Source: Candidatus Falkowbacteria bacterium RIFOXYA2_FULL_47_19
GTDB taxonomy: Bacteria; Patescibacteriota; Patescibacteriia; Patescibacteriales; UBA12075
DNA: 64,000 nucleotides
Assembly (NCBI GenBank): GCA_001780275.1
Contig: MFGB01000016.1
Span: 27,205-91,204, forward strand
Reading direction: 5' to 3'
How positions within the stretch are numbered: the stretch's first letter is position 1; every line of letters starts with the position of its first letter. Shown here in pieces: positions 1 to 64,000 of this stretch. The notes under the pieces are model-generated. The model made no database searches, was not told the DNA's origin, and worked only from the letters and a program-made list of their open reading frames with translations. The position numbers and the translations under genes are program-made.

Positions 1-1
1 G

Positions 2-3000
2 GCGAAAAAAACCTTGGTAGCGGCCGTGATCGGTCTTATTATCATACTGATGTCCTTTGCGATAGCCAGTTTTGTCTTAAACAGCCTTCTTTCCGCTACC
101 GGCGGAAACGCCTGCAATCCGGGTGATCCGCCTCGGAGCTGCGGCTGCTACGGCACGCAGGTCTGCCAGGCCGATAACACCTGGGGGCCTTGCTCGGGCG
201 TTTGCGGCGGCGGCGACGTTTGTTGTCCTTTGACCGGCTGCCAAGCGCCGCCCTGCAGTCCCGGCGGTACGGTTGATTGCGACTCCGTACCCGGTCCGAC
301 TTGTTCGAGCCCGGATAATATGATTTGCGATACCTTTTTCACCCCGGGAACTTATTTTTGCGATCCGACCGCCTGTACCTGCTCGCCTCTGGGCGGATTC
401 GGCGATCCCTGCGACGGTGATAGCGCGACCGCCGTTTGCGACGCCACGGACTCGATGTGCGTAAGCGGTTTAAGATGCGACGATACCGTCGGTTCGCCGA
501 CGGAATGCCGATGTATCGGCGCGCCGGTGATCGATTGGGTAAGTCCGCCGGACGGAGCGCGCGGCAATCTCGTGACGATCGGCGGCCGGTTTTTCGGCGC
601 GGCACCCGGAGAAGTTTATTTTAACGGCGTCCTGGCGCCTTTCCCGAACACGGTCAATCCCAATTGTACCGCTTTCTGGTCTGACAACCAGGTGATCGTG
701 GTCGTTCCGGCCGGAGCACCTATGGGAGCGAACGTCATCCGGCTCGTGAGGTCCTCTGATACGGAAGAAGACACGACGGATAATGCCCGCGGACCGGTAA
801 TTGACCCTGGCTTTATTGTCAATAACACGGTCAGGCCCGGTTTATGCCAGCTGTCAACCACCACCGGCTATTATCAGGATATCATCACTTATCAGGGTAT
901 AAACCTGCCTAACGGCACCCGGACTTATTTCGGGAATTATACCGATAATATAGCGGCTTTAAATTCTTTGTTTACCGATCCGCAAGGCAGATTCGGCACC
1001 GCCGGAGTGCCGGATATGCGCGCCGGCAATACTACTACTTTCGCCTCTTCGACCAACCCGAGCAATTACCTTAATTTCCGGGTATCGACGCTGACCGTTA
1101 CCGGCCCGTATATAACGGGTTTCGAGCCATCCTCCGGACCGCCGGGACAATACGTAACGATCTATGGCGGCGGCTTCGGCGCGGCGCGCGGCGGATCAAG
1201 CGTTTCTTTCGGCGCCACGGAAGCCGATTATGATTTTCCCGAAGATTGCGCGGACAGCGTCTGGACGGATCACCGGGTAATAGTCAAGGTTCCGGACGGG
1301 ATAAGCGGCAGCGAGACCATATTCATGGATGTCGGTTCCTGGCCGCAGATCGACACCGGCACCCTGAACCCCGCCCAATTCAGCATTACCGCCGGCGCTC
1401 CGGCACCGAGCATTTGCCGGATCACGCCGATCATGGGGCCCAATAACAGCCCGGTCTCCTTGTACGGCGAATATTTCGGCGCGGCAGACGATACCGTTTG
1501 GTTCCACCTCAACCACGGCCAGACCACCCACGCTTCCTGGCTTGACAATCCTGATCCGAACGCCGATACCATAGTGACGACGGTCCATCAGCTGGCCGTA
1601 ACCGGTCCCGTATCGGTCGAACAGAGCGGGAGCATCGGAAACAGTATTGACTTTACGGTCGGCTTATGCACGAACGCGCCGGATCCCGACGCCGCTTGCG
1701 GCGGGGTTTGTTGCCCTTCAGGTACCTTTCGGGCGGGACGCTGCGCCACTGACGCGGCGGCAATGGGCGGAAACGGCGACGGCTTTGTAACAATCGAAGA
1801 TTGCTATAATCGGATAACCAGCTCTGTTTACGAATGGGAATTTACGAGCGAAACAGGCACGAGCACTATCCCCGGAGGATTAGGAGATCCCTGCTATGTG
1901 GACGCGCTTACGACCCCGGGCTGCAATCCGATCTACGGTCCTTGCCAGATCGGCTTGTATTGCGATAACGATCCGGCGAGTCCGACCCACTGTACTTGCC
2001 AGACGGCAGCCGCTTTAGAGTCATGTTCCGGTTACAGCATGGATCAGTGTCTTAATTCGAGATTCTGCCCGAATTCTCCCGGCCAGTGTTCGACCGATCC
2101 CGGCGGTTCGACGGAAACCGTAGGAACGTGCGATTCGAGCTGCTCGAGCGTTTCCCCGGCTTGTGCCGGCGGAGCCTGCTCTTATAATAGTGTTATCGAT
2201 CGGTGCGTCGACGGATCGAATTGCGACCTGTCGCCGGTTTTTTACGATATCCTGAACAATCCCGCGCAATCCTATTGCGCCGATTATAGCGGCGCCGCCC
2301 GCTGGCATTTGCGAACCAACCTGAGCTGTCCGACTTCGACCCCGGGATGGATAAAGATCCCGCCGGGTAACGTTTGCGTGAATCCGAATTTGCCTTGCTT
2401 AGCCTGCGCAAACGGCCTTGAATGCCTCGACGATTTAGTGGCTCCTGCTGACGAGGGAGTATGCGCCATAGCGGCGGATATCTGCCCCCCAGGCGCTACC
2501 TGCGCGGCTAACCGGTGCGAACTGACCTCGACACCTGCCTGCGAATGCTGCTGCGAAATTGGCCAGGACGCCCGTGATTGCTGCGTGCCCCTCGAATGCA
2601 CCGGCAGCTGCGGTTCGGGCGGCAGTTTCGGGGAATGTTCCGGCTGCGCTTTGGCGGGCACGACCCAGGCGGAACGCAATGACGCCTGCAATTGCACCGG
2701 CACGAGCGGAAAGTTCTGCGATACCGCTGATCCGGGTTATCCGGACGGAGTTTGCCGGGACTGCACCGGTTTAGCGGGCGCGGCCGATTGCCTAAATATC
2801 GGCGTGGGCAGCTGTTGTTTTGACGAAAAGGATAATGTTGATATATGCCGCGGCGGTGACGGTACTATCCTAGGCGGTTCCTGTCCTTACTGGAACTGCT
2901 TGCCGGTGCCCAATAACGATACCTGTAATACCGGCGCGGCTAACGCGGTTATTGACGGCGATTATCGCGACGAAGTGAGCTGTGTCGCCGGTTGTTTGAT

Positions 3001-5179
3001 GAATAATCCGGCCAATGGATTGGGTTTAAGCTGCGCTTATCAAGTGGCCACTAATACCTGCGATACCGCTGTTTGTCCGGCGCCTTTCGGCTGCATAAAC
3101 GAGGACGGTTCCGCGCCGACGCCCTTTAACGTATCGGGAAATCCCGATACCTGCGGTGTCTGCTGCTGCGATCCGGGCAGCGCGGATTGCGATCCTCTGG
3201 GTCTTGATTGCCAGGCCGATAAATCGCCTTGTACCGGCGGGAGCCGGGGACTCTGCTGCGGCTGCGATACCGATCTTGATTGTTCTTTGACGGGCATCCC
3301 TCCCGTCAACGTCGGTTGCGGGATCGATACCTGCTGTCGGGCCCGGCCCACCATCGTGCCTAATTCGGAGATGCCGGCCGATGACGCTGTCAACATTTGC
3401 CGCAACGCGGTTTTTTCCGTGACTTTCAATCAGCCGATGTCAGTCGCGAGTTTTTCCGGCAATGTCATCGTGGTGGGGGATTATATGGACGCTAATTGTC
3501 CGGCAGGCACGGAATACCTGGCTAGTGATATTCATATAAAAGACCGGAGTCGTTTGGCGTCCCGTATCTATAATAAGATGGGATGGCTCCTTTATCGGAC
3601 GATGGAAACCATCCTACCCTCTTTCCTGGCCGAAGCCTATACGCCCCCGGCCGCAAGCCGTAATTATTGCGCTATTGCCGGAAGTACCGGCGGTTCGACC
3701 TTAAGCGGGCAAACGACCCTGACCTTCACGCCTTCTTCTCTGTTGGAGGGAAACAGGCTTTATTACGTGATTATTAAAGGAGACGAGAATCTCGACTCGA
3801 ACCACGGCGTCCTTTCCGCTTGGGGGGTAGGTTTTAACGGCGGCCTGGACCTAACCTTTAACGGCATAACTTACCGCAATTCGCACGTCTGGTCATTCCG
3901 TACTTTAACCGAGCAGTCCCCCAATAACGGCGTTTGCGAACTTAACCGGGTTGACGTCAGGCCGGAATCTTATCTTTTCCAGACTACCCGCAACGATATC
4001 AATAATGAGAATGATACGAATCCGGCGGATCCGACTTTCGATAAGATCACGGACGCCGATAAGGTTTTTACGGCTTATCCGCTGAGCCGCGACGGCCAGG
4101 TTTTGGGAGCCATACCCGGTCTTTACGATTGGACCTGGACCTGGACGTCAGGCGCTCCCCAGGTAGCCGATATCGCGGCCCCGGGTCCGTTCCCGGTCGG
4201 AGGAGAAGATAAGAAATTGGTGGTTGCCGATGCTCAAACGACCGACGGCTATACTCTTCTTTCCGCCCGGGCCATAATCGGTTCGAGCGTCATACCGACT
4301 TCCCCGGCCGGCACGGTTTATCCCGGCAGTGCGGATGTTTATGTGTTTGTCTGCGAAAATCCCTGGCCTCCGGTCATCGGAGGATTGTGGGCGCCCTGGC
4401 AGGACGCGGCCGGGAATTGCACGCAGGCGGCGGGCGGCTGCGCCAATAGTTATAATTACGAGATCTATTATTGCCGCGACCAGGGTCAGGTCGGAACTTT
4501 CGACGATCTGCCCGCCATAACATATGACCGCGTGATCGTCGGCGAAAATCTTCCCGGTCTCCTTAAGGAATATTATTTCTTCCGGGAAGCGGCGCCGGTA
4601 TCGACGACTACCCTTAATGTGACCAATGGCGGCACAGGCGGAAGCGTGACCGCGACCTGGAATCCGCCGGTAGCCGGCGCCAGCGGTTATCGTCTTTACT
4701 GGGGAACGTCTCCGGGTTTTTACGGCAGCAATGTTGATGCCGGCAATATTTTAAGCTATAATATAACCGGTTTAACCGACGATATTCCTTATTATTTCAA
4801 TATCACGTCCTATAATGCCGCGGGAGCGGAAAGCGGGATGAACGGCGAATTCGGACCGGTCATTCCTAGGGACACGACAGCGCCGCTAGCCCCCACGGGA
4901 CTTACCGGTACTGCTGGCAACGGAGAGGCGCGTTTAAGCTGGAATCCCGATACAACGGGAAGTATAGCTGATTATACGGTTTATTTCCGGAGCGGTTCAG
5001 GCTGCGCCGGAGCTACTCCTCCGGCCTGCTACGGCAACTCGGAGGATATCGGGCTGGACGAAGAAATAATAATATCCGGATTGACGGCCGGCACTAATTA
5101 TTATTTCGCGATAACGGGGAGCGATGACGCCGGCAACGAAAGCGGATACTCGAATGAGGTTATGGTAATGCCCAATTAA
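2..5179 (+). CDS. giant Cys-rich surface/secreted protein with an N-terminal TM helix, IPT/TIG-like modules and two C-terminal fibronectin type III domains; probably 5'-partial in this window
   Basis: The ORF track gives 14..5179 (TTG start), but the frame stays open to base 2. Hydrophobic helix VAAVIGLIIILMSFAIASFVL. Dozens of Cys in CC/CxC/CxxC patterns. Three IPT-like units (PVIDWVSPPDGARGNLVTIGGRFFG, PYITGFEPSSGPPGQYVTIYGGGFG, PSICRITPIMGPNNSPVSLYGEYFG). Two FN3-like units (WNPPVAGASGYRLYWG..YYFNITSYNAAGAES and LSWNPD..YTVYF..YYFAITGSDDAGNES). Confidence 0.8.
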   Translation, partial: AKKTLVAAVIGLIIILMSFAIASFVLNSLLSATGGNACNPGDPPRSCGCYGTQVCQADNTWGPCSGVCGGGDVCCPLTGCQAPPCSPGGTVDCDSVPGPTCSSPDNMICDTFFTPGTYFCDPTACTCSPLGGFGDPCDGDSATAVCDATDSMCVSGLRCDDTVGSPTECRCIGAPVIDWVSPPDGARGNLVTIGGRFFGAAPGEVYFNGVLAPFPNTVNPNCTAFWSDNQVIVVVPAGAPMGANVIRLVRSSDTEEDTTDNARGPVIDPGFIVNNTVRPGLCQLSTTTGYYQDIITYQGINLPNGTRTYFGNYTDNIAALNSLFTDPQGRFGTAGVPDMRAGNTTTFASSTNPSNYLNFRVSTLTVTGPYITGFEPSSGPPGQYVTIYGGGFGAARGGSSVSFGATEADYDFPEDCADSVWTDHRVIVKVPDGISGSETIFMDVGSWPQIDTGTLNPAQFSITAGAPAPSICRITPIMGPNNSPVSLYGEYFGAADDTVWFHLNHGQTTHASWLDNPDPNADTIVTTVHQLAVTGPVSVEQSGSIGNSIDFTVGLCTNAPDPDAACGGVCCPSGTFRAGRCATDAAAMGGNGDGFVTIEDCYNRITSSVYEWEFTSETGTSTIPGGLGDPCYVDALTTPGCNPIYGPCQIGLYCDNDPASPTHCTCQTAAALESCSGYSMDQCLNSRFCPNSPGQCSTDPGGSTETVGTCDSSCSSVSPACAGGACSYNSVIDRCVDGSNCDLSPVFYDILNNPAQSYCADYSGAARWHLRTNLSCPTSTPGWIKIPPGNVCVNPNLPCLACANGLECLDDLVAPADEGVCAIAADICPPGATCAANRCELTSTPACECCCEIGQDARDCCVPLECTGSCGSGGSFGECSGCALAGTTQAERNDACNCTGTSGKFCDTADPGYPDGVCRDCTGLAGAADCLNIGVGSCCFDEKDNVDICRGGDGTILGGSCPYWNCLPVPNNDTCNTGAANAVIDGDYRDEVSCVAGCLMNNPANGLGLSCAYQVATNTCDTAVCPAPFGCINEDGSAPTPFNVSGNPDTCGVCCCDPGSADCDPLGLDCQADKSPCTGGSRGLCCGCDTDLDCSLTGIPPVNVGCGIDTCCRARPTIVPNSEMPADDAVNICRNAVFSVTFNQPMSVASFSGNVIVVGDYMDANCPAGTEYLASDIHIKDRSRLASRIYNKMGWLLYRTMETILPSFLAEAYTPPAASRNYCAIAGSTGGSTLSGQTTLTFTPSSLLEGNRLYYVIIKGDENLDSNHGVLSAWGVGFNGGLDLTFNGITYRNSHVWSFRTLTEQSPNNGVCELNRVDVRPESYLFQTTRNDINNENDTNPADPTFDKITDADKVFTAYPLSRDGQVLGAIPGLYDWTWTWTSGAPQVADIAAPGPFPVGGEDKKLVVADAQTTDGYTLLSARAIIGSSVIPTSPAGTVYPGSADVYVFVCENPWPPVIGGLWAPWQDAAGNCTQAAGGCANSYNYEIYYCRDQGQVGTFDDLPAITYDRVIVGENLPGLLKEYYFFREAAPVSTTTLNVTNGGTGGSVTATWNPPVAGASGYRLYWGTSPGFYGSNVDAGNILSYNITGLTDDIPYYFNITSYNAAGAESGMNGEFGPVIPRDTTAPLAPTGLTGTAGNGEARLSWNPDTTGSIADYTVYFRSGSGCAGATPPACYGNSEDIGLDEEIIISGLTAGTNYYFAITGSDDAGNESGYSNEVMVMPN

Positions 5180-5337
5180 CGGGCATTCGATATTGATTAT
5201 CGGATATTTCTCTTGTAAAGGCGAAATTTTCGATAACCAATATCGAAATATTGGGATTATTTTTTAAAAAGAAATATTTTAAATACAGTAGTGATTCAAC
5301 ATGCTGTCTACTGCATTTTGTTATTTCTTGAAATTTT

Positions 5338-6105
5338 ATGTTCGATAATATCGCCTCGAGTGATCGGAACAATGATCTTTCCGCTGCGCAAAAACAGCCA
5401 GCCGGCAAAGAAGCGGAAAATAACGATAAGGATAAAAAACCGCTTATGTCCGGCCGGACGGTAGAGGATATTTTCGCTGATACGGATAAGGCTGGCGCGG
5501 CCTTGCCCGCTCCGAAGGTTAAACCGGCTATTTTCCAACCCAGGACAAGCCCGGCTTTACTTGAGAATTACGGCCATGACGACATCAATTCCGCCGATAA
5601 ACACGCTTCAAAGAAGCTTTTGCTTTTGGCGGCCTTGATCATCGCCTTTATCGCGATAGCCGGGGGCGGTTATCTGATTTTCGGGCTTTTTTTCGATACG
5701 GCGGATAACGTACCTGCGGCCGAACCCATCGAAAACGATGTTTTTCCGGTAGGAACCAAGGATGATATCGTGATTCCGGTAAATAACGACGAGATACCGG
5801 TGCCGGACAATACGGCGCCGGAGGGCGAAGTTCCTCAGTTTACCGACACTGCTCCTGAAACGGAAAATAAAACGGATATTGATACCGACCAGGACGGGTT
5901 AACTGACGCGGAAGAGGAATCCTTAGGCACGGATACGATCAGCGCGGACAGCGATGGCGACGGCCTTTTTGACCGCGAAGAGGTAAGAGTTTACATGACC
6001 GACCCTTTAAATCCCGATACCGATGGAGACGGTTACGCCGACGGCGGAGAGGTAAATAATGGTTTTAATCCCAAGGGAGCGGGAAAATTGTACGATATGA
6101 ATTAG
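5338..6105 (+). CDS. membrane-anchored protein with thrombospondin type-3-like Ca-binding repeats
   Basis: Single TM segment (LLLLAALIIAFIAIAGGGYLIFGLFF). C-terminal repeats DTDQDGLTDAEE, DSDGDGLFDREE and DTDGDGYADGGE. Confidence 0.65.
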   Translation: MFDNIASSDRNNDLSAAQKQPAGKEAENNDKDKKPLMSGRTVEDIFADTDKAGAALPAPKVKPAIFQPRTSPALLENYGHDDINSADKHASKKLLLLAALIIAFIAIAGGGYLIFGLFFDTADNVPAAEPIENDVFPVGTKDDIVIPVNNDEIPVPDNTAPEGEVPQFTDTAPETENKTDIDTDQDGLTDAEEESLGTDTISADSDGDGLFDREEVRVYMTDPLNPDTDGDGYADGGEVNNGFNPKGAGKLYDMN

Positions 6106-6169
6106 AAATCTCAGTTTTTGGAAGTATTTACGGAAAGCAGTCTCGTAAAGCATCCAAAGAAGCATAAAT

Positions 6170-7219
6170 ATGGATATGAACAAAAAACCGGATAACCTGA
6201 TAAAGCCTTTAAGCGGCCAGACCGGAGGTCAGGTAACCATACATACCATGCCGGAAAGATTTTTTTTCGAAAAGCCGACGGCACAGAAAAGCAAGTTTAC
6301 CGGCATCCTGATATTATCGATTGGGGCGGTATTGCTTTTGGCTATATTCGCGGCCGCTTATTTTTATTTTTCGATGACCCCCGGGAGCGGGAATGCGCCC
6401 GCTCCGGCGGATACCGGCATCCTAAACAACGTAACGAATAATGTTGCCACGAACAATGCGCCGGCGGAAACGATCGGCGGGAATGACGCCACTAATGAAA
6501 ATAATACAGACCACAATCCGCCAGTCGCGGTTGAGCCGTCCTTTATCGAGGCGGAAGAAGATTTTTCCTCTTCTACCGCCGCCGTTCCCGCTACCCCATC
6601 TCCGGAAACCGCCACCTCCTCCTCCGAGATCGAAACGCCCGTTCCGACAATAACAATAGAAATAAAAGCCGCTCCGGACGGCGATTATGACGGTTTGTCC
6701 GACATCGAAGAAACACTTTTGGGAACAAACAAGGACTCCGGCGATAGCGACGGCGACGGGTACGGCGATCTCCCCGAACTATTGAACCTGTACAATCCCG
6801 CCGGTACCGGCCTCTTAGTTATTAACACGAGCATTGAAAGGTATATTAACAGCAAATACCAATATAAACTGTTCTATCCGGAAACATGGGAACTTATTTC
6901 GGTCGGAGCCGAAGATTCGATCATGATAAAAGCTGATAACGGCCAGTTTTTCCAGGTAATTATCCAGCCCAACAGCGGTTATGCCACGATCGAAGATTGG
7001 TACGTGAAGCAATTCGAGGTGGAGAGCGTAAAGAGCAGCCAGAAGATATATAAGAAGGGCTGGCGGGGGATCAAGGGCGAAAACGGGCTTACGATCTATC
7101 TTCTTCCGGCTGACGGGAAGAATATTTTTACTTTGAATTATAATGTCGGCGCGGACAATACTTCCCACTATGGCCGTATTTTCGACATGATGATGAATTC
7201 ACTGGAAATTATCGAATAG
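6170..7219 (+). CDS. membrane-anchored protein with TSP3-like repeats and a globular C-terminal domain
   Basis: TM helix GILILSIGAVLLLAIFAAAYFYF, then an N/T/P/S-rich linker, the repeats DGDYDGLSDIEE and DSDGDGYGDLPE, and a non-repetitive C-terminal domain of about 140 aa. Confidence 0.65.
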   Translation: MDMNKKPDNLIKPLSGQTGGQVTIHTMPERFFFEKPTAQKSKFTGILILSIGAVLLLAIFAAAYFYFSMTPGSGNAPAPADTGILNNVTNNVATNNAPAETIGGNDATNENNTDHNPPVAVEPSFIEAEEDFSSSTAAVPATPSPETATSSSEIETPVPTITIEIKAAPDGDYDGLSDIEETLLGTNKDSGDSDGDGYGDLPELLNLYNPAGTGLLVINTSIERYINSKYQYKLFYPETWELISVGAEDSIMIKADNGQFFQVIIQPNSGYATIEDWYVKQFEVESVKSSQKIYKKGWRGIKGENGLTIYLLPADGKNIFTLNYNVGADNTSHYGRIFDMMMNSLEIIE

Positions 7220-7220
7220 A

Positions 7221-7631
7221 ATGAATATGATAGAAATCAACAATCGGACCCGGAGCAAGATAGACCTTAAGCTTGTAAGAATGGTAACGGACAAATTCTT
7301 AAGGCAGAACGGACTCGGGAACCGGGAGTTGTCAATAGCTTTCGTCGGCGATATCGTAATGAGGAGGCTAAACGGAGAATATCGCAAAAAAGACAAAGTT
7401 ACCGACGTTTTGGCTTTTCCCGGAGAAGGCAATGATCTCGGCGAGATCATAATAGATTACGCCCAGATAAAAAGGCAGGCGAAGAAATTCTCTCCGAACC
7501 CGAAATCAGAACTGGTCTTTATTCTGGTACATGCTCTACTGCATTTATTGGGATACGATGATGTAACGGCGGGGGGCAGAGCGGAAATGATCGCCTTGGG
7601 TGAAAAGTTCATAAAAAAATTACGAGTATGA
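7221..7631 (+). CDS. ybeY: rRNA maturation endoribonuclease YbeY
   Basis: HALLHLLGYDD matches the H-x3-H-x5-H zinc motif of the YbeY family. Size is about 136 aa. The stop overlaps the next start (ATGA at 7628-7631). Confidence 0.9.
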   Translation: MNMIEINNRTRSKIDLKLVRMVTDKFLRQNGLGNRELSIAFVGDIVMRRLNGEYRKKDKVTDVLAFPGEGNDLGEIIIDYAQIKRQAKKFSPNPKSELVFILVHALLHLLGYDDVTAGGRAEMIALGEKFIKKLRV

Positions 7632-7996
7632 TAAATATAAAACGCCTGGCAAAAAGCTTTAAATACGCTTTCCAGGGGCTTGTTAAAACCTTTAAGGAGG
7701 AGCAGAACCTTAAGCTTCAGACCGGTATTGCCATTTTGGCTGTGATTTTAGCCGTTTTTTTCCGTATCAGCCGTCTGGAGTGGTGTTTTCTGGTTTTTAC
7801 TATCGGTCTGGTTATACTCATGGAAATCGCCAATAGCGCCGTAGAAAGAATAACCGACGTGCTTAAACCAAGGATTAACAGCTATGTTAAGGAAATAAAG
7901 GATATTATGGCGGCGGCGGTAATGCTTTCCTCGATGGTCGCTATAATTATCGGTTTAATAATTTTTTTTCCGTATATACGGCCATTTTTTATTTGA
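7628..7996 (+). CDS. dgkA: diacylglycerol/undecaprenol kinase (DgkA family)
   Basis: 122 aa with three TM segments and a MEIANSAVERITD motif typical of DgkA. Sits in the usual ybeY-dgkA arrangement. Confidence 0.85.
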   Translation: MINIKRLAKSFKYAFQGLVKTFKEEQNLKLQTGIAILAVILAVFFRISRLEWCFLVFTIGLVILMEIANSAVERITDVLKPRINSYVKEIKDIMAAAVMLSSMVAIIIGLIIFFPYIRPFFI

Positions 7997-8047
7997 AATT
8001 TTCAGCATAAATGCTATAATTAATTAACGATAAAGGAATTTGAGTAT

Positions 8048-8140
8048 TTCGTTAAAATTCGTGAGTATTCGTTATTTTCGTGTTTACGGTTTTTGGGCGT
8101 CAAAGACGAAAATTGCGAAATATCACGAAAAAACAAAACG
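8048..8140. repeat. phased TTCGT x4 / ACGAA x3 inverted array (copy A)
   Basis: TTCGT starts at 8048, 8058, 8068 and 8077. The inverse (A/G)CGAA starts at 8106, 8115 and 8125. The 38-nt left arm matches copy B at 35 of 38 positions. Confidence 0.8.
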
Positions 8141-8166
8141 TGCCAAAGACCTAATTTTTTAAAGAT

Positions 8167-9423
8167 ATGAAAGAAAACATCATCGCCGGACTTGATATCG
8201 GTTCAACCGCCGTAAGGCTCGTGATCGGACATAGGAAAGGCGGAGGATCAAAGGAATCCCTGCAGATCATCGGCGCGGTCAGCGTTCCGTCCGAAGGAAT
8301 CAACCGGGGAGCCGTGAAAAGCATAGAAGATGTGACTTCTTCTATTTCAGCTTGCCTCGAAAAAGCGGAGAGGCTTGTCGGGCTTCCGGTGGAAACGGTT
8401 TGGGTAAGCATCAACAGTCCGCACATAAAATGCGAGAAAAGCCGGGGTGTCGTGGCCGTGGGTCGGAGTGACGGCGAGATCAACCAGGATGACGTTGAAC
8501 GCGCCCTGGAAGCCGCCCGAGCCATGTCGGTTCCCCCTAATTACGAAATACTCCACGTGATTCCCGTAAAATTCACGGTAGACAGCCAGGAGGACATAAA
8601 AGACCCGATCGGTATGACCGGCATAAGGCTTGAGGTAGAGACGCTCGTTATCCAGGGGCTTTCAAGTCAGATAAAAAATCTTACTAAAGCGATATTCCGG
8701 ACCGGACTCGATATCGAAGATCTGGTTTCATCGCCTTTGGCGGCCGCTGAAGCCGTGATCGGAACGAAGCAGAAAGAACTGGGCGCAGCCCTGGTCAATA
8801 TCGGCGCCTCGACCACGAGTCTGGCCGTTTTTGAAGAAGGGGAGCTTCTGCATACGGCCGTCATACCGATAGGCTCCGAACATATTACTGCCGATATCGC
8901 TATTGGCCTTCGCTGCCCGATAAACCTGGCCGAAAGGATTAAGAACGAATACGGCTGTGTCCGGCCCGAACAAATAAATAAAAAAGACGAGATCGATATT
9001 AGCAATCTGGCGAAAGAAGAGAACGCCGAAGGCGAACTTTCTACGGTTTCGCGCCGTTATCTGGCCGAGATAATAGAAGCGCGGGTTGAAGAGATATTCA
9101 ATAAGGTGGATAACGAATTCAAATCGATCGAGCGTTCCGGCATGCTTCCCGGCGGGGTGTTCCTGATCGGCGGCGGCATCAGGCTCACGGATATGGTCGA
9201 GGTCGCCAAAAGAGAACTTAAATTGCCTGTTTCCCTGGGCACGAATATAAATGTCGCGACCGTGATCGATAAAGCCAACGAAACGGAATTTTTAAACGCT
9301 TTGGGACTGGTCGTCTGGGGAAACGAAGCTATTGCCGCCGGAGGCGGTTTTTCCGCCAGCCGGACAGCAGTCAATAAATCCATCGAGAAAGTAAAGAAAT
9401 GGTTCTCATCCTTAATCCCTTAA
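8167..9423 (+). CDS. ftsA: cell division protein FtsA
   Basis: Actin-fold N-terminus (IIAGLDIGSTAVRLVIG), 418 aa, immediately upstream of ftsZ. Confidence 0.92.
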   Translation: MKENIIAGLDIGSTAVRLVIGHRKGGGSKESLQIIGAVSVPSEGINRGAVKSIEDVTSSISACLEKAERLVGLPVETVWVSINSPHIKCEKSRGVVAVGRSDGEINQDDVERALEAARAMSVPPNYEILHVIPVKFTVDSQEDIKDPIGMTGIRLEVETLVIQGLSSQIKNLTKAIFRTGLDIEDLVSSPLAAAEAVIGTKQKELGAALVNIGASTTSLAVFEEGELLHTAVIPIGSEHITADIAIGLRCPINLAERIKNEYGCVRPEQINKKDEIDISNLAKEENAEGELSTVSRRYLAEIIEARVEEIFNKVDNEFKSIERSGMLPGGVFLIGGGIRLTDMVEVAKRELKLPVSLGTNINVATVIDKANETEFLNALGLVVWGNEAIAAGGGFSASRTAVNKSIEKVKKWFSSLIP

Positions 9424-9446
9424 AACCGATTTTCAGATTAATATAA

Positions 9447-9473
9447 GCGAATACCCTCCCGGTATTCGTTTTA
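9447..9473 (+). terminator. intrinsic terminator after ftsA
   Basis: CGAATACC / GGTATTCG stem with a 5-nt loop, followed by TTTT. Confidence 0.7.
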
Positions 9474-9659
9474 GGTTACTGTATAAAAAATTTGTACAAT
9501 GATTCTAAAAACCCTTACTCTTGCTAAATTCGCGTTTATATTATAAAATATAGTTAGTTATTGGGGATAGTGTATACTGGTTTGATAACCTTGTAAAATG
9601 CGTTGTTTTATCGAAAATAACGTTTAAATACTGTTTATAAACTAAGTTACTAAATATAT

Positions 9660-10856
9660 ATGGCCGAAATAAAACCAGTCATGGAAACATTCGCGAAAAT
9701 AAAGGTGGTCGGCGTCGGCGGAGGGGGCGGTTCTGCCGTTGACCGCATGGTTGCCGCCGGCTTGAAGGGCGTCGAATTTATCGCCGTCAATACGGACGTG
9801 CAGGCTTTGCATTACAATAAATCGTCGAAGAAACTGCATATCGGCAAATCGATAACGAGAGGACTGGGAGCCGGCATGAATCCCGAGCTCGGCCGTCAGG
9901 CGGCCGAGGAGTCCCAGAACGAGATTCGGGATGCGCTTAAGGACGCCGATATGGTATTCGTGACCTGCGGTCTGGGAGGAGGAACGGGTACGGGCGCTTC
10001 GCCGATCGTAGCCGAGATCGCGCGCGATCTGGGAGCTTTGACCGTTGCCGTGGTAACGAAACCCTTCGCCTTTGAAGGAGCGCAGAGAAGGAATATCGCC
10101 GAAAGGGGTTTGACCGAACTTACCGATAAGGTCGATACTATAATAACGATTCCGAACGATAAGCTGCTTCAGGTTATAGACAAAAAAACCAGCTTACTGG
10201 ACGCGTTCATGGTCGTGGACGAGATACTTCACCAGGGCGTCCAGGGTATTGCGGAACTGATCACGATTCCGGGCCTTATAAACGTCGATTTTGCCGACGT
10301 TAAAGCGGTCATGGCCAACGCCGGGTCAGCCCTGATGGGCATCGGCCAGTCTTCAGGAGAGAATAAGGCGATCGAAGCCGCCAAGTCGGCGATAAGCTCG
10401 CCTCTTCTTGAGATGTCGATCGAAGGCGCCCGCGGGGTTCTCTTTACGATCACTGGCGGGAGCAACCTGGGCATGAACGAAGTTAACGAAGCCGCGAAGA
10501 TAATCACGGCTGCCGCCGACGAAGAAGCGAAAATAATCTTCGGCGCGGTCATTAACGATAAGATGAAGGATGAGATAAAGATCACGGTCGTGGCTACGGG
10601 TTTCGACGGCCGCGTCAATAACGAGGGAAAGATAGTGAGCCCGAAATCGAGCTATACCAAGAACTCCTATATCGCCGAAAAAGAGAAAGAATCCATTTCG
10701 CATAAAGAGGTGGATCTGCCGGAAAGGCCGGCTCATAAGATCTCCCCGTTAAAAGCCGCGCAGGCGGAACCGGCCAAGAAAAAGCGGGTCGATGCTATGG
10801 ACGAAGAAGATGAAGAATTGGGTATACCGGCATTTATTAGGAAGAAGATGGGATAA
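9660..10856 (+). CDS. ftsZ: cell division GTPase FtsZ
   Basis: Tubulin signature [24 protein letters not shown] near the N-terminus, and a conserved C-terminal peptide ([10 protein letters not shown]). Confidence 0.97.
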
Positions 10857-10888
10857 TATTAATAAAATTTATTGATTATACACAAAAA

Positions 10889-10916
10889 TAGGGCAAGTAA
10901 AGCCCTGTTTTTTATT
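10889..10916 (+). terminator. intrinsic terminator after ftsZ
   Basis: AGGGC-aagtaaa-GCCCT followed by GTTTTTTATTTT. Confidence 0.7.
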
Positions 10917-11070
10917 TTACCGTTGCCCATTTCTGTCGGTCAATTGACGAAAACCTATCCCGGTTAGCTGTTCTTGACCGAAGACCTTGACTTAGGGCCT
11001 GATTTGTGTTAAAAATATAAAACGATCTTTATAATATAATAAGTGTAATAAAACAACGGAGGACAGAGTC

Positions 11071-11730
11071 ATGGAAGAAGGCAGAATCGAAGATTTTAAG
11101 CTCATGATAAAGGATGCCTGGCGACTGCAGACGTTTCTCGCCGAATCCGTGACTGCGATAAACAAGATGCACGATCTCGGTCCGGCCGTCACGATTTTCG
11201 GCTCAGCCAGAACAAACCCCAGAAGCCAGGACTATAAAAACGCCCGGAAGATAGCGGGCCTGTTCGCCCGGAACAATTACGCGGTCATATCAGGAGGGGG
11301 CGGGGGTATTATGGAAGCCGCTAACCGCGGCGCGGCGGAAGGCGGTGGTAAGTCGGTCGGCCTTAATATCATATTGCCTCACGAGCAGATGCCAAACCAA
11401 TATGCGAATATCAGGCTGGACTTCAAATATTTTTTCATCAGGAAGGTTTTTCTGGTGCGCTATTCCGACGCCTTTATCATTATGCCCGGCGGATTCGGCA
11501 CTTTGGACGAATTTTTCGAAGTAGTTACCCTAATCCAGACCAGGCGCAGCAAAAGCTGTCCCGTCGTTCTCGTAGGCGCGAAATTTTGGAAGGGTCTTGT
11601 TGAATGGATCCGCGCCGTGATGCTTGAGCACAAGACGATATCCGCCGAAGACATGGAGCATATCCAGATACTTGATAGCCCGGAAGAGGTTTTCGAGTTC
11701 ATCGACTGTCTTTGTAAACAAAGAAATTAA
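11071..11730 (+). CDS. LOG family / TIGR00730-type Rossmann-fold nucleotide-binding protein
   Basis: GGGGGIMEAANRG and PGGFGTLDEFFE motifs. SD GGAGGA lies upstream of the ATG. Confidence 0.85.
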   Translation: MEEGRIEDFKLMIKDAWRLQTFLAESVTAINKMHDLGPAVTIFGSARTNPRSQDYKNARKIAGLFARNNYAVISGGGGGIMEAANRGAAEGGGKSVGLNIILPHEQMPNQYANIRLDFKYFFIRKVFLVRYSDAFIIMPGGFGTLDEFFEVVTLIQTRRSKSCPVVLVGAKFWKGLVEWIRAVMLEHKTISAEDMEHIQILDSPEEVFEFIDCLCKQRN

Positions 11731-11822
11731 TCAACTTAGGAGCGACCAACGCTCCTTTTAAATTTAAAAAATTCCCGCCGGAGATTTTCCGACGGGATTT
11801 TATTTTTGTCTAGAAATTTTTT

Positions 11823-11912
11823 TTCGTTAAATTTCGTGAATATTCGTTAATTTCGTGTTTTGGTTTAAAACACTCTAGACACAGAATAAACAAAAGGCAC
11901 GAAATAAACGAA
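11823..11912. repeat. phased TTCGT x4 / ACGAA x2 inverted array (copy B)
   Basis: TTCGT starts at 11823, 11833, 11843 and 11852. ACGAA starts at 11899 and 11908. The array lies between the convergent LOG and hpt genes. Confidence 0.8.
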
Positions 11913-11932
11913 ATCGCTGAGGGCTTATTTTG

Positions 11933-12469
11933 TTAAGAATATATTTCCGGCTTAAGAACGCCGATATAAGGCAGATGGCGGTAATTTTCCGCGTAATCCA
12001 GGCCGTAGCCGACCACAAATTCATTGATTACCGGGAAGCCGGCGTAATTTATTTTTATGTTTATTTTTCGGGCGGCGCTTTTATCTAGGAGGGCGCAGAC
12101 CCCGATTGAAGCCGGATTATTTTTTTCCAGATGCCGGATAATGAAGTCTATAGTCAGGCCGGTGTCTATAATATCTTCCACTATGATCGCGTCCTTGCCG
12201 GCAATATCAATCTCAATATCCTTAGAGATCGCAATAAGGCCGGATGTGGACGCTTTTTGGCCATATGATCTCACCCGGATAAGATCGATTTTTGCCGGAT
12301 AGGAAAGGGTACGCATAAGATCAGCGAGAAAGACCAGGGCTCCGTTCGCGACCCCGATCAATATCGGTTCCCGGCCTTTATAATCCCGGGAAATTTCCTC
12401 GCCTAAAGTTTTTACCCGTTTCCGGATCGTTTTAGCCGGAAACAATATCCTTTTTATGTGCCGGTGCAT
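11933..12469 (-). CDS. hpt: hypoxanthine phosphoribosyltransferase
   Basis: PRPP-binding motif AIIVEDIIDTGLT, 178 aa, and the typical HPRT C-terminus (DYAENYRHLPYIGVL). Confidence 0.9.
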   Translation of the reverse strand: MHRHIKRILFPAKTIRKRVKTLGEEISRDYKGREPILIGVANGALVFLADLMRTLSYPAKIDLIRVRSYGQKASTSGLIAISKDIEIDIAGKDAIIVEDIIDTGLTIDFIIRHLEKNNPASIGVCALLDKSAARKINIKINYAGFPVINEFVVGYGLDYAENYRHLPYIGVLKPEIYS

Positions 12470-12603
12470 AAATTCCTCCTTTTTATGGCCGGTAATTTTA
12501 AAAACTGGATATTTTTATTATATTTTAAACTGGGAAAAAAGACAATTTCCATTAGCAAAAAAGATTTTACGCCCCCCACCGCTTTAGGGTAAAAGTTATG
12601 CAC

Positions 12604-12612
12604 TTATCCACA
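12604..12612 (+). promoter_or_regulatory. perfect DnaA box TTATCCACA
   Basis: Exact 9-mer consensus in the hpt / nrdR intergenic region, about 90 nt upstream of the NrdR-box promoter. Confidence 0.5.
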
Positions 12613-12689
12613 GGTTGATTATTTTTTAATATATGATATTCTGGTATTAAGCGATCCCCAAGCCTTAAAAACAGCTAATTCCAGCAACC

Positions 12690-12717
12690 TTGATATTACT
12701 ATATCTTGTGGTATAAT
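12690..12717 (+). promoter_or_regulatory. sigma-70-type promoter of the nrd leader
   Basis: TTGATA (12690-12695), a 16-nt spacer containing TG, then TATAAT (12712-12717). Confidence 0.7.
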
Positions 12718-12743
12718 ATAATTACAGCCCACAAGATGTAGTG
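12698..12743. promoter_or_regulatory. pair of NrdR boxes
   Basis: ACTATATCTTGTGG (12698-12711) and CACAAGATGTAGTG (12730-12743) both resemble the palindromic NrdR box (acaCwAtATaTwGtgt). Their centres are 32 bp apart and box 1 overlaps the -10. They lie upstream of nrdR-nrdD-nrdG. Confidence 0.75.
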
Positions 12744-12760
12744 ATTTAAGGAGGATTAAG

Positions 12761-12818
12761 AAAAACACCTATATAAGCCCTTTTACATAAGAGGTTATAG
12801 GAAAAAAGGTGTTTTTTT
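12761..12818 (+). terminator. leader hairpin plus U-tract (attenuator/terminator) between the NrdR-box promoter and nrdR
   Basis: AAAAACACCT (12761-12770) pairs with AGGTGTTTTT (12807-12816), with an inner TATAAgCC / GGTTATA stem, followed by a T7 run. AAGGAGG lies at 12748-12754 just upstream. Confidence 0.55.
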
Positions 12819-12843
12819 GTTTGCCGCCGCGGGCATAAACTTA

Positions 12844-12907
12844 ACGAAAACGGACGAAAATACACGAATTTATAAAGACGCTTTCGTGTGGTTTCGTTAA
12901 TATTCGT
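12844..12907. repeat. phased ACGAA x3 / TTCGT x3 inverted array (copy C)
   Basis: ACGAA starts at 12844, 12854 and 12864. TTCGT starts at 12883, 12893 and 12903, an exact 10-bp period. The array ends 19 nt before the nrdR ATG. Confidence 0.8.
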
Positions 12908-12925
12908 TTAATCAGTATATATCGC

Positions 12926-13420
12926 ATGAAATGTCCCGCCTGCTATTATGAAGATACTAAGGTGGTCGATTCCCGGGTTGCCGCGGACGGATTATCGATT
13001 CGCCGGCGTCGGGAATGCCTGAAATGCGGTTTTAGGTTTTCCACCTACGAAGAGCTTATTATCCTTGATCTGACCATAATAAAGAGGGACGGACGTAAAG
13101 AACCCTATAGCCGGGAAAAACTAGTCCGCGGCATTATGAGATCGCTGGAGAAACGGCCGGTCACCGATGAAAAATTCAAAAAGTTAATTAATTCCATCGA
13201 AAGGGACCTACAGGTACTGCGCAAGGCTGAAATAACCACCAATGAGGTTGGTCAAATAATCCTGAAGCATCTTAAAAAGGTGGATCAGATCGCATATATA
13301 CGCTTCGCCAGCGTCTACCGGGCGTTTCAGGACGTAGAAGCCTTTCGGGAAGAATTAAATAAACTGCTTCCGAAAACTAAAGGAGGTAAGAAAAAGCGTC
13401 TCCCTGTCCGTAAAAATTAA
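12926..13420 (+). CDS. nrdR: transcriptional repressor NrdR
   Basis: N-terminal zinc ribbon MKCPACYYEDTKVVDSR..CLKCGFRFSTYE followed by an ATP-cone. Confidence 0.95.
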   Translation: MKCPACYYEDTKVVDSRVAADGLSIRRRRECLKCGFRFSTYEELIILDLTIIKRDGRKEPYSREKLVRGIMRSLEKRPVTDEKFKKLINSIERDLQVLRKAEITTNEVGQIILKHLKKVDQIAYIRFASVYRAFQDVEAFREELNKLLPKTKGGKKKRLPVRKN

Positions 13421-13453
13421 GGCGGGACCATAATTAACCTATATATATTCCAC

Positions 13454-15577
13454 ATGCAAAACGAAATCTCTAAAATAAGGAAGCGTGACGGCAAGATCGC
13501 GGATTTCAACCGCGATAAGGTCACTACCGCCATTTACCGCTGTCTGGAGGCCGTCGGTAAACAAAATCGGGAAACGGCTGATAAATATTGTCGGGAGGTG
13601 GTTTTCAAACTTAACGAAAAATTCAACGCCAGAACCATCCCGGCCGTGGAAGAGGTTCAGGATCTGGTCGAAGAAGTTCTGATCGATAACCGGGAGATCA
13701 AGGCGGCTAAAGCTTTTATACTATTCCGCGATCAGCGCGCCCGGAATCGGGAAATGAACGCGATCGATTCCCGGATCGATTCGAACGATATCATCGAGAA
13801 TTATTTGAAGCAATCGGATTGGCGGGTAAAGGAGAATTCCAATATGGGTTACAGCCTGCAAGGACTCAATAATCATCTGGCCTCGATAATCTCTTCCAAC
13901 TACTGGCTCTCTAAGGTTTATTCCGCCAACATCCGGAGTGCTTATCAGGATGGCGACATCCACATTCATGACTTGCAATTGTTAGCGCCTTATTGTGCCG
14001 GCTGGGACCTTAAAGAGACTCTTCGACTCGGATTCGCCGGCGTTACCGGGAAAGTTGAATCGAAGCCTCCGAAACATTTCCGGACGGCCTTGGGACAGGT
14101 GGTTAATTTCTTTTATACTCTTCAGGGGGAGGTGGCCGGAGCCCAGGCTTTTTCCGGTTTCGATACCTTTTTAGCTCCTTTCGTCGGTTATGACAAACTT
14201 AATTATAAGGAAGTAAAGCAGGGACTCCAGGAGTTTTTATTTAACATAAACGTTCCGACCCGCGTGGGATTTCAGACGCCTTTTACCAATATTACCATGG
14301 ATATGATCCCGTCCAAGCAGACCGGCGAAGAGAACGTCGTTTATGGCGGCGAGATCCAGAAAGAGAAATATAAGGATTTCCAGGCTGAGATGGATATGAT
14401 CAATACGGCTTTCGCTGAGGTCATGATGGAAGGGGACGCCAAAGGCCGGGTATTCACATTTCCTATCCCGACCTACAATATTACGAAAAAATTCGATTGG
14501 GACTCGCCGGTAGCGGAAAAGGTTTTTGAAATGACGGCTAAATACGGCATTCCTTATTTTTCGAACTATATCAATTCCGATATGGATCCGGATGACGCCA
14601 GGAGCATGTGCTGCCGCTTAAGGCTCGATAACCGCGAGCTCAGGAAAAGGGGCGGCGGACTTTTTGGGGCTAATCCCTTAACCGGTTCGATCGGCGTAGT
14701 TACGATCAACCTGCCCCGCATCGGTTATTTATCCAAGGACAAAAAGGAATTTTTCGAGAGACTATATAATATGATGCAGATCTCTAAAGAAAGCCTCGAG
14801 ATGAAACGGCAGGTGCTGGAAGACCTGACTGACCGCGGACTTTATCCTTATGCCCGGCATTATCTTAAGAATATCAAAAAGCGCTTCGATCAATACTGGA
14901 AAAATCATTTTTCCACGATCGGCATAATCGGCATGAACGAAGCGCTCTTGAACTTCGCTCCGGTACGGAACAATATCGCGTCAGCTTCCGGCAAGGAATT
15001 CGCCCTGGAAATACTTAATTATATGAGGGAGCGTATCATGGATTACCAGAATTCCACAAATAATCTTTATAATCTGGAAGCGACCCCGGCCGAAGGCACC
15101 TCCAGGAGACTTGCCAGAATAGACAAGGATAAGCATGCGGATATTATCGTGGCCAACGAGGACGGAGTAAGGACGCGGAAGGCCTCTCCTTTCTATACGA
15201 ATTCCACACAATTGCCGGTTAATTATACGGATGACCTTTTCGAGGCGCTCGATCTGCAGGACGATATCCAAACGAAATATACGGGTGGTACGGTTTTACA
15301 CGCTTATTTGGGTGAAGCCTTGCCTTCAGCCGAAGCGGTAAAAAGACTGGTCCGTAAGATCGCCACTAATTATCAGTTGCCGTATTTTACCTTGACCCCG
15401 ACTTTTTCGATCTGTCCGAAACACGGTTATCTCGTCGGAGAACATCATTATTGCCCGAAATGCGACAAAGAGAACGGTTATAAGGGCGATTCCGTTCAAA
15501 ATCCGCCCGCAGCCGAAAAGCCGCCGATCGTTATCGACGTGGATATGGACCGAAAGCTGATCATGGATTTAGCTTAA
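13454..15577 (+). CDS. nrdD: anaerobic (class III) ribonucleoside-triphosphate reductase, catalytic body without the glycyl-radical tail
   Basis: N-terminal ATP-cone. Conserved core (CCRLRLD, GANPLTGSIGVVTINLPR, LYNLEATPAEG). C-terminal zinc site FSICPKHGYLVGEHHYCPKCD. No RVxGY glycyl-radical motif occurs before the stop at 15575-15577. Confidence 0.9.
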   Translation: MQNEISKIRKRDGKIADFNRDKVTTAIYRCLEAVGKQNRETADKYCREVVFKLNEKFNARTIPAVEEVQDLVEEVLIDNREIKAAKAFILFRDQRARNREMNAIDSRIDSNDIIENYLKQSDWRVKENSNMGYSLQGLNNHLASIISSNYWLSKVYSANIRSAYQDGDIHIHDLQLLAPYCAGWDLKETLRLGFAGVTGKVESKPPKHFRTALGQVVNFFYTLQGEVAGAQAFSGFDTFLAPFVGYDKLNYKEVKQGLQEFLFNINVPTRVGFQTPFTNITMDMIPSKQTGEENVVYGGEIQKEKYKDFQAEMDMINTAFAEVMMEGDAKGRVFTFPIPTYNITKKFDWDSPVAEKVFEMTAKYGIPYFSNYINSDMDPDDARSMCCRLRLDNRELRKRGGGLFGANPLTGSIGVVTINLPRIGYLSKDKKEFFERLYNMMQISKESLEMKRQVLEDLTDRGLYPYARHYLKNIKKRFDQYWKNHFSTIGIIGMNEALLNFAPVRNNIASASGKEFALEILNYMRERIMDYQNSTNNLYNLEATPAEGTSRRLARIDKDKHADIIVANEDGVRTRKASPFYTNSTQLPVNYTDDLFEALDLQDDIQTKYTGGTVLHAYLGEALPSAEAVKRLVRKIATNYQLPYFTLTPTFSICPKHGYLVGEHHYCPKCDKENGYKGDSVQNPPAAEKPPIVIDVDMDRKLIMDLA

Positions 15578-15653
15578 ATTATCAGCCGGTAAAAATTTTA
15601 TATAATATAAAAATAAAATAAATTGATATTGCCGTTTTTCGGCTCTAATCGAA

Positions 15654-15678
15654 AATCGTCAATCGTCAATCGTCAATC
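15654..15678 (+). repeat. tandem heptamer AATCGTC x3 (plus a partial unit)
   Basis: aatcgtcaatcgtcaatcgtcaatc, immediately upstream of the small glycyl-radical ORF. Confidence 0.85.
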
Positions 15679-15680
15679 CT

Positions 15681-15818
15681 ATGAGCCCGATAAAAACAAA
15701 AAGACAACCTTGCGAAGTGTTCAGCCGGGTAACCGGATATCTGCGGCCGGTAAGCCAATGGAATGACGGTAAACAGGCTGAATACGAATGCCGCAAGACC
15801 TTTAACGTAAACGAATAA
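15681..15818 (+). CDS. stand-alone glycyl-radical domain peptide of NrdD (45 aa, absent from the ORF track)
   Basis: Hand translation gives MSPIKTKRQPCEVFSRVTGYLRPVSQWNDGKQAEYECRKTFNVNE. This carries the RVxGY..WNxGK..E...R signature of the NrdD C-terminus. The frame differs from nrdD, and stops occur in all three frames across 15578-15626. Confidence 0.7.
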   Translation: MSPIKTKRQPCEVFSRVTGYLRPVSQWNDGKQAEYECRKTFNVNE

Positions 15819-15891
15819 GCGGACGATCCGCGATAGCGGACAAAGCGGAATAAAATGATGGCTACACGGATAGATCGCTCCATATTCCCCT

Positions 15892-16650
15892 ATGATCATC
15901 GGCGGTTTGCAAAAATTCAGTTTACTCGATTATCCCGGACAGGTAGCGGCGATCGTTTTTACCCAAGGCTGTAATTTCCGCTGTCCGTTTTGCTACAACC
16001 CAATGCTTGTCGTGCCCTCTATGGGCGGGACAAAAGATATTTTTGAATCTTCTTCGGAAGAAATCCAAAAGAGTTATTCTCAATTCCGCCCCCAGGGGCA
16101 GTTAAGCGAGGATGACTTTTTTGTTTTTCTTAAATCCCGCGCCGGAAAACTCGACGCCATAGTGATAACAGGCGGGGAACCCACCCTCCATCCCGATTTA
16201 ACGGGCTTCGCCGCCCGCATCAAAGCCTTGGGTTATAAAATAAAGCTTGATACCAACGGCACTAATCCGGAAATGATCGAAAAACTGTTTTTAGGAAATC
16301 TGGTCGATTATATCGCCATGGATATCAAGGGCGCTCCGGAGAAATATTCTCGGTTTACGGGAGATAAAGATGATTTGGATAAAATCAGGAAAAGTATTAT
16401 AATGATAAAGGGGGGTAGGGTGCCGTATGAATTCAGGACAACGGTCGTTCCCGCTTTTACACAGACAGAAGACATAGATCGAATGGGCGGCATGATCGAT
16501 GGCGCGGAAACGTGGTGGCTGCAGAGGTTTAAAAGCGACACCTCCCTGATCGATAAAGATCTTGAGAATACCGATATTCCGTCGGATGAGACTATGGAGG
16601 AAATGAGGTGTCGGGGATTAAAATACGTGAAGAATTGCCGTTTAAGGTAA
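15892..16650 (+). CDS. nrdG: anaerobic RNR activating enzyme (radical SAM)
   Basis: GCNFRCPFCYNP is the CxxxCxxC radical-SAM cluster motif. GGEPTLHP is also present. Located directly after nrdD. Confidence 0.88.
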   Translation: MIIGGLQKFSLLDYPGQVAAIVFTQGCNFRCPFCYNPMLVVPSMGGTKDIFESSSEEIQKSYSQFRPQGQLSEDDFFVFLKSRAGKLDAIVITGGEPTLHPDLTGFAARIKALGYKIKLDTNGTNPEMIEKLFLGNLVDYIAMDIKGAPEKYSRFTGDKDDLDKIRKSIIMIKGGRVPYEFRTTVVPAFTQTEDIDRMGGMIDGAETWWLQRFKSDTSLIDKDLENTDIPSDETMEEMRCRGLKYVKNCRLR

Positions 16651-16680
16651 TAATTTATAACGAGCGACCCGCATTCAATT

Positions 16681-17079
16681 ATGCCGGACAAAAAAAATAC
16701 AACCGAAGCTGTCACGGAGGAGCGTAATGATCCGAGCGTGGCCCGGACCATGGAAAATATCAGGGAACTGACGGAGAAAAATCTGGCGATATCCGAAGAA
16801 ATCCTGGAGAAGACGAAACATATCAATCGGTTTGTCACACTGTCGCAAATTATGGGCGTGATCAAGCTTCTCTTGATCGTGGTGCCGATAATCTTGGGCG
16901 TTTTGTACCTGCCGTCGCTCCTAAAAGGCATTACGCCGATATTCGGCCAGGTGCTTGATGTCTATAAGGAGCTTTTGGGCGTGAAGCAAGGGTCGGACGA
17001 CGTATTAAACGGACTCGACCCGAATAAGATTGATATGAATAAAATAGATCCGGATATTATAAAAAAATACATGAAGTAG
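16681..17079 (+). CDS. hypothetical membrane protein
   Basis: 132 aa with a central TM helix (IMGVIKLLLIVVPIILGVLYL). I recognise no family. Confidence 0.5.
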   Translation: MPDKKNTTEAVTEERNDPSVARTMENIRELTEKNLAISEEILEKTKHINRFVTLSQIMGVIKLLLIVVPIILGVLYLPSLLKGITPIFGQVLDVYKELLGVKQGSDDVLNGLDPNKIDMNKIDPDIIKKYMK

Positions 17080-17086
17080 TCTTCAT

Positions 17087-17620
17087 ATGAGTATAGAAAA
17101 AAATTGGGAAAATAAAAAAGATATTAAGATAAAAGCGGAGGCGAAATATGAGAAATTCGAAGGAAATTACACGGGTACTAAAAGTAACGCTTCTATTGGG
17201 GTAAGAATTGAAGTTAATGGTAAAATTTTTCATACGACCGTGTGGGACGTTGGCGGAGGAAAACCAGAAAGAAAATTAGAAATTTGTAAAAAATTTTTTG
17301 AAAATTTTGCGGAACAATACGGATATGTACCAGGTACTTTTTCCTATAGTGAAATTAGAGAATGGGGTATAAACGTTGGTGAGATAAAGGGTAAAATTAG
17401 TCGTTATGGAGATATTAAAAAAGAGCATTTAAAAATATCATTTATAAAAGGGTTCAATAAAAAAAGACAATGCGAACAATGGCAGGTGCGTCGCGAAGGG
17501 ACGCTTTACGTACTTGACGATTTTCCGGTGGGATATTCTCAAGAGGAGGGCGATATTCCGGTTGAAGTAACAAAAGATCTGGGCGGAATAAAAATTGTAA
17601 AAAGGATAAGGTCGTTTTAA
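17087..17620 (+). CDS. hypothetical protein (AT-rich gene)
   Basis: 177-aa ORF, K/E-rich, with markedly lower GC than its neighbours. I recognise no motif. Confidence 0.5.
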   Translation: MSIEKNWENKKDIKIKAEAKYEKFEGNYTGTKSNASIGVRIEVNGKIFHTTVWDVGGGKPERKLEICKKFFENFAEQYGYVPGTFSYSEIREWGINVGEIKGKISRYGDIKKEHLKISFIKGFNKKRQCEQWQVRREGTLYVLDDFPVGYSQEEGDIPVEVTKDLGGIKIVKRIRSF

Positions 17621-17624
17621 TTTT

Positions 17625-17933
17625 ATGAAATTAACCGAATTCGAGTTAAAGGTTTTGAATAAATTGAAACATGTCCCCAGGGGGCGGGTGACGACCTACG
17701 GCGCTTTAGCGCGGTCGGTCGGTCGGCCGGGAGCGGCGCGGGCGGTCGGAAACGCTTTAAATAAAAATCCGGATGCGCCTATTACGCCTTGTCATCGGGT
17801 GGTTTATAGCGACGGTCGTTTAGGCGGTTATGCCGGCGGCGCGGAAAAAAAGATCGGGCTTTTGAAAGGGGAGGGAGTCGGCGTAAAGAACGGCCGGATC
17901 GTTGATTTTAAAAAAATATTTTATAGATTTTGA
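17625..17933 (+). CDS. methylated-DNA--protein-cysteine methyltransferase, DNA-binding/catalytic domain only
   Basis: The PCHRVV active-site motif is present (ITPCHRVVYSDGRLGGYAGG). At 102 aa it has only the C-terminal MGMT domain. Confidence 0.85.
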   Translation: MKLTEFELKVLNKLKHVPRGRVTTYGALARSVGRPGAARAVGNALNKNPDAPITPCHRVVYSDGRLGGYAGGAEKKIGLLKGEGVGVKNGRIVDFKKIFYRF

Positions 17934-17948
17934 TACGGAAAAATTTTA

Positions 17949-17979
17949 AAACACCGCGTTCAGCTCGCGGTGTTTTTTA
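17949..17979 (+). terminator. intrinsic terminator
   Basis: AACACCGCG-ttcagct-CGCGGTGTT followed by TTTT. Confidence 0.8.
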
Positions 17980-18043
17980 ATTTATTTCTAATTATTGTTT
18001 TATAAGATTTTAAACAATGTTGTTTGTTTATAAATACTCATAT

Positions 18044-19516
18044 ATGAAAAATTTATTGTATCTGATTTTTTTGATTTTTATTCTTACCAGTAACCCCGTT
18101 AATGTGGCCGGAAAAGATTTTTTCATAGCCGCTTTAGAGAAACGGGCTGACGGTATTTATTTTAGTGATCACAAGATGGACGCTGACCCCGAAACATTTC
18201 AACAATTGGACGTATTTTGGTCTAAAGACAAAAATAAAGTTTTTTATAGATGGCACGTTGTTGACGTGGCGGATCCGGGTAGTTTTGAAGCTATAAATTA
18301 TCAGATAGGAAAAGATAAATATAATGTATATTGGAATAGTCAGTTTTCTGAGGGTATCCACGCAATCAAGGATGCCGATCCAAAAACGTTTGTTTTATGT
18401 GGACCGACAAGCGTTTATGCTTACGACAAAGAACGTGTTTTTTATATTTCGAGCGAAACGGCCGATGGTCAGGAGATAAAGGGAACCGACAAAGAAAGTT
18501 TCGAGATTTTACGGGGGAGCTACTCAAAAGATAAAAATAATGTATACTACAAAAATGAAATAGTTGAATCGGCTGATCCGGATTCATTTAAGGTGATTCA
18601 GGGTTCGGTTACTGATTTTACTAATTACAGTATTGATAGCCATTACGTATATTGTCACGGTAAAAAACTTGATAATTCTGACGCAAAAACATTTGAAATT
18701 ATTAATCAGTATAACGCCAAAGATAAAAATAATGTTTATACCAATAATTTGTTTGAATGCAATATAATGACCGGCGCTGACCCCGGTTCTTATGTTGATT
18801 TAAGCAGGAATTATAAAAAAGATAAAAATAATGTTTATTTCGGATATTGGGGAGATATAATCGAAAATGCTGATCCGGAAAGCCTCGAATTAATCCAGGA
18901 TATTTATAGCAAAGATAAAAATAATGTTTATCTTATGGCCGATGTAATAGAAGGCGCCGACCCCAAAACATTCCGTTATCTGAATTATGGCTATAGTCTG
19001 GACGCTAATAATGTTTTTTACATGGATAAAGCGATCAAGGGCGCGGATATAAATTCATTCAGGGTTGTTAAGGAAAAATATGCAGCTGACAGCTTTGCGA
19101 ATTATTTTCAGGATATCGTGATATCAAGGAACGGTAAAACGCACGATATAAAAAATAAAATAATGCACGATCGTTTGCGCGGGAGAATATTACTGGAAAC
19201 AGAAAAAAACGGAGAGGCTTGGTATGTTTCGCCGGATTTAAATAAAGCATATTATCTTGGCCTGCCATTGGACGCCTTTGCCGTTATGCGCGAATTGGGG
19301 CTTGGTATTTCCGAAACTAATTATAATTCCTTTAAAGGTTACGCGCCGCAAAAATTGAGCGGCAAAATAATTTTAAGGACCGAGGCTATGGGCGAAGCTT
19401 ATTATGTAAACCCCCCGGATTTAAAAATGCATTACCTGGGCCGGCCAGCTGACGCTTTCCGGGTTATGCGAGAGCTGGGGCTTGGAATATCTAGCGAGGA
19501 TTTTGACAATCTATAA
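18044..19516 (+). CDS. secreted DKNNVY-repeat (DKNYY-like) protein with two C-terminal GEAWYV modules
   Basis: Likely start is MKNLLYLIFLIF at 18044; the track ORF starts at 18017. At least 8 repeats of the type ..SKDKNNVYY..ADP.SF... The C-terminus carries GRILLETEKNGEAWYVSPDLNKAYYLGLPLDAFAVMRELGLGIS and GKIILRTEAMGEAYYVNPPDLKMHYLGRPADAFRVMRELGLGIS. The gene is AT-rich. Confidence 0.75.
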   Translation: MKNLLYLIFLIFILTSNPVNVAGKDFFIAALEKRADGIYFSDHKMDADPETFQQLDVFWSKDKNKVFYRWHVVDVADPGSFEAINYQIGKDKYNVYWNSQFSEGIHAIKDADPKTFVLCGPTSVYAYDKERVFYISSETADGQEIKGTDKESFEILRGSYSKDKNNVYYKNEIVESADPDSFKVIQGSVTDFTNYSIDSHYVYCHGKKLDNSDAKTFEIINQYNAKDKNNVYTNNLFECNIMTGADPGSYVDLSRNYKKDKNNVYFGYWGDIIENADPESLELIQDIYSKDKNNVYLMADVIEGADPKTFRYLNYGYSLDANNVFYMDKAIKGADINSFRVVKEKYAADSFANYFQDIVISRNGKTHDIKNKIMHDRLRGRILLETEKNGEAWYVSPDLNKAYYLGLPLDAFAVMRELGLGISETNYNSFKGYAPQKLSGKIILRTEAMGEAYYVNPPDLKMHYLGRPADAFRVMRELGLGISSEDFDNL

Positions 19517-19619
19517 ATTGCCCCGCGGTAAAGAACGCATTTATTCGGCGTTCCCTTATTTTTTTAATTTACTTTTAATTATTTTTTTATTAAATTTATA
19601 TAGTTAATCATTTTTTAGT

Positions 19620-20261
19620 ATGCTGAAAAATAAACATTTTTATTTAATAGTTTTTGGGCTAGCCGTTCTGTTTTTTGCTGTTATTTTTTGGGGAAAACCG
19701 GCTGTAAACGGCCGGGTGGCGGATAATAACCAAAATTCGATTGGAAAAGCGCCGCTCGGAAGGGGCCCGGAGCCTACACAATATGTTTCCGGAACCGGCA
19801 CCCCGGAAGCGCATCATTGGGAAACAGAATTTAAAGATATTGATTCGATCCCTGTTTGGCCGGAGCAAATATATAGCGAAGCCGACTATGAAGGCTGGCA
19901 GACTTTTATGTATGAAGACTTGGGATATACATTAAAGTATCCGCCTGATTGGCGGATTGAGGATCAGAGAGAAGGTTCAACAGCTAAAGCGGTTTATTTT
20001 AAACCGCATAATCCGGAGCCGTTTATGGGTTATTTCGGGGTGAGTTTAGAATTGCGGTCGCTTGAGTTAGCAAGAAAAACTTTGTACGGCAAAGAAGAGA
20101 AGATTATATTTAATGGGCATAAGGCTTTTCAATTTACGTACGATAATCATGCACGAATAATAATTATTCCATATAAAGGTAAAATTTTAAGCATTGGAAC
20201 CGACAAACAGGATATGCCAGAAATAAAGCAGATAATGGCCAGTTTTGAGTTCATTGATTAA
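19620..20261 (+). CDS. hypothetical secreted/membrane-anchored protein
   Basis: N-terminal TM/signal helix (FYLIVFGLAVLFFAVIFWG), 213 aa, AT-rich. Confidence 0.55.
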   Translation: MLKNKHFYLIVFGLAVLFFAVIFWGKPAVNGRVADNNQNSIGKAPLGRGPEPTQYVSGTGTPEAHHWETEFKDIDSIPVWPEQIYSEADYEGWQTFMYEDLGYTLKYPPDWRIEDQREGSTAKAVYFKPHNPEPFMGYFGVSLELRSLELARKTLYGKEEKIIFNGHKAFQFTYDNHARIIIIPYKGKILSIGTDKQDMPEIKQIMASFEFID

Positions 20262-20528
20262 TTATACTGAAAACAAAAACCAAACCCAAAAGATTAAGGA
20301 GGAGTATCGCTCTTTGAAAAAATTATAACCAAAAGAAAAGGAGATGAAAGATGAGAACAAGATAAATCCTTAAACCACACGTTCATTTTAAAAACCATCG
20401 GGCGACGCGTCAGGCGTCGCTTTTTTGTTTGGGATATTAAAATATTTATGCGATTTTAACGCCATTCAAATATTTTACCTGTATATTAATTTTGTAAATA
20501 AGTCTTAATCTTCGGATTATTCAAAAAT

Positions 20529-21740
20529 ATGAAATCTGATTCTAAAATTTTTATTATTGTGATTATTTTGGCGGTTTTAGTAAGCTCCTTGTTCGGTTCT
20601 TTGGCTGGATTCTGGTCGGCGGCGAAGATAACCGCGGATATAGATTTATCCCGTGCTTTCGTTCCGGAAGTATTCCGGGCGGTAGCTGATACGGACGCCG
20701 GGACTGAGGCCGTGGCGTTAGGACAGGAAGCAGCCGTAATCGCGGCCGTCGACAGGGTTTCGCCGGCCGTGGTCTCGATCATTGTTACTAAGAGTTTACC
20801 GGTGATCGAACGCTATTATATAATGCCTGACGAGGATGGTTATTTGAGCGTTCCGGAGCGCAGGCGGGAAGAAACCGTCGAAAGGGAGATCGGGGGCGGA
20901 TCGGGTTTTTTGATCGCGGCCGACGGATATATAATCACGAATAATCACGTTGTGGCCGATACGGCGGCGAGCTATACGGTTCTCTTGAATGACGGCTCGA
21001 AGCATGAAGCAACGGTACTGGCGAACGACCCGGCAACCGATCTGGCGGTCATTAAGATCGAGGCCGGGGATTTGCCGGTCGTTACCCTGGGAGAGAGCGC
21101 CGATCTTAAGGTCGGCCAATCGGTAATAGCGATCGGCAATTCTTTGGGTGAATTTCGGAATACGGTCTCGAACGGGATCATATCCGGCTTATCGCGTCAG
21201 GTAACGGCCGGAGGCACCGGCGGCGCTGAAGAGCTTTTCGGGGCGATCCAGACCGACGCTTCGATAAACCCCGGTAATTCCGGCGGGCCTCTGGTAGATC
21301 TCTCCGGCGAGGTCATCGGTATAAATACGGCCATGGCCTTGGGCGCGGAGAATATCGGATTTGCCATTCCGGTCGATGCGATCAGGGATGTTTACGAAAG
21401 CGTCCGCGCGATCGGCCGGGTAATACGGCCTTGGCTTGGGGTGCGCTATATCACGCTCGACGAAGCGATCGCCGCTGAAAACGGCCTGGATCGGAGCGAG
21501 GGCGCCTGGATAGTCGAGGATACGCCCGGGGAGCCGTCCGTAGTTCCCGGTTCTCCGGCCGACAAAGCGGGCCTTAAACCCGGAGATTTAATTATCGAGC
21601 TCGACGGTGAACGGATAAATAAGGGAAACCCGCTGTCTTTGATATTAAGAAAGCGGAAGCCGGGGGATGAAGTGTCGATCAGGCTAATGCGGCAGGGAAA
21701 GGAAACAACGGTGGTGGCGGTTTTGGAAGAGATGAAATGA
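20529..21740 (+). CDS. HtrA/DegP-family serine protease with a PDZ domain
   Basis: N-terminal TM segment. TNNHVV (His), DLAVIK (Asp) and GNSGGPL (Ser) form the catalytic triad context. C-terminal PDZ domain (GSPADKAGLKPGDLIIELDG). Confidence 0.92.
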   Translation: MKSDSKIFIIVIILAVLVSSLFGSLAGFWSAAKITADIDLSRAFVPEVFRAVADTDAGTEAVALGQEAAVIAAVDRVSPAVVSIIVTKSLPVIERYYIMPDEDGYLSVPERRREETVEREIGGGSGFLIAADGYIITNNHVVADTAASYTVLLNDGSKHEATVLANDPATDLAVIKIEAGDLPVVTLGESADLKVGQSVIAIGNSLGEFRNTVSNGIISGLSRQVTAGGTGGAEELFGAIQTDASINPGNSGGPLVDLSGEVIGINTAMALGAENIGFAIPVDAIRDVYESVRAIGRVIRPWLGVRYITLDEAIAAENGLDRSEGAWIVEDTPGEPSVVPGSPADKAGLKPGDLIIELDGERINKGNPLSLILRKRKPGDEVSIRLMRQGKETTVVAVLEEMK

Positions 21741-21804
21741 TGCGACACATGACCAATGTGGCCTAACTAGTAAAACATGCTCTGTTTTCTAAATTCTAAT
21801 CTAT

Positions 21805-21833
21805 AAAAAAGCAACGAGGGTCGTTGCTTTTAT
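21805..21833. terminator. bidirectional terminator between convergent genes
   Basis: AAAAGCAACGA-ggg-TCGTTGCTTTT, flanked by A and T runs. Confidence 0.75.
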
Positions 21834-21862
21834 AATGCGCGTTGGGAGTTATAAGGGGAAGA

Positions 21863-23089
21863 CTATGAGAGGGAAAATTCGCCTTTTTCATAAATAATCC
21901 TGGTCTGGCCGTTTTTAAGATGGGCCGTGACGCGCTTCGGTTCCGTGTTGACGAGGTCCCAATGCAGGGCCGAATCGTTGAAGCCGAGTCTTTGTTTTTG
22001 CGCTTTGGTAAATTTCGATACGTCGCCGTCGTAAGAGTCGGCGTAAGCCGAGCCGACCGCGATGTGGCAGTTGCCGTGTTTTCCGCCGAAGTTCTCGTCA
22101 AAGAGGGTATTGGCCATGAATTTATCGATATTGGAGAAACGGGTATCGGTCAGGCTGAATTCACCGACCTGGTTTGCGCCCTTGTCCAGGGCGAGCTGTT
22201 TTTGGACGAATTTTTCCCCGGCCGTCGCTTTAACGGCGACAGCCGAACCGTTTTTGAATTCCAGGCGCACGCCTTCGACTAAATTGCCGTTCCGATAAGA
22301 GGGCAGGTTGGCGTAGAATACGCCCGCGGTGCCGCGCCAGTCAGGCGACAGGAATAGTTCGAAGCTCGGGATATTGCAGCCGCGTCCGCCCAGCCATTGG
22401 CGTTTTTCCCCGGGAACGATCTTTAGGTCGGTATTTTTCGATTCGACATGGAAGAAAACGGTCTGCCGGGTTGTTTTATTCAGGATTTTCATGAATTCGT
22501 TTTGCCTTTTAGCGATTTCGGTCCATTTTGCGATCGGATCCTTATCGTTTAAAAAGCAGGCCTTGACGATCTGGCCGGTAAAATCCTTAAGCGTCAGGCC
22601 CGCTTCTTTGGCCGTGGCCGCGGTCGGCAGGTAAGTCAGGGTCCAGCCTAAAAGGCCGCGGGCCTGCCGGTTAAAACGGGCAACGGTCGTAAAGCGCAGG
22701 GCTAATTCGCGCGCGCCGATCTTTTTCGGGTCGATATCCTTAAGGTGAGTGATCGACTCCGGCGCCCGGAGCATGATGAGGCCGTTAAGATTGTCGTATA
22801 ATTCTTTCGTGCCCGGCGAGACGAATTTTAACTGTGAGGCATCGGCAAGTTTGTAATAATCGTAATCCATGGCGTGGGGATGGTTTATTTTCACGACCGG
22901 GTTCAATCCGTCTTTGATGAGCTTGGCGTTTATTTTCCGTGCCAGGTCAAGGGCGGCCAGGTCGGTTATGACCAGAACGATATCTCCGCGCCGATACCTT
23001 CCTGTCCGGGACGTTTTCATCCCCCAAACCAGGGAAGCGGCCAGATTATCGAGCTGTTTTTCCGTAAAAAGCTGTTTTGTGGTTTCCAT
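21863..23089 (-). CDS. M29-family aminopeptidase (AmpS/PepS-like)
   Basis: 408 aa. C-terminal HIAVGSAYADSY...ALHWDLV resembles the M29 metal-binding region. Confidence 0.75.
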   Translation of the reverse strand: METTKQLFTEKQLDNLAASLVWGMKTSRTGRYRRGDIVLVITDLAALDLARKINAKLIKDGLNPVVKINHPHAMDYDYYKLADASQLKFVSPGTKELYDNLNGLIMLRAPESITHLKDIDPKKIGARELALRFTTVARFNRQARGLLGWTLTYLPTAATAKEAGLTLKDFTGQIVKACFLNDKDPIAKWTEIAKRQNEFMKILNKTTRQTVFFHVESKNTDLKIVPGEKRQWLGGRGCNIPSFELFLSPDWRGTAGVFYANLPSYRNGNLVEGVRLEFKNGSAVAVKATAGEKFVQKQLALDKGANQVGEFSLTDTRFSNIDKFMANTLFDENFGGKHGNCHIAVGSAYADSYDGDVSKFTKAQKQRLGFNDSALHWDLVNTEPKRVTAHLKNGQTRIIYEKGEFSLS

Positions 23090-23193
23090 ATGTTTTTAAG
23101 TTGGTTAATTCGCTATTATTATTGTAAAACAAAATACGATTTTGTCAAACAGAAAATTAAAAAACGGCGGTTTTAAAGCGCCGTTCGTGTTTT

Positions 23194-25836
23194 TCAGATT
23201 TTTGAAATGATTTCATATAATTTGTCCGAAGGTTCCGATTTCAGTAATCGATCGATCGCTTTTCTCATGAGTTCTTTCCGGACAGGATCGAGCCGGCCGT
23301 AATTTTCGAAGGCCCGTTTTGCCAGATTAGCGGCTATCAGATGGTTGAATTTATCGATCGACGCGATTTTGGCGGCGATGAATTCGTATCCCTCTCCCGC
23401 CGGATCGTGGTATTTCGGGTTTCCGAGGAAAGAGAAAAGCAGAACGTGGATCTTATTGGGATTTTTCCGATCATATACCGGATCGTTTTCGGCCGTTTTT
23501 ATCCATTCCAGGACGCCCGGAAGCTCGCTTATCGCTTGCGCGCAAAGCCAATCGTCGATCGCCAAAGTATCGAGGCGCCAATCGGCATAGAAGCGTTCGA
23601 AAACCGTTTTTCTTTCCTTGCACCTTATATTGGTAAGGCAATACAGCACCGCTACCCGGTCGGTCATGTTATCGGCATTGGCGAACTGACTGCAAGCCAG
23701 TTCAATATATTCTTTTTTTCCCAGTAAGGCGAGATAGCACAAGGCTTTATTTTTGAGCGCTCGTCCGGCGATAGCTTCCCGATCATGGGCATAGGGCCGG
23801 CCGTCATTAAGGCTGTCGTAGATCGTTTTCAGTTTTTTTTCGTGGGCGCGGGCGATGCCCCGAATGAGGTGATTCCGGGCGCGGGCAACGGCGTTAAAAT
23901 CGCAAATTTCCATGTTTTCCAGAAGCTCTTTCTCCGAAGGCGGAGTCAGGGCAAGCGCCACGAAATCCTTGTCCAGAAAGCGGTCATCCAATAGCCGGCC
24001 GTAAGCGAAGATCAAGGCCGGATCAGCGGACGGCTCTTCACCTTTTTGGATGTGAGCGATCGATCTTTCGAGGTCCAGGACGGCAAATCTTTGTCCGGCT
24101 TCGTAGCGATTAAAAGGATCAGAATCGTACGCCATCAGGAAGGCTAATTCTTCCGGGGTATAATCGTAGAACAGCTTGACGGGGGCGGAGAAATTCCGCA
24201 AGAGCGACGGAATCGGTTTTTCCGTTATTCCCTTAAAAATGAAAGTCTGCCGTTTTTCATAGACCGTCAGGACCTTGGTCGCGAGCGCCGGGACAGAATC
24301 CGTTTCGCCTTTGAGGCGAAGCGACATATCCCGTCCTTTGGAATTAAGGAGTCCTACGGCCAGTGGAAAATAAAACGGTTTTTTATCGCTGCATTCCGGT
24401 GTGGGCGGGCAGTTTTGTTCGACTGTCAGCGAATAGGTTTTTCGCTTTTTGTCGTATTCGGTGCGAACGCGGCAAACCGGCGTGCCGGCCTGGTGGTACC
24501 AAGTTTCCCGGAACCGGGAAAGGTCCCGGCCGGAAGCTGTTTCCATGGCGGTTACGAAATCTTCGGTAGTAGCCGCCTGTCCGCGGTGATTGATTACATA
24601 AATTTTTATGCCGCGAAGATAATCTTCTTCTCCGACGAGCGTATGTATCATCCGGACAACCTCGGCGCCTTTACGGTAGGTGGTCGCGGTGTATAAATTA
24701 TCGAAAGATATCGCTTCCGACGGTTTTATGGGGGCCGCACCCGGGCCGGCATCTTCGGTAAACTGGTAATTCCTTAATCGATTTACGTCATCTATCCTTT
24801 TTATCGGCGCGGAGGCGGTTTCGGCCATGTAGGTTTGATCGGTAAAGACGGCCAACCCTTCCTTTAAAGTAAGCTGGAACCAGTCCCGGACGGTTACGAG
24901 GTTTCCGAACCAGTAATGGTCGGATTCGTGGTTGATGATCGCGGCGATATTCTGGTAATCAGAGTCGGTAGCTGTGGCTGGATCGGCTAAAATATAGCGA
25001 GAGCTGAAAATATTCAAGCCGGTGTTTTCCATGGCGCCGGCATTGAAGGAATCCGCCGCTACGATCATGTAAAGATCAAGAAGGTACGGCAGGCCGTATT
25101 TGTTTTCGAACCAGGAGAGTGAATCCTTCAGACATTCGAGGGCGTATTTCGTCCGGTTTTCGCTGCCGGAGTCAACGTAAATTCGCAATTCGATCAGGCG
25201 TCCGTTTTTTGCGGCGTATTTACCCTTGATCACGCCCAGGTTGCCGGCCACGGCGGCGAACAGATAACATGGCTTCGGAAAAGGATCGGACCAGATTGCG
25301 TAATGCCTGCCTGCCGGCAATTGACCGGTTTCGATCTCGTTGCCGTTTGACAGAAGTACGGGATATTTTTCCCGATCGGCTTCCAGGCGGACCGTATAGA
25401 CGCTAAGAACGTCCGGCCGGTCCGGAAAGTAGGTAATACGGCGGAAACAATCGGATTCGCATTGCGTACAGAGGATATTTCCTGATTTGTACAAGCCTTC
25501 GCAGGATTCGTTCGCGAAAGGGTCGATTCTGACTTCGGTTTCGAGGACGAAAGTTTTCTTTTTTGGTATATCCAGTATGACCAGATGATCCCTGGAAACC
25601 AAAAAACCAGATGGCGGTATTTTCCGGCCGTCGATCTTTAACGTTAAAAGTTCCATATTCTTGCCGTCAAGCAGGACGGGCGATCCTGATTTTCCCGTTT
25701 TGGCCGTGAACAGGAATCTGCCCGTTACGACCGCGTGGTCATCGTTGATGGAAATTGTCAGGCGAGTTTCCGTAATTTCAAAAGGATAAGGACGATAATC
25801 CGCCAGCCGTGTTTTTTCCGGTTTGTTTTCGTTCAT
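23194..25836 (-). CDS. pepN: aminopeptidase N (M1 family)
   Basis: GAMEN exopeptidase motif (NAGAMENTGLNIF). HESDHYWFGN is the HExxH motif, with a downstream E (LKEGLAVF). Length is 880 aa. Confidence 0.92.
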   Translation of the reverse strand: MNENKPEKTRLADYRPYPFEITETRLTISINDDHAVVTGRFLFTAKTGKSGSPVLLDGKNMELLTLKIDGRKIPPSGFLVSRDHLVILDIPKKKTFVLETEVRIDPFANESCEGLYKSGNILCTQCESDCFRRITYFPDRPDVLSVYTVRLEADREKYPVLLSNGNEIETGQLPAGRHYAIWSDPFPKPCYLFAAVAGNLGVIKGKYAAKNGRLIELRIYVDSGSENRTKYALECLKDSLSWFENKYGLPYLLDLYMIVAADSFNAGAMENTGLNIFSSRYILADPATATDSDYQNIAAIINHESDHYWFGNLVTVRDWFQLTLKEGLAVFTDQTYMAETASAPIKRIDDVNRLRNYQFTEDAGPGAAPIKPSEAISFDNLYTATTYRKGAEVVRMIHTLVGEEDYLRGIKIYVINHRGQAATTEDFVTAMETASGRDLSRFRETWYHQAGTPVCRVRTEYDKKRKTYSLTVEQNCPPTPECSDKKPFYFPLAVGLLNSKGRDMSLRLKGETDSVPALATKVLTVYEKRQTFIFKGITEKPIPSLLRNFSAPVKLFYDYTPEELAFLMAYDSDPFNRYEAGQRFAVLDLERSIAHIQKGEEPSADPALIFAYGRLLDDRFLDKDFVALALTPPSEKELLENMEICDFNAVARARNHLIRGIARAHEKKLKTIYDSLNDGRPYAHDREAIAGRALKNKALCYLALLGKKEYIELACSQFANADNMTDRVAVLYCLTNIRCKERKTVFERFYADWRLDTLAIDDWLCAQAISELPGVLEWIKTAENDPVYDRKNPNKIHVLLFSFLGNPKYHDPAGEGYEFIAAKIASIDKFNHLIAANLAKRAFENYGRLDPVRKELMRKAIDRLLKSEPSDKLYEIISKI

Positions 25837-25969
25837 TTTGCCCCCTTTTCGGGAAAATAAATTTATCGTTTAAATTGTTAAACAGCGTTTAAGCTATGAA
25901 TTTATCATAAAGTTTCGGATTTGTCAATTTGATTTTTTAATCCATCATGCTATATTATATACATACTTT

Positions 25970-27067
25970 ATGGAAAATTTGCTGAAAAACATCGAAGAAT
26001 TGCGCGAACGCCTGGCTGCCACCCGTCGGCTTTTGGATATTGATGAAAAGAAGATAGAAGTAAGTAGCAAGAAGTTAGAAATTAATAAACCTGATTTTTG
26101 GAATAACCGCGAAAGAGCGGTGGAAATAAGTAAAAACGTGGAGTCATTAGAAGCGGAGATCGGGGAATGGGATGAATTTTCCGCGGAAGTCAACGATCTG
26201 GAAGAACTCACGGCGATGGCGGCCGCCGAGGGAGATACCTCGGTCGAGGCGGATGTCAATAAAAAATACGAAGAGCTGAAAAAGAAATTCGAACGGCTGG
26301 AGTTTTATATACTGTTTTCAGGTAAATACGACCAAGGGAACGCGATCCTGTCGGTCCATGCTGGCACGGGCGGGGTGGACGCGCAGGACTGGGCTGAGAT
26401 CCTCGAGCGGATGTTCCTGCGTTTCGCTGAAAAAAAGGGCTGGCGCGCCGAAATGATCGATCGGACGGTCGGCAATGAAGCCGGGATAAAGAGTGTTACC
26501 GTCCATATCAAGGGACGCTGGGCCTACGGGTATCTTCGCGGCGAAGCGGGTGTGCACCGGCTCGTCCGTATAAGCCCGTTTGATGCCGAGGCCATGCGCC
26601 ATACGTCTTTCGCGTTAGTCGAGGTTATCCCAGAATTGCCCGAAGCGGAAGATATCGAGCTTAAAGAGGATGAGTTGCGCGTAGACGTTTATCGTTCAAG
26701 CGGCCCCGGGGGCCAAAGCGTCAATACGACCGATTCGGCCGTGCGCGTAACGCATAAACCCACCGGAATCGTGGTCGCCTGCCAGAACGAACGCAGTCAG
26801 CACCAGAACCGGGAAACGGCCCTTAAAATACTTAAGTCGAAATTATACCAGTTCCAGGAAGAAAAACGCGCCGCCGAAGAAAGGAATATCAGGGGCGAAG
26901 TGCAGAAGGCGGAATGGGGGAAGCAGATCCGGTCATACGTCATGCAGCCTTATAAAATGGTCAAGGACCACCGGACGAATCACGAGACCCAGGACATAGA
27001 CGGCGTTTTAGGGGGTAGTCTCGGGGCTTTTACGGAGTCTTACCTGCGCTGGAAGCGGGAAAAGTAA
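25970..27067 (+). CDS. prfB: peptide chain release factor 2, uninterrupted
   Basis: SPF tripeptide (RISPFDA) and GGQ (SGPGGQSVN). The reading frame is continuous through the region where many bacteria carry the +1 frameshift site. Confidence 0.93.
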   Translation: MENLLKNIEELRERLAATRRLLDIDEKKIEVSSKKLEINKPDFWNNRERAVEISKNVESLEAEIGEWDEFSAEVNDLEELTAMAAAEGDTSVEADVNKKYEELKKKFERLEFYILFSGKYDQGNAILSVHAGTGGVDAQDWAEILERMFLRFAEKKGWRAEMIDRTVGNEAGIKSVTVHIKGRWAYGYLRGEAGVHRLVRISPFDAEAMRHTSFALVEVIPELPEAEDIELKEDELRVDVYRSSGPGGQSVNTTDSAVRVTHKPTGIVVACQNERSQHQNRETALKILKSKLYQFQEEKRAAEERNIRGEVQKAEWGKQIRSYVMQPYKMVKDHRTNHETQDIDGVLGGSLGAFTESYLRWKREK

Positions 27068-27136
27068 GAATAAAGCATTCATTAAAATATTTAAAATAAG
27101 CACATTAAAACTTAAACAGATGAGACAGGGGGCAGT

Positions 27137-28546
27137 ATGGTTTTTATCGGCAAGAAAATAAAACCCAACAGTATACCGTCCATACTGGCAAAGAAATTCC
27201 GCGGCCGGAAAATGATCACCTGTTATTTGGGATCGAACGCGGCCACTCCCACGGCCAGTCTTAAGGCGTTGGCCGCGGCGGCTAAGGAACGCCGGCCGAA
27301 ATTGCCGTTCATACGGCTGGTTCACACCCTACTTCAAGGGCCCGCGCCGCATACCGAACCGGGGCTTGAAGACCGGATCATGAGCTATTCTATTTTTTCC
27401 GGGGAAAATATCAGGCGGGCGGCCAATGAGGGGCGGGCTTTTTATCTGCCCTGTACCTTGCGCAATATCGAAAACATCATTGCTCCCGGAGAGGAATACT
27501 GTCCGGATGTCGCCATATTCAAAGTCAGGCGGCATCCGCAGACGGGCGAATACAGCCTGGGATTATCCGTGGAGGCGCTTCACGCCGCCATAGACCACGC
27601 CAAGGTCGTAATTGCCGAAGAGGATGATTCGATGCCGTTCGTATTAGGACAAAGCGTGGTTGATGCCGATTCGATCGATTATCTCGTGACCGAGGGCGTA
27701 GAACCCGTATATTCCTTTCCGGCTCCGGATTTTGATAATCTCGGGGCCGCGGAAAAGCGTATCGGAGAACAGATCGTGTCCCATTTTATCCGTGACGGCG
27801 TTACTCTCCAGGTCGGGATCGGAAAAATAACCGACGCCGCTATCGGAATGATAAAGAATGCCGGTTTCCGGAATCTGGGCGTACAGACCGAACTCTACGG
27901 TGACGGGCTCATGCTTCTGCAAAAGCTCAATATCATAAATAACCGGCGGAAAAAAGCCAACATGGGTTATAGCACGACCTGCCTGATCATGGGGACCCGG
28001 GAGCTTTACGATTTTACGCATTTAAGGAACGGCGTACAAATGCGCCCGGCCTCTTACACGAACGCCGTGGAAACGATCCGCCGGAACGCTCCCTTCATTT
28101 CGATAAATACGGCGATCGGCGTGGATCTTTTCGGCAATGTGTGGGCCGATTTTATCGATCCGCGCCGTTATTGGAGCGGGATCGGCGGACAACCTGATTT
28201 TATTCGGGCGTTGAGTTCCAGGAATTTCGGAACGCCGATAATCGCCATAAAAAGCCTGGCCGGAAACGGCGAATCAAAGATCGTCCTGGCCGCTCCTCCG
28301 GGAATAAGCCAGACGGCCGCGGCCTATGACGGGGTCGTGATCGTGAATGAATTCGGGGTCGCCGATCTGCGGGGTTTGACCACGGGCAACAAAGCGCTGG
28401 CGATCGCTTCGATCGCTCATCCGAAATTCCGGGAAGGTCTTATCCGGCATATTTACGATGACCCGTTTTTCACCAAACCCCAGGGGTATACGTTTGGTAA
28501 GACGCCCAAAGGCGTTATTATGTATGAGGGTAATATCCCCCTGTAA
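27137..28546 (+). CDS. acetyl-CoA hydrolase/transferase family protein (CoA-transferase)
   Basis: 469 aa. The GIGGQPDF motif and overall layout match the 4-hydroxybutyrate / succinyl-CoA:acetate CoA-transferase family. Confidence 0.8.
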   Translation: MVFIGKKIKPNSIPSILAKKFRGRKMITCYLGSNAATPTASLKALAAAAKERRPKLPFIRLVHTLLQGPAPHTEPGLEDRIMSYSIFSGENIRRAANEGRAFYLPCTLRNIENIIAPGEEYCPDVAIFKVRRHPQTGEYSLGLSVEALHAAIDHAKVVIAEEDDSMPFVLGQSVVDADSIDYLVTEGVEPVYSFPAPDFDNLGAAEKRIGEQIVSHFIRDGVTLQVGIGKITDAAIGMIKNAGFRNLGVQTELYGDGLMLLQKLNIINNRRKKANMGYSTTCLIMGTRELYDFTHLRNGVQMRPASYTNAVETIRRNAPFISINTAIGVDLFGNVWADFIDPRRYWSGIGGQPDFIRALSSRNFGTPIIAIKSLAGNGESKIVLAAPPGISQTAAAYDGVVIVNEFGVADLRGLTTGNKALAIASIAHPKFREGLIRHIYDDPFFTKPQGYTFGKTPKGVIMYEGNIPL

Positions 28547-28576
28547 ATATTTCGTAAAAAGAAGGGAGAGGTGCTT

Positions 28577-28822
28577 ATGTCTCAAGACCAGGGCACGGAG
28601 TATAAAATCGTGGATTCCAATCGTCTAAACATCAAGATCGACTGGGTGTGCCGGGATTGCTCTCAGGAGGCTCTTCTGCTTGAGGTTAACCGAGGAAGAG
28701 GATTTTCTTCCATAATGACCGTACACGAAGATACGTGCGATATCTGCAAGAAAAAGAAGCCGGTGGCCGCTCCCCGCTGTTTCGGTTATCTTAAATATCA
28801 GGTGCCGACAGACTGGGAATAG
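28577..28822 (+). CDS. small zinc-ribbon protein (hypothetical)
   Basis: SD GGGAGAGG lies before the ATG at 28577; the track ORF begins at GTG 28571. CRDC ... CDIC Cys pairs. Confidence 0.5.
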   Translation: MSQDQGTEYKIVDSNRLNIKIDWVCRDCSQEALLLEVNRGRGFSSIMTVHEDTCDICKKKKPVAAPRCFGYLKYQVPTDWE

Positions 28823-28868
28823 TTTTTTTAAATCCGCGGGTCAATTGACGGAAGAAAAGAGGAGAAGC

Positions 28869-29108
28869 ATGGCCAGAAAGACGAAACCGAAAAACAAGAA
28901 CATGGGGACGCAATCCATAAAAATTCAGCTGGTGTTATCGCGGGAATACGAAGAAATGCTCAGCGTGCCTGGCGGCACGGAACGCGTATTTCAGGCGGTT
29001 ATCAGGGAGATCAGTGAAAAAACCAGCCTGGAAGTGCGCCTTATGCCGAAAAGAAGATGGTCCGAGGACTGTGAGCGGACGGAGGCGGAGCCCGCTATCG
29101 GGTTTTAA
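28869..29108 (+). CDS. small basic hypothetical protein
   Basis: AGGAG lies 5 nt before the ATG at 28869; the track ORF starts at TTG 28845, inside a TCAATTGAC palindrome. Confidence 0.45.
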   Translation: MARKTKPKNKNMGTQSIKIQLVLSREYEEMLSVPGGTERVFQAVIREISEKTSLEVRLMPKRRWSEDCERTEAEPAIGF

Positions 29109-29140
29109 AATAATTTTTATACAACATTAATAAACATATA

Positions 29141-29165
29141 AAAGGGTAAATAACCCTTTTTTATT
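29141..29165 (+). terminator. intrinsic terminator
   Basis: AAAGGGT-aaata-ACCCTTT followed by TTTATTTTTT. Confidence 0.75.
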
Positions 29166-29184
29166 TTTTCTTTATATTTTTTTT

Positions 29185-30813
29185 ATGAAAATTTTATCCC
29201 GATTTTGCTATAATACTATTATGGAAATGACAAAATCTAAAATATTCCTGATCGGCTGTCTGGCGTTTATTATCGGAGCGGGGCTGGCGGCCTTCCTGCC
29301 CGAAAGGATTGTCCGGCTGGAATTATTCTGGTTTAGCCTTGCGGCCGGCTGTCTGGCGGCGGTTATTTTGTCGTGGTTAGGTTGTAGAGATATTGCGCGT
29401 AGAGACGAGGCAATGCCTCGTCTCTACGATGGCGGCCGGAGAACGGTTCTGTTATTATTCTGCCTATGTTTCTTTTTGGGCCTGTGGCGCTACGCGCTTA
29501 GCTTGCCCGAAAATTCGCCGGACAAGATCCGGTATTACAACGGGCGGACCGTTTTCGTGGCCGGGACGATTATCAATGAACCGGATAAGCGGATAGGAAG
29601 TCAGAAATTGGAGATTAATGTCAATTCTGTTGATTCGGCGGATAAAGATGCCCCAGCCAGAGATACCCCAGCGAGGCGTCTTTACGGCGTGTCGGGCAAG
29701 ATCCTGGTCACGACCGATCTGTATCCGGAATATTCTTACGGCGACGAAATAGAGATGATCTGCAATTTAGAGGTGCCGGAAGAATTCAAGGGTTTCGCTT
29801 ATGATCGGTATCTGGCCCGGCATGATATTTATTCGGTTTGTTATTACCCCCGCCTTCGCTCCGCTTCGCGGAGTTTCGGCGGGCAAGACTCGCAAGTTCT
29901 AATCTACAAAAAGATATTCGCCTTTAAGGACGAATTGCGCGGCCTGGTAAACAACGGCCTTCCCGAGCCGGCGGCGGGACTCACGCGGGCGATCATGCTC
30001 GGCGACATGCGCGGCATCCCGGATGATCTCAGGGTGATTTTTTCCCAAGTAGGAATAAGCCATATCATGTCCATCTCCGGATCGCATATCAGTATTCTCT
30101 CGGCCATGGCCATGGCCATTCTCTTTGGCCTGGGCCTCAAGCGGCGATACGCTTTTTACGGCGCCGTTTTTTTCCTGTTCGCTTATATTATTTTAGTCGG
30201 CGCTCCGGCCTCGGCTCTCCGTTCGGGGTTTATGGGTTTTCTCGTACTCTGGGCCCTTAATCTGGGCCGCCTTAATAAATTGACCAATTCGCTCGTTTTG
30301 GCGGCCGCCATTATGCTTCTTATAAACCCCCGCCTTTTGCGGGATGATATCGGTTTTCAGCTGTCGTTTTTGGCGGTTTTAGGCATGAGTGAGATTAATC
30401 CGCTTTTGGAAAGTTTATCAGAGCGATTGAAAATTCCTGAATTTAAGGGTATGCGGGCGGTTTTTAACATGACTTTGGCGGCCGAGGCTCTTACCCTGCC
30501 CATAATCGTTTATAATTTCGGCATCCTGTCCGTAGTGGCGCCAATCGCTAATTTATTGGTGCTCTGGACCTTCCCCCTGCTCATGGCCGCTTGTCTGGCC
30601 GGCTGGGCTTTAGGTTTTATTTTTCCCGGCTTAGTCGTTTTATGGTTTTTTCCCGTGGGTCTGATTTTTAAATATATTATCGTTTTGTCACGTTTATTAT
30701 CTAAAATACCCGGCGTTTATTTCACGATTGATTATCTTTGGTCCGGCTGGGCGCTTTTATATTTTTTAGCAATTATTATTTTGATAGTTAAATACAGAAA
30801 GAAGACCAGATAA
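29185..30813 (+). CDS. comEC: DNA internalization competence protein ComEC/Rec2 (membrane domain)
   Basis: Polytopic membrane protein with the ISHIMSISGSHISIL competence-domain motif. The start is uncertain: a TATAAT at 29208-29213 would favour the ATG at 29221 or 29227. Confidence 0.85.
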   Translation: MKILSRFCYNTIMEMTKSKIFLIGCLAFIIGAGLAAFLPERIVRLELFWFSLAAGCLAAVILSWLGCRDIARRDEAMPRLYDGGRRTVLLLFCLCFFLGLWRYALSLPENSPDKIRYYNGRTVFVAGTIINEPDKRIGSQKLEINVNSVDSADKDAPARDTPARRLYGVSGKILVTTDLYPEYSYGDEIEMICNLEVPEEFKGFAYDRYLARHDIYSVCYYPRLRSASRSFGGQDSQVLIYKKIFAFKDELRGLVNNGLPEPAAGLTRAIMLGDMRGIPDDLRVIFSQVGISHIMSISGSHISILSAMAMAILFGLGLKRRYAFYGAVFFLFAYIILVGAPASALRSGFMGFLVLWALNLGRLNKLTNSLVLAAAIMLLINPRLLRDDIGFQLSFLAVLGMSEINPLLESLSERLKIPEFKGMRAVFNMTLAAEALTLPIIVYNFGILSVVAPIANLLVLWTFPLLMAACLAGWALGFIFPGLVVLWFFPVGLIFKYIIVLSRLLSKIPGVYFTIDYLWSGWALLYFLAIIILIVKYRKKTR

Positions 30814-30820
30814 TACAAAT

Positions 30821-30850
30821 AAAAAACCCGGAGGATATTTCTCCGGGTAG
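30821..30850. terminator. bidirectional terminator
   Basis: ACCCGGAG-gatattt-CTCCGGGT, preceded by an A-run. Confidence 0.7.
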
Positions 30851-30854
30851 AGGT

Positions 30855-31274
30855 TTAATGTGTTAATTGTTTTTTTAGCGTTTCAAGGTAGTTAATTGTT
30901 TTTTCTATTTCCAGAAGCATTCTTCGGCAAAATTGTATGGGGGTTATATTAGATTGCCTATTATACTCCAGTTGTAAATTCACAAGCTCATCTTCGGTAT
31001 CGTTTTTAAGCACGCCTTGCGCGACCAATATTTGGAAGCGTAGGGAAAGCAACGTTATATCAAAACTCAGCGATGTTAATGTTTCTTTTTCGGATGTTGA
31101 TTGTAGGTTTGCGGAGAAATCCTCAAAAGTTTTCAGCTTCTTTTCGTATGTGTCCAGCTCGGCCAGTATTTTACTGATTTCTTCGTTGCCCGCGACATCG
31201 CCTCGCGCCCGAATTGGGGCGGAGAGGGAAAAAAATACTGTCAGACAGACAATAGACAAAAAGAGTTTTTTCAT
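30855..31274 (-). CDS. hypothetical secreted coiled-coil protein
   Basis: Signal peptide MKKLFLSIVCLTVFFSLSAPIRA, 139 aa, AT-rich. Confidence 0.55.
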   Translation of the reverse strand: MKKLFLSIVCLTVFFSLSAPIRARGDVAGNEEISKILAELDTYEKKLKTFEDFSANLQSTSEKETLTSLSFDITLLSLRFQILVAQGVLKNDTEDELVNLQLEYNRQSNITPIQFCRRMLLEIEKTINYLETLKKQLTH

Positions 31275-31289
31275 TATTCGTCCTCCTTT

Positions 31290-34226
31290 TTAGATTTTAT
31301 GGAGCCTAAGCGGATTTTTAAGCCTTTTATTGGCTTCGTTCAATTTGTCTTCGTTCGAAATAACGGCGGTTGTTTTGTCGGGCGAGTCAAAATATTTTTT
31401 GGCCACCCTGACGATATCGTCGCGCCGCAGCCGGATCAGGCCGGCTTTGAAAGACTGGCGCATATCATCGGTTGCCAGGATCAGCTCCCGGTAAAAAGCG
31501 AGCTCTGAAGCCGGTCCCGGAGGATCCGGTTTATCTAATTCGGCACAGACCATAAGAATCGCTTCTTTGACGTTTTCGTCGGTGTAGTTTCCGGACCTGA
31601 TAAAATCATCCGCCCGGTTGTAAACACCAAGAGTGTTGATGATATGCGGATCCCGGTATGAAGCATAGGCGAATATCCCGTTTTCGGGATTGTAATTGGC
31701 AAATCCGCCGTAAGCGCCGCCTTTTTCCCTTAGCTCCCGGTGCAGATATTCGTTGCGCATAAGTTCGGCGATGACTGCGAGCGCCGGAGCGTCTTTGTGG
31801 CCGTATTTGACGGCTTCGAAAGCCTGGGCCACGAACGATACGGCGGTGGCGGTTGACCAACCTTCTCGGACAATCGTGTCGGTTGATGTTATTTTGGGAG
31901 ACCGGAAATTATCGGCCTTGTCCGTTCCTCTTCCGGCCAGAAAATCAAGCAGCCGTTTGTCCGGGTTTTCGTTTACGAAAGCCATTTTCAGGTTAGCCGG
32001 CTTTAAGACGGTTTTTTTGATCGCTTCCAGGTCGCGCGCTATGACTTGGAGTTTTTCGTGCCCCAGGTTCAGAGACAGGCCCTTTAGGAATTCGAATTGA
32101 TGGATTCCATCCCATGATTCTTTTAGGAAATTTGTTTTGGAAAAATTCCTGGAAGCTAAAGACATCGCCAGACGATGGCCGTTTTGAATGATCCGCGATT
32201 CTTTTGAGGCCTTGAATCTGTTAAGCGTGTTGGCCAGATGTTTAAGGTTGTCAAAAACCGTTTCGTTAATTAATTCTTCGATCAAGGCGAGCATTTTTTC
32301 TTTATTACGGCTTAAGCATTTGCCGGAAAAAGAGACAAAGGGCAGAGTCGTTCTGGTACCGCCGTATTTAGTATGGACATGCGGACTCAGGCTGATATCG
32401 CCGGTATAACGGTCGATTTCGCGCATCAAAGCCGCGTAATCCCGCCGCTTTGTTCCCATTAAAGGATAGGCGAAGCAGAAGAACGGCACCAAGGGCAGGA
32501 GTTTTTCCGGCAATCGGCCCAGGCCCGCGGCGGCGGTAAAATATTCAATGCCGGCGGTGGGTTGCCTGTACAGGCTGACGCGTCCGTTTTCGATGGCGGC
32601 CTTAACGCTGATAACGGTCGGGGGAATATCCGTTCGTTCCAGGGTCGGCAATATATCCAGGCTTTCTTTTGATTCCTGCAATTTTTCGAGCGCCGTAGCG
32701 GTGGCCTTGATCTTTTCGATCTCCACAGAACCCAGATTGGCTTTAATAGCGGCCAAGCGCTTCTTTTCCTCTTGTTCGAGTCCGGCCTGCATAGTCGTAT
32801 CCGCTTTGAGCGTAAAAAGCACGCGATGGCCGTTATCTATGAAGTATTCCTTGATCTTCTTTTCCAGATAGGCGCCGTTCCCGATCAGATCGCGCAGTTT
32901 TTCAAAAGCGGTTTTTACATTAAGGGCATGAAGCGGGTCGCCGCCATGGATCCAGCATCCGGCCGAATCCAGGAATAGTTTCAGGCCGTAAGGATAGGGT
33001 TCGTTCACTATCTCCTTGGCCTGGAATTCGATCTGGTGGATCGCCGATTCGACCAGTTCCGGGTCGATGCCGTCAGCCGCCAGATTTTCCAGGGTCGAAA
33101 AGATTATTTTTTCGATTTCCGGTGCCGCCGCCGCGTTAACGTCTTTAAGGCCGGCGGCGAACATAGTATCGCGGTTTTCGCAGTTATAGCCGGAGGCGTC
33201 GGACAGGGTCGAGCCCAAATTCGACTCGATCAGAGCGCGGCGCAGAGGAGCCGCGTCATTACCGAGAAGGATCTGCTCCAGGACTTTGAGCGTTAAAACC
33301 TCGAAAACGTCCTTTACATCGGCCGTTAGCCAGGCTACGCACGCCTGGTTCTTTTTTTTCGGGTTTTCGTTCGTGGGGTAGCGGTAAGTCGTTTTTTTCG
33401 GCTGGTCCCAGCGCGGCTGGTTAGGCACCTCGGTATGCGGGTCGATCTTCTTGAAACGGCCCATAATCTTTTCGCTGATGACCTTTAGATGGCCGGCCAA
33501 GGGCAGGTTGCCGTAAGTAAAGAAGAAAGCGTTCGAGGGGTGGTAATGGCGGCGGTGGAATTCTTTGAATTGTTCATACGTCAAAGACGGGATATCTTCG
33601 GGGTCGCCGCCGGAATTGTGTCCGTAGGTCGTATCCGGATAAAGGGCGTTCATTAAGGATCGGTACATCACATTCAGGGGAGACGACATAGCGCCTTTCA
33701 TTTCGTTGAAGACTATGCCTTTGTAAACAAGCTCTTCGGCGCCGGTATCCGGATCTTTCTCGATTTCGTAGCGCCAGCCTTCCTGCCGGAAGTTCAATTC
33801 TTCCAGACGGGGAAAGAAAGCGGCATCGAGATAAACGCCGAGGAGATTATAGAAATCTTTCGTGTTTTGGGTGGCGAAAGGATAACTAGTCCAGTCGGAG
33901 GCGGTAAAGGCGTTCATGAAAGTGCTTAAACTGCGTTTCATCATCGAAAAAAACGGGTCGCGGACAGGATATGATTCCGAACCGCAAAGGGCGGTGTGCT
34001 CAAGGATGTGGGCCACGCCGGTCGAATCGCTGGGCACGGTTTTAAATAGGACGCTGAAGGCGTTTTCTTTATCCTGATTGCTTATATGGATATGTTGAGC
34101 GCCCGTGGCCACGTGCTCCAGTTCGTAAAGTACGGAAGCGATGTCGGGCAGGGCAGCGGCGCGTTTTACCCGGTAGCCGAATAATTCCGCACCCTCAGTA
34201 AGTTCCGGATTGTTTTTATCCTTCAT
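31290..34226 (-). CDS. M16-family zinc metalloprotease (PreP/insulinase-like, M16C)
   Basis: HILEHTALCGS is the inverted zincin HxxEH motif. About 980 aa. I prefer the ATG at 34226, which has AGGAG 8 nt upstream, over the track start at 34268. Confidence 0.88.
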   Translation of the reverse strand: MKDKNNPELTEGAELFGYRVKRAAALPDIASVLYELEHVATGAQHIHISNQDKENAFSVLFKTVPSDSTGVAHILEHTALCGSESYPVRDPFFSMMKRSLSTFMNAFTASDWTSYPFATQNTKDFYNLLGVYLDAAFFPRLEELNFRQEGWRYEIEKDPDTGAEELVYKGIVFNEMKGAMSSPLNVMYRSLMNALYPDTTYGHNSGGDPEDIPSLTYEQFKEFHRRHYHPSNAFFFTYGNLPLAGHLKVISEKIMGRFKKIDPHTEVPNQPRWDQPKKTTYRYPTNENPKKKNQACVAWLTADVKDVFEVLTLKVLEQILLGNDAAPLRRALIESNLGSTLSDASGYNCENRDTMFAAGLKDVNAAAAPEIEKIIFSTLENLAADGIDPELVESAIHQIEFQAKEIVNEPYPYGLKLFLDSAGCWIHGGDPLHALNVKTAFEKLRDLIGNGAYLEKKIKEYFIDNGHRVLFTLKADTTMQAGLEQEEKKRLAAIKANLGSVEIEKIKATATALEKLQESKESLDILPTLERTDIPPTVISVKAAIENGRVSLYRQPTAGIEYFTAAAGLGRLPEKLLPLVPFFCFAYPLMGTKRRDYAALMREIDRYTGDISLSPHVHTKYGGTRTTLPFVSFSGKCLSRNKEKMLALIEELINETVFDNLKHLANTLNRFKASKESRIIQNGHRLAMSLASRNFSKTNFLKESWDGIHQFEFLKGLSLNLGHEKLQVIARDLEAIKKTVLKPANLKMAFVNENPDKRLLDFLAGRGTDKADNFRSPKITSTDTIVREGWSTATAVSFVAQAFEAVKYGHKDAPALAVIAELMRNEYLHRELREKGGAYGGFANYNPENGIFAYASYRDPHIINTLGVYNRADDFIRSGNYTDENVKEAILMVCAELDKPDPPGPASELAFYRELILATDDMRQSFKAGLIRLRRDDIVRVAKKYFDSPDKTTAVISNEDKLNEANKRLKNPLRLHKI

Positions 34227-34434
34227 CTTTTTTTCTCCTCGCTTGGTTTTTATTGCCGTTTTAGACATAACACCGATTAAAAACTTAGCCTTTCTTTATT
34301 GTAATTGATTTATTGTCAAAGGTCAAAAATTTATAACTTTAGATAAATTTAGCATAAAGAGGGAGGAAAAGTCAAGAGTGGGCGGGAAGAGAGGCTGCGT
34401 TGCGACCCCTCTGCCCGCCTTGATTAAAACCTAA

Positions 34435-34462
34435 TTGATTTTTAATCCGGGTTTGTTATAAT
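34435..34462 (+). promoter_or_regulatory. strong sigma-70-type promoter with no downstream ORF
   Basis: TTGATT (34435-34440), a 16-nt spacer, then an extended TGtTATAAT (34454-34462). Confidence 0.65.
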
Positions 34463-34468
34463 ATTATT

Positions 34469-34733
34469 GATGATAAAAATACTTGTCATCTGCAAAGGCT
34501 TCACCAGGCTAACTTCAAGATTTGGATCAAATTGTAAAGAATGGCTTTCCGTTTCTCGCGCGGTTCCGTGGAACCCGGAGTAGGAGACAAGGGCTAGAAA
34601 TCTTTCTGCTTCAACCATTATTCGGAAGATAATACTTCTGAAGAGATTGAACCGGAATGAACTGTTAAGCGATTAACAGCGCCCAATGTATATGGCCAAT
34701 TCTTGGATAGGCATTTTTGGTGAAGCTTTTTTA
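34469..34733 (+). ncRNA. candidate structured ncRNA of unknown class (about 265 nt)
   Basis: Bounded by the promoter above and a T-run. A 5'/3' closing helix forms between GCTTCACCA (34498-34506) and TGGTGAAGC (34718-34726). Internal hairpins: CTGTTAA-GCGA-TTAACAG (34662-34679), GGTTC-cgtg-GAACC (about 34562-34575) and TTCGGAAG..CTTCTGAA (34621-34642). No credible ORF. Confidence 0.45.
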
Positions 34734-34741
34734 TATTCACA

Positions 34742-34796
34742 ATGCGAATCTGCGAATAGATGCCTTAAATTGAGAATGATGCGAATTGTCGTTCTT
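34742..34796 (+). repeat. (A/C)TGCGAAT short-repeat cluster
   Basis: atgcgaat at 34742, ctgcgaat at 34750 and atgcgaat at 34789. Followed by the hairpin ATCCGG-ttatgg-CCGGAT plus T7 (34806-34830). Confidence 0.6.
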
Positions 34797-34880
34797 ATCC
34801 GGTTATGGCCGGATTTTTTTGTTTGACTGGACAAATTATGTTTTTTTGTTTAATATGAATAAAGAAAGAATATTGTCAAT

Positions 34881-34976
34881 GGGCCGTAGTATAACCTGCC
34901 TGCCGGCAGGCAGGCGGTAGTACCCCGAAAAAATCGCTTTGCGATTCTCGGGACAAGCGCGAGCATAAGCGCATGT
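34881..34976 (+). pseudogene. tRNA-Pro 5'-half copy interrupted by two hairpin insertions
   Basis: GGGCCGTAGTATAAC, GGTAGTAC and GCGAGCAT are identical to blocks of the downstream tRNA. They are split by the palindrome CCTGCCTGCCGGCAGGCAGG and by CCCGAaaaaATCGCtttGCGATtcTCGGG. There is no T-arm and no 3' acceptor strand. Confidence 0.55.
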
Positions 34977-34992
34977 AAAATTAAATATTATT

Positions 34993-35063
34993 CGGGCCGT
35001 AGTATAACGGTAGTACGCGAGCATGGGGTGCTTGTAGCGAGGGTTCAATTCCCTCCGGCCCGA
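34993..35063 (+). tRNA. tRNA-Pro (anticodon GGG)
   Basis: Hand-folded cloverleaf. Acceptor CGGGCCG / CGGCCCG. D-arm GTAT-aacggta-GTAC. Anticodon stem CGAGC / GCTTG with loop AT-GGG-GT. T-arm GAGGG-ttcaatt-CCCTC. Discriminator A. CCA is not encoded. Confidence 0.9.
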
Positions 35064-35073
35064 CAGATAAAAT

Positions 35074-35114
35074 ACGAATGACGAATTTCGAATGAATCAA
35101 TGATTTAAAACGAA
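35074..35114 (+). repeat. heptamer-period (A/T)CGAAT repeat cluster
   Basis: acgaatg acgaatt tcgaatg in tandem, plus a further acgaa at 35110. Lies between the tRNA-Pro and the HAD gene. Confidence 0.6.
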
Positions 35115-35203
35115 GAATGCGTAGTTTTTTCAATGACCCGTTGGTTGAAAAGATTACGTATTTTTCATAATTGCACTTTTAACAAATTGGAGGAGGAGGA
35201 AAC

Positions 35204-35863
35204 TTGATCAAGAACTGCTTATTCGACTGGTCCGGGACTTTGGTTGATGATTTTCTAAATGTTTATAAGGCGACAGCCCTGGCTTTTAATGGACTGGGGC
35301 TTAAGGCCATTTCCCTTAACCGGTTTCGGCGCGAATTCAAATTGCCGTATATGGATTTTTGGCACAAGTATTTGCCGAATATGACGCCGGCGGAAGAAAA
35401 AGTCGTTTTTCTGTCGGCCTGGGACACCTTAAAACCATCCCAACTCTTCCCCTTCGTTCATTTAACCCTGTCGGTTCTTAGGGGAAGAAAGATTAATTTG
35501 GTGCTTTTTAGTTCGCATGACCAAGACAGACTGGAAAAAGAAGTTAAGCTTTTCGGCCTGGAGGGTTTTTTCCGGGAGATAAATGGCAGTGTTTTGGACA
35601 AGGTAGCGGCAATCAAATCCGTTCTGGCGCGCAATAATTTCGCAGCTGAAGAAACTATGTTTATCGGCGACATGACCCATGACATTGAGGCTGGGCATGC
35701 GGCCGGAATCATTGCTTGCGCCATTGTGAATCAGGAGGCGAAATTTTTGTACGAAACTATGGGCAAAATATTGTGCGCCTACCCGGATTATTTAATTAAT
35801 GACATCCGGGGGGCGGTTGGCCTTTCGTCTTTTGCCAGAAAAAAAAGAAAAACAAAAATATAA
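35204..35863 (+). CDS. HAD-superfamily hydrolase (phosphatase/phosphonatase-like)
   Basis: TTG start preceded by GGAGGAGGAGGA. Motif I is LFDWSGTLVDD (a DWxGT variant as in phosphonatase-type HADs). Motif IV-like GDMTHDIEAG. Confidence 0.8.
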   Translation: MIKNCLFDWSGTLVDDFLNVYKATALAFNGLGLKAISLNRFRREFKLPYMDFWHKYLPNMTPAEEKVVFLSAWDTLKPSQLFPFVHLTLSVLRGRKINLVLFSSHDQDRLEKEVKLFGLEGFFREINGSVLDKVAAIKSVLARNNFAAEETMFIGDMTHDIEAGHAAGIIACAIVNQEAKFLYETMGKILCAYPDYLINDIRGAVGLSSFARKKRKTKI

Positions 35864-35908
35864 CAACAAAAATAAAACAAAAAAGTCCCGGATACTCGGG
35901 ACTTGTTT

Positions 35909-36571
35909 TTATAAACCGGAGACAATGCGTATGAGCATTCCGATCTCCGACCAATTATGGAAGAAACGGGCGTTGGCCTCGCTTAAGCGCACGCAGCCGT
36001 GCGAATCCGGTTTTCCCGGCAACGTTTGATAATGTATCCAGTAGAGGCTTCCGTGGAACCTTACGCCCCATTTCATCGATGCTCGTTTGCCCTTTATGAA
36101 GTATTTGCTGGAAAAATGATCTTTGTCTTTTTGCAAGACATGAAATTCGCCGGTCGGGGTGGCGTGTCCCTTTTTGCCGGTCGAGACTGGCATAATATCA
36201 ATAAGCCGGCCGTATTCATAGCAATAGAAAAGCTGTTCGGAAAGGTTCATGAGCGCGGCCTTCGGCAGAGCAGCGAATTCTTCCCGGGAGGCCTTAAATT
36301 CGTCTTCGTAGATTTTAAGAACTTTTTTCCAGTTTTCTTCGTCTGCGGGAATCATGACGCTTTGCCCCGTTCTGACTTTTAACGGGTCGATCCGATTGAT
36401 TATCCCCAGAAGTTTTAACCTGAGTTCGTCATTACCGGCTATTTTGGCCAGGTTGTCGTTTTTTCCGATTTTCAGGGTTGCGTATCGGATCGAATCGTTA
36501 TCAAAGCCGGATGCCGGAACAGATCCCGTCCAAACAAACAACAAAAAGAGCGCCAGCCAGAATTTTTTCAT
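35909..36571 (-). CDS. L,D-transpeptidase (YkuD domain) with an N-terminal LysM-like segment
   Basis: Signal peptide. Catalytic SHGCVRL motif. HATPTGEF upstream. Confidence 0.88.
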   Translation of the reverse strand: MKKFWLALFLLFVWTGSVPASGFDNDSIRYATLKIGKNDNLAKIAGNDELRLKLLGIINRIDPLKVRTGQSVMIPADEENWKKVLKIYEDEFKASREEFAALPKAALMNLSEQLFYCYEYGRLIDIMPVSTGKKGHATPTGEFHVLQKDKDHFSSKYFIKGKRASMKWGVRFHGSLYWIHYQTLPGKPDSHGCVRLSEANARFFHNWSEIGMLIRIVSGL

Positions 36572-36710
36572 TTTCTCTCCTTGCTACTTTTGGTTTTAAA
36601 GCAAAATATTTTTAAAAGAGCTATTTTTTAAAACCGATTAAATTCTTACCTTATATTACACCTTAACTCGCGGTCTGTCAATCGTCTCTTGGTTGTGATA
36701 TGATAAAAAC

Positions 36711-38156
36711 ATGAAGAAAATTATTGTTTTTATTATTTTGATTTTACTGGTTTGGGCCTTTGGTTCGTTATCGGCGGCGGATTTACTCGCCGAAGCCTTG
36801 GCGCAGGCGGGTTTGGCCGATAAATTATCCGGCCGGATTTTACTTCAGGTCGAAGAGAACGGCGAAGCCTGGTACGTGGGGCCGGAGGATAAGATGCGAT
36901 ATTTTTTGGGTCGGCCAGCGGACGCTTTCGCACTGATGCGGGAACAGGGGATTGGTATAACTGACGCGAACCTAAACAGGATACCTGTCGGTTTGATGGA
37001 GGCCTGCGCCACAGAGACGAGGCAATGCCCCGTCCCTGCATCCCCGGATACGGATAATGACAGCCTCCCCGACGATCTTGAGGTTGCTTTGGGAACGGAT
37101 ACAATGAAAGCCGATACGGACGGGGACGGTTTTGACGATAAGCATGAACTCGCGAACGGTTTTAATTATCTCGGATCAGGGGTAATGCCCGTTAATCTTG
37201 ATTTTACCGGGCGCCAGAAAGGGAAAATTTTTTTGGCTGTGGAAAGAAACGGCGAAGCCTGGTACGTTAACCCGGCGGACGGAAAAAGGTATTTCCTGGG
37301 ACGGCCCGCGGACGCCTTCGCGCTCATGCGCTCCCTGGGACTGGGAATTACCAATGGCGATCTGGATAAAATATTGGCTGGCACACCAGGCTTTTTGCTT
37401 TCCGAAGGGGAGCGGGATATACATGAATCAGTAAACCGGGAGAGAACCGACAACGGTTTGCCGGCGCTTCGCTGGAACGATGAACTGGCGGCCGTCGCCC
37501 GGGAGCATAGTATGAATCTCGCGCGGGAGAATGAAGCTTTTACGGCCTTTGGCGTCGCCTGCGATTACCCCTTGATCCACCACGAAGGCCTTGAATTCGG
37601 GATCTATAACAGTGAACGTCTGGGCAACCGCGGCGTCCATTATTTCAGCCAGACGGCGGAGAATATAGCGCTCTTATCCGGCGCAACTTATAAGGTGGTC
37701 TATTGGGAGGGCGATCCGGTGGGAGTCGAATTGGCGGCTTGCCAGAAAAAGCGGGAGGACTGGGACGCCGCCTTTAAATCCGCGGTAGACGCGGGCCGGG
37801 ATAACGAAGAAAAACTGGCGATCGTCCGGGCGGAGCTTCTTCGCCGCGCCGCCGCTTTCGAATCGGAAACCGCGATCAAAGCGAGCGAAGTCAATTGGCG
37901 CGCGGAAGATATTATCGTTAGCGAGATGACAAAAGGTTGGATGGAGAGCCCGGGACATCGGGCGAATATATTGAATGGCGATTACGACGAGGCCGGCGTC
38001 GGCCTGGCCTACGTTAACGGCTTTTTCATAGCTACCCAGGTATTCATCAAGCGCGCCGATTGCGGTTTTAAAAACGGCCCTTGCTGTGAAAAGCCCGGTT
38101 ATTATCCCTATTGCTACGTGCCTCTGGAATGCCGGGATAGTATTTGCGGGGAATGA
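36711..38156 (+). CDS. secreted multi-domain protein: 2 GEAWYV modules, TSP3-like repeats and a CAP/SCP (YkwD-like) domain
   Basis: Signal peptide. GRILLQVEENGEAWYVGPEDKMRYFLGRPADAFALMREQGIGIT and GKIFLAVERNGEAWYVNPADGKRYFLGRPADAFALMRSLGLGIT. DTDNDSLPDDLE and DTDGDGFDDKHE. CAP-type GHRANILNGDYDEAGVG. Cys-rich tail. Confidence 0.8.
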   Translation: MKKIIVFIILILLVWAFGSLSAADLLAEALAQAGLADKLSGRILLQVEENGEAWYVGPEDKMRYFLGRPADAFALMREQGIGITDANLNRIPVGLMEACATETRQCPVPASPDTDNDSLPDDLEVALGTDTMKADTDGDGFDDKHELANGFNYLGSGVMPVNLDFTGRQKGKIFLAVERNGEAWYVNPADGKRYFLGRPADAFALMRSLGLGITNGDLDKILAGTPGFLLSEGERDIHESVNRERTDNGLPALRWNDELAAVAREHSMNLARENEAFTAFGVACDYPLIHHEGLEFGIYNSERLGNRGVHYFSQTAENIALLSGATYKVVYWEGDPVGVELAACQKKREDWDAAFKSAVDAGRDNEEKLAIVRAELLRRAAAFESETAIKASEVNWRAEDIIVSEMTKGWMESPGHRANILNGDYDEAGVGLAYVNGFFIATQVFIKRADCGFKNGPCCEKPGYYPYCYVPLECRDSICGE

Positions 38157-38236
38157 TCCGGTCAGATCGGATTTTGTTGCTTTAATTTTTTTTGTATTAT
38201 ATAATATAATTAACAACTGAATACTTGTTGATAATT

Positions 38237-38392
38237 TTATCACGAGCGCGGCGATCCTGGGATGAACCCGGGACGGCCCGAAGCGATTTATCGCGAACGG
38301 CCGGAGTACTGGCTCTATGACCCGCCGGCAACCATTCCCTAAAAGGAAAAGGTGCCCCTTCCAGCCCCGTAATACCGGGGAAAGATGATTTT
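38237..38392 (+). promoter_or_regulatory. SAM-I (S-box) riboswitch; core 38283-38392, preceded by a half-copy-like segment
   Basis: Core: UUUAUCgcgaaCGGCCGGAGuACUGGCuCuAUGAcccGCCGGCAACCauucc-cuaaaa-ggaaaaGGUGCCccUUCCAGccccg-uaaua-cgggGAAAGAUGA. This matches the GGAGGGACUGGCCC.AUGA..CCCGGCAACC...GGUGCCAAUUCC...AGAUAA pattern of SAM-I. Candidate promoter TTGCTT-17-TATAAT at 38177-38205. Lies upstream of metK. Confidence 0.75.
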
Positions 38393-38400
38393 TTGTTTTA

Positions 38401-38430
38401 GTCTTTCCGCGGGGAAGGACTTTTTTATTT
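38401..38430 (+). terminator. riboswitch expression-platform terminator
   Basis: GTCTTTCC-gcgg-GGAAGGAC followed by TTTTTTATTT. Confidence 0.75.
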
Positions 38431-38438
38431 AACATAAT

Positions 38439-38531
38439 GCGAATTTGCGAATTATGCGAATTCTACGAATATGCGAACAGTCCATGTTAATTCGCATGTT
38501 CGTAGGTTTGCATATAAATTCGTAGTTTCGC
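38439..38531. repeat. GCGAA x5 / TTCG(C/T) x4 inverted short-repeat array with an 8-9 nt period
   Basis: (G/A)CGAA starts at 38439, 38447, 38456, 38465 and 38473. TTCGC/TTCGT starts at 38491, 38499, 38519 and 38527. The array lies between the riboswitch terminator and the metK ATG. Confidence 0.75.
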
Positions 38532-38546
38532 ATCATAACCAAAAAT

Positions 38547-39596
38547 ATGCATCACAACAATCTCTACACAGTCGAAAGCGTTACCGCCGGACACCCGGAC
38601 AAGGTCTGCGACCAGATCTCGGACGCCTGTCTGGACGCCTGCCTTAGGCAGGATCCGTCCTCCCGGGTCGCGGTCGAGACTTTCGGCGGCCACGGTCTGC
38701 TTCTGGTCGGGGGCGAGGTCACGACTAACGCGGATTTTGACGCGGCCGCGATCGCCCGGCAGGTTTATAAAGACATCGGTTATGATAATGAGCTGGAGGT
38801 GATCACGAAGATCGTCAAACAGTCGCCGGATATCGCTCAGGGCGTTGATACCGGCGGTGCCGGAGACCAGGGGATCATGTACGGATATGCGACCCGTGAA
38901 ACCGCGGAATTCATGCCCCGGGGCGTGGTTCTGGCGCATAAACTCACCCGCGGCCTGGAAGATTTAAGAAAAAGCGGGGAAATAAAATGGCTTCGTCCCG
39001 ACGGCAAGGCGCAGGTGACGCTTGAAAACGGCCGGGTTAAGAACGTTTTGGTAAGCACCCAGCACAATGAAGAGGTAGACCAGGCGGAGATCAGACGGGT
39101 CTTAATTGAAAAATTGATCGGCCCGGTTATCGGCGATTTGATCGGCGTGGATATTTTCGTGAATCCGACCGGTAAATTCTTTTTAGGCGGCTTTGCGGCC
39201 GATACCGGCCTGACCGGACGGAAGATCATGGTCGATACTTACGGCGGGCTTATTCCGCACGGCGGCGGCGCCTTTTCCGGCAAGGACGCGACTAAAGTCG
39301 ATCGCAGTGCCGCCTATATGGCCCGCTTCGCGGCCAAGAATATCGTGGCCGCTGGGCGCGCGGAGAAATGCCTCGTCTCGGTCGCTTACGCCATCGGCCA
39401 CGCCGAGCCTTTGATGGTGGAGGCGATAGACGAAAACGGAAATAGCCTCAAAGACGCGGTCAGGGGAAAATTCGATTTCCGTCCGCGCGCCATTGTTGAA
39501 AGGCTCGGTTTAAGAAAGCCGATCTTCCGGCCGACCGCGAGCTACGGCCATTTCGGCAAGGCCGGACTTCCCTGGGAAGAGATAATCGAACTATAA
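38547..39596 (+). CDS. metK: S-adenosylmethionine synthetase
   Basis: ESVTAGHPDKVCDQISDACLDA, GAGDQGIMYGYA and GGGAFSGKDATKVDRSAAY motifs. At 349 aa it is short for the family. Confidence 0.93.
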   Translation: MHHNNLYTVESVTAGHPDKVCDQISDACLDACLRQDPSSRVAVETFGGHGLLLVGGEVTTNADFDAAAIARQVYKDIGYDNELEVITKIVKQSPDIAQGVDTGGAGDQGIMYGYATRETAEFMPRGVVLAHKLTRGLEDLRKSGEIKWLRPDGKAQVTLENGRVKNVLVSTQHNEEVDQAEIRRVLIEKLIGPVIGDLIGVDIFVNPTGKFFLGGFAADTGLTGRKIMVDTYGGLIPHGGGAFSGKDATKVDRSAAYMARFAAKNIVAAGRAEKCLVSVAYAIGHAEPLMVEAIDENGNSLKDAVRGKFDFRPRAIVERLGLRKPIFRPTASYGHFGKAGLPWEEIIEL

Positions 39597-39608
39597 GATT
39601 AAAGATAA

Positions 39609-39633
39609 AAAGACGGGCCGGGCCCGTCTTTTG
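39609..39633 (+). terminator. intrinsic terminator after metK
   Basis: AAGACGGGC-cgg-GCCCGTCTT followed by TTG. Confidence 0.75.
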
Positions 39634-39750
39634 CTTAAATTGATTGACAATAAATTTAATATTATGTTAGCTTGGGATTAATATATTCATGAACGGTTAA
39701 AAAATAAAGCATCCCCGGGATGCTTTTTTAAATTAACAAAGAGGGGAAAA

Positions 39751-39790
39751 TAAAAAACGGATGCGCGCATCCGTTCGTTTTTTTAAAAAC
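39751..39790. terminator. bidirectional terminator (ctp side)
   Basis: AACGGATGCG / CGCATCCGTT palindrome, flanked by an A-run and a T-run. Confidence 0.7.
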
Positions 39791-39797
39791 AGTCTTT

Positions 39798-41159
39798 TTA
39801 TATTTTTCCTTTTAAAATTTCGATCGCTTTTTGGAGCGGTTCGTTCTCCTCCGTCGCCGGATCATCTTCGATCTCTACGTCCGGCGTGATACCGATACCG
39901 TCGGGGCAGGCCTTGGTCACGGGCAGATGGTATTTTTTGATCGTGATTTTCAGGCCGGAATTGTCGGGCAAATGGCGTATGATCTGAACAGAGCCCTTGC
40001 CGTATGATTTTGTGCCCATGAGGATGGCTAAACCGTAATCCTTAAGGATACCGGCTAATACTTCGGAGGCGCTGGCCGAATTGCCGTTTATGAGGACGGC
40101 TATCGGGCCGGAAAAAGATTTAGCGGTTTCGGACTTAACGTAAAGAACGAGTTCGTTGTTACGTCCCTTGATATAAAGCAGGGGTTTCCCCGGTTCGATA
40201 AAGGCGTCGGCTATTTGCAATGTTTCCCTGAGGTTTCCGCCGGGATTATTTTCGACGTCGATGATCAGGGCTTTCGCGCCGGCCTTTTTCAGCGCTTCGA
40301 GCTTTTTCAGAAATTCCAGGCAATTGTCATCAAAACGGGAAACTTTTATATAGCCGATACCGGTACCGGGAATAATGCGGCTCGTTACGGGAGCAATTTC
40401 GATTTCTCCGCGGGTTATCGTGAAAGTTTTCGTTCGCGAGCCGTCCGGCAATCTGACCGCGATCGTTACCGGCGTTCCGGTTTCTCCCCTGATCAAGTCG
40501 ACCATTTCTCCCAGAGTGCGGCCGGCCGCGTTTGTATCGCCCACTTTGGTAATATACCAGCCTTCGGTTAAACCGCATTTTTCCGCCGGAGAACCCTCGA
40601 TGACCTCTTTGATATAAACCCCCTGGTCGTTTAATTTTCCCGCGATAAGGGCTTCGCGGATTTTTTTATATTCCGGACTGACGGTCTCCAGGAATTGTAT
40701 CGCCCGGAGAAAAGCGTTTGGATCGTTTTTTAATTTTTCCGCGCCGGCTTCCGTCAGGAATTCCGCTTCGATCTTCTTTAAGCTTTCTTGAGCCTGCTTT
40801 AGCATTTCAGGGCAGAGACCGACGATAATACCGATACCGCTTATTGAGGAGTCAAGAAGCCGGCTTAGCTCTTTCTCAGACATGATCATGGTATGCTGGT
40901 CCAGATATTTCGGAAAATAATCTTTAAGGTATTCCTCCAGATTTTTTACGTCTTCGTCCGTCAGAGAGCGATAATATTCGCGGGCGACGATTGCCACGGA
41001 TTTTTCGAAAGCGTCCAGGAGTTCCGATATCCGCCGTTCCTGATCGTTTAGCGTGACCATGAATCCGAGTCCGGACGGCTGGCCGTAAATAGCCGTAGAT
41101 CCCAGGAGCAGGATGAACGCCGCCAATCCGAAAACGCGGAGCGATCTCAATAATTTCAT
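39798..41159 (-). CDS. S41-family C-terminal processing (tail-specific) peptidase with a PDZ domain
   Basis: Signal/TM N-terminus. PDZ domain (GSPAEKCGLTEGWYITKVGD). Catalytic region NGNSASASEVLAGILKD ... KGS. Confidence 0.88.
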   Translation of the reverse strand: MKLLRSLRVFGLAAFILLLGSTAIYGQPSGLGFMVTLNDQERRISELLDAFEKSVAIVAREYYRSLTDEDVKNLEEYLKDYFPKYLDQHTMIMSEKELSRLLDSSISGIGIIVGLCPEMLKQAQESLKKIEAEFLTEAGAEKLKNDPNAFLRAIQFLETVSPEYKKIREALIAGKLNDQGVYIKEVIEGSPAEKCGLTEGWYITKVGDTNAAGRTLGEMVDLIRGETGTPVTIAVRLPDGSRTKTFTITRGEIEIAPVTSRIIPGTGIGYIKVSRFDDNCLEFLKKLEALKKAGAKALIIDVENNPGGNLRETLQIADAFIEPGKPLLYIKGRNNELVLYVKSETAKSFSGPIAVLINGNSASASEVLAGILKDYGLAILMGTKSYGKGSVQIIRHLPDNSGLKITIKKYHLPVTKACPDGIGITPDVEIEDDPATEENEPLQKAIEILKGKI

Positions 41160-41389
41160 GTTATCCTTCCCTTCTTCCCCGATCGGGGATAGGCATAAAA
41201 AATAAAATTTTAACGAACGCTTATAAATTCCTCCGTTCCGGAATTTTTTCCGTTTGATTTTATCTTATCTTATTATATCCGTTTCTTTAAGTCAATTGAC
41301 AAAACAGCGGTATTATGTAAAGTTAAAGTTAACCAGATTCATGATCTTTAAAATTAATCCTTGGATAATTTAAAGAATGGAGGTCCGGG

Positions 41390-42382
41390 ATGTTAAAATC
41401 TTTTTTTTGGAGCAAGAAGTGGTTTTTGTGGGCCTGGGGCGGCTTATTAATATTATTATTATCTTTGTACGCTCAGGTTTATATGTCGGTATTGTTTAAT
41501 GAGTGGTACGGCAAGTTTTATGATATGCTGGGCGAAGTAAAAAAATATACAGTTGATGATTTCTGGGGTTCGCTCGCCTGGTTTACTAAAATCGCCCTAA
41601 TTTATATCATATTAGCTACGATTACGGGCTGGTTTACCAGGCTTTATGCCTTCCGTTGGCGCAAGGCCATAACCTTTGATTATATACCGCGCTGGCGTAA
41701 CGTTAAAGAAGAAATTGAGGGCTCAAGTCAGCGCATACAGGAAGACGCTTATCGCTTCGCTCGCATTATAGAATCCTTGGGCCTGCAGGTGGCTAAGGCG
41801 GTTATGACTTTGGTAGCTTTTTTGCCGATACTTTGGGGTTTGAGCAACGGCATAGCCATCAATATTGTCGGTTGGGTCGTGCCCGTAATCGGCACCGCGC
41901 CCGGCAACCTGGTCTGGCTGGCGATCGCGACTAGTATCGGCGGCATGGTTATTTCCTGGTTCGTGGGCATAAAATTGCCTGGACTGGAATATAATAATCA
42001 AAAAGTGGAAGCGGCCTTCCGCAAAGAACTCGTCTTGGGCGAAGATAATAAAACGTTATATGCCGTACCGGAAACGCTGTTAAAACTTTTTACCGGCCTG
42101 GAATATAATTACCATCGCCTCTTCCTGCACTACGGATATTTTGATGCTTGGGTTAATACATATGATCAGCTAATGATCATCCTGCCTTATATCGTGGCCG
42201 GACCGGCGCTTTTTAGCGGCACGATCATACTTGGGGCCCTGGTACAGATATCAAACGCTTTCAGCAAGGTGCACGGCAGTTTTTCGCTTTTTATTCAGAA
42301 TTGGACGACTATAACGGAATTGCGCAGTATCTGGAAGCGCTTGCATGAATTTGAAAGAAATCTTGATAAACATCAGGTTTAA
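41390..42382 (+). CDS. SbmA/BacA-like inner-membrane transporter
   Basis: FNEWYGKFYDML resembles the conserved NAWYxPFYDLIQ segment of SbmA/BacA. Polytopic, with no ATPase domain. Promoter TTGACA-16-TGTAAAGT near 41297-41325. Confidence 0.7.
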   Translation: MLKSFFWSKKWFLWAWGGLLILLLSLYAQVYMSVLFNEWYGKFYDMLGEVKKYTVDDFWGSLAWFTKIALIYIILATITGWFTRLYAFRWRKAITFDYIPRWRNVKEEIEGSSQRIQEDAYRFARIIESLGLQVAKAVMTLVAFLPILWGLSNGIAINIVGWVVPVIGTAPGNLVWLAIATSIGGMVISWFVGIKLPGLEYNNQKVEAAFRKELVLGEDNKTLYAVPETLLKLFTGLEYNYHRLFLHYGYFDAWVNTYDQLMIILPYIVAGPALFSGTIILGALVQISNAFSKVHGSFSLFIQNWTTITELRSIWKRLHEFERNLDKHQV

Positions 42383-42408
42383 AAATTTTTTTATCGGTAG
42401 TAAAAAAA

Positions 42409-42436
42409 CAACGGCATTTATAATGCCGTTTTTTAA
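42409..42436 (+). terminator. intrinsic terminator
   Basis: AACGGCATT-tata-ATGCCGTT followed by TTTT. Confidence 0.8.
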
Positions 42437-42491
42437 TAGCTACTTATTGCCAGGATGCGGATTTTCGTTATATAATAAACCCACACCTATT

Positions 42492-43757
42492 ATGAAAAAA
42501 TTCCGCACCGGCAAAATTCAACTATTTTTTTTATTTATTGTTAGCCTTTTTACGGCTGTTTTTTTGTGGCGAATAAATCAGGATGTCACTAATATTACAC
42601 AAGCCGGACTTGACGAAGAAAACACAGTTGTTGTCCCCCCGACCGAGCCCGACCGGATGGAAAAGATCGAGATCGGGGACGGAGCGACTTACGGAACGCT
42701 CTTGTCCTCGACCAGTATCGCTTACGCTGACTATATGGCGGTTTATGAAGCGGCCGCGCCGGTTTATGATCTGGTAAAAATTAGGGCCGGCCGTTTTTTA
42801 GAATTAGTGTTTGACGGGAAAACTGATGAGTTCAAGGAATTGAAATATAAGATCGATTCGGAGGACGAGCTTCACGTGCGGAATATGAAATATTACGAAT
42901 ACGCGGCTTCGAGCACCGCGGAGTGGATGGCGGAAGTTTCTCCTATCCCTTATGAGGTAAAAATAAAAACCGCCGCTGGCACGGTCGAGTCTTCGATGTA
43001 TCAGGCCGCCCTGGACAACGATATCGATATCCGCGCCATAATTGAGTTAGCTGATGCTTTCCAGTGGACAATCGATTTCGCTATGGATCCCAGGGTCGGC
43101 GACACGTTCAAATTCATCTACGAAGAACGTTATCTGGACGGAAAATACGAGATGCCGGGACGGGTCCTCTCCGGACGCTATGTGAACGATGGGCAGGCTT
43201 TCGACGTTTATTATTTTGAAGAAGACGAGGATAACAAAGGCTATTTCGACGGAGAAGGGAATTCGGTCCAGAAGATGTTCCTGAAAGCGCCGGTCGCTTT
43301 CCGGTATATTTCTTCCGGTTTTACGACCGGCCTCCGGTATGTCGAAGCTTTTAACGTCGCGACCGGGCATCGGGCGATCGATTACGCCGCGCCTCAGGGT
43401 ACGCCGATCCGGTCAGTAGGGGACGGGACGGTCGCTTCCGCCGGCTGGAGCGCGGCCGGTTACGGCAATCTTACCTCGATCAGGCATAACGGCACTTATA
43501 CGACTAATTACGCCCACCAGTCGAGGATAATAGTCAAGCGCGGCCAAAAGGTAAAGCAGGGCGAAATTATCGGCTATGTCGGTTCCACCGGTTTTTCGAC
43601 CGGTCCGCACCTGCATTTCGAGATGGTCAAGAACGGCGTCAAGGTAAATCCTTTAAAAGAGATCCTGCCGCCCGGTAAAGCCATTGCCGATGAAAATAAG
43701 AATAGATTTTTCGAGGAAATAAAAAAATGGCGGGAAGATCTCGATGGGGCGAATTAA
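42492..43757 (+). CDS. M23-family (LytM-type) peptidoglycan endopeptidase
   Basis: GHRAIDYAAPQGTPI and GSTGFSTGPHLHFEM motifs. I prefer the start at 42492 (MKKFRTGK plus a TM segment), downstream of the terminator; the track ORF starts at 42345, overlapping the previous gene. Confidence 0.9.
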   Translation: MKKFRTGKIQLFFLFIVSLFTAVFLWRINQDVTNITQAGLDEENTVVVPPTEPDRMEKIEIGDGATYGTLLSSTSIAYADYMAVYEAAAPVYDLVKIRAGRFLELVFDGKTDEFKELKYKIDSEDELHVRNMKYYEYAASSTAEWMAEVSPIPYEVKIKTAAGTVESSMYQAALDNDIDIRAIIELADAFQWTIDFAMDPRVGDTFKFIYEERYLDGKYEMPGRVLSGRYVNDGQAFDVYYFEEDEDNKGYFDGEGNSVQKMFLKAPVAFRYISSGFTTGLRYVEAFNVATGHRAIDYAAPQGTPIRSVGDGTVASAGWSAAGYGNLTSIRHNGTYTTNYAHQSRIIVKRGQKVKQGEIIGYVGSTGFSTGPHLHFEMVKNGVKVNPLKEILPPGKAIADENKNRFFEEIKKWREDLDGAN

Positions 43758-43863
43758 TTCGTCCATAGATCGTTACTGAACATTCCAATAAATAAAAAAT
43801 GAAATCACAATGAAGATCACCGGAAGATCGGCAACGGTTTATTTTTAGAAGAAGGGAGGAGTT

Positions 43864-44064
43864 TTGGAAAATAATAACGAAGCAATCGACGTGGAATTTG
43901 ATGAAGTAGGGGTTTGCGACCAATGCGGTAAATACTTCCTGCTTTACGGGGACGAAAAAGGAACCTGTCCTGATTGCCGTCAAATTAAGCGGCTTGTCAA
44001 TAAAATAAGCTGGCCCCTGATAATCGTAACGATCATAGCCGTTATATTTCTGAAATTCCTATAG
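43864..44064 (+). CDS. small zinc-ribbon membrane protein
   Basis: GGGAGGAG SD before the TTG start. CDQCG..CPDC. C-terminal TM helix WPLIIVTIIAVIFL. Confidence 0.55.
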   Translation: MENNNEAIDVEFDEVGVCDQCGKYFLLYGDEKGTCPDCRQIKRLVNKISWPLIIVTIIAVIFLKFL

Positions 44065-44138
44065 ATAAATTAAAAACAAAAAACCAGTTCAAACGGAACC
44101 GGTTTTTTTATTGCTTCTCGCGGCAATATTTTAGAGGA

Positions 44139-45500
44139 TTATTTTCTATAACTCTCGTAAAAATAGATGATCGTTTCGATGGCCTTAAGATAATTCCAGA
44201 CGCCGAAGCTTTCGTTGGGAGAGTGGATCGCGTCCGAATCAAGCCCGAAACCCATCAGGATCGGTTCCGCCCCGAGGATCTTTTTGAATAAGGCCGTGAT
44301 CGGGATGCTGCCGCCGGTTCTTAGGGGAAGCGGTTTTTTACCGAAGGATCTGGCGTAAGCCGCAGAGGCCGCCCGGAAAACAGGCGAGTCCAGGGCGGTC
44401 ACGAATGGTTCGCCGCCGGTATAGGTTTTAATTTTGACTTTGACGGTTTTCGGCGCCAGAGCTTTAAAATGATCAATGAATAAGGTTGTGATCTTTTTCG
44501 GGTTTTGGCCGGGCACCAGGCGCATCGATATTTTGGCGTGCGCTTTCGAGGGAAGTACCGTTTTCGAGCCTTCCCCGGTAAACCCGCCCCAGATACCGTT
44601 TACGTCCAGGGTCGGCCGGGCGCCGGCGCGTTCCAGGGTGGAGTAGCCTTTCTCTCCGAATACTTCAGCGATCCCCAATTCTTTTTTATAACGGGCTAGG
44701 TTAAAGGGTATTTTTTTCATGCTCCGGCGCTCGGACGGGGTAAGCGGAACGACATCGTCATAAAATCCGGGAATAGTGATGCGGCCGTTTTTGTCTTTGA
44801 GCCGCGCTATGATCTCGCAAAGCACGTTTATCGGGTTGGCTACGGCGCCGCCGTAAACTCCGGAATGGAGATCGTGATCCGGTCCGGTCAGCTCGACCTC
44901 GAGGTAGACAAGTCCCTTAAGTCCGGCTGTGATCGAGGGCACGGAATTACTGAACATTTCGGTGTCCGAGATCAAAACAATATCGGCCGCGAGCTTTTTC
45001 CGGTTTTTCCGGATATAAGCGTCAAGATTCACCGAGCCGATCTCTTCTTCGCCTTCGATGATGAATTTTACGTTTACCGGCAAGCGGCCGCTTCGCGCGA
45101 GATATTCGAAAGCTTTAATATGCGCGTACATCTGCCCCTTGTCGTCAGACGCTCCGCGGGCGAATATTTTTCCGTTTTTTACGGTCGGCTCAAAAGGCCG
45201 GGAATTCCACAACTCGACCGGATCCACCGGCTGGACGTCGTAATGCCCGTACACCAGCACCGTCGGCAGTTTTTTATCAATGATTTTTTCTCCGTAAACC
45301 ACCGGATGTCCGCCGGTAGATTCTACGGCCGCCTGAGCGGCTCCGGCGGCGGAAAGCTTTTCCTTTATGAACCGGGCGGCTTCAAGGACGTCTTTTTTGC
45401 GCTCGGGGTCGGTACTGATCGAAGGAAAGCGCAGGAGTTCGAAAAGTTCGCTTAAGAACTTTTTTTGGTTGGTTTTGAGGTATCGTTTGACATCGGTCAT
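44139..45500 (-). CDS. M20-family dipeptidase/acylase
   Basis: YGHYDVQP, GASDDKGQ and EGEEEIGS motifs of the ArgE/DapE/ACY1/CPG2 family. 453 aa. Confidence 0.88.
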   Translation of the reverse strand: MTDVKRYLKTNQKKFLSELFELLRFPSISTDPERKKDVLEAARFIKEKLSAAGAAQAAVESTGGHPVVYGEKIIDKKLPTVLVYGHYDVQPVDPVELWNSRPFEPTVKNGKIFARGASDDKGQMYAHIKAFEYLARSGRLPVNVKFIIEGEEEIGSVNLDAYIRKNRKKLAADIVLISDTEMFSNSVPSITAGLKGLVYLEVELTGPDHDLHSGVYGGAVANPINVLCEIIARLKDKNGRITIPGFYDDVVPLTPSERRSMKKIPFNLARYKKELGIAEVFGEKGYSTLERAGARPTLDVNGIWGGFTGEGSKTVLPSKAHAKISMRLVPGQNPKKITTLFIDHFKALAPKTVKVKIKTYTGGEPFVTALDSPVFRAASAAYARSFGKKPLPLRTGGSIPITALFKKILGAEPILMGFGLDSDAIHSPNESFGVWNYLKAIETIIYFYESYRK

Positions 45501-45669
45501 ATTAGTGAGTGTTAAGTATAAAAAGTATACTTATTAATTATACCATAAAAATAATTTAAACAAACATTAATTTTTGTTTTTTTAGCTTGACTTATCTTAT
45601 TATTTAATAATAAAATATGAGCAAAAGATATTTTTTACCTTAAACCCGGATAAAGAAAAGAGGGAAACG

Positions 45670-46023
45670 ATGACACCGGATGAAATAGTAAGAAGGGCCA
45701 GGGAAGAGAACGCCAGAAAAGAAAAAGAAGAAACGGCTAAAAAAGAGGTTTTTGACCGCATATTTGAAAAGTTTAAAGACGGTTGCTGGAAGGCCATTCA
45801 AGAAGATGTGACCGAGCCGGAAGAGATAGACCGGTTTGAAGAAGAGATGGAAAGACTTCAAAAAGAAGCCTGGGATGCGGTTAACGGCGAAATCAGCCAG
45901 GACGAACTGCAAGAGGTTGAAGAGGATTTGGACGATTTTTTAGATTTCTTTTTTGAGGAATTGGACAACAAGGAAGATCTTCAAAATGAAATATTGAAAA
46001 AAGTTAAAAATGTCTGTAAATAG
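45670..46023 (+). CDS. hypothetical acidic coiled-coil protein
   Basis: SD GAGGGAAA. 117 aa, very E/K/D-rich. Confidence 0.5.
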   Translation: MTPDEIVRRAREENARKEKEETAKKEVFDRIFEKFKDGCWKAIQEDVTEPEEIDRFEEEMERLQKEAWDAVNGEISQDELQEVEEDLDDFLDFFFEELDNKEDLQNEILKKVKNVCK

Positions 46024-46164
46024 AATAACGGCATTTCAGCATCTTAAAAAAACAACGGCCTTAAAAAGGACCGTTTTTTATTGCCAGAAGATTTAAAGGG
46101 GTGTAGAATTTATTTAGCTTTTGGGCGCGGGTAATCCGCGGTTTAAAATCCAAGCGCAAGCCAT

Positions 46165-47484
46165 ATGTCAAAAAAACTTCCGCCTCGGTTCGAGGTAAAA
46201 ATCGAAAAATTCTCCTTTGCCGGCGAAGGCGTCGGTCGCTACGGCGGCCGGGAGGTTTTTGTTTACGGGGGTTTGCCCGGGGAGACGGTTTCGGTGCGTC
46301 CGCTTAAAAAGCGGCGGAAAGGTATAACGGCCGGATTTTTAGAGGTAATAAAACCCGCGGCCGCGAGACGGCCGGCGGTCGAAGACCATTTTTTTTCCTG
46401 TTCTCCCTGGCAGATAATCCCGGAAGAGCTTCAGCTTAAGTATAAACAGGAATTGGCGGAAAGAATGTTCAGGGAATTGGCCGAAAAATCGCCGCAAAGT
46501 GATCCCGGCATCGTCGGAGGCGAACGGTTCTGGCATTACCGCAATAAGATGGAATTTAGTTTTACGGAAAATAAATCCGGCGAGCCATCTCTGGCCCTGC
46601 ATAAGCGCGGCAGCCGTTACGAATGCTGGCCGCTTAAGTCTTGCGCGATCGCGCACGAGCGCATTAACGAGAGTGCCGGAGAAATAATAAAAACGCTGGC
46701 GGCACGGAACATAAAAAGGGAACAACTTAAATATTTATTGATCAGATACAGTTATTTTGAAGATAAATGCCTGGCCGCGCTTTTTGTCGCGGATGAAAAT
46801 TTTCCGGTTTTGAGCGCCGTTGCGCCCGGTTTGACCGGCTGGCGGATAATTTATTCCGACCCGAGGACACCGGCGACAGTCACGACTAAAGTTTTACACG
46901 AAGAGGGGCGGGATTATCTTATCGAAGAAATATCCGGCTTGAAATTAAAATATTATTTTGACAGTTTTTTCCAGACCAACCCGCCGGCCTTTTCCGGTCC
47001 TCTGGATTACTTAAAAGACAATATCCGGCCGGGCGGAACCCTTATCGATCTTTACTCCGGCGTGGGAACGATCGGACTTTCTCTGGCCCGGAACTTCGAG
47101 CGGGTAATTAGCCTCGAATTTGATCTCCGGGCTTCTGAGGCGGCCCGTTTCAACCTCTCCATGAATAAGATCGCCAACGCAGAAGTTATCGGCGGCGCCG
47201 CGGAAAAGCAGGATTTACCCGTGATTTTATCGAAAGCCGATACTGTCATCGTTGATCCGCCCCGCACGGGACTTCACCCGAAAGTGACAAAGGCGATTCT
47301 CGCTAAAGCGCCTGAAAATTTTATATATATTTCCTGCAACCCCCTGACCCAGGCGCGTGACTTCGCCTTTCTTAAGAAAAAATACCGGGTCCGCCGCTGG
47401 CGGCTTTTCGATCTTTATCCGCAGACGCCGCATATGGAGAGCGTTCTGATCATGGAGCGGGAGCGATGGTGGAAGATATTTTAA
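46165..47484 (+). CDS. TRAM-domain RNA (uracil-5-)-methyltransferase (RumA/TrmA family)
   Basis: N-terminal TRAM-like fold. DLYSGVGTIG is the SAM motif. VIVDPPRTGL and ISCNP are catalytic motifs. Confidence 0.85.
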   Translation: MSKKLPPRFEVKIEKFSFAGEGVGRYGGREVFVYGGLPGETVSVRPLKKRRKGITAGFLEVIKPAAARRPAVEDHFFSCSPWQIIPEELQLKYKQELAERMFRELAEKSPQSDPGIVGGERFWHYRNKMEFSFTENKSGEPSLALHKRGSRYECWPLKSCAIAHERINESAGEIIKTLAARNIKREQLKYLLIRYSYFEDKCLAALFVADENFPVLSAVAPGLTGWRIIYSDPRTPATVTTKVLHEEGRDYLIEEISGLKLKYYFDSFFQTNPPAFSGPLDYLKDNIRPGGTLIDLYSGVGTIGLSLARNFERVISLEFDLRASEAARFNLSMNKIANAEVIGGAAEKQDLPVILSKADTVIVDPPRTGLHPKVTKAILAKAPENFIYISCNPLTQARDFAFLKKKYRVRRWRLFDLYPQTPHMESVLIMERERWWKIF

Positions 47485-47512
47485 CCGGAAAATTAAGCCA
47501 AGAGCAATAAAA

Positions 47513-47540
47513 AAGTCCCTCGGATATTCGGGACTTTATT
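47513..47540. terminator. terminator between convergent genes
   Basis: AAGTCCC-tcggatattc-GGGACTT followed by TATTTTTT. Confidence 0.7.
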
Positions 47541-47542
47541 TT

Positions 47543-48337
47543 TTATAAGGGCATCCGCCGGGCGATATCATTGAATATGACAAAGATCATCAAAGCAAGT
47601 AAAATACATATGCCGGCGATATGCGCCCTATGTCTGGTTTTAAGGCTTATCGGACCGCCCTTGACAGCTTCGATGCCGAAGAAAAGCAGATGACCGCCGT
47701 CTAAGACGGGGACGGGCAGGAGATTAATTATGGCCAGGCCGATACTTATCAAGGCTATTAAGAAGAAAAACGCAATCAACCCTTCTTCTGCGGCCCGCTT
47801 GCTCATTTTATAAATAGCAACCGGGCCTCCCAGGTGTTCTTTGACGGAAATTTTCCCTGCGGCCATTTTAACGATGTCGGTCGCTTGCTGTTCGACGATT
47901 TTTCCGGTAACGACTACGGCCATAAAAGCGGACTTAATCGGACCGATTTTTTGGTAGGATAATTCATTGTCGCCGTTTTTTACTGGAATGCCCTGAGCAA
48001 AGAGAATGCCAAAGATGATTATTGCGGCCAGGAGGAAATTAAACGCCGGTCCGGCCGCAACGATCAGGCTTTTTTTCCAGAGTGGTTTATTATCGAAAGA
48101 TAGGCGCGCGAATTCCGGCCTGACTTCACGCCCCGGTTCATCGCCGACCATTTTTACATACCCGCCCAGAGGGATCAGGGAGATCCGGTAGTCGGTCAAA
48201 CCGATCCTAGTACCCGTAAGGCGCGGCCCGAACCCCAAAGAAAAGATTTCTATACCCACGCCACAGAGGCGGGCGGCCAGGTAGTGGCCGAATTCATGGA
48301 TGAATATGAGAATGCCCAAAAGTATCCAAAACGCCAT
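47543..48337 (-). CDS. site-2 (M50) intramembrane metalloprotease, short form without an evident PDZ domain
   Basis: HEFGHYLAARLCG is the HExxH motif. NLLPVPVLDGGHLLF is also present. 264 aa. Confidence 0.85.
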   Translation of the reverse strand: MAFWILLGILIFIHEFGHYLAARLCGVGIEIFSLGFGPRLTGTRIGLTDYRISLIPLGGYVKMVGDEPGREVRPEFARLSFDNKPLWKKSLIVAAGPAFNFLLAAIIIFGILFAQGIPVKNGDNELSYQKIGPIKSAFMAVVVTGKIVEQQATDIVKMAAGKISVKEHLGGPVAIYKMSKRAAEEGLIAFFFLIALISIGLAIINLLPVPVLDGGHLLFFGIEAVKGGPISLKTRHRAHIAGICILLALMIFVIFNDIARRMPL

Positions 48338-48482
48338 TTTTACCCCCCTTTTTTTACCGGGTTTGCTTAAATTTAAAGGTGCGCAGCTTTATTATTTTCT
48401 TTATATTGGCACATTATTTAAAAGAGGTCAAGGATTTTTGGATAATTAAAAAGGACAAGCTTTTCGCTTGTCCTGTCTTATT

Positions 48483-49127
48483 TTATTTTATTTCCAAGGG
48501 GCCCATTTCGCCGCTTTTGAAAGCGTCTCTGGCTTTTCCGGAAATAACGATCCGTTTCATTTTTTCCAGAGCCTCGGGTCCGTAATAAACATCTTCGCCT
48601 ATCCTGGCTTCCAGGCGCCTCGTGGGAACGCCGATGATCTTCTCGATGATAAAACTGTCGATATACCCGTCCTGGCGCCAAAATTCGTAAACCTGTATCA
48701 TGGAAAGAATTTTCGTCTGGTAATTCTTGAACTCGGACCGTTTGGCGCGTACGTAATCCGCGATCTTATCGTAGATATCGAGGCCGGCCAGGTCGGGATA
48801 AGCTTCCTTGACCGCCGCGAAGAACGCGCCATTGGCGGAAAATCCGTCATCCCCGTAACGGCCGGTTACGGCGTCGCGGATGATCTGATCCATCTTAGCG
48901 CTCTTGAGATTCGCGAGGCCCAGTTGTTCGTAAAATCCGTTCACGAATTCCGACAGCAGATTCTGGTTGTCCAGGTATTGGGCGTTCAGTCCGGTCTCAT
49001 GATGGATCGAAGCGGTTCTCAAATCGTTCAGTTTCGCATATCCTCCCAGTCCTAAAAGAAAAAGACCGCCGACAATAACTCCCAAGACTATCAATACGAT
49101 CTTTACGCCGCCATTTTGGTTTTTCAT
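48483..49127 (-). CDS. hypothetical membrane-anchored protein
   Basis: GGGGAGGAAAG SD before the ATG. N-terminal TM helix IVLIVLGVIVGGLFLLGLGG. The overlapping plus-strand ORF 48468..49055 has no such signals. Confidence 0.6.
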   Translation of the reverse strand: MKNQNGGVKIVLIVLGVIVGGLFLLGLGGYAKLNDLRTASIHHETGLNAQYLDNQNLLSEFVNGFYEQLGLANLKSAKMDQIIRDAVTGRYGDDGFSANGAFFAAVKEAYPDLAGLDIYDKIADYVRAKRSEFKNYQTKILSMIQVYEFWRQDGYIDSFIIEKIIGVPTRRLEARIGEDVYYGPEALEKMKRIVISGKARDAFKSGEMGPLEIK

Positions 49128-49149
49128 GCTTTCCTCCCCGTGTTTTTAG

Positions 49150-50553
49150 TTATCGTTTTTTACGGAAATGTAATCCGGCGCCACCGTTGTCGCCGATTAC
49201 GATCGCGATTACCCAGCCAAGACCGCAAAAAAAGAAAGTAACGACATGGATGATTATTCTCTGTTTTTTTGTCGGCTGGACCTGGTCTACGAGATAAAGG
49301 AATCCCCGGCCATTGTCATCGGGATCTTTAGCCGACATACTGATCCGCTTAAAACGCGTTTCAGGGTCCTTAAGGCCGAAAATAATGTTCTCGAGCACTC
49401 CGTTACCGTAAAGATCTTCCGCCTTTCCTCCTTTCATTTTTCGTTTTACTTTTCCGATAATTTTTTCCGGATCGAGTTCGGTTCCGCGTAAACCATTATT
49501 CAGGGCCACAAGCATCATCTCGTTCCCGACGGGCATGCCGGTAAAAGACCTGGCCCAGATGATCTTTTCGCCATCCGTCAAAGAAACGGCGACGACTGAA
49601 TTCTTGCTTAAGGCGTTTATACCCTGCCGTTTCGTATCCTGCCAATAGGCTTTGAGCGCCAACGCGTACTTTTCTGGGTCGGAAGCGATCGAATCGTTCC
49701 GGACGATCACCAGGTGCATGTCGCCTTGAAGTTCCTTGCCGAAAGAAGCGTTCAGGTAGGACATCGCGTCGAACCAATCTTTGCGGTTCGGCGGATTTAA
49801 GCCGATGAAATAAACCTTATTCGCGTAATAGAAATCATAAATGTGCCTCTGGAATACCGGGAATAGTCCGCTTTTTTCGTAAACCTCGATATCGGCCGAG
49901 AAGCTTTGAAGTATTTTTTGTTCGCTCGCGTAAATATAATTATTATACTCCAATTTTTTCGTAACCGGTCCGGGTTCCCCAGCGGCGATCCGTTCTTTTA
50001 CTTTTGTCCAGAAAGGATGCTCTCCTGTTCCCGCGTTCGTAATCACGCGATCGGGGATCCTTTCGAAACGGCGCCATCTGTGCGCCTGGGGATTTTCCGG
50101 CAGTCTATGACGGTCTATCTCGTAAGTTCCGATCGTTGTCCTGGCGTAATAATTCATCTCTTTGGTAACGTAGGGACAATCATGGTATTCTGTTCTTTCG
50201 CAAGTTTCGCATTCTCCCTTGTCGTTACAATTACATTCGTAAGACACTGTATAAGGATCGCAGTCGTATTCCCATCGGCATGGTCCGTCGCGATAGCATT
50301 TGACGTCTTCCTTATGGGCCTCGGTTTCCCAACCCGACCAGAATTCGTTAAAGGTCACTAAATTTTTTTTGGCCATTTCCCAGCCCACATAAACCGAACC
50401 GGGCGCGGCCAATGAAGCTATTACGGCCATTACCAAGCCGTATTCTTTCCAGGTAATTTCTTTTTGTGTTTTTATGAATCGGTCAAAAATGAATTTTACG
50501 GCCAGTCCGGTAATAGCGGCTATTAATACCGAAATAAGGATGGTAAAATGCAT
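49150..50553 (-). CDS. hypothetical membrane protein with a Cys-rich extracytoplasmic knot
   Basis: TM helices at both termini. CYRDGPCRWEYDCDPYTVSYECNCNDKGECETCERTEYHDCPYV. I recognise no family. Confidence 0.6.
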   Translation of the reverse strand: MHFTILISVLIAAITGLAVKFIFDRFIKTQKEITWKEYGLVMAVIASLAAPGSVYVGWEMAKKNLVTFNEFWSGWETEAHKEDVKCYRDGPCRWEYDCDPYTVSYECNCNDKGECETCERTEYHDCPYVTKEMNYYARTTIGTYEIDRHRLPENPQAHRWRRFERIPDRVITNAGTGEHPFWTKVKERIAAGEPGPVTKKLEYNNYIYASEQKILQSFSADIEVYEKSGLFPVFQRHIYDFYYANKVYFIGLNPPNRKDWFDAMSYLNASFGKELQGDMHLVIVRNDSIASDPEKYALALKAYWQDTKRQGINALSKNSVVAVSLTDGEKIIWARSFTGMPVGNEMMLVALNNGLRGTELDPEKIIGKVKRKMKGGKAEDLYGNGVLENIIFGLKDPETRFKRISMSAKDPDDNGRGFLYLVDQVQPTKKQRIIIHVVTFFFCGLGWVIAIVIGDNGGAGLHFRKKR

Positions 50554-50728
50554 GACTGCCTCCCAGGTAAATTCGTTATGTGTTAAGGTGCGAAATTATA
50601 TAAAATTATCATGTTTGTCGAATTTTGTCAATATCCCGAGCATAGAGGGGGTTAATATTTTTTTACTTATTATTAGGGCAAACATCGAATAGTTTGCATA
50701 ATTATCCAATAAAGGTTAATATTTTATT

Positions 50729-51388
50729 ATGGATTCAAAAATCAACAAAAATTCATCAGTTATAATTCCTATTCCCCCAGCCAAAAGAATTTTCGATATT
50801 CTTATGTCTGTTTTTATTTTACTTGCCGCTCTGCCGTTATTTCTCCTGATCGCAGCCGCTGTTTTTATTGAGCACGTGTTGCGAGGACAGGCCCTGGCTC
50901 CGCTTTTTTATGCGGAGGAGAGGGTGTCCCAGGGAAAACCGTTCCGATTCGTGAAATTCAATATTTTCAAACCGGAGACGATCGCGGACATGAAAAAAAG
51001 AGGTGAATTTATCCGCACCAAAAGCCTCGAGCACGACGGACATAGCTTGACCCGGGTCGGTCGGATCGTGCAGCGCCTTTATCTGGACGAACTGCCCCAG
51101 CTTCTTAGCGTTCTTAAAGGCGACATGAGCCTGGTCGGACCGCGGCCGTTAAATCTTGCGGTTTACGAACGGCACGTAAAAACCGGCGGCCTTACCAAAA
51201 CCGCGCTTAGAGCCGGACTGACCGGACCCTATCAGGCACGCAAGGGCGAACCGGGGGCGAGCCAGGAGCGTCTGGATCAGGAGTACCTGGATATGTGCGC
51301 TTCTTTATCGGTTTGGCGGATAATTATCCACGACATAAAGATACTGTTTCGCACCCTGCTTATCTTGCTCAAGGCCAAGGGATATTAA
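50729..51388 (+). CDS. undecaprenyl-phosphate sugar phosphotransferase (bacterial sugar transferase family)
   Basis: TM helix plus the DELPQLLSVLKGDMSLVGPRP motif. Confidence 0.88.
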   Translation: MDSKINKNSSVIIPIPPAKRIFDILMSVFILLAALPLFLLIAAAVFIEHVLRGQALAPLFYAEERVSQGKPFRFVKFNIFKPETIADMKKRGEFIRTKSLEHDGHSLTRVGRIVQRLYLDELPQLLSVLKGDMSLVGPRPLNLAVYERHVKTGGLTKTALRAGLTGPYQARKGEPGASQERLDQEYLDMCASLSVWRIIIHDIKILFRTLLILLKAKGY

Positions 51389-51408
51389 GGCGCGGACGAA
51401 TTTTATTT

Positions 51409-51436
51409 TGAAAACCGGAAATTCCGGTTTTTTATA
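51409..51436 (+). terminator. intrinsic terminator
   Basis: AAACCGGAAATTCCGGTTT palindrome followed by TTTAT. Confidence 0.75.
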
Positions 51437-51639
51437 TTTAATTAACTTTAATTTAATTAAAATATAATCTTAATTCTATAAAATAATTTATTAAGGATTA
51501 AATTTCTTTAAAAGTAAAAGGTAGCAGGCATAGATAAGTTTATACCAAATAAGTCGTCGGATAGTGAAATTTTATATTACACAATACAATAAAGACGTGC
51601 CTGCTGCCTTTTACCTGGAATTACTGGGATAGCAAGATC

Positions 51640-52209
51640 ATGATGCTGAAAAAAACATTAAAATTCATCTCTGAAACCCTCAAGGTGGTCATTATCTCTT
51701 TGGTGGTGATCCTGCCGGTAAGATATTTCCTCTTCCAGCCGTTCTACGTCATGGGCGCCTCGATGGAGCCCAGTTTTTTTGATCGTGAATATCTGATAAT
51801 AGACGAAATATCCTATCGTTTCAACGCGCCGGAGAGGGGAGACGTCGTGATCTTCCGCTATCCTGAAAATCAGCGGGAATTTTTCATCAAACGCATAGTC
51901 GGCCTGCCTGAAGAAGGAGTGGAAATCAGAAATGGTTCTATTTATGTATATAATAGCGATCATCAGAATGGCTTTATGCTTCCGGAGCCGTATTTAGGTA
52001 CCGATATCAGCACTGCCGGCGATACGGACGGGATCATCCGCCTTAAAGCCGATGAGTATTATGTTCTGGGCGATAACCGGGACTTTTCGCTGGATTCACG
52101 GGAGTTCGGTCCGGTTAAGTCAGATCTGATTAAGGGGCGGGCGTTTTTCCGGGGGTGGCCATTAAAACGCGTTGACGTTTTGCGGACCCCTGATTACGGG
52201 ATTAATTGA
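51640..52209 (+). CDS. lepB: signal peptidase I
   Basis: GASMEPSF (catalytic Ser box), RGDVVIF, KRIVGLPEE (Lys box) and GDNRDFSLDSREFG. Confidence 0.93.
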   Translation: MMLKKTLKFISETLKVVIISLVVILPVRYFLFQPFYVMGASMEPSFFDREYLIIDEISYRFNAPERGDVVIFRYPENQREFFIKRIVGLPEEGVEIRNGSIYVYNSDHQNGFMLPEPYLGTDISTAGDTDGIIRLKADEYYVLGDNRDFSLDSREFGPVKSDLIKGRAFFRGWPLKRVDVLRTPDYGIN

Positions 52210-52219
52210 ACCGGGGCGC

Positions 52220-52753
52220 TTATTCCCGATTACCGGTAGCGGCGCGATAATCGTCTACTTTGGATTTTAAAATTTTAGTTCCCTGATAAATGATCACGCT
52301 TACGTGATTAGGCGATTTGCCGGTCAAAGCGCAGATTTCGTTTATGCTCATATGATTAAGATAGCGGTATGATATTATTTTCCGGTAATTACTTTCAAGT
52401 TTCGAAAGGAGCCTGCGGAAAATAGCTAGTTTGATCTTCAGGTCAATTTCATGTTCCTGGGTGGGACGGATCGTAATTTCTTTCTCGCCTACCTCCTCAA
52501 GCCAAAGCGGAAGTTTGTTTTTTTGGCGGTAATGATCTATTATCAGGTTGTTAGCGACCATGTAAAGGAAATTTTTATGATCTTTGACGTGATTACCCTC
52601 CAGAGCCATATAATTCCAGGTTTTCAGGAAGACATCTTGCGTAAGATCCTTGGCCAGATCGTAGTTACTTACCCGAAAATAGATATGCCTAAGAATGGCC
52701 GGAGCATGATCTTTGTAAACTTGCGAAAATTTTTCTTTGATGTTATTATCCAT
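52220..52753 (-). CDS. ECF-type RNA polymerase sigma factor (sigma-70 regions 2 and 4)
   Basis: 177 aa. Region-2-like DLTQDVFLKTW...NFLYMVANNLIIDHYR. Region-4 HTH MSINEICALTGKSPNHVSVIIYQG. Confidence 0.85.
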   Translation of the reverse strand: MDNNIKEKFSQVYKDHAPAILRHIYFRVSNYDLAKDLTQDVFLKTWNYMALEGNHVKDHKNFLYMVANNLIIDHYRQKNKLPLWLEEVGEKEITIRPTQEHEIDLKIKLAIFRRLLSKLESNYRKIISYRYLNHMSINEICALTGKSPNHVSVIIYQGTKILKSKVDDYRAATGNRE

Positions 52754-52815
52754 GGCGGCGGCTTTAGTTTATTAATCGGCCGGATAGCTATGCCCGGAGG
52801 TAATCGCACAAACCT

Positions 52816-53649
52816 ATGAGACCCACAACTTTTATAATTTTAATATTGGTTTTTATCGCCGGTTTTTCGGGCGGATTTTACGCTTTATCCGTGATCGCCG
52901 AAAAACCTGAGCCGTCGGTTTCCGGCGGAACGCCAAACCCGGATTATGCCGCAAGGAGCCAAGCGGTCGCCGAAACGGATATCGAAACAGCGGATCGGAC
53001 GGAATTTTTCCGGAATGATCGCGCGGAGGTGGTCGGCGAAGCGACGACGACAAGGAAGGAAGAGGAGGAGCTGTCGCTGGAGGTCCCTTTCGTGTCCCAG
53101 GCGCCTCTGGGTGATTGGAGCGACCCGCGCCAGCAAGACGGTTGCGAAGAAGCTTCCGCGTTTATGGCCGTTCTTTGGGCCCGTAACGAGGCCGCGCCCA
53201 CCCCACCCCAGGTGCTTAAAGAGATCATTGCCATATCCGAGCATGAAAATGAAAAGTACGGCAGTTTTCACGACACTTCGGCGAAAGATACGGGCGAGCG
53301 GATTCTTATTGATTATTTCGGCCATGAGCGGTTCAAGGTAAAATACGATTTTAACGTCGATGACATAAAAAACGAACTCGCTCTCGGCCACCCGGTTATC
53401 ATACCGGCCGATGGGCGTAAGTTGAGGAATCCGTTTTATACTCCTCCCGGACCGGAGCGGCATATGCTCATAATCAAAGGTTATGATCCGGCCAAAAAAG
53501 AGTTCATTACGAACGATCCCGGCACGAGACAGGGGGAAAATTACCGTTATGGGGAGGAATTATTATTCGAAGCCATCAGGGATTACCCCACCGGAAATCA
53601 CGAAGTTCAAAACGGAGCCGGTAAAGCTATGATCGTAATTTTCAAATAA
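52816..53649 (+). CDS. secreted/membrane-anchored C39-like (peptidase_C39_2-type) cysteine peptidase domain protein
   Basis: N-terminal TM segment. VPFVSQAPLGDWSDPRQQDGCEEAS holds the putative catalytic Cys, with a downstream GHPVIIP His. Confidence 0.65.
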   Translation: MRPTTFIILILVFIAGFSGGFYALSVIAEKPEPSVSGGTPNPDYAARSQAVAETDIETADRTEFFRNDRAEVVGEATTTRKEEEELSLEVPFVSQAPLGDWSDPRQQDGCEEASAFMAVLWARNEAAPTPPQVLKEIIAISEHENEKYGSFHDTSAKDTGERILIDYFGHERFKVKYDFNVDDIKNELALGHPVIIPADGRKLRNPFYTPPGPERHMLIIKGYDPAKKEFITNDPGTRQGENYRYGEELLFEAIRDYPTGNHEVQNGAGKAMIVIFK

Positions 53650-53780
53650 ACCAATATTTAGCGTTACTTAAAAATATTACCACGGCTTGATTAACTTATA
53701 GTGAAAAAGAAGTTAGACTAACGATTTTTTTAATATCAGAAAAAAATAAAAACAGCGACCAGCGGATTTCCGCTATGTCG

Positions 53781-54830
53781 TTACTTGACCGTATTGCCGC
53801 CATTCTCCAGGGCGGTTTTTAGTTTTTCGTTGGCTCGATTTGCCCGGATAAATTCCACCTCCGGAAAAACAGACGCTAACACGGGGATCGCTCCGTAATA
53901 GACGTCGTTTATTAATACAAATTTAACGCCTTCGTTTATCGGAAGACCGGGTCCGCCAAGAACGATAAAACTGCCGCCTTTATAAACGGTGCCGTCGCCG
54001 GTACCGATGCCGGTTTTAAAAGCGAGACCGCTTTGAGGATCGGCGGAAAGCGGGGCGAGTCGGGGTATGTCCGGAAACGGTTCCTTTATAACCGCGAGCA
54101 GAAGATCAAGGTCGGCGGTCGGATCGTCGGTAGCTATCCCGAAGCCTTCGAATTTCGAGCCCACGTTCCAGTCGACCGGGTTAAAATAGAAAGAGAAATT
54201 AGCCTGCGGATATCCGGCGCGGAGGGCGGCCTCGTTTTTTAAACCCTCGATTTTTTCCGGGGATATATAAATATTTTCCGTTGCTGCCGGCGGATTTTTT
54301 CCCGGAACCGGATTTTCGGTATTTTCTCCGACCGTTTCACGTTCCTCGCCAATCGGTTTTTTATCCGCATCGTTTTTTTCGGATATTATCGCGTCCGACG
54401 AAATTTTTTCTTGGCGACCGGCGTTTATGAGTCCCTCGACGGTATTGCCGGGAATTTCCGATTCCGGATAGTAAGGAGATTCGATTTTTATTTTTTTCAA
54501 TCGGTCGATATTATCTTCCAGCTGTTCCGCCCCGCGAGCCTTGTCCAATTCGTTTTCCGACTCTATTTTTAAACGTTCCGTTTTTGATCTCCGCCTTTCT
54601 ATTTCTCCGAGATCCTCCCGTACCCGGTTCATTTCCCGGACTGTTTTCAGGGCATCCTTTACTTCGCGCCTTAATCTTTCTATGCCGCTTTCGTTGTTTC
54701 GGTTTTGCCGGAGGTTGTTACCGAGAAGGAGTTCTAAATCCGTCCCGGCGGCCCTTCCGGTTCCCCCGGCGACCAATGCTGTCGCCAGGAACAGGGAGTA
54801 TAAGGATTTTTTTAAGTTAAGTATTCTCAT
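53781..54830 (-). CDS. hypothetical secreted protein (coiled-coil N-terminal half)
   Basis: Signal peptide LFLATALVAGGTGRAAG, an R/E/K-rich coiled-coil segment, and a globular C-terminal half. Confidence 0.6.
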   Translation of the reverse strand: MRILNLKKSLYSLFLATALVAGGTGRAAGTDLELLLGNNLRQNRNNESGIERLRREVKDALKTVREMNRVREDLGEIERRRSKTERLKIESENELDKARGAEQLEDNIDRLKKIKIESPYYPESEIPGNTVEGLINAGRQEKISSDAIISEKNDADKKPIGEERETVGENTENPVPGKNPPAATENIYISPEKIEGLKNEAALRAGYPQANFSFYFNPVDWNVGSKFEGFGIATDDPTADLDLLLAVIKEPFPDIPRLAPLSADPQSGLAFKTGIGTGDGTVYKGGSFIVLGGPGLPINEGVKFVLINDVYYGAIPVLASVFPEVEFIRANRANEKLKTALENGGNTVK

Positions 54831-54954
54831 CGCGTAGACTTAATGGAATTTTTAATATTGCCATAATTTACCATATTATAATTACGGACGAATTAAAGGT
54901 TAATTTAAAGTCTATTTTTTTTTAATCATAAATTTTATTTCCGGTCGGTCAAAG

Positions 54955-54963
54955 TTATCCACA
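54955..54963 (+). promoter_or_regulatory. perfect DnaA box TTATCCACA
   Basis: Exact consensus. It is embedded in AAAGTTATCCACAAGCCTTAAAAA, which shares both flanks with the 12592-12671 element. Confidence 0.45.
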
Positions 54964-55286
54964 AGCCTTAAAAATATATAAAAATTAAAAAATTCCGCGG
55001 CCCGCGCGCTCCGGATTTTTATTTTTTTGATCGGACCGGCGTTTAAATTTAAGATTAATAATTAATTAAAATATAATACACGGATAGCGCTAACTTAAAA
55101 TAATATTAAAACTTATATTATTCCGCTTCAAAATCCGCCAAAACGCGATATTAAATTCGGATTAAAAAATATTTGACAAGCCAAAACGCATAGTATATCA
55201 TACCCCCGCATCCGGATATCGGGCTACCCGCCCCGGAGCGCATTAAAGATCGATTGCTAATTCATTAAGAAATAAATAAAAGCCTT

Positions 55287-56729
55287 ATGAAAAAAAATAT
55301 TCTTCTGGCGATTGGCGCTTTTATCGTTATCGGCCTCTTATTCGTTCCGCTCCTGGATTTTTTTTATGATCTGGGCGGCTTCGCTAAAGCCGATCCGCGG
55401 CCGTTTACCGTCGAGGGCTTATTCGCCGGGCGGAGCGGGGAGGGAGGGGAAATTTTTCCGGTAACCGTAGCCACTTCAGCGGAGGCCTATGAAGATTTGC
55501 CGGTCGGAGAGGTTTCCTTCCACGAGATTGCCGATCCGAAAGGGACCGTTGTCCTTATTCCGCAGAATCACCAGTATCCCGGTTCGGCCGCCGAGGATCC
55601 GAAAAACGATTCGGCGGAGAAAACCCAGGCGCAGATATACGATATCCTGAAGCACCTGCACGAAGAAAATGGCATCGATTTTATAATGACCGAGGGCGAC
55701 CTTAATGGCGACGTGCCTGCGGAAAAGCTCGCCGCGCTTGCCGAGAAGATCGATCTGCGCGACGAATTCGCCGTTCGAATCGAAAAATTGCGGGTTGAAG
55801 CCGACGGAAAATTAGATCCGGGAGCGGAAAAGAATCTATTAGTGAAAGCGGAAAAATTGATCGCCTCCCTGGACCGGGAGATAATACTGAAAGGCGCCCC
55901 CTATAAGCTTAAGGCCGAAGGCGTGGATTTTAAGCTTGTCGGGTCGGAAAACGAGGAGACTCGCGAAGAGTGCGCGGATATTGTCCGGAATTATATTTAC
56001 CAGCAAGACCAGTTAAAAACCTGCAACGGTTTGGCGGCGGGGAATGATTCATCGGTCTTGACTGGAAACGGTACAACCGCCGCTACGCAGGAGAAGTTGC
56101 GGGTTCTGAAAGATAAATTAAAAACGTTTAAGGACCTGCCTTTATCAGAAAGGCTTAAGGCCCTGCAAACGGAATTCAAATCAAAGGATCTTTCTTTCAT
56201 GATCGCGTCGGAAGACCTTAATGGCTTAACGGGCGGTAATTCGCTCCTGGAAAAGATCCGGCAGATCAAGACATTAAGCGCGGGCCAGGTGTCCCTTGAC
56301 AAAGAGTTTAGCGAGCTTTTGACGGTTGCTAACGCCCGCGGCGAAAAGGCTCTAACCGACAAATTAACGGCGGCGAAAGAAGCGTACCAGAAGATCGAAG
56401 ACTTTAAAAGCGGGAAGCAAGGCGCTTTGACCTCGTCTTCTCCTTCCAGAAGCGATAATCCCTACAAAACGATCACGGATCCGGTCAAGCTGCAAACGAT
56501 GATAAAAGAGTCGGAGGGTATGATCCAGACGGTGGTTATCGACCAAAGGAACCGGGAAACGGCGGTTAATTTCGTTTCGGCAATGGAGACGGCCGGAGAA
56601 AAAATCGGCATCCTGCAATTCGGCGCCGGCCACGAAGAAGGTCTGATCAAAGAATTGAATAACCAGGCTTTAAACGTCATCGTTATCAAGGCGGATGAGG
56701 TTTTAAGAAGAGAGAAGACCGGGGAATAA
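55287..56729 (+). CDS. hypothetical secreted/membrane-anchored protein
   Basis: N-terminal TM segment ILLAIGAFIVIGLLFVPLL. 480 aa. Promoter TTGACA-17-TATCAT at 55174-55202. Confidence 0.6.
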   Translation: MKKNILLAIGAFIVIGLLFVPLLDFFYDLGGFAKADPRPFTVEGLFAGRSGEGGEIFPVTVATSAEAYEDLPVGEVSFHEIADPKGTVVLIPQNHQYPGSAAEDPKNDSAEKTQAQIYDILKHLHEENGIDFIMTEGDLNGDVPAEKLAALAEKIDLRDEFAVRIEKLRVEADGKLDPGAEKNLLVKAEKLIASLDREIILKGAPYKLKAEGVDFKLVGSENEETREECADIVRNYIYQQDQLKTCNGLAAGNDSSVLTGNGTTAATQEKLRVLKDKLKTFKDLPLSERLKALQTEFKSKDLSFMIASEDLNGLTGGNSLLEKIRQIKTLSAGQVSLDKEFSELLTVANARGEKALTDKLTAAKEAYQKIEDFKSGKQGALTSSSPSRSDNPYKTITDPVKLQTMIKESEGMIQTVVIDQRNRETAVNFVSAMETAGEKIGILQFGAGHEEGLIKELNNQALNVIVIKADEVLRREKTGE

Positions 56730-56763
56730 TATTGATTATAAAAAACAGGTATACAGGTATATA

Positions 56764-56800
56764 GAGCGGCTCGGCTGATAATATCAGCCGGGCGCTTTTA
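56764..56800 (+). terminator. intrinsic terminator
   Basis: CGGCTGATA / TATCAGCCG stem extended by AGCG..CGCT, followed by TTTTA. Confidence 0.7.
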
Positions 56801-56811
56801 TTGACAAATCA

Positions 56812-57318
56812 TCAATTGAACAGCTGGTCTAAAATAAAAATATCGCCTAAGGCGCCGCCGTCCGCGTTGAGGATCTTACTGTCTTTCCGGAAGAGCCGGT
56901 CCAATACGAACAGATCGCCCGGGCCGAGAGGGCCGTTATCTTCGAACAGTCGGCCGTTATTCATGATCTGGTCCAGGATAATAAGATCGCCCAAGGACGT
57001 CCGGCCGGGTTCAAGAAGAGAATGTCCGTCAAACAGTTTATCCAAAACGAACAGATCGCCCAGATTCAAATTTTCGGCTTGTTCCATGAGCGCGTATTCT
57101 TCCGAGGCCGGGTCATAGCCGTTGATATCAGGACCGAATAAACGCCGGACAGCATCCTCCGCCGTCCCTTCGATCGGCTTGTTTTTATCGTCAGCGGAAT
57201 CGTCTATCTCCAGAGCGACAGTATCGGCCAATTCATGCATGCGCGCCGAAGCGGCCAAATACCAGAAATTAGAAGCGGTCATGATAATTATAGTAAGTAT
57301 GATAATCGGTCTTTTCAT
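56812..57318 (-). CDS. secreted LGDLFxLDxLF-repeat protein, paralog 1
   Basis: Signal/TM N-terminus. Motifs LGDLFVLDKLF, LGDLIILDQIM, PGDLFVLDRLF and LGDIFILDQLF. The start codon sits in a CATATG context. Confidence 0.75.
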   Translation of the reverse strand: MKRPIIILTIIIMTASNFWYLAASARMHELADTVALEIDDSADDKNKPIEGTAEDAVRRLFGPDINGYDPASEEYALMEQAENLNLGDLFVLDKLFDGHSLLEPGRTSLGDLIILDQIMNNGRLFEDNGPLGPGDLFVLDRLFRKDSKILNADGGALGDIFILDQLFN

Positions 57319-57388
57319 ATGGTTTACTTGTCTTTATACCTTAATAAATATTCCTTAAAATCGCGTGAATAAATTTTTGCGTGAAAAT

Positions 57389-57418
57389 AAAAAAGACGGC
57401 TATTTCGCCGTCTTTTTT
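57389..57418 (-). terminator. intrinsic terminator of paralog 2
   Basis: AAAAAAGACGGC-gaaata-GCCGTCTTTTTT on the minus strand, followed by ATTTT. Confidence 0.8.
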
Positions 57419-57439
57419 GATCCCTTTGTACTTCTTGGG

Positions 57440-57829
57440 TTATTTCGTTGTACTGTCGCTGCCGTCGAACAGGCTACCACCGTTGTCATTGAATAATCGA
57501 TCAAGGATAAAGAGCTCGCCTAGATTACTGCCACCCCCGATCCCTCCGCTACCGAAGAGTCGATCAAGCACGAAGAGGTCGCCCAAGTCGCTGCCGCCCC
57601 CGATCCCTCCGCTACCGAAGAGTCGATCAAGCACGAAGAGCTTGCCTAGATTATTATTATCATTATCCGAGCCGAAAATATCTCCGCCGTTGCCTCCGCC
57701 AAAAAGCTGATCCAGGATCAGGAGATCCCCCAAATTACTATTACTGCTGTTCAGGACATTAGCGGAAGCCGTTACCGGCATTAAAGTTACGGCCAAGATC
57801 GATAGACTTATTAGTATTTTGTTGATCAT
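57440..57829 (-). CDS. secreted LGDLFxLDxLF-repeat protein, paralog 2
   Basis: Signal peptide ..LMPVTASA. Motifs LGDLLILDQLF, LGKLFVLDRLF, LGDLFVLDRLF and LGELFILDRLF, separated by Gly-rich linkers. Contains an internal 63-bp tandem duplication. Confidence 0.8.
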   Translation of the reverse strand: MINKILISLSILAVTLMPVTASANVLNSSNSNLGDLLILDQLFGGGNGGDIFGSDNDNNNLGKLFVLDRLFGSGGIGGGSDLGDLFVLDRLFGSGGIGGGSNLGELFILDRLFNDNGGSLFDGSDSTTK

Positions 57830-57911
57830 ATGATTTTGGCTTTAAGCCTTAATTAATAATTAATCCCGGGAGAAATCTTATTATTGAGAATGATTCCCGT
57901 ATATATAAAAA

Positions 57912-57935
57912 GACGGTTGGGGAAATTTTTATGAG
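57912..57935 (-). promoter_or_regulatory. CTCAT-N15-CGTC bipartite promoter-like motif upstream of paralog 2
   Basis: The minus strand reads CTCAT aaaaatttccccaac CGTCTTT. The geometry matches the three ATCAT-N15-CGTC copies. Confidence 0.45.
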
Positions 57936-57962
57936 AGGATTACAATCTCTTTACGATAGATT

Positions 57963-58008
57963 AAGAATAAAATAAGAGACGAGATATCTCGTCTCTTATT
58001 TTATTCTT
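57963..58008. terminator. 46-nt perfect palindrome (bidirectional terminator)
   Basis: AAGAATAAAATAAGAGACGAGAT followed directly by its exact reverse complement ATCTCGTCTCTTATTTTATTCTT. Confidence 0.75.
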
Positions 58009-58024
58009 ATCTCAAGATAAATAT

Positions 58025-58657
58025 CTAATTGACCGCCAGTGAACCGGGCGCTACCGGAATTTGTTCGATATTGGCGTTGGTAATCCCTAAGCCCCTATCC
58101 TCAATGAGGTTGAACGCGCCGGCCGCGCCGATTACCGGTATAATGCTCCTGTCCGTCGGATTGACGTAATAAAGCTTGCCGCTGTCCTCGACCTTAAGGA
58201 GGAATTTGCCGGCCAAGCGGGACGGAGCAGTACCGCCGAACGCGTCAAAATTCGCGTTCGTAATACCGGTGGCTTGTTCCCCCATGATGGTCAGGGCAGC
58301 CTGCGGTCCGTTCAGGTAATAGCGCTGCGTGTCTGCCGGGTTTACGTACCAGGCTCGTCCATCAGCTTCGGTCTGGATAAGGATCCGGCCGGACAGCCGC
58401 TGTCTTAAGGGAGTCGGCGCCACCGCTACCGGTGCTGTCGTTTGCTGCGGAAATAGCTGGTCCAGGATGAACAGGTCGCCTAAATTAGTTTGCGAGTCGT
58501 CACCTACATTGAACAGCCTATCCAGCGCGAACAGATCGCCGATATTGCCCGCGCCGTTTAGACCGTTAAGAATTCCGGCGGCGGCGGCCGGAGCCATCGG
58601 CGACATAACGCCCATTACGACTGCCGCGACCGCGAAAACGGAAATTATTCTCTTCAT
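58025..58657 (-). CDS. secreted LGDLFxLDxLF-repeat protein, paralog 3, fused to two GEAWYV-type modules
   Basis: Signal peptide ..SPMAPAAAAG. Motifs IGDLFALDRLF and LGDLFILDQLF, then GRILIQTEADGRAWYVNPADTQRYYLNGPQAALTIMGEQATGIT and GKFLLKVEDSGKLYYVNPTDRS...LIEDRGLGIT. Confidence 0.8.
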   Translation of the reverse strand: MKRIISVFAVAAVVMGVMSPMAPAAAAGILNGLNGAGNIGDLFALDRLFNVGDDSQTNLGDLFILDQLFPQQTTAPVAVAPTPLRQRLSGRILIQTEADGRAWYVNPADTQRYYLNGPQAALTIMGEQATGITNANFDAFGGTAPSRLAGKFLLKVEDSGKLYYVNPTDRSIIPVIGAAGAFNLIEDRGLGITNANIEQIPVAPGSLAVN

Positions 58658-58860
58658 ATGATTGCATCTTGATACGAGGACGAAAGTTTATTCCGAAATA
58701 AAACTTCGGAATTATTTTTCGATCCTCGATGTTCGATTGTTTAACAACGCTTCCCCCGACCTTTGTTTTCACCCTTGAAACCTTAAAAAGATTTCAGGGA
58801 AGCGATTTGTTCTTTAAAGATATAATTCTAATTCTTTTATTATGACCCCATAATATATAT

Positions 58861-58884
58861 GACGCTTGATTTTAATATTATGAT
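58861..58884 (-). promoter_or_regulatory. ATCAT-N15-CGTC bipartite promoter-like motif upstream of paralog 3
   Basis: The minus strand reads ATCAT aatattaaaatcaag CGTCATA, inside a 60-nt block homologous to 59629-59688. Confidence 0.5.
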
Positions 58885-58890
58885 TGAATT

Positions 58891-58928
58891 AAATTAAGAG
58901 ACCGGGGTACACCACGGTCTCTTAATTT
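58891..58928 (-). terminator. terminator of paralog 4
   Basis: AAATTAAGAGACCG-10 nt-CGGTCTCTTAATTT. Confidence 0.7.
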
Positions 58929-58950
58929 ATTTTATCCGACTAGTTCTAAT

Positions 58951-59469
58951 TTAGAGAGCATCGCCGCCGAAAAGCTGATCCAGAATAAAGATATCGCCCA
59001 GATTGGCGTTATCGCCATTGCCGAATAATCTGCTCATGATGAAAAGCTCTCCCAAACCGCCGCTGCCGGTATCTAGTATGCCGCCGCTCTCTCCGGAAGT
59101 GCCATCGTTAAAGAGCTGATCCAGGATAAAGATATCGCCCAGATTGGCGTCGGTGTCATCGCCGCCGAAGAGCCTGTCCAAAACGAATAATTCTCCCAGG
59201 TCGCTGCTGCCGCTGCCGGTATCTAGTATGCCGCCGCTCTCTCCGGAAGTGCCATCGTTAAAGAGCTGATCCAGGATAAAGATATCTCCCAGATTCGCGT
59301 TGGTGTCATCGCCGCCGAAGAGCCTGTCCAAAACGAATAATTCTCCCAAGTCGCTGCTGCCGCTGCCGCTATCGAGTATGCCCGCGTTAGCCGTAACCGG
59401 CGCGGTTATGACGGCGCCGATTGCCAGAGCGAATACCGCTAGACTGGCAATTATTTTTTTTCCTACCAT
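58951..59469 (-). CDS. secreted LGDLFxLDxLF-repeat protein, paralog 4 (three tandem 50-aa units)
   Basis: Likely start is MVGKKIIASLAVFALAIGAVITAPVTANA at 59469; the track uses GTG at 59514. The unit GILDxGSGSSDLGELFVLDRLFGGDDTxANLGDIFILDQLFNDGTSGESG occurs twice nearly identically (150-bp DNA repeat, 59083-59382), followed by a diverged third unit. Confidence 0.8.
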   Translation of the reverse strand: MVGKKIIASLAVFALAIGAVITAPVTANAGILDSGSGSSDLGELFVLDRLFGGDDTNANLGDIFILDQLFNDGTSGESGGILDTGSGSSDLGELFVLDRLFGGDDTDANLGDIFILDQLFNDGTSGESGGILDTGSGGLGELFIMSRLFGNGDNANLGDIFILDQLFGGDAL

Positions 59470-59652
59470 ATGTTTAGTTTTTAGGTTTATTAACTTGATT
59501 ACGATCTTCTTCACGACCTTTGGTCGAGGGCAAGGTCATCGGCAGGGGTCATGTCCTTATTTGACCTTTTTTAGATGAAGAAGTTAATAGAATTATATCT
59601 TCAAGAATTGATTATTTATTTTATTTATCTTTTATCGCCCCCTAAATATTAT

Positions 59653-59676
59653 GACGGATAACTTTCATATTATGAT
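59653..59676 (-). promoter_or_regulatory. ATCAT-N15-CGTC bipartite promoter-like motif upstream of paralog 4
   Basis: The minus strand reads ATCAT aatatgaaagttatc CGTCATA. Confidence 0.5.
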
Positions 59677-59721
59677 TATGTTAAATTCATGCGTTTTTAG
59701 TCTTACCTGTGGATATTAGCC

Positions 59722-59884
59722 AAATAAAAATCTTCCCCCGACCTTTAAAAACGGTTACGCTTCCCTTTGATATGTTAATATCTTTAAAGAGGCTTATAAC
59801 GCGGGAAGCGCAACCGGGGGAAGATTTAAGACCCTGTCTTCAGATCCCGAGAAAGGCAGGGTTTGTGTTTATAAGCCTCCTAAA
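59722..59884 (-). ncRNA. candidate small RNA (about 160 nt) between an ATCAT-N15-CGTC motif and an intrinsic terminator
   Basis: Nested helices TCTTCCCCCG / CGGGGGAAGA (59731-40 / 59815-24) and CGCTTCCC / GGGAAGCG (59758-65 / 59803-10), followed on the minus strand by TTTTTATTT. A competing 11-bp helix GAGGCTTATAA / TTATAAGCCTC (59789-99 / 59869-79) sequesters an AGGAGG. Extra hairpin at 59832-59862. No start codon after the SD-like sequence. Confidence 0.5.
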
Positions 59885-59890
59885 ATCTAA

Positions 59891-59914
59891 GACGGTCCCC
59901 GTTATTATTATGAT
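59891..59914 (-). promoter_or_regulatory. ATCAT-N15-CGTC bipartite promoter-like motif upstream of the candidate sRNA
   Basis: The minus strand reads ATCAT aataataacggggac CGTCTTA, directly after the terminator at 59921-59955. Confidence 0.5.
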
Positions 59915-59920
59915 AGGATT

Positions 59921-59955
59921 AAAAACAAAAAGCCGCCCGCTAAAAGCCGGGCGGC
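59921..59955 (-). terminator. intrinsic terminator of the 59963..60376 gene
   Basis: GCCGCCCG-8 nt-CGGGCGGC, with TTTTTGTTTTT on the minus strand. Confidence 0.8.
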
Positions 59956-59962
59956 AACGATT

Positions 59963-60376
59963 TTATGGAGTTGGCCGGATGATTAAAAATTGTAAATCCG
60001 GATCCGGTTCAATGGACACGATGCAGATATCATTGGGGCCGGTAACCCAGATGATGTCTTTCGGGTGTTTCGTCCGATATTTTTTCCGCAAGTATCCTTC
60101 AGACCCAAAGGAGTGGACAACCTTGCCCTTGAGCACGAGACGATAGATGATTTCGCCCTTGCCCTTGTGGAGAGCCGCGTTTTTAAGGGCTTGGGGGATG
60201 CCGTCTATTTCCGCGACGGTTTTGTTCGGGCGGGAAAATATCCAGACGGGTTGAGGATGGCTCATCTCCTCTTTGATTTCATGGGTTATAAGCGCGAAAA
60301 TGCTCAATATCGCCCCGACGATCATTGCTGTCTTCACGAAAAAATACAAACCATTAATGATTTTGAAAGAGCGCAT
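59963..60376 (-). CDS. hypothetical membrane-anchored protein
   Basis: 137 aa with an N-terminal TM helix (TAMIVGAILSIFALI), followed by its own terminator. Confidence 0.55.
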   Translation of the reverse strand: MRSFKIINGLYFFVKTAMIVGAILSIFALITHEIKEEMSHPQPVWIFSRPNKTVAEIDGIPQALKNAALHKGKGEIIYRLVLKGKVVHSFGSEGYLRKKYRTKHPKDIIWVTGPNDICIVSIEPDPDLQFLIIRPTP

Positions 60377-60567
60377 CTTCGTTCCTTTCTATGATTTAAG
60401 GTAAAATGTGAGTTTTATATTTAATTATAATAGCATATAAGTTAAATTTTGTCAAGTTGTTACTTTTTTGTTAAAAATTCGTTATAAATATTGTTAGCCA
60501 AACAAATAAATATATATTATAATATATACTAGAGCGTGGCTCTAGTTATGAAATTAACTTAAATTTT

Positions 60568-61131
60568 ATGAATATCGGCGTGGATGAAATATCGGCGATA
60601 AAACAATGCCAAGCCGGAGATCCGGAAAAATTCGGCGTTTTATACGATAAATATATAAAAAAGATCTACGATTTCGTTTATTACAAGACCCATCACCGGG
60701 AAACGGCCGAAGATCTTACTTCCAGAATTTTCATGAAAGCTCTGGAGAATATCGGCGGTTTTGATCCCGGCAAAGGCACTTTTCAGGCCTGGATCTATAG
60801 GATCGCGCGCAATACGGTCATTGATCATTACCGGACGTCCAGAGCGCACGCGAATATCGAAGACGTTTGGGATCTGTCCGGGAATGATGATCCGGAACGG
60901 GATATTGACGCGAAAACCAAACTCGAAAAAGTTAGAAAGTATTTGGCGAAACTGAAACCGATCGAACGGGATATAGTGATCATGCGCGTTTGGCAGGGGA
61001 TGAATCACAAAGAGATCGCGGCCGTAATGGGCAAAACGGAGGCGGGAGTTAAAATGGCTTTTTCGCGGACGATAACAAAGCTCCGGGAAGAGATGCCGTT
61101 GGCGATCTTTCTTTCCTTTTTTATGCAGTGA
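60568..61131 (+). CDS. ECF-type RNA polymerase sigma factor
   Basis: Region 2 (AEDLTSRIFMKALENI..FQAWIYRIARNTVIDHYR) and a region 4 HTH (MNHKEIAAVMGKTEAGVKMAFSR). The 5' UTR hairpin ACTAGAGC-gtg-GCTCTAGT lies at 60530-60548. Confidence 0.88.
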   Translation: MNIGVDEISAIKQCQAGDPEKFGVLYDKYIKKIYDFVYYKTHHRETAEDLTSRIFMKALENIGGFDPGKGTFQAWIYRIARNTVIDHYRTSRAHANIEDVWDLSGNDDPERDIDAKTKLEKVRKYLAKLKPIERDIVIMRVWQGMNHKEIAAVMGKTEAGVKMAFSRTITKLREEMPLAIFLSFFMQ

Positions 61132-61201
61132 TCTTGTTACCGTGAATGATCTTTATCGTATAATTTAAGCATAAGGAATTAATAATTAAGCGATTAAATT
61201 T

Positions 61202-62929
61202 ATGAATGACACAATCAGGCAAATCCTCGATGACATCTATAAGCTTGATCCGGAACTTAAGAAACATGAGCCCGAGCTTATAAAGGTCGTGGACAACCTC
61301 TTAAAGACGCGGCCGGAGACGGAATATAATGATGATTTCGTTAAAGCTCTTCGCGCCGATATCATGGCCAAAGCCCAGTCCCTGAAGGAGAAACCGGTAA
61401 CGCTCAGGTTTTGGCAATTTCCGAAACTGTCTTATTTTTTCGGGGGAGCGATCCTGGGCGTCGCCTTGGTTATAGCGGCCGTCAGTTATTTTGATCGCCC
61501 CGGTAGTCTCGCCTTAAAGAGCGAACCGGATGCTGTGCGGCCGCGGATCGATCGTTTGGCAAGCGGCGCTTTCGGTTCTTTGGCCGGACTTGAATCGGAC
61601 GGCGGCAAATCAGCTTCCGATCTGGGCGAAAGCGGCACTATGTCCAGCCGGCAGAATTCACCGCCGCCGGCCGCCGAACAGGAAGCGGCAATGGAAGATA
61701 CCGCTTCTTTTTACGGTACCGACGCCGATAAGGGGTCGGCTAAAATAGCCCCGGAAATGGCGCCCTTGGGTATGGGCGGAGGAGGCGGCCTGGACGCACG
61801 GTCGATGATCGTTCCGCCTTACGAATGGACGAATTATAAATATGAATACACCGGAGAAGCTTTAGCGGCTCCGGCGGCGGAATTGCCGGTTTACAAGCGG
61901 AAGATAGATCCGAAAGTGCCCGGCGATCTGACGGGCCTTATCGACGGCGGGCAGACGCCTTATCTAGACTTGAATAAATTCCGGAATTTGAGAATGACGA
62001 GTTTAAGCGCGAGCGAAGACCGGAATTACGGTTATACGCTTTATTTCGATTTTTTGAACGGAATGGCCAACATCGACATGCAATGGGAAAAATGGCCTCA
62101 GCCCGGACGCGATTGCCGGGATCAAGCCTGCTTTGACGATCTGCGCCTGAAAGCGGAAGATGTGCCGGCCGATCAGGAACTTATCCGGATAGCCGATTCT
62201 TTTTTAGGGGAATACGGTATCGATAAGTCGGATTTCGGACCGGGCGAAGTGCGGAACGAATGGCGGACGATGTACGGCGCGGCGGAGATCAAGAGCGATA
62301 TCTGGATCCCGGATACCGTTACGGTCGTTTATTCGCTTAAGATCAAGGATCAAACCGTATACGAAGAATCCGGTTATACCACTGGCCTTAATGTCAGCGT
62401 CAATATACGGGAAAAAAGAGTGTCGAATATGTACGGCCTTAAGACCCTTAATTTTGAAAGTTCCGATTACGCGATGGAAACCGACACCGATCTGATCAGG
62501 CGTCTGGCCGAACGCGGCGGTAATTGGTGGGGACCGGGTATTATGGATTCGGGCAAAACCGTAACCGTTAAATTAGGCGCGCCGAAGGTCGAACTTATAT
62601 CTTATTGGCGATATGACCAGAAGAGCGGTCGCGGCGAAGAACTTTATATTCCCGCTTATATTTTTCCGATACTCAACAAAGAGGATGCCCCGAACCTGTA
62701 TCGCGACAACATCGTTGTCCCCTTGGTTAGGGAAATAATCGATGAGCAGGAAAAGAGATGGCAGGAGAATCCGCCCATGCCGCTTATAGAACCTATGCTT
62801 AAGGAGGAGGGGGCCGCCGGTTCCGGCGGCGGCGAAACCGGCGCGAATGCCGGCGGATCCGTCGCGCCGGCCGAACCCATGATCTTAGGAATTCCGGAGG
62901 CGTCTCGGGAAGATGCTCCCGTCAAATAG
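61202..62929 (+). CDS. putative anti-sigma factor-like single-pass membrane protein with a large extracytoplasmic domain
   Basis: Located immediately downstream of the ECF sigma. A cytoplasmic N-terminal segment of about 75 aa precedes one TM helix (YFFGGAILGVALVIAAVSYF) and an external region of about 480 aa. The role is assigned by architecture and position only. Confidence 0.45.
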   Translation: MNDTIRQILDDIYKLDPELKKHEPELIKVVDNLLKTRPETEYNDDFVKALRADIMAKAQSLKEKPVTLRFWQFPKLSYFFGGAILGVALVIAAVSYFDRPGSLALKSEPDAVRPRIDRLASGAFGSLAGLESDGGKSASDLGESGTMSSRQNSPPPAAEQEAAMEDTASFYGTDADKGSAKIAPEMAPLGMGGGGGLDARSMIVPPYEWTNYKYEYTGEALAAPAAELPVYKRKIDPKVPGDLTGLIDGGQTPYLDLNKFRNLRMTSLSASEDRNYGYTLYFDFLNGMANIDMQWEKWPQPGRDCRDQACFDDLRLKAEDVPADQELIRIADSFLGEYGIDKSDFGPGEVRNEWRTMYGAAEIKSDIWIPDTVTVVYSLKIKDQTVYEESGYTTGLNVSVNIREKRVSNMYGLKTLNFESSDYAMETDTDLIRRLAERGGNWWGPGIMDSGKTVTVKLGAPKVELISYWRYDQKSGRGEELYIPAYIFPILNKEDAPNLYRDNIVVPLVREIIDEQEKRWQENPPMPLIEPMLKEEGAAGSGGGETGANAGGSVAPAEPMILGIPEASREDAPVK

Positions 62930-62993
62930 GCTTAGTAGACAATAAACGGATATAATAAAATATCCCGCGAAATCGCGGGATATTTTATTTTGA

Positions 62994-63977
62994 TCATTCG
63001 AATTTTATGACCGTGATCTCCGATCGGCCGCTCGTGCGCATGGGCGGACCCCAGGTGCCGGTACCGGGAGAAGAATAAGCCGTGAGATCGCCGTTGGTAT
63101 TTAAACCCGTATGATATTTGCCGAAGATCAGGCGGGTAATAAGGCCAAAAGGAAAAAGCTGGCCGCGGTGGGTGTGTCCGGAAAGGACGAGATCGACTTT
63201 CGCGGCGCTTATATCGCCGATGTCGTTCGGCGCGTGTTTTAAGAGGATCGTTGGCTGGTCCGGATCGAGTCCTTTGAGCAAACCGGCAGGATCCTCCTTT
63301 TCGCCCCGATCGGCATAGTCGAGTCCGGCGATAGTCAGGCCGTCAGCCATCGCCGTTTCGGAACGCAGATAGCGGACGCCGGTGCCGGCGAGAGCGGCCG
63401 CGACCTTATCGCGGCCGATATAAGTTTCATGGTTGCCGTTCACGAAATAAACGCCGTAAGAAGCCGTGATATCTTTTAAAGGAGCGGCCAGACCGGTTAG
63501 ATCGGGCCCGGTGCCGTCGAAAAGATCGCCGGTAATGAAAACTATATCCGGATTCAAAGAGTTGATGTTTTTCGTAAGCGCCGTGAACCATCTTATTCCG
63601 TAAATCGCGCCGAGATGAAGATCTGTTATCTGTACAGCGGTTTTGCCCGACCAATCCGGGGGCAGGTTTTTTATTTTTACGTTAATATTTTTAATCAGGG
63701 GATAGCGCGCATTATAGATGCCGTAACCGGATACGATGATCGCCAGCAGGCAGAGGACCGCTGTAAGCCGGCGTGGATCGATAGTAAAGCGCGATAGCGA
63801 ACTAAGTCCGTAGATAACCCAACCGGCGGTCGCGGCCAGGAGAAGATTCGCGAAGAGCCCGTACCAGACAGAAGAAGCGATGTAAAGCCATTCAGTCGCC
63901 TGATTTTCGATCAATCGGTTAAGCAATATCGTTACGATAAAGCTCGTGGCCAGACCGTAAAGAACGAGGCCCAGCAT
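62994..63977 (-). CDS. membrane-bound metallophosphoesterase (calcineurin-like, YkuE-type)
   Basis: N-terminal TM helices, then the motifs DLHLG, GDLFDG, GNHE and GHTHRG. The true start could lie further upstream, near the window edge. Confidence 0.85.
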   Translation of the reverse strand: MLGLVLYGLATSFIVTILLNRLIENQATEWLYIASSVWYGLFANLLLAATAGWVIYGLSSLSRFTIDPRRLTAVLCLLAIIVSGYGIYNARYPLIKNINVKIKNLPPDWSGKTAVQITDLHLGAIYGIRWFTALTKNINSLNPDIVFITGDLFDGTGPDLTGLAAPLKDITASYGVYFVNGNHETYIGRDKVAAALAGTGVRYLRSETAMADGLTIAGLDYADRGEKEDPAGLLKGLDPDQPTILLKHAPNDIGDISAAKVDLVLSGHTHRGQLFPFGLITRLIFGKYHTGLNTNGDLTAYSSPGTGTWGPPMRTSGRSEITVIKFE

Positions 63978-64000
63978 ACGTGATTGGGACTGGCTAAGCG

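Follow-up and report, generated by a model that had tools for sequence, protein, structure and literature searches.

The window, that is, the whole 64-kb stretch of DNA analysed here, which comes from a tiny uncultured bacterium of the Parcubacteria, contains a cluster of minus-strand genes for secreted proteins carrying LGDLF repeats (57440-57829, 58025-58657 and 58951-59469), each of which is preceded by a promoter-like box, and a fourth LGDLF paralog (56812-57318) that has no such site. No gene neighbours LGDLF genes more constantly than orf480 (55287-56729, plus strand), which lies in convergent orientation to them and encodes a membrane-anchored protein of unassigned family. The same locus carries two genes for ECF-type sigma factors, sigB (52220-52753, minus strand) and sigA (60568-61131, plus strand), and downstream of sigA a gene for a putative membrane anti-sigma factor (61202-62929).

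Sites 1 (58861-58884), 2 (59653-59676) and 3 (59891-59914) read ATCATAAT-N12-CGTC, and site 4 (57912-57935) reads CTCATAAA-N12-CGTC, all on the minus strand. A preliminary description of this DNA had reported four sites of shared geometry, and each was found where it had been placed, with TCATAA-N13-CGTC as the core common to all; the coordinates given for them apply to the 24 nt from ATCAT to CGTC, not to the 27 nt that were printed. Measured from the last CGTC base, the distance to the ATG is 204 nt for site 1 (LGDLF and YVNP-domain gene starting at 58657), 184 nt for site 2 (gene starting at 59469) and 83 nt for site 4 (gene starting at 57829). Site 3 lies behind the terminator of the ORF 59963-60376, with no ORF downstream, so that the earlier assignment of three sites to LGDLF genes and one to a gene-less RNA stands.

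Over the 64 kb of this genome that were scanned, the core TCATAA-N13-CGTC has four matches, where 0.16 would be expected (0/100 shuffles reached four), and all of them are these minus-strand sites between 57912 and 59914. The looser ATCAT-N15-CGTC gives four matches versus 0.52 expected, three of them at the sites described and one an unrelated plus-strand match at 23782. Around sites 1 to 3 there is a homologous block, initially described as two copies of about 60 nt, which is in fact somewhat longer and present in three copies (58831-58895, 59623-59687 and 59861-59925), the second and third being 71% and 60% identical to the first. Site 4 shares 75% identity with site 3 over 36 nt. Because the four sites are paralogous copies, their excess over chance is insufficient by itself to demonstrate function, for which the cross-species data provide the evidence instead.

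It had been suggested that the motif be sought upstream of LGDLF genes in relatives, and there it does recur: in the loci of other species, seven of the eight exact TCATAA-N13-CGTC matches (four in L014 and one each in L015, L029 and L042) stand immediately in front of LGDLF genes or their leaders. Spacing variants differing by one nucleotide are found in L032, L043 and L015b, L040/41/44 carry GGAAAAT-N12-CGTC, and a general layout of xATAAT, 12-13 nt and CGTC precedes LGDLF genes in several other Parcubacteria lineages. In L003/L034, whose sigma factor is a close ortholog of SigB, CGTC is present and TCATAAT is absent, and the LGDLF promoters of L018, L020 and L036 read TGTAAC-N17-CGTA. Loci of the same species (L001, L002, L006-L008 and L027, about 99% identity) were left out as uninformative for conservation. 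When the window was compared with the sister species L014 and L029, ATCATAAT and CGTC had accumulated 0/60 substitutions versus 28/130 in the spacer and upstream flank (Fisher p = 1e-5). For example, the site 1 box is identical in L014, its counterpart in L029 keeps both boxes around a diverged spacer, and site 3 in L014 shows five substitutions in the 12-nt spacer with both boxes intact. CGTC is invariant at all four sites of the window and across the promoters of other lineages (19/19). These 19, which were aligned on CGTC and are not phylogenetically independent, have AAT ending 12-13 nt upstream of it in 14 cases and an A at position -15 in 17/19, and they turn G-rich from 9-10 nt past CGTC.

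The downstream box has the features of the -10 element of ECF promoters. [quoted passage not shown] In the window, 8-10 nt separate CGTC from the downstream 5' end of P1, a conserved helix of the leader RNA described below, and it is the match of this distance to the mapped position that makes CGTC fit an ECF -10 element. The predicted transcription starts are at about 58849-58851 for site 1, 59643 for site 2 and 59881 for site 3. Counted from such an inferred start, the window sites have a CGT(C/A) core some 10-13 nt upstream, and they share with the RpoE1 promoter both the A/T stretch after CGTC and the approximately 9 nt that separate CGTC from the start.

The upstream box is less conventional. 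Bacillus subtilis ECF promoters combine a -35 AAC with a -10 CGT(A/C), as in the tGAAAC-(T-tract)-N-CGT(A/C) promoters of sigmaW/X/M/V (PMC5758882). The window promoters resemble these in being bipartite, in their CGTC/CGTA-type -10, in the A/T-rich element directly after the -35 core, and in serving a small regulon related to envelope or secretion, but they lack the AAC common to most ECF promoters: the sites read AATCAT, TATCAT or CTCTCAT, with ATC or CTC at the equivalent position, and the early remark that this is not the classic GGAAC was right. AAC at -35 was seen only in the TGTAAC type of L018/L020/L036 and in L037. Where the RpoE1 promoter has GTTAC, the LGDLF promoters have (A)TCATAAT. 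The -35 half is lineage-specific. ECF promoters are expected to keep about 16-17 nt between the -35 core and CGT; here the distance is constant (ATC-N17-CGTC, equivalent to TCATAAT-N12-CGTC, with one additional nucleotide in some lineages) and the sequence between the boxes varies. Whichever bases form the actual -35 core, the conserved block TCATAAT is about 3 nt nearer the -10 than the canonical -35 heptamer. A generic TAAC-N15-18-CGTH scan of the window revealed no enrichment (17 matches versus 22.7 expected).

The sigma genes of the locus strengthen the connection. Both encode proteins with only regions 2 and 4 (Pfam Sigma70_r2 and r4_2), score 75.4 and 99.2 bits against NCBIfam TIGR02937 (cutoff 42.9) and carry DHYR, a DXXR motif as in RpoE1, in region 2.4, all features expected of ECF sigma factors; their nearest solved relatives are SigL and SigW. 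In most independent lineages with enough flanking sequence an ECF-type sigma gene is found within about 3 kb of LGDLF genes, and the window locus has two. Orthologs of sigB adjoin LGDLF genes in L003, L015 and L043 (E ~1e-45) and in L009, L011, L017, L022 and L023 (E ~1e-21). The initial proposal that two ECF sigma factors belong to the locus is therefore upheld as to their type by Pfam and TIGR02937, with the qualification that the syntenic one is the sigB ortholog and not sigA. Since its orthologs accompany LGDLF genes in most Parcubacteria lineages, SigB is the best candidate for the factor that recognizes the CGTC promoters. Two features distinguish it from the B. subtilis systems. First, neither TCATAAT-N12-CGTC nor a clear CGTC box was found upstream of sigB or its orthologs, so that there is no obvious autoregulation; second, no anti-sigma gene lies beside it.

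SigA is the other conceivable reader. Its gene is the nearest sigma gene, at a distance of 650 nt from site 3, and forms a classical sigma/anti-sigma arrangement with 61202-62929; relatives of SigA are encoded next to LGDLF genes in L018, L020 and L036. However, the promoters in those three lineages are of the TGTAAC-N17-CGTA type, and the candidate promoter of sigA itself (TTGTTAC-N16-CGTTATAA, 60457-60489), whose TTGTTAC-N16-CGTT arrangement upstream of its own sigma gene recalls RpoE1, likewise follows a GT(T/A)AC-N16/17-CGT(A/T) pattern and not TCATAAT-N12-CGTC. Moreover, the lineages that do have TCATAAT, L015 and L043, carry only a sigB-type sigma gene in the locus. It is consequently unlikely that SigA and its anti-sigma factor, instead of SigB, govern the four sites.

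The upstream box could also be viewed as the -10 hexamer of a housekeeping sigma70-type promoter, with CATAAT as -10, transcription starting about 7 nt later, and CGTC plus 9 nt becoming part of the 5' UTR. CATAAT by itself makes a good -10 hexamer, the variants CATAAT, GAAAAT, AATAAT and GTAAAT all retain A2 and T6 of TATAAT, and L032 and L043 read TGTCATAAT, which resembles an extended -10 with TGn before the hexamer; T6 is nevertheless lost in window site 4 and in L009 (CATAAA). What such a promoter should also have, a TTGACA-like hexamer 16-18 nt upstream, is missing at every site, where the upstream DNA is the terminator of the previous gene. In a scan of 56500-61300 for TTGACA-like plus TATAAT-like pairs none of the four sites reached 10/12, a weak sigma70-type match of 9/12 overlapping site 4. 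The housekeeping promoters of this genome are canonical TTGACA-N17-TATAAT, with clear -35 boxes, and sigma70-type promoters were located elsewhere in the window at 60455-60427, 41296, 45587 and 55173-55201, the last being the promoter of orf480. This interpretation explains neither why CGTC is invariant, nor its fixed distance of 8-10 nt to P1, nor the tight ECF-sigma synteny, and we regard it as distinctly unlikely.

Far less probable is a role of the boxes as operators for a DNA-binding regulator, such as a response regulator bound to TCATAAT...GTCATAAT as direct repeats with a spacing of two helical turns. Site 2 can be written as a 21-nt direct repeat (ATCATAAT-N12-CGTCATAAT), and at site 1 and in L043 the 5' strand of P1 contains another TCATAAT, located 38 nt downstream, but the second half-site varies (CGTCTTAG, CGTCTTTT, CGTCGTCA) and the only regulator genes consistently syntenic are those of sigma factors. 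Finally, that the boxes are non-functional residue of tandem gene duplication can hardly be credited, since the four sites, clearly paralogous as they are, have half-sites kept in other species, including distant lineages, while the spacers diverged.

Under the favoured ECF-promoter interpretation, which cross-species recurrence, the 0/60 footprint, the CGTC-to-helix distance and sigma synteny all support, attention shifts to what would be transcribed. Judging from comparative data, a conserved pseudoknot-like leader accounts for the gene-less RNA downstream of site 3 as well as for the 3' half of the homologous block. This leader consists of the helices P1 and P2, the latter formed by a pyrimidine-rich CUUCCCC and a purine-rich GGGGAAG strand, and of an invariant AAAGGYCG shortly before the 3' strand of P2. 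All three copies in the window are on the minus strand. The leader of the 172-aa LGDLF gene (59470-59643, site 2) has P1 at 59635-59642/59526-59533, P2 at 59576-59583/59506-59513 and AAAGGTCG at 59514-59521. In the leader of the 210-aa gene (58658-58851, site 1), P2 (58796-58804/58748-58756) and AAAGGTCG (58757-58764) are accompanied by the P1 5' sequence, for which no 3' partner was found in this leader, and by a long hairpin before the ATG. The gene-less copy (59720-59881, site 3) has P1 at 59869-59881/59787-59799, P2 at 59817-59827/59728-59738 and AAAGGTCG at 59739-59746, in addition to extra helices at 59831-59862 and 59803-59815/59753-59765 and a U-run after P2; it folds with a minimum free energy of -59.4 kcal/mol (z -4.15) and is conserved in L014. 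Behind site 4 the leader is short, has a single hairpin (57867-57899) and lacks AAAGGTCG. Three of the four occurrences of AAAGGTCG in the window fall within leaders. Among relatives, the compact form is exemplified by L043 (869-966, with AAAGGUCG), and in some lineages, such as L017, P1 and P2 just form one hairpin after the other.

Two other explanations of these elements were considered and rejected. AAAGGTCG(GGGG) could be read as coding for 'KVGG', as it lies inside an ORF for some gene callers, but it does not keep a constant frame with respect to the ATG, being out of frame at site 1, and indels of 0-7 nt separate it from P2. P2 followed by a U-run does not serve as a general terminator, the U-run being present in the gene-less copy only.

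P1 was predicted de novo by RNAalifold and is 97.5% paired, with four pairs showing double changes, versus 30-58% when the strands are slid. The sample behind this covariation is small, comprising seven compact leaders in the unbiased alignment (A5) and about 12 lineages overall; the count was limited to these seven because MAFFT alignment of all leaders misaligned the long or divergent ones. The full leader set was assessed by partner-swap permutation, in which the observed values were 490 versus 326±14 for P1 and 420 versus 323±10 for P2, with 0/5000 permutations reaching the observed value in either case. A covariance model of the leader (R1) gave forward matches upstream of LGDLF genes, except for the weakest one (window 36571-36638, E 0.95). 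At E <= 1 the model retrieved none of the window's three leaders, which are too divergent, and only the L014 ortholog of the site 2 leader was a borderline match. Membership of the window copies is for this reason based on their shared 5' sequence, AAAGGTCG and the helix search. The leader shows the general marks of a structured cis-regulatory RNA, namely compensatory changes, a fixed position in the 5' UTR and association with one gene family. No known family accounts for it: Rfam 15 (4227 families) gave no match over the window leaders at E <= 10, nor at E <= 5 in L032, L034, L041 and L043, the loci that have the best leaders, and a scan of the whole window at gathering thresholds returned only one tRNA and one SAM riboswitch.

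Among cis-regulatory RNAs, H-type pseudoknots such as the SAM-II, preQ1-II and fluoride riboswitches present the same order of elements as the compact leaders (stem 1 5' strand, stem 2 5' strand, stem 1 3' strand, conserved loop, stem 2 3' strand). Like leaders of the window type, they occupy the 5' UTR and sequester a purine-rich, Shine-Dalgarno-like 3' strand in a helix. They differ in that the purine tract sequestered by the leader lies 20-110 nt from the start codon, that the leader matches no Rfam family, and that in L017 it consists of two successive hairpins. A second precedent is offered by the 5'-terminal stabilizer stem-loops of abundant mRNAs, as in the ompA and aprE leaders. Here too P1 uses the first nucleotides of the predicted transcript and the genes encode secreted, probably abundant proteins, but a simple stabilizer would explain neither the second helix nor why AAAGGYCG is invariant and unpaired.

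In the resulting model, the observed conservation of sequence, geometry and synteny, together with RNA covariation, makes it probable that the sites are ECF-sigma promoters, likely read by SigB, with a small regulon made up of secreted LGDLF-repeat proteins and a structured leader at three of the four sites. CGTC would occupy about -13 to -10 as the -10 element, the 9 A/T-rich nucleotides behind it would be the melted region, and transcription would start at the purine opening the conserved GAGGG/GGGGG stretch. The (A)TCATAAT located 12 nt upstream of CGTC would act as the -35-region element, its C taking the place of the C of the canonical AAC (ATC-N17-CGTC). SigB would be the most likely cognate factor, with SigA appearing to use the GT(T/A)AC-N16/17-CGT(A/T) type of motif. 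Transcripts from three of the sites would then begin with the leader, P1 being built from their very 5' end and the compact form adopting an H-type pseudoknot. We infer that the leader probably constitutes a second, post-initiation layer of control or an mRNA stabilizer, and that the gene-less RNA is a complete leader whose gene was lost. A more ambitious combination, in which, across Parcubacteria, a dedicated divergent ECF sigma factor, a non-AAC -35, a new ligand- or protein-sensing pseudoknot leader with an invariant AAAGGYCG loop and a trans-acting decoy or sponge copy all hold jointly, is possible but doubtful. The decoy in that combination would be the conserved gene-less copy (59720-59881), titrating the leader's own factor.

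How transcription is regulated in the Candidate Phyla Radiation (CPR) is, to our knowledge, almost entirely uncharted, and the literature searched described no alternative-sigma promoters and no relevant structured RNAs for CPR/Parcubacteria. The locus offers a ready-made candidate sigma-promoter pair, with four natural promoter variants here and a dozen in relatives. If the -35 assignment is right, ECF -35 specificities would range beyond the AAC type. The conserved leader is a candidate new family of regulatory RNA that appears restricted to Parcubacteria. The ECF sigma factor, the membrane protein of 480 aa and the secreted, functionally unassigned LGDLF-repeat proteins together form a conserved module, which these ultra-small and probably host-dependent bacteria evidently keep under special control.

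The preliminary description had proposed that a bipartite motif is shared by four minus-strand sites, three of them preceding paralogous repeat-protein genes (the LGDLF genes) and one a non-coding transcript, and the map of the locus agrees with this arrangement. Following the minus strand from 60.4 to 56.8 kb, ORF 59963-60376 has a canonical TTGACA-N17-TATTAT promoter and is followed by a GC-rich terminator. Site 3 (59891-59914) then precedes 160 nt without an ORF, site 2 (59653-59676) the LGDLF gene 58951-59469, site 1 (58861-58884), itself preceded by a terminator, the LGDLF gene 58025-58657, and site 4 (57912-57935), preceded by a 48-nt palindromic terminator, the LGDLF gene 57440-57829. 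The fourth paralog (56812-57318, same strand) is preceded by a terminator and has no site. The palindrome (57962-58009), which is perfect, with 24-nt arms and no loop, lies 3' of the 210-aa LGDLF gene and is presumably a bidirectional terminator. As originally worded, the motif (ATCAT-N15-CGTC) has four matches in the window against 0.52 expected, corresponding to sites 1-3 and one unrelated plus-strand position; the common core TCATAA-N13-CGTC, with 0.16 expected, matches exactly sites 1-4. The homologous block of about 60 nt reported around two of the sites was also recovered, in three copies of ~65 nt each, and site 4 shares 75% identity with site 3 over 36 nt. Since the sites are paralogous, an excess of the motif inside the window is not in itself proof of function. 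A near-match, TCATAA-N14-CGGTC (54926-54950, plus strand), is found in the unusually long gap (456 nt) upstream of orf480 and may be a chance occurrence or a weak extra site.

The LGDLF proteins, which combine signal peptides with alternating (S/N)LGDLFVLDRLF / NLGDLFILDQLF repeats, matched no Pfam family, and all homologs found belong to Patescibacteria/Parcubacteria; the 168-aa window paralog has an identical counterpart in Candidatus Falkowbacteria RIFOXYB2_FULL_47_14. Comparison loci with LGDLF homologs were gathered from ~12 other lineages, those of the window's own species (L001, L002, L006-8, L027) being left out as conservation evidence. Gene 58951-59469 carries a 150-nt tandem unit (59059-59358, minus strand; copies 97% identical), one unit of which is missing in other strains of the species (L001, L002; 122-aa vs 172-aa product), meaning that repeat number is polymorphic in this gene. 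The four LGDLF genes of the window all start (57829, 58657, 59469 and 57318, minus strand) at A-CATATG, and none has a Shine-Dalgarno sequence nearby, the sole purine-rich tract being the 3' strand of a leader-RNA helix (P2), 20-110 nt upstream. The gene found most regularly beside LGDLF genes is orf480 (55287-56729, plus strand), coding for a 480-aa membrane-anchored protein of no Pfam or NCBIfam family, with orthologs in L003, L009, L011, L014-L025, L028, L030-L034, L038-L041 and L044, nearly always convergent with the LGDLF genes. A C39-like peptidase gene (52816-53649, plus strand), divergent from the sigma gene 52220-52753 and with another in L025 (7686-8372), possibly encodes a processing enzyme for the secreted repeat proteins.

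In the loci of other species the exact TCATAA-N13-CGTC occurs eight times, seven of them directly upstream of LGDLF genes or leaders (four in L014 and one in L029, both sister species of the window, and one each in L015 and L042) and the eighth (L021) inside a gene. Variants differing by one nt in spacing or in the first box also lie upstream of LGDLF genes, namely TTGTCATAAT-N13-CGTC (L032, L043), ATCATAAT-N13-CGTC (L015b), AAAATAAT-N12-CGTC (L022a), TGTGGAAAAT-N12-CGTC (L040, L041, L044), GTAAAT-N13-CGTC (L023) and CATAAA-N13-CGTC (L009). When 19 promoters were aligned on CGTC, AAT ended 12-13 nt upstream of it in 14 and position -15 was A in 17; the following 9 nt were A/T-rich with no fixed sequence, and a G-rich block (GAGGG) began 9-10 nt after CGTC.

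The homologous block does include the promoter boxes, as described, and extends beyond them into a structured leader RNA that had not been recognised. After CGTC, many LGDLF 5' UTRs present the 5' strand of helix P1, a variable region, the 5' strand of P2, the 3' strand of P1, nnAAAGGYCGnn and the 3' strand of P2, with P1 pairing (A/U)GAGGGNC... to its complement and P2 a pyrimidine tract (CUUCCCC) to a purine tract (GGGGAAG). In compact leaders (~90 nt; two in L003, and L032, L034, L043, L041, L044, L040) the P2 5' strand directly adjoins the P1 3' strand, implying the topology of an H-type pseudoknot; in L017 P1 and P2 form hairpins one after the other. RNAalifold, given a sequence-only MAFFT alignment of seven compact leaders, predicted exactly P1, which is 97.5% paired and contains four pairs with changes in both strands; sliding the partner lowers the pairing to 30-58%. 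The best P1 and P2 were also sought in each of 21 leaders, using partners swapped between lineages as control, and own-partner scores (P1, 490 vs 326+-14; P2, 420 vs 323+-10) lay above all 5000 permutations. Across this small overall sample of leaders the helices are conserved, and P2 has changed in a compensatory manner even within the window (CGCUUCCCU/GGGGAAGCG at site 1 vs CUUCUUCA/UGAAGAAG at site 2), the L029 ortholog of site 1 having CACCCCUU/AAGGGGUG. Three of the four window copies of AAAGGTCG fall in the three leaders. No Rfam family matched the leaders; a covariance model of the compact form gave forward-strand matches upstream of LGDLF genes only, save for the weakest (window 36571-36638, E 0.95), and fails to recover the insertion-rich leaders of the window itself. 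The leader motif is entirely absent from site 4, L009 and L042, and site 1 keeps the P1 5' sequence with no P1 3' partner. At site 1 (58878-58884 and 58846-58860) and in L043 (858-900) there are two copies of TCATAAT at a distance of 38 nt, one in the -35 region and the other within the P1 5' strand (GGGTCATAAT); site 1 retains the second copy even without the strand it would pair with, a hint that the sequence itself has a specific role. Speculatively, the leader may sequester a Shine-Dalgarno-like purine tract, present AAAGGYCG to a ligand or protein, or stabilise the mRNA through its 5'-terminal helix.

The orphan RNA (59720-59881, minus strand) is a full leader with a 13-bp P1, an 11-bp P2, AAAGGTCG and two extra helices; it folds at -59.4 kcal/mol (z -4.15, markedly better than shuffles), terminates in a U-run and is conserved in L014. 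In L015 (2572-2800) an equally placed complete leader precedes the decayed remains of an LGDLF coding sequence (TTTGTCCTGGATCAGCTGTTC = FVLDQLF) and then a terminator. It illustrates how orphan leaders can come about, so that the simplest reading of the orphan RNA would be a leader that has lost its gene; the retained copy might also have its own function, for example as a decoy. Elsewhere in the window there are a SAM riboswitch (38285-38391, plus strand; 51.6 bits, above the gathering score) upstream of ORF 38547-39596, a tRNA gene (34993-35063, plus strand) and a 1721-aa ORF (14-5179, plus strand) in a segment whose G+C (0.57-0.58) is clearly above that found elsewhere (~0.46).

Because P1 starts 8-10 nt after CGTC, transcripts would begin at or just before the start of P1, which leaves CGTC as the sole conserved element at the -10 position. 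This element differs from TATAAT and matches the -10 that experiments have established for several ECF sigmas. For T. tengcongensis RpoE1, CGTC at -13 to -10 supplies the functional bases, the TATA stretch after them is dispensable for recognition, and the DXXR motif of sigma region 2.4 reads -12G (PMC3397946); B. subtilis sigmaW/X/M/V promoters have AAC at -35 and CGTA/CGTC at -10 (PMC5758882). The LGDLF promoters resemble those of RpoE1 in having CGTC as -10, relative to a start that we infer. DHYR is present in region 2.4 of the two window sigmas, each of which clears the curated threshold of the ECF superfamily model, and most sampled lineages have an ECF-type sigma gene no more than ~3 kb from LGDLF genes. 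A bipartite box with fixed spacing is tied to one gene family and to ECF sigma genes, and the proposed ECF regulon is upheld by the conserved boxes, the position of CGTC, DHYR and sigma synteny, with a -35 half that is non-canonical and lineage-specific. Following the ECF precedents, CGTC would be the -10 at -13 to -10, transcription would start at the first purine of GAGGG, and (A)TCATAAT would be the -35-region determinant. Reading ATC-N17-CGTC would put its C on that of the canonical AAC, and ATAAT could play the part of the -35-proximal A/T tract known from B. subtilis ECF promoters.

That CATAAT is instead the -10 of a sigma70 promoter is improbable. Housekeeping promoters of the window are canonical (that of ORF 59963-60376 and several at 34-52 kb), and orf480 has a sigma70-like one (TTGACA-N17-TATCAT, 55173-55201); at the LGDLF sites no TTGACA-like sequence stands 16-18 nt upstream of either box, hence no -35, and the sigma70 reading accounts for neither the invariant CGTC, its constant spacing from P1, nor the synteny with sigma genes. 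Much less probable still is an operator for another regulator, whose sole support is a direct repeat at site 2. Non-functional duplication residue can be given almost no credence, being contradicted by the cross-species data. Besides the recurrence of the boxes in other species, comparison of the window with sister species L014 and L029 gives 0/60 substitutions in ATCATAAT and CGTC, as opposed to 28/130 in the 12-nt spacer plus 14 nt upstream, and the site 3 spacer changed at 5/12 positions while keeping its length. Fixed boxes with a diverged spacer remove the objection, and two such boxes around a length-constrained, sequence-free spacer are, at the sequence level, the pattern of a promoter.

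Two ECF sigma genes had been placed in the locus, 52220-52753 (minus strand) and 60568-61131 (plus strand), and both stand as such; synteny points to the former, not the latter, as the probable cognate of the ECF-type promoters. According to phmmer, the sigma next to LGDLF genes in L003/L031, L015 and L043 is an ortholog of 52220-52753 (E ~1e-45), with more distant orthologs (~1e-21) in L009, L011, L017, L022 and L023. Lineages with this type of sigma carry CGTC promoters (TCATAAT in L015 and L043), whereas relatives of the 60568-61131 sigma accompany LGDLF genes in L018, L020 and L036, where the LGDLF promoters are textbook TGTAAC-N17-CGTA with no leader. From these associations, the ATCAT/CGTC sites seem roughly twice as likely to be read by the 52220-52753 sigma as by the other. 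The assignment is weakened by L003/L034, which are without TCATAAT despite a close ortholog, and by the finding of neither an autoregulatory motif copy nor an adjacent anti-sigma for the 52220-type sigma. Upstream of 60568 lies TTG(T/A)TAC-N16-CGTTATAA, conserved in L014. Its window form, TTGTTAC-N16-CGTTATAA (plus strand, within 60427-60489), is a candidate ECF-type promoter of that sigma gene, back to back with the minus-strand sigma70-type promoter of ORF 59963-60376, which is also conserved in L014.

The finding is real, and the ECF promoter and regulon reading stands with refinements concerning the sigma, the -35 half and the leader. It places a probable regulon of a known kind in a phylum whose regulation is essentially unexplored, alongside a candidate new RNA motif, and it would gain interest should the leader turn out to be a sensor.

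Follow-up and report, generated by a model that had tools for sequence, protein, structure and literature searches.

On the minus strand of the window, by which we mean the whole 64,000-nucleotide stretch of Candidatus Falkowbacteria bacterium RIFOXYA2_FULL_47_19 DNA analyzed here, a promoter-like site is followed by an ORF-less stretch of ~165 nt that contains a 5' hairpin and a 100-nt nested GC-rich hairpin and runs into UUUUUAUUU (59914-59716). The reading that we prefer, and that we hold with middling confidence, is that this orphan unit specifies a leader-derived small RNA, transcribed from an ECF-type promoter and ended by its own remodelled hairpin, that would most likely act as a decoy by presenting the AAAGGUCG hairpin in trans. 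The evidence comes from the anatomy and predicted fold of the unit, from a hairpin motif that it holds in common with the leaders of LGDLF-repeat genes in divergent CPR bacteria, from comparison with a sister species, and from a second gene-less copy in another lineage.

Results

Anatomy, predicted fold, and coding content of the orphan unit

The initial annotation had drawn an RNA of about 160 nt between the third ATCAT-N15-CGTC site and a U-tract, with a long hairpin made from two nested helices and a terminator-like end. These coordinates and this anatomy were recovered in full; both helices were located, and the U-tract lies directly 3' of the hairpin on the minus strand. The elements of the unit, all on the minus strand, are the following.

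59891..59914, minus: orphan promoter-like site ATCAT-N15-CGTC, ATCATAATAATAACGGGGACCGTC, from the pattern search; the homologous block extends to ~59925
59716..59886, minus: putative orphan non-coding RNA, ~165 nt, predicted from just 3' of CGTC to the U-tract
59869..59885, minus: 5' element UUUUAGGAGGCUUAUAA, an inverted repeat with the apical loop
59832..59861, minus: hairpin 1, CCCUGCCUU...AAGACAGGG, 9 bp, from prefix and constrained folds
59728..59827, minus: long nested hairpin of 100 nt, the orphan's copy of the LGDLF-leader motif, from folding and inverted repeats
59827-59815 / 59740-59728, minus: outer helix AAAUCUUCCCCCG/CGGGGGAAGAUUU, 13 bp, 100% complementary
59814-59803 / 59765-59753, minus: inner helix GGUUGCGCUUCCC/GGGAAGCGUAACC, nested in the outer helix, from folding
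59783..59799, minus: loop segment UUAUAAGCCUCUUUAAA, complementary to the 5' element
59739..59746, minus: core AAAGGUCG, directly 5' of the 3' arm of the closing helix
59716..59727, minus: U-tract UUUUUAUUU, directly 3' of the nested hairpin
59688..59706, minus: tail CUAAAAACGCAUG, with a vestigial AUG, similar to CUAAAAACUAAACAUAUG where leader 4 ends

When folded as a 179-nt RNA, the orphan had a minimum free energy of -59 kcal/mol (z = -4.1), which none of 200 shuffled sequences equaled, and the subsequence of the long nested hairpin folded alone gave -43.4 kcal/mol. The hairpin has a 38-nt apical loop and a 12-nt bulge, and its 3' bulge carries AAAGGUCG. As in intrinsic terminators, a GC-rich helix (here 13 perfect outer pairs) stands directly before the U-tract, and termination at this point is predicted; the orphan hairpin differs from ordinary terminators in its 100-nt length, its large loop and bulge, its family motif, and its position after a promoter rather than after a gene. 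A simple terminator scan (loop ≤8 nt) did not call it because the loop exceeds that limit. The terminator of a flanking 137-aa gene lies at 59955-59932, ahead of the orphan unit on the minus strand.

No ORF of at least 20 aa was present on the minus strand of the orphan stretch, and direct reading of the orphan RNA found neither AUG nor GUG. A UUG-initiated frame of nine codons (MRFPRYKPL) lies inside the stem, where it is buried in the helix, and carries a Y-to-H change in the sister species. Beyond the U-tract, the tail holds an AUG 55 nt past the core that, on direct reading of the sequence, opens an ORF of four codons (MNLT*), and the CUAAAAAC before this AUG resembles the end of leader 4. 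The word AGGAGG in the 5' element was considered as a ribosome-binding site and rejected: it is not followed by a start codon, and such sites are rare in this genome, where only ~7 of 35 long ORFs have an SD-like word. No known Rfam family accounts for the orphan structure, an explanation that the initial annotation had wished to see excluded by a scan of this kind: in the 64-kb window, Rfam 15 at gathering thresholds returned a tRNA and a SAM riboswitch, both elsewhere; at E ≤ 10, nothing between 56700 and 60600 fell over 59716-59886 or the leader hairpins; and nothing was returned at the motif sites of five related loci.

Relation of the orphan to the leaders of LGDLF-repeat genes

The orphan unit lies beside a cluster of four LGDLF-repeat genes, here numbered as paralogs, and a divergent sigma factor gene.

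56812-57318, 57440-57829, 58025-58657, and 58951-59472, minus: four LGDLF-repeat genes for signal-peptide proteins, with LGDLFxLDxLF repeats
59473..59676, minus: promoter 4 and leader 4; motif copy at 59587-59500, CUUCUUCA...AAAGGUCG-UGAAGAAG
58658..58884, minus: promoter 3 and leader 3; motif copy at 58808-58742, CGCUUCCCU...AAAGGUCG-GGGGAAGCG
58728-58675, minus: extra 54-nt hairpin of leader 3, specific to this lineage
59676-59653, minus: promoter-like site 4 (paralog 4), from the pattern search
58884-58861, minus: promoter-like site 3 (paralog 3), from the pattern search
60568..61131, plus: ECF-type sigma factor gene, divergent; Pfam Sigma70_r2, r4_2, and ECF

The LGDLF-repeat proteins have no Pfam match, and their family is small, with 129 representatives in 1.84 billion. 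At every related locus recovered, a convergent ~480-aa gene stands beside the LGDLF genes, and an ECF-like sigma factor is nearby in most; paralog and repeat numbers at the locus are fluid. The proposed paralogy between the orphan and leaders 3 and 4 is borne out by the words, promoter block, and motif that they have in common. Thus, AAAGGTCGGGGGAAG occurs exactly twice, at 59746-59732 in the orphan and at 58764-58750 in leader 3; the degenerate copy expected in leader 4 was located there as AAAGGTCGTGAAGAAG; and the 54-nt hairpin noted before the start codon of paralog 3 (58675-58728) is present. The pair CGCTTCCC/GGGAAGCG was likewise found in leader 3 (58748-58755 / 58797-58804), but it is confined to this lineage, and the element conserved throughout the family is AAAGGUCG.

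A hairpin motif conserved in divergent CPR bacteria

Homologs of paralogs 3 and 4 led to further loci (L029, L031, L032, L026, L033, L034, and L035), and together with the window and the sister species (L001) these nine loci of divergent CPR bacteria yielded 19 instances of one motif. Its 5' arm is rich in pyrimidines and its 3' arm in purines; between them stand a loop of 22-76 nt, often with hairpins of its own, and then AAAGGUCG, which is 0-7 nt from the 3' arm. MAFFT was unable to align the 5' arms across loops of this range, either in the full alignment (A6) or in a mixture of trimmed and full sequences (A7), and the motif is based instead on a descriptor scan in Python (AAAGGUCG located 0-7 nt 5' of the 3' arm, closing helix of at least 7 bp), a loop-trimmed alignment (A5, 18 rows), and shuffle tests. 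In A5, the core AAAGGUC, usually AAAGGUCG, has five invariant columns (AA-GUC) and two more that are at least 90% conserved, with two rows deviating in the core (CAAGGUC and AAAAGUC). For the gene-linked copies, the core lies 44-67 nt upstream of an LGDLF start codon, except in leader 3, where the inserted 54-nt hairpin brings the distance to 106 nt.

The arm sequences vary widely yet remain complementary, as illustrated by the pairs CUUCUUCA/UGAAGAAG, UCUUCUUC/GAGGAAGG, CACCCCUU/AAGGGGUG, CCUCUCC/GGAGAGG, AUCCUCUG/CAGAGGAU, GAAUUUCCCCU/GGGGGAAAUUC, and AUAUUAUUAUAU/AUAUAAUAAUAU. In the closing helix of A5, 93% of the cells were paired, compared with 62% in shuffles and 52-58% when the partner was slid, and 63 cells held double changes versus 18 in shuffles. 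Since the helix register for this covariation count was picked sequence by sequence, we added shuffles of the upstream regions for each instance, of which 14 of 20 gave p < 0.05. The word AAAGGTCG occurs outside the leaders at chance frequency only (~320 kb), and the motif copies are strand-specific, always in the sense orientation with LGDLF genes, and found nowhere else in the 64 kb. The covariation, the strict sense orientation, and the confinement to LGDLF leaders point to an element that works at the level of RNA rather than to a DNA-binding site. The suggestion in the initial annotation of a family of cis-regulatory leaders is strengthened by these results, as the hairpin and AAAGGUCG recur upstream of LGDLF genes in divergent CPR lineages.

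The orphan matches the descriptor, with its core at 59746-59739, an offset of 0, and a closing helix of 12-13 bp (shuffle p = 0.001). Its arms, AAAUCUUCCCCCG and CGGGGGAAGAUUU, are of the family type, and the 5' arm begins 67 nt past CGTC (family range, 33-99 nt). It counts as an orphan because no LGDLF start codon stands 44-67 nt past the core; at 55 nt there is only the four-codon ORF, and what follows the hairpin is the U-tract and then promoter 4. No other closing helix of the family is as long (13+13 bp) or as rich in GC as that of the orphan, and U-tracts are absent from most gene-linked copies. A general role of the motif hairpin as an attenuator was rejected on the latter ground.

Promoter-like sites and the neighboring ECF-type sigma factor

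The pattern ATCAT-N15-CGTC matched four times in the 64 kb, compared with 0.52 matches expected, and no shuffle reached four. Three of the sites are clustered ahead of the orphan, paralog 4, and paralog 3, within a common 65-nt homologous block that includes the first ~20 transcribed bases; the fourth match, at 23782(+), is unrelated and GC-rich. An architecture of AATCATAAT...CGTC(T/A)TAT is found also upstream of LGDLF genes in L029, L031, and L033, and a sigma factor of the ECF kind stands beside the LGDLF clusters in L025, L029, L032, L033, and L034. We infer that the neighboring ECF sigma factor is a candidate for recognizing the ATCAT-N15-CGTC sites; this assignment is at the consensus level, in a phylum whose promoters are poorly known, and the -35 word here is AATCAT rather than the usual ECF AAC.

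Conservation of the orphan in a sister species

The syntenic sister species L001 was found in a genome scan with the sigma factor, which is 92% identical between the two. The orphan RNA is 91.4% identical, compared with 67-71% for neighboring spacers and 72-86% for the third codon positions of most neighboring genes; the corresponding third-position values are 58% for the 137-aa gene and 55% for paralog 4, the last from an alignment that is 30% gapped. Hairpin 1 is 100% conserved and the U-tract is identical. Of the 14 differences in the orphan, 13 fall in the 95 unpaired nucleotides and 1 in the 68 paired nucleotides (Fisher test, p = 0.002, with two alignment-end artefacts still counted as unpaired differences), and the sole change at a paired position converts a G-U pair to a G-G mismatch. 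In the promoter-like site, ATCATAATAAT and CGTCTTAGA are intact and 5 of ~9 spacer bases differ. This comparison shows conservation of the orphan above the neutral level, as gauged from the surrounding sequence, with substitutions that avoid its predicted stems. Leaders 3 and 4, at 87-90%, nearly equal the orphan in conservation, so that part of its conservation might be due to constraint on the region or to recent gene conversion.

No compensatory double change was found within the orphan between the window and L001, which is explained by its presence in only two species that are 91% identical. Compensatory changes among homologous copies, on which the proposed structure had been made to depend in the initial annotation, are thus a property of the closing helix across the family (the 63 versus 18 double-change cells given above) and not of the orphan itself. 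An upstream ORF in leader 4 was also considered as a leader peptide and was rejected because its frame is not conserved across the window, L001, and the nearest outgroup, L029.

Lineage distribution and a second gene-less copy

In L029, whose paralog 3 is 68% identical, the corresponding gap of 267 nt contains one promoter, one leader-4-type hairpin, and no orphan, indicating that the orphan is specific to the present lineage. Homologs of the flanking 137-aa gene were found only in this species and in L001. The sigma-based genome scan yielded L001 as the one syntenic relative, the other loci having no LGDLF genes, and a metagenome scan with paralog 4 returned the same strain and four GC-rich false positives (L019-L022).

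A more distant locus, L032, with a paralog 3 that is only 59% identical, has a gap of 590 nt before its first LGDLF gene. This gap contains a CGTC site; a motif copy at 5559 (CUUUUCU...AAAGGUCGAU-AGAGAAG), inside which lies a helix of 10 bp; and, at 5614-5643, a canonical terminator of 13 bp. There is no credible ORF in the unit, and a second promoter and a normal leader come after it. At least two lineages have therefore gained or kept copies that lack a gene and end in a terminator, which argues against their being pure junk.

These comparisons bear most directly on the strongest competing explanation, that the orphan is a non-functional relic in which a tandem duplication, or the loss of a paralog's coding region, left behind a promoter, a leader, and a vestigial start, with the hairpin and U-tract merely stopping stray transcription. 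The tail has the appearance of this history: it resembles the end of leader 4 and places an AUG, followed by only three codons, at the family-typical distance, so that the unit looks like a whole duplicated promoter and leader fused to promoter 4. Both the fluid paralog and repeat numbers of the locus and the absence of the orphan from L029, by which it is not essential to the cluster, fit the same account. A relic would not be expected, however, to retain 91% identity to L001 where neutral-looking sequence retains ~70-80%, to accumulate its substitutions outside the stems, or to keep the -35 and -10 words while the spacer between them diverges. Moreover, a closing helix that exceeds those of all gene-linked copies in length and GC content, together with a gained U-tract, speaks for remodelling rather than decay, and decay would also have to accommodate the second gene-less copy in L032. 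We consider the relic explanation unlikely.

Pairing between the 5' end and the apical loop

The initial annotation had described mutually exclusive helices, in which the loop of the hairpin pairs with an upstream segment that contains AGGAGG. The pairing itself was confirmed: UUUUAGGAGGCUUAUAA (59885-59869) and UUAUAAGCCUCUUUAAA (59799-59783) are 88% complementary over 17 nt, and the best ungapped helix between the 5' end and the loop is 13 bp in the window (shuffle p = 0.001) and 15 bp in L001 (p ≤ 0.001), where the one mismatch of the helix, a U-U, is repaired to an A-U pair by a U-to-A change in the 5' element. Exclusivity of the classical antiterminator type was not found, as neither arm of the terminator is sequestered. 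The two sets of helices have no nucleotides in common and are exclusive only in nested folding, in which transcript prefixes of 100-125 nt take the 5'-to-loop helix before the 3' arm of the terminator exists, and in which the full-length RNA favors the terminator fold (-59 kcal/mol) over the fold with the 5'-to-loop helix forced (-40.7 kcal/mol) by ~18 kcal/mol. The strands follow the order S1a, S2a, S1b, S2b of an H-type pseudoknot, so both helices may coexist in the orphan, and the modeled pairing may be compatible with such a pseudoknot.

LGDLF transcripts have a conserved 5' end (RGGGKY-AUAA), and the 5' element is the form that this takes in the orphan. Comparable pairing in the leader-4 types (GGGGGCGA/UUGCCCUC, and UUGCCCCC in L029) is marginal (p = 0.04-0.14); it gave p = 0.013 in L035 and is absent in the leader-3 types, and for these reasons the pairing does not define the family. 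The orphan also departs from riboswitches and attenuators: the partner of its 5' element is the loop and not an arm of the terminator, the nested alternative is less stable by 18 kcal/mol, and in place of a riboswitch core only ~8 nt are conserved family-wide, beside loops of 22-76 nt.

The pairing nevertheless invites a second alternative, that the unit is a cis attenuator, in which a distal promoter of paralog 4 is followed by a conditional terminator whose efficiency depends on the 5'-to-loop helix or on a factor that binds, with read-through transcripts having a long 5' UTR. The orphan has the same orientation as paralog 4 and lies only ~45 nt upstream of promoter 4, the order of folding in the 100-125 nt prefixes would suit conditional termination, and in L029 the leader-4 hairpin is followed by AUUUUAAUU, a hint of an ancestral attenuator. 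Against these points must be set the alternative helix, which sequesters neither arm of a terminator favored by 18 kcal/mol, and paralog 4, which keeps a complete promoter of its own and a 180-nt leader, as in the orphan-less L029; the scarcity of U-tracts in gene-linked motif copies further weakens the case. An attenuator of this kind seems quite improbable.

Possible base pairing in trans and DNA-level readings

A third alternative is that the orphan is a trans-acting sRNA of an ECF regulon, of the MicA, RybB, or MicL type, whose loop base pairs with LGDLF or other mRNAs. Its ECF-like promoter, short length, terminator-like end, and non-coding character are those of such an sRNA, and the loop sequence UCUUUAAAGAUAU could pair without a mismatch over 13 nt with AUAUCUUUAAAGA of leader 3, and 11 of the 13 pairs are kept in L001. 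The significance of this match is reduced by the finding that 10 of its 13 nt are palindromic and that the pairing is AU-rich and weak; furthermore, the strongest family-wide signal is a structured motif rather than a seed sequence, and we know of no Hfq or ProQ in CPR bacteria. We regard this reading as very unlikely.

The remaining possibilities, a DNA-level element (an operator, a REP/MITE-like repeat, or an integron attC-like site) suggested by imperfect inverted repeats whose center varies and whose core is short and conserved, or a very small coding gene suggested by the nine-codon UUG frame in the stem, have almost nothing to recommend them: the arms covary with complementarity kept, unlike a sequence-specific DNA-binding site, and the copies are strand-specific, sense with the LGDLF genes, and confined to their leaders, grounds on which the attC, REP, and operator readings were rejected; the core does not fit the GTTRRRY site of attC, and the UUG frame, in an RNA with no AUG or GUG, is buried in the helix and altered in L001.

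Discussion

A leader-derived decoy is the explanation that we favor for the orphan, and the steps by which it could have arisen and could act are as follows. Duplication of a whole promoter-plus-leader unit would have given paralog 4 a further ECF-type promoter and leader on its upstream side, and in the upstream copy the closing helix would have been lengthened to 13+13 GC-rich pairs and a U-tract acquired. RNA polymerase starting at the orphan promoter would then halt after ~165 nt, and a small non-coding RNA would be set free whenever the neighboring ECF sigma factor is active. Since the recognition hairpin of this RNA is also that of the LGDLF mRNAs, the two kinds of RNA would be competitors for the factor, whether protein or RNA, that reads AAAGGUCG, and such decoy action would tune LGDLF expression after transcription. 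The 5'-to-loop pairing of 13-15 bp is predicted to form first and may determine the way in which the motif is presented or the efficiency of terminator formation. Known decoy RNAs usually have several copies of their motif, and the orphan RNA has one.

A broader proposal, which we offer tentatively as a possibility suggested by the sequence comparisons, is that the AAAGGUCG hairpin represents a new class of cis-regulatory RNA for CPR-specific secreted LGDLF-repeat proteins, from which lineages (that of the window and L001, and that of L032) would repeatedly have spun off gene-less, terminator-ended copies to serve as trans decoys under the same ECF sigma factor.

Several known systems resemble parts of this arrangement. 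Among decoy RNAs that copy leader hairpins, EutX/Rli55 sequesters the ANTAR protein EutV, and CsrB/RsmZ titrate CsrA; like them, the orphan would be a short, terminator-ended RNA that contains the recognition element of the 5' leaders of regulated mRNAs, but it has one motif copy rather than several, and the GGA and ANTAR hairpins have no sequence similarity to AAAGGUCG. The sigma-E sRNAs (MicA, RybB, and MicL) work by Hfq-dependent seed pairing and are not derived from the leaders of their targets. The orphan is similar to them as a putative small non-coding RNA with a candidate ECF-type promoter and a predicted intrinsic terminator that lies by, or is co-regulated with, genes for envelope or secreted proteins; it differs in being leader-derived, in having no Rfam match, and in that its link between sigma factor and promoter is deduced, so the likeness is one of analogy only. 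In Listeria, the riboswitch-derived sRNAs SreA and SreB arise by premature termination upstream of their own genes and have a known ligand. They, too, are cis-regulatory leader structures, ended by a terminator, that can exist as separate small RNAs, whereas the orphan has lost its gene and its motif is too little conserved to resemble a riboswitch aptamer. On the basis of sequence and Rfam matches, of which there are none, the orphan belongs to none of the decoy, sigma-E, and SreA/SreB systems. A full-text search of the literature for "LGDLF" and for structured-RNA motifs of CPR bacteria returned nothing relevant. Neither Rfam 15 nor the searchable literature describes the motif family; the regulatory logic that it suggests is a familiar one.

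The CPR bacteria, or Patescibacteria, are uncultured organisms with small genomes in which few regulatory RNAs have been recognized, and to our knowledge their post-transcriptional regulation is almost unexplored. The locus described here presents a compact system that consists of an ECF-type sigma factor, a small regulon of secreted repeat proteins, a covarying leader hairpin with a near-invariant 8-nt core, and stand-alone copies of that hairpin. The AAAGGUCG core in the 3' bulge provides a handle for pull-downs, covariance-model searches, and metatranscriptome mapping, and the orphan copies constitute a natural experiment on how leaders become small RNAs. If the reading of a leader class with its decoys is true, these would rank with the earliest regulatory small RNAs to be described in Patescibacteria and would provide the first pair of leader and decoy RNAs known there.

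A second gene-less unit and the arms of the leader hairpin

In a distant CPR lineage, the L032 locus carries a second gene-less unit, independent of the one in the window and located 5' of the promoter and leader belonging to the first LGDLF gene.

L032 5440-5650, plus strand: CGTC promoter-like site, AAAGGUCG hairpin motif and canonical 13-bp terminator

In nearly all instances of the leader hairpin motif the closing helix had a purine-rich 3' arm (GGGGGAAG, GGAGAGG, AAGGGGUG, and similar words), this orientation was flipped in none of them, and leaders of the paralog 4 type carried a second AAAAGGUCA immediately 3' of the 5' arm. The arms may be read as sequence in addition to being paired.

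Leaders of paralogs 3 and 4

Window 58675-58728, minus strand: 54-nt hairpin directly 5' of the paralog 3 start codon

This hairpin was present only in the window and in its syntenic sister species (L001); leader 3 of the nearest outgroup (L029) and of L031 lacked it. Once this hairpin is folded, the distance from motif to start codon is back at the family norm. The UAGAAUUAUAUCUUUAA segment of leader 3 (58814-58830) is the reverse complement of UUGAAGAUAUAAUUCUA in leader 4 (59588-59604; 17 nt, 94%), and the inversion is likewise present in L029. Because the segments are reverse-complementary, the paralog 3 and paralog 4 mRNA leaders could pair with each other.

Features of the LGDLF genes and the remaining window

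Window ~57345-57390, minus strand: direct repeat TTCACG-N10-13-TTCACG, paralog 1
Window 57962-58009: perfect palindrome (24+24 nt, no spacer) between paralogs 3 and 2
Window 59059-59358, minus strand: 150-nt tandem duplication (97% identical) within paralog 4
Window 34993-35063, plus strand: tRNA
Window 38285-38391, plus strand: SAM riboswitch (51.6 bits)

Paralog 1 has no ATCAT-N15-CGTC site; the direct repeat in its place was kept in three species (the window, L029 at ~3030-3050 and L031 at ~1266-1290), a pattern that suggests control by a different regulator. The repeat number of paralog 4 is polymorphic, since other strains encode versions of 122-125 aa. The palindrome, whose Rfam sRNA matches (sraA, Yfr19) were weak and at chance level, is likely a bidirectional terminator. 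Across the window, only the SAM riboswitch and the tRNA matched Rfam at gathering level. A Shine-Dalgarno-like word preceded only ∼7 of the 35 long ORFs in the window, and several others had GGGGG upstream instead; upstream of the LGDLF genes the sequence is A-rich and lacks such a word.

A conserved neighbor

Window 55287-56729, plus strand: ~480-aa gene without a Pfam match
Related loci: L026 6107-7738; L032 7743-9236; L033 1625-3091; L034 7044-8462; L035 7223-8662

This gene was convergent to the LGDLF genes in all recovered clusters and is their conserved partner.
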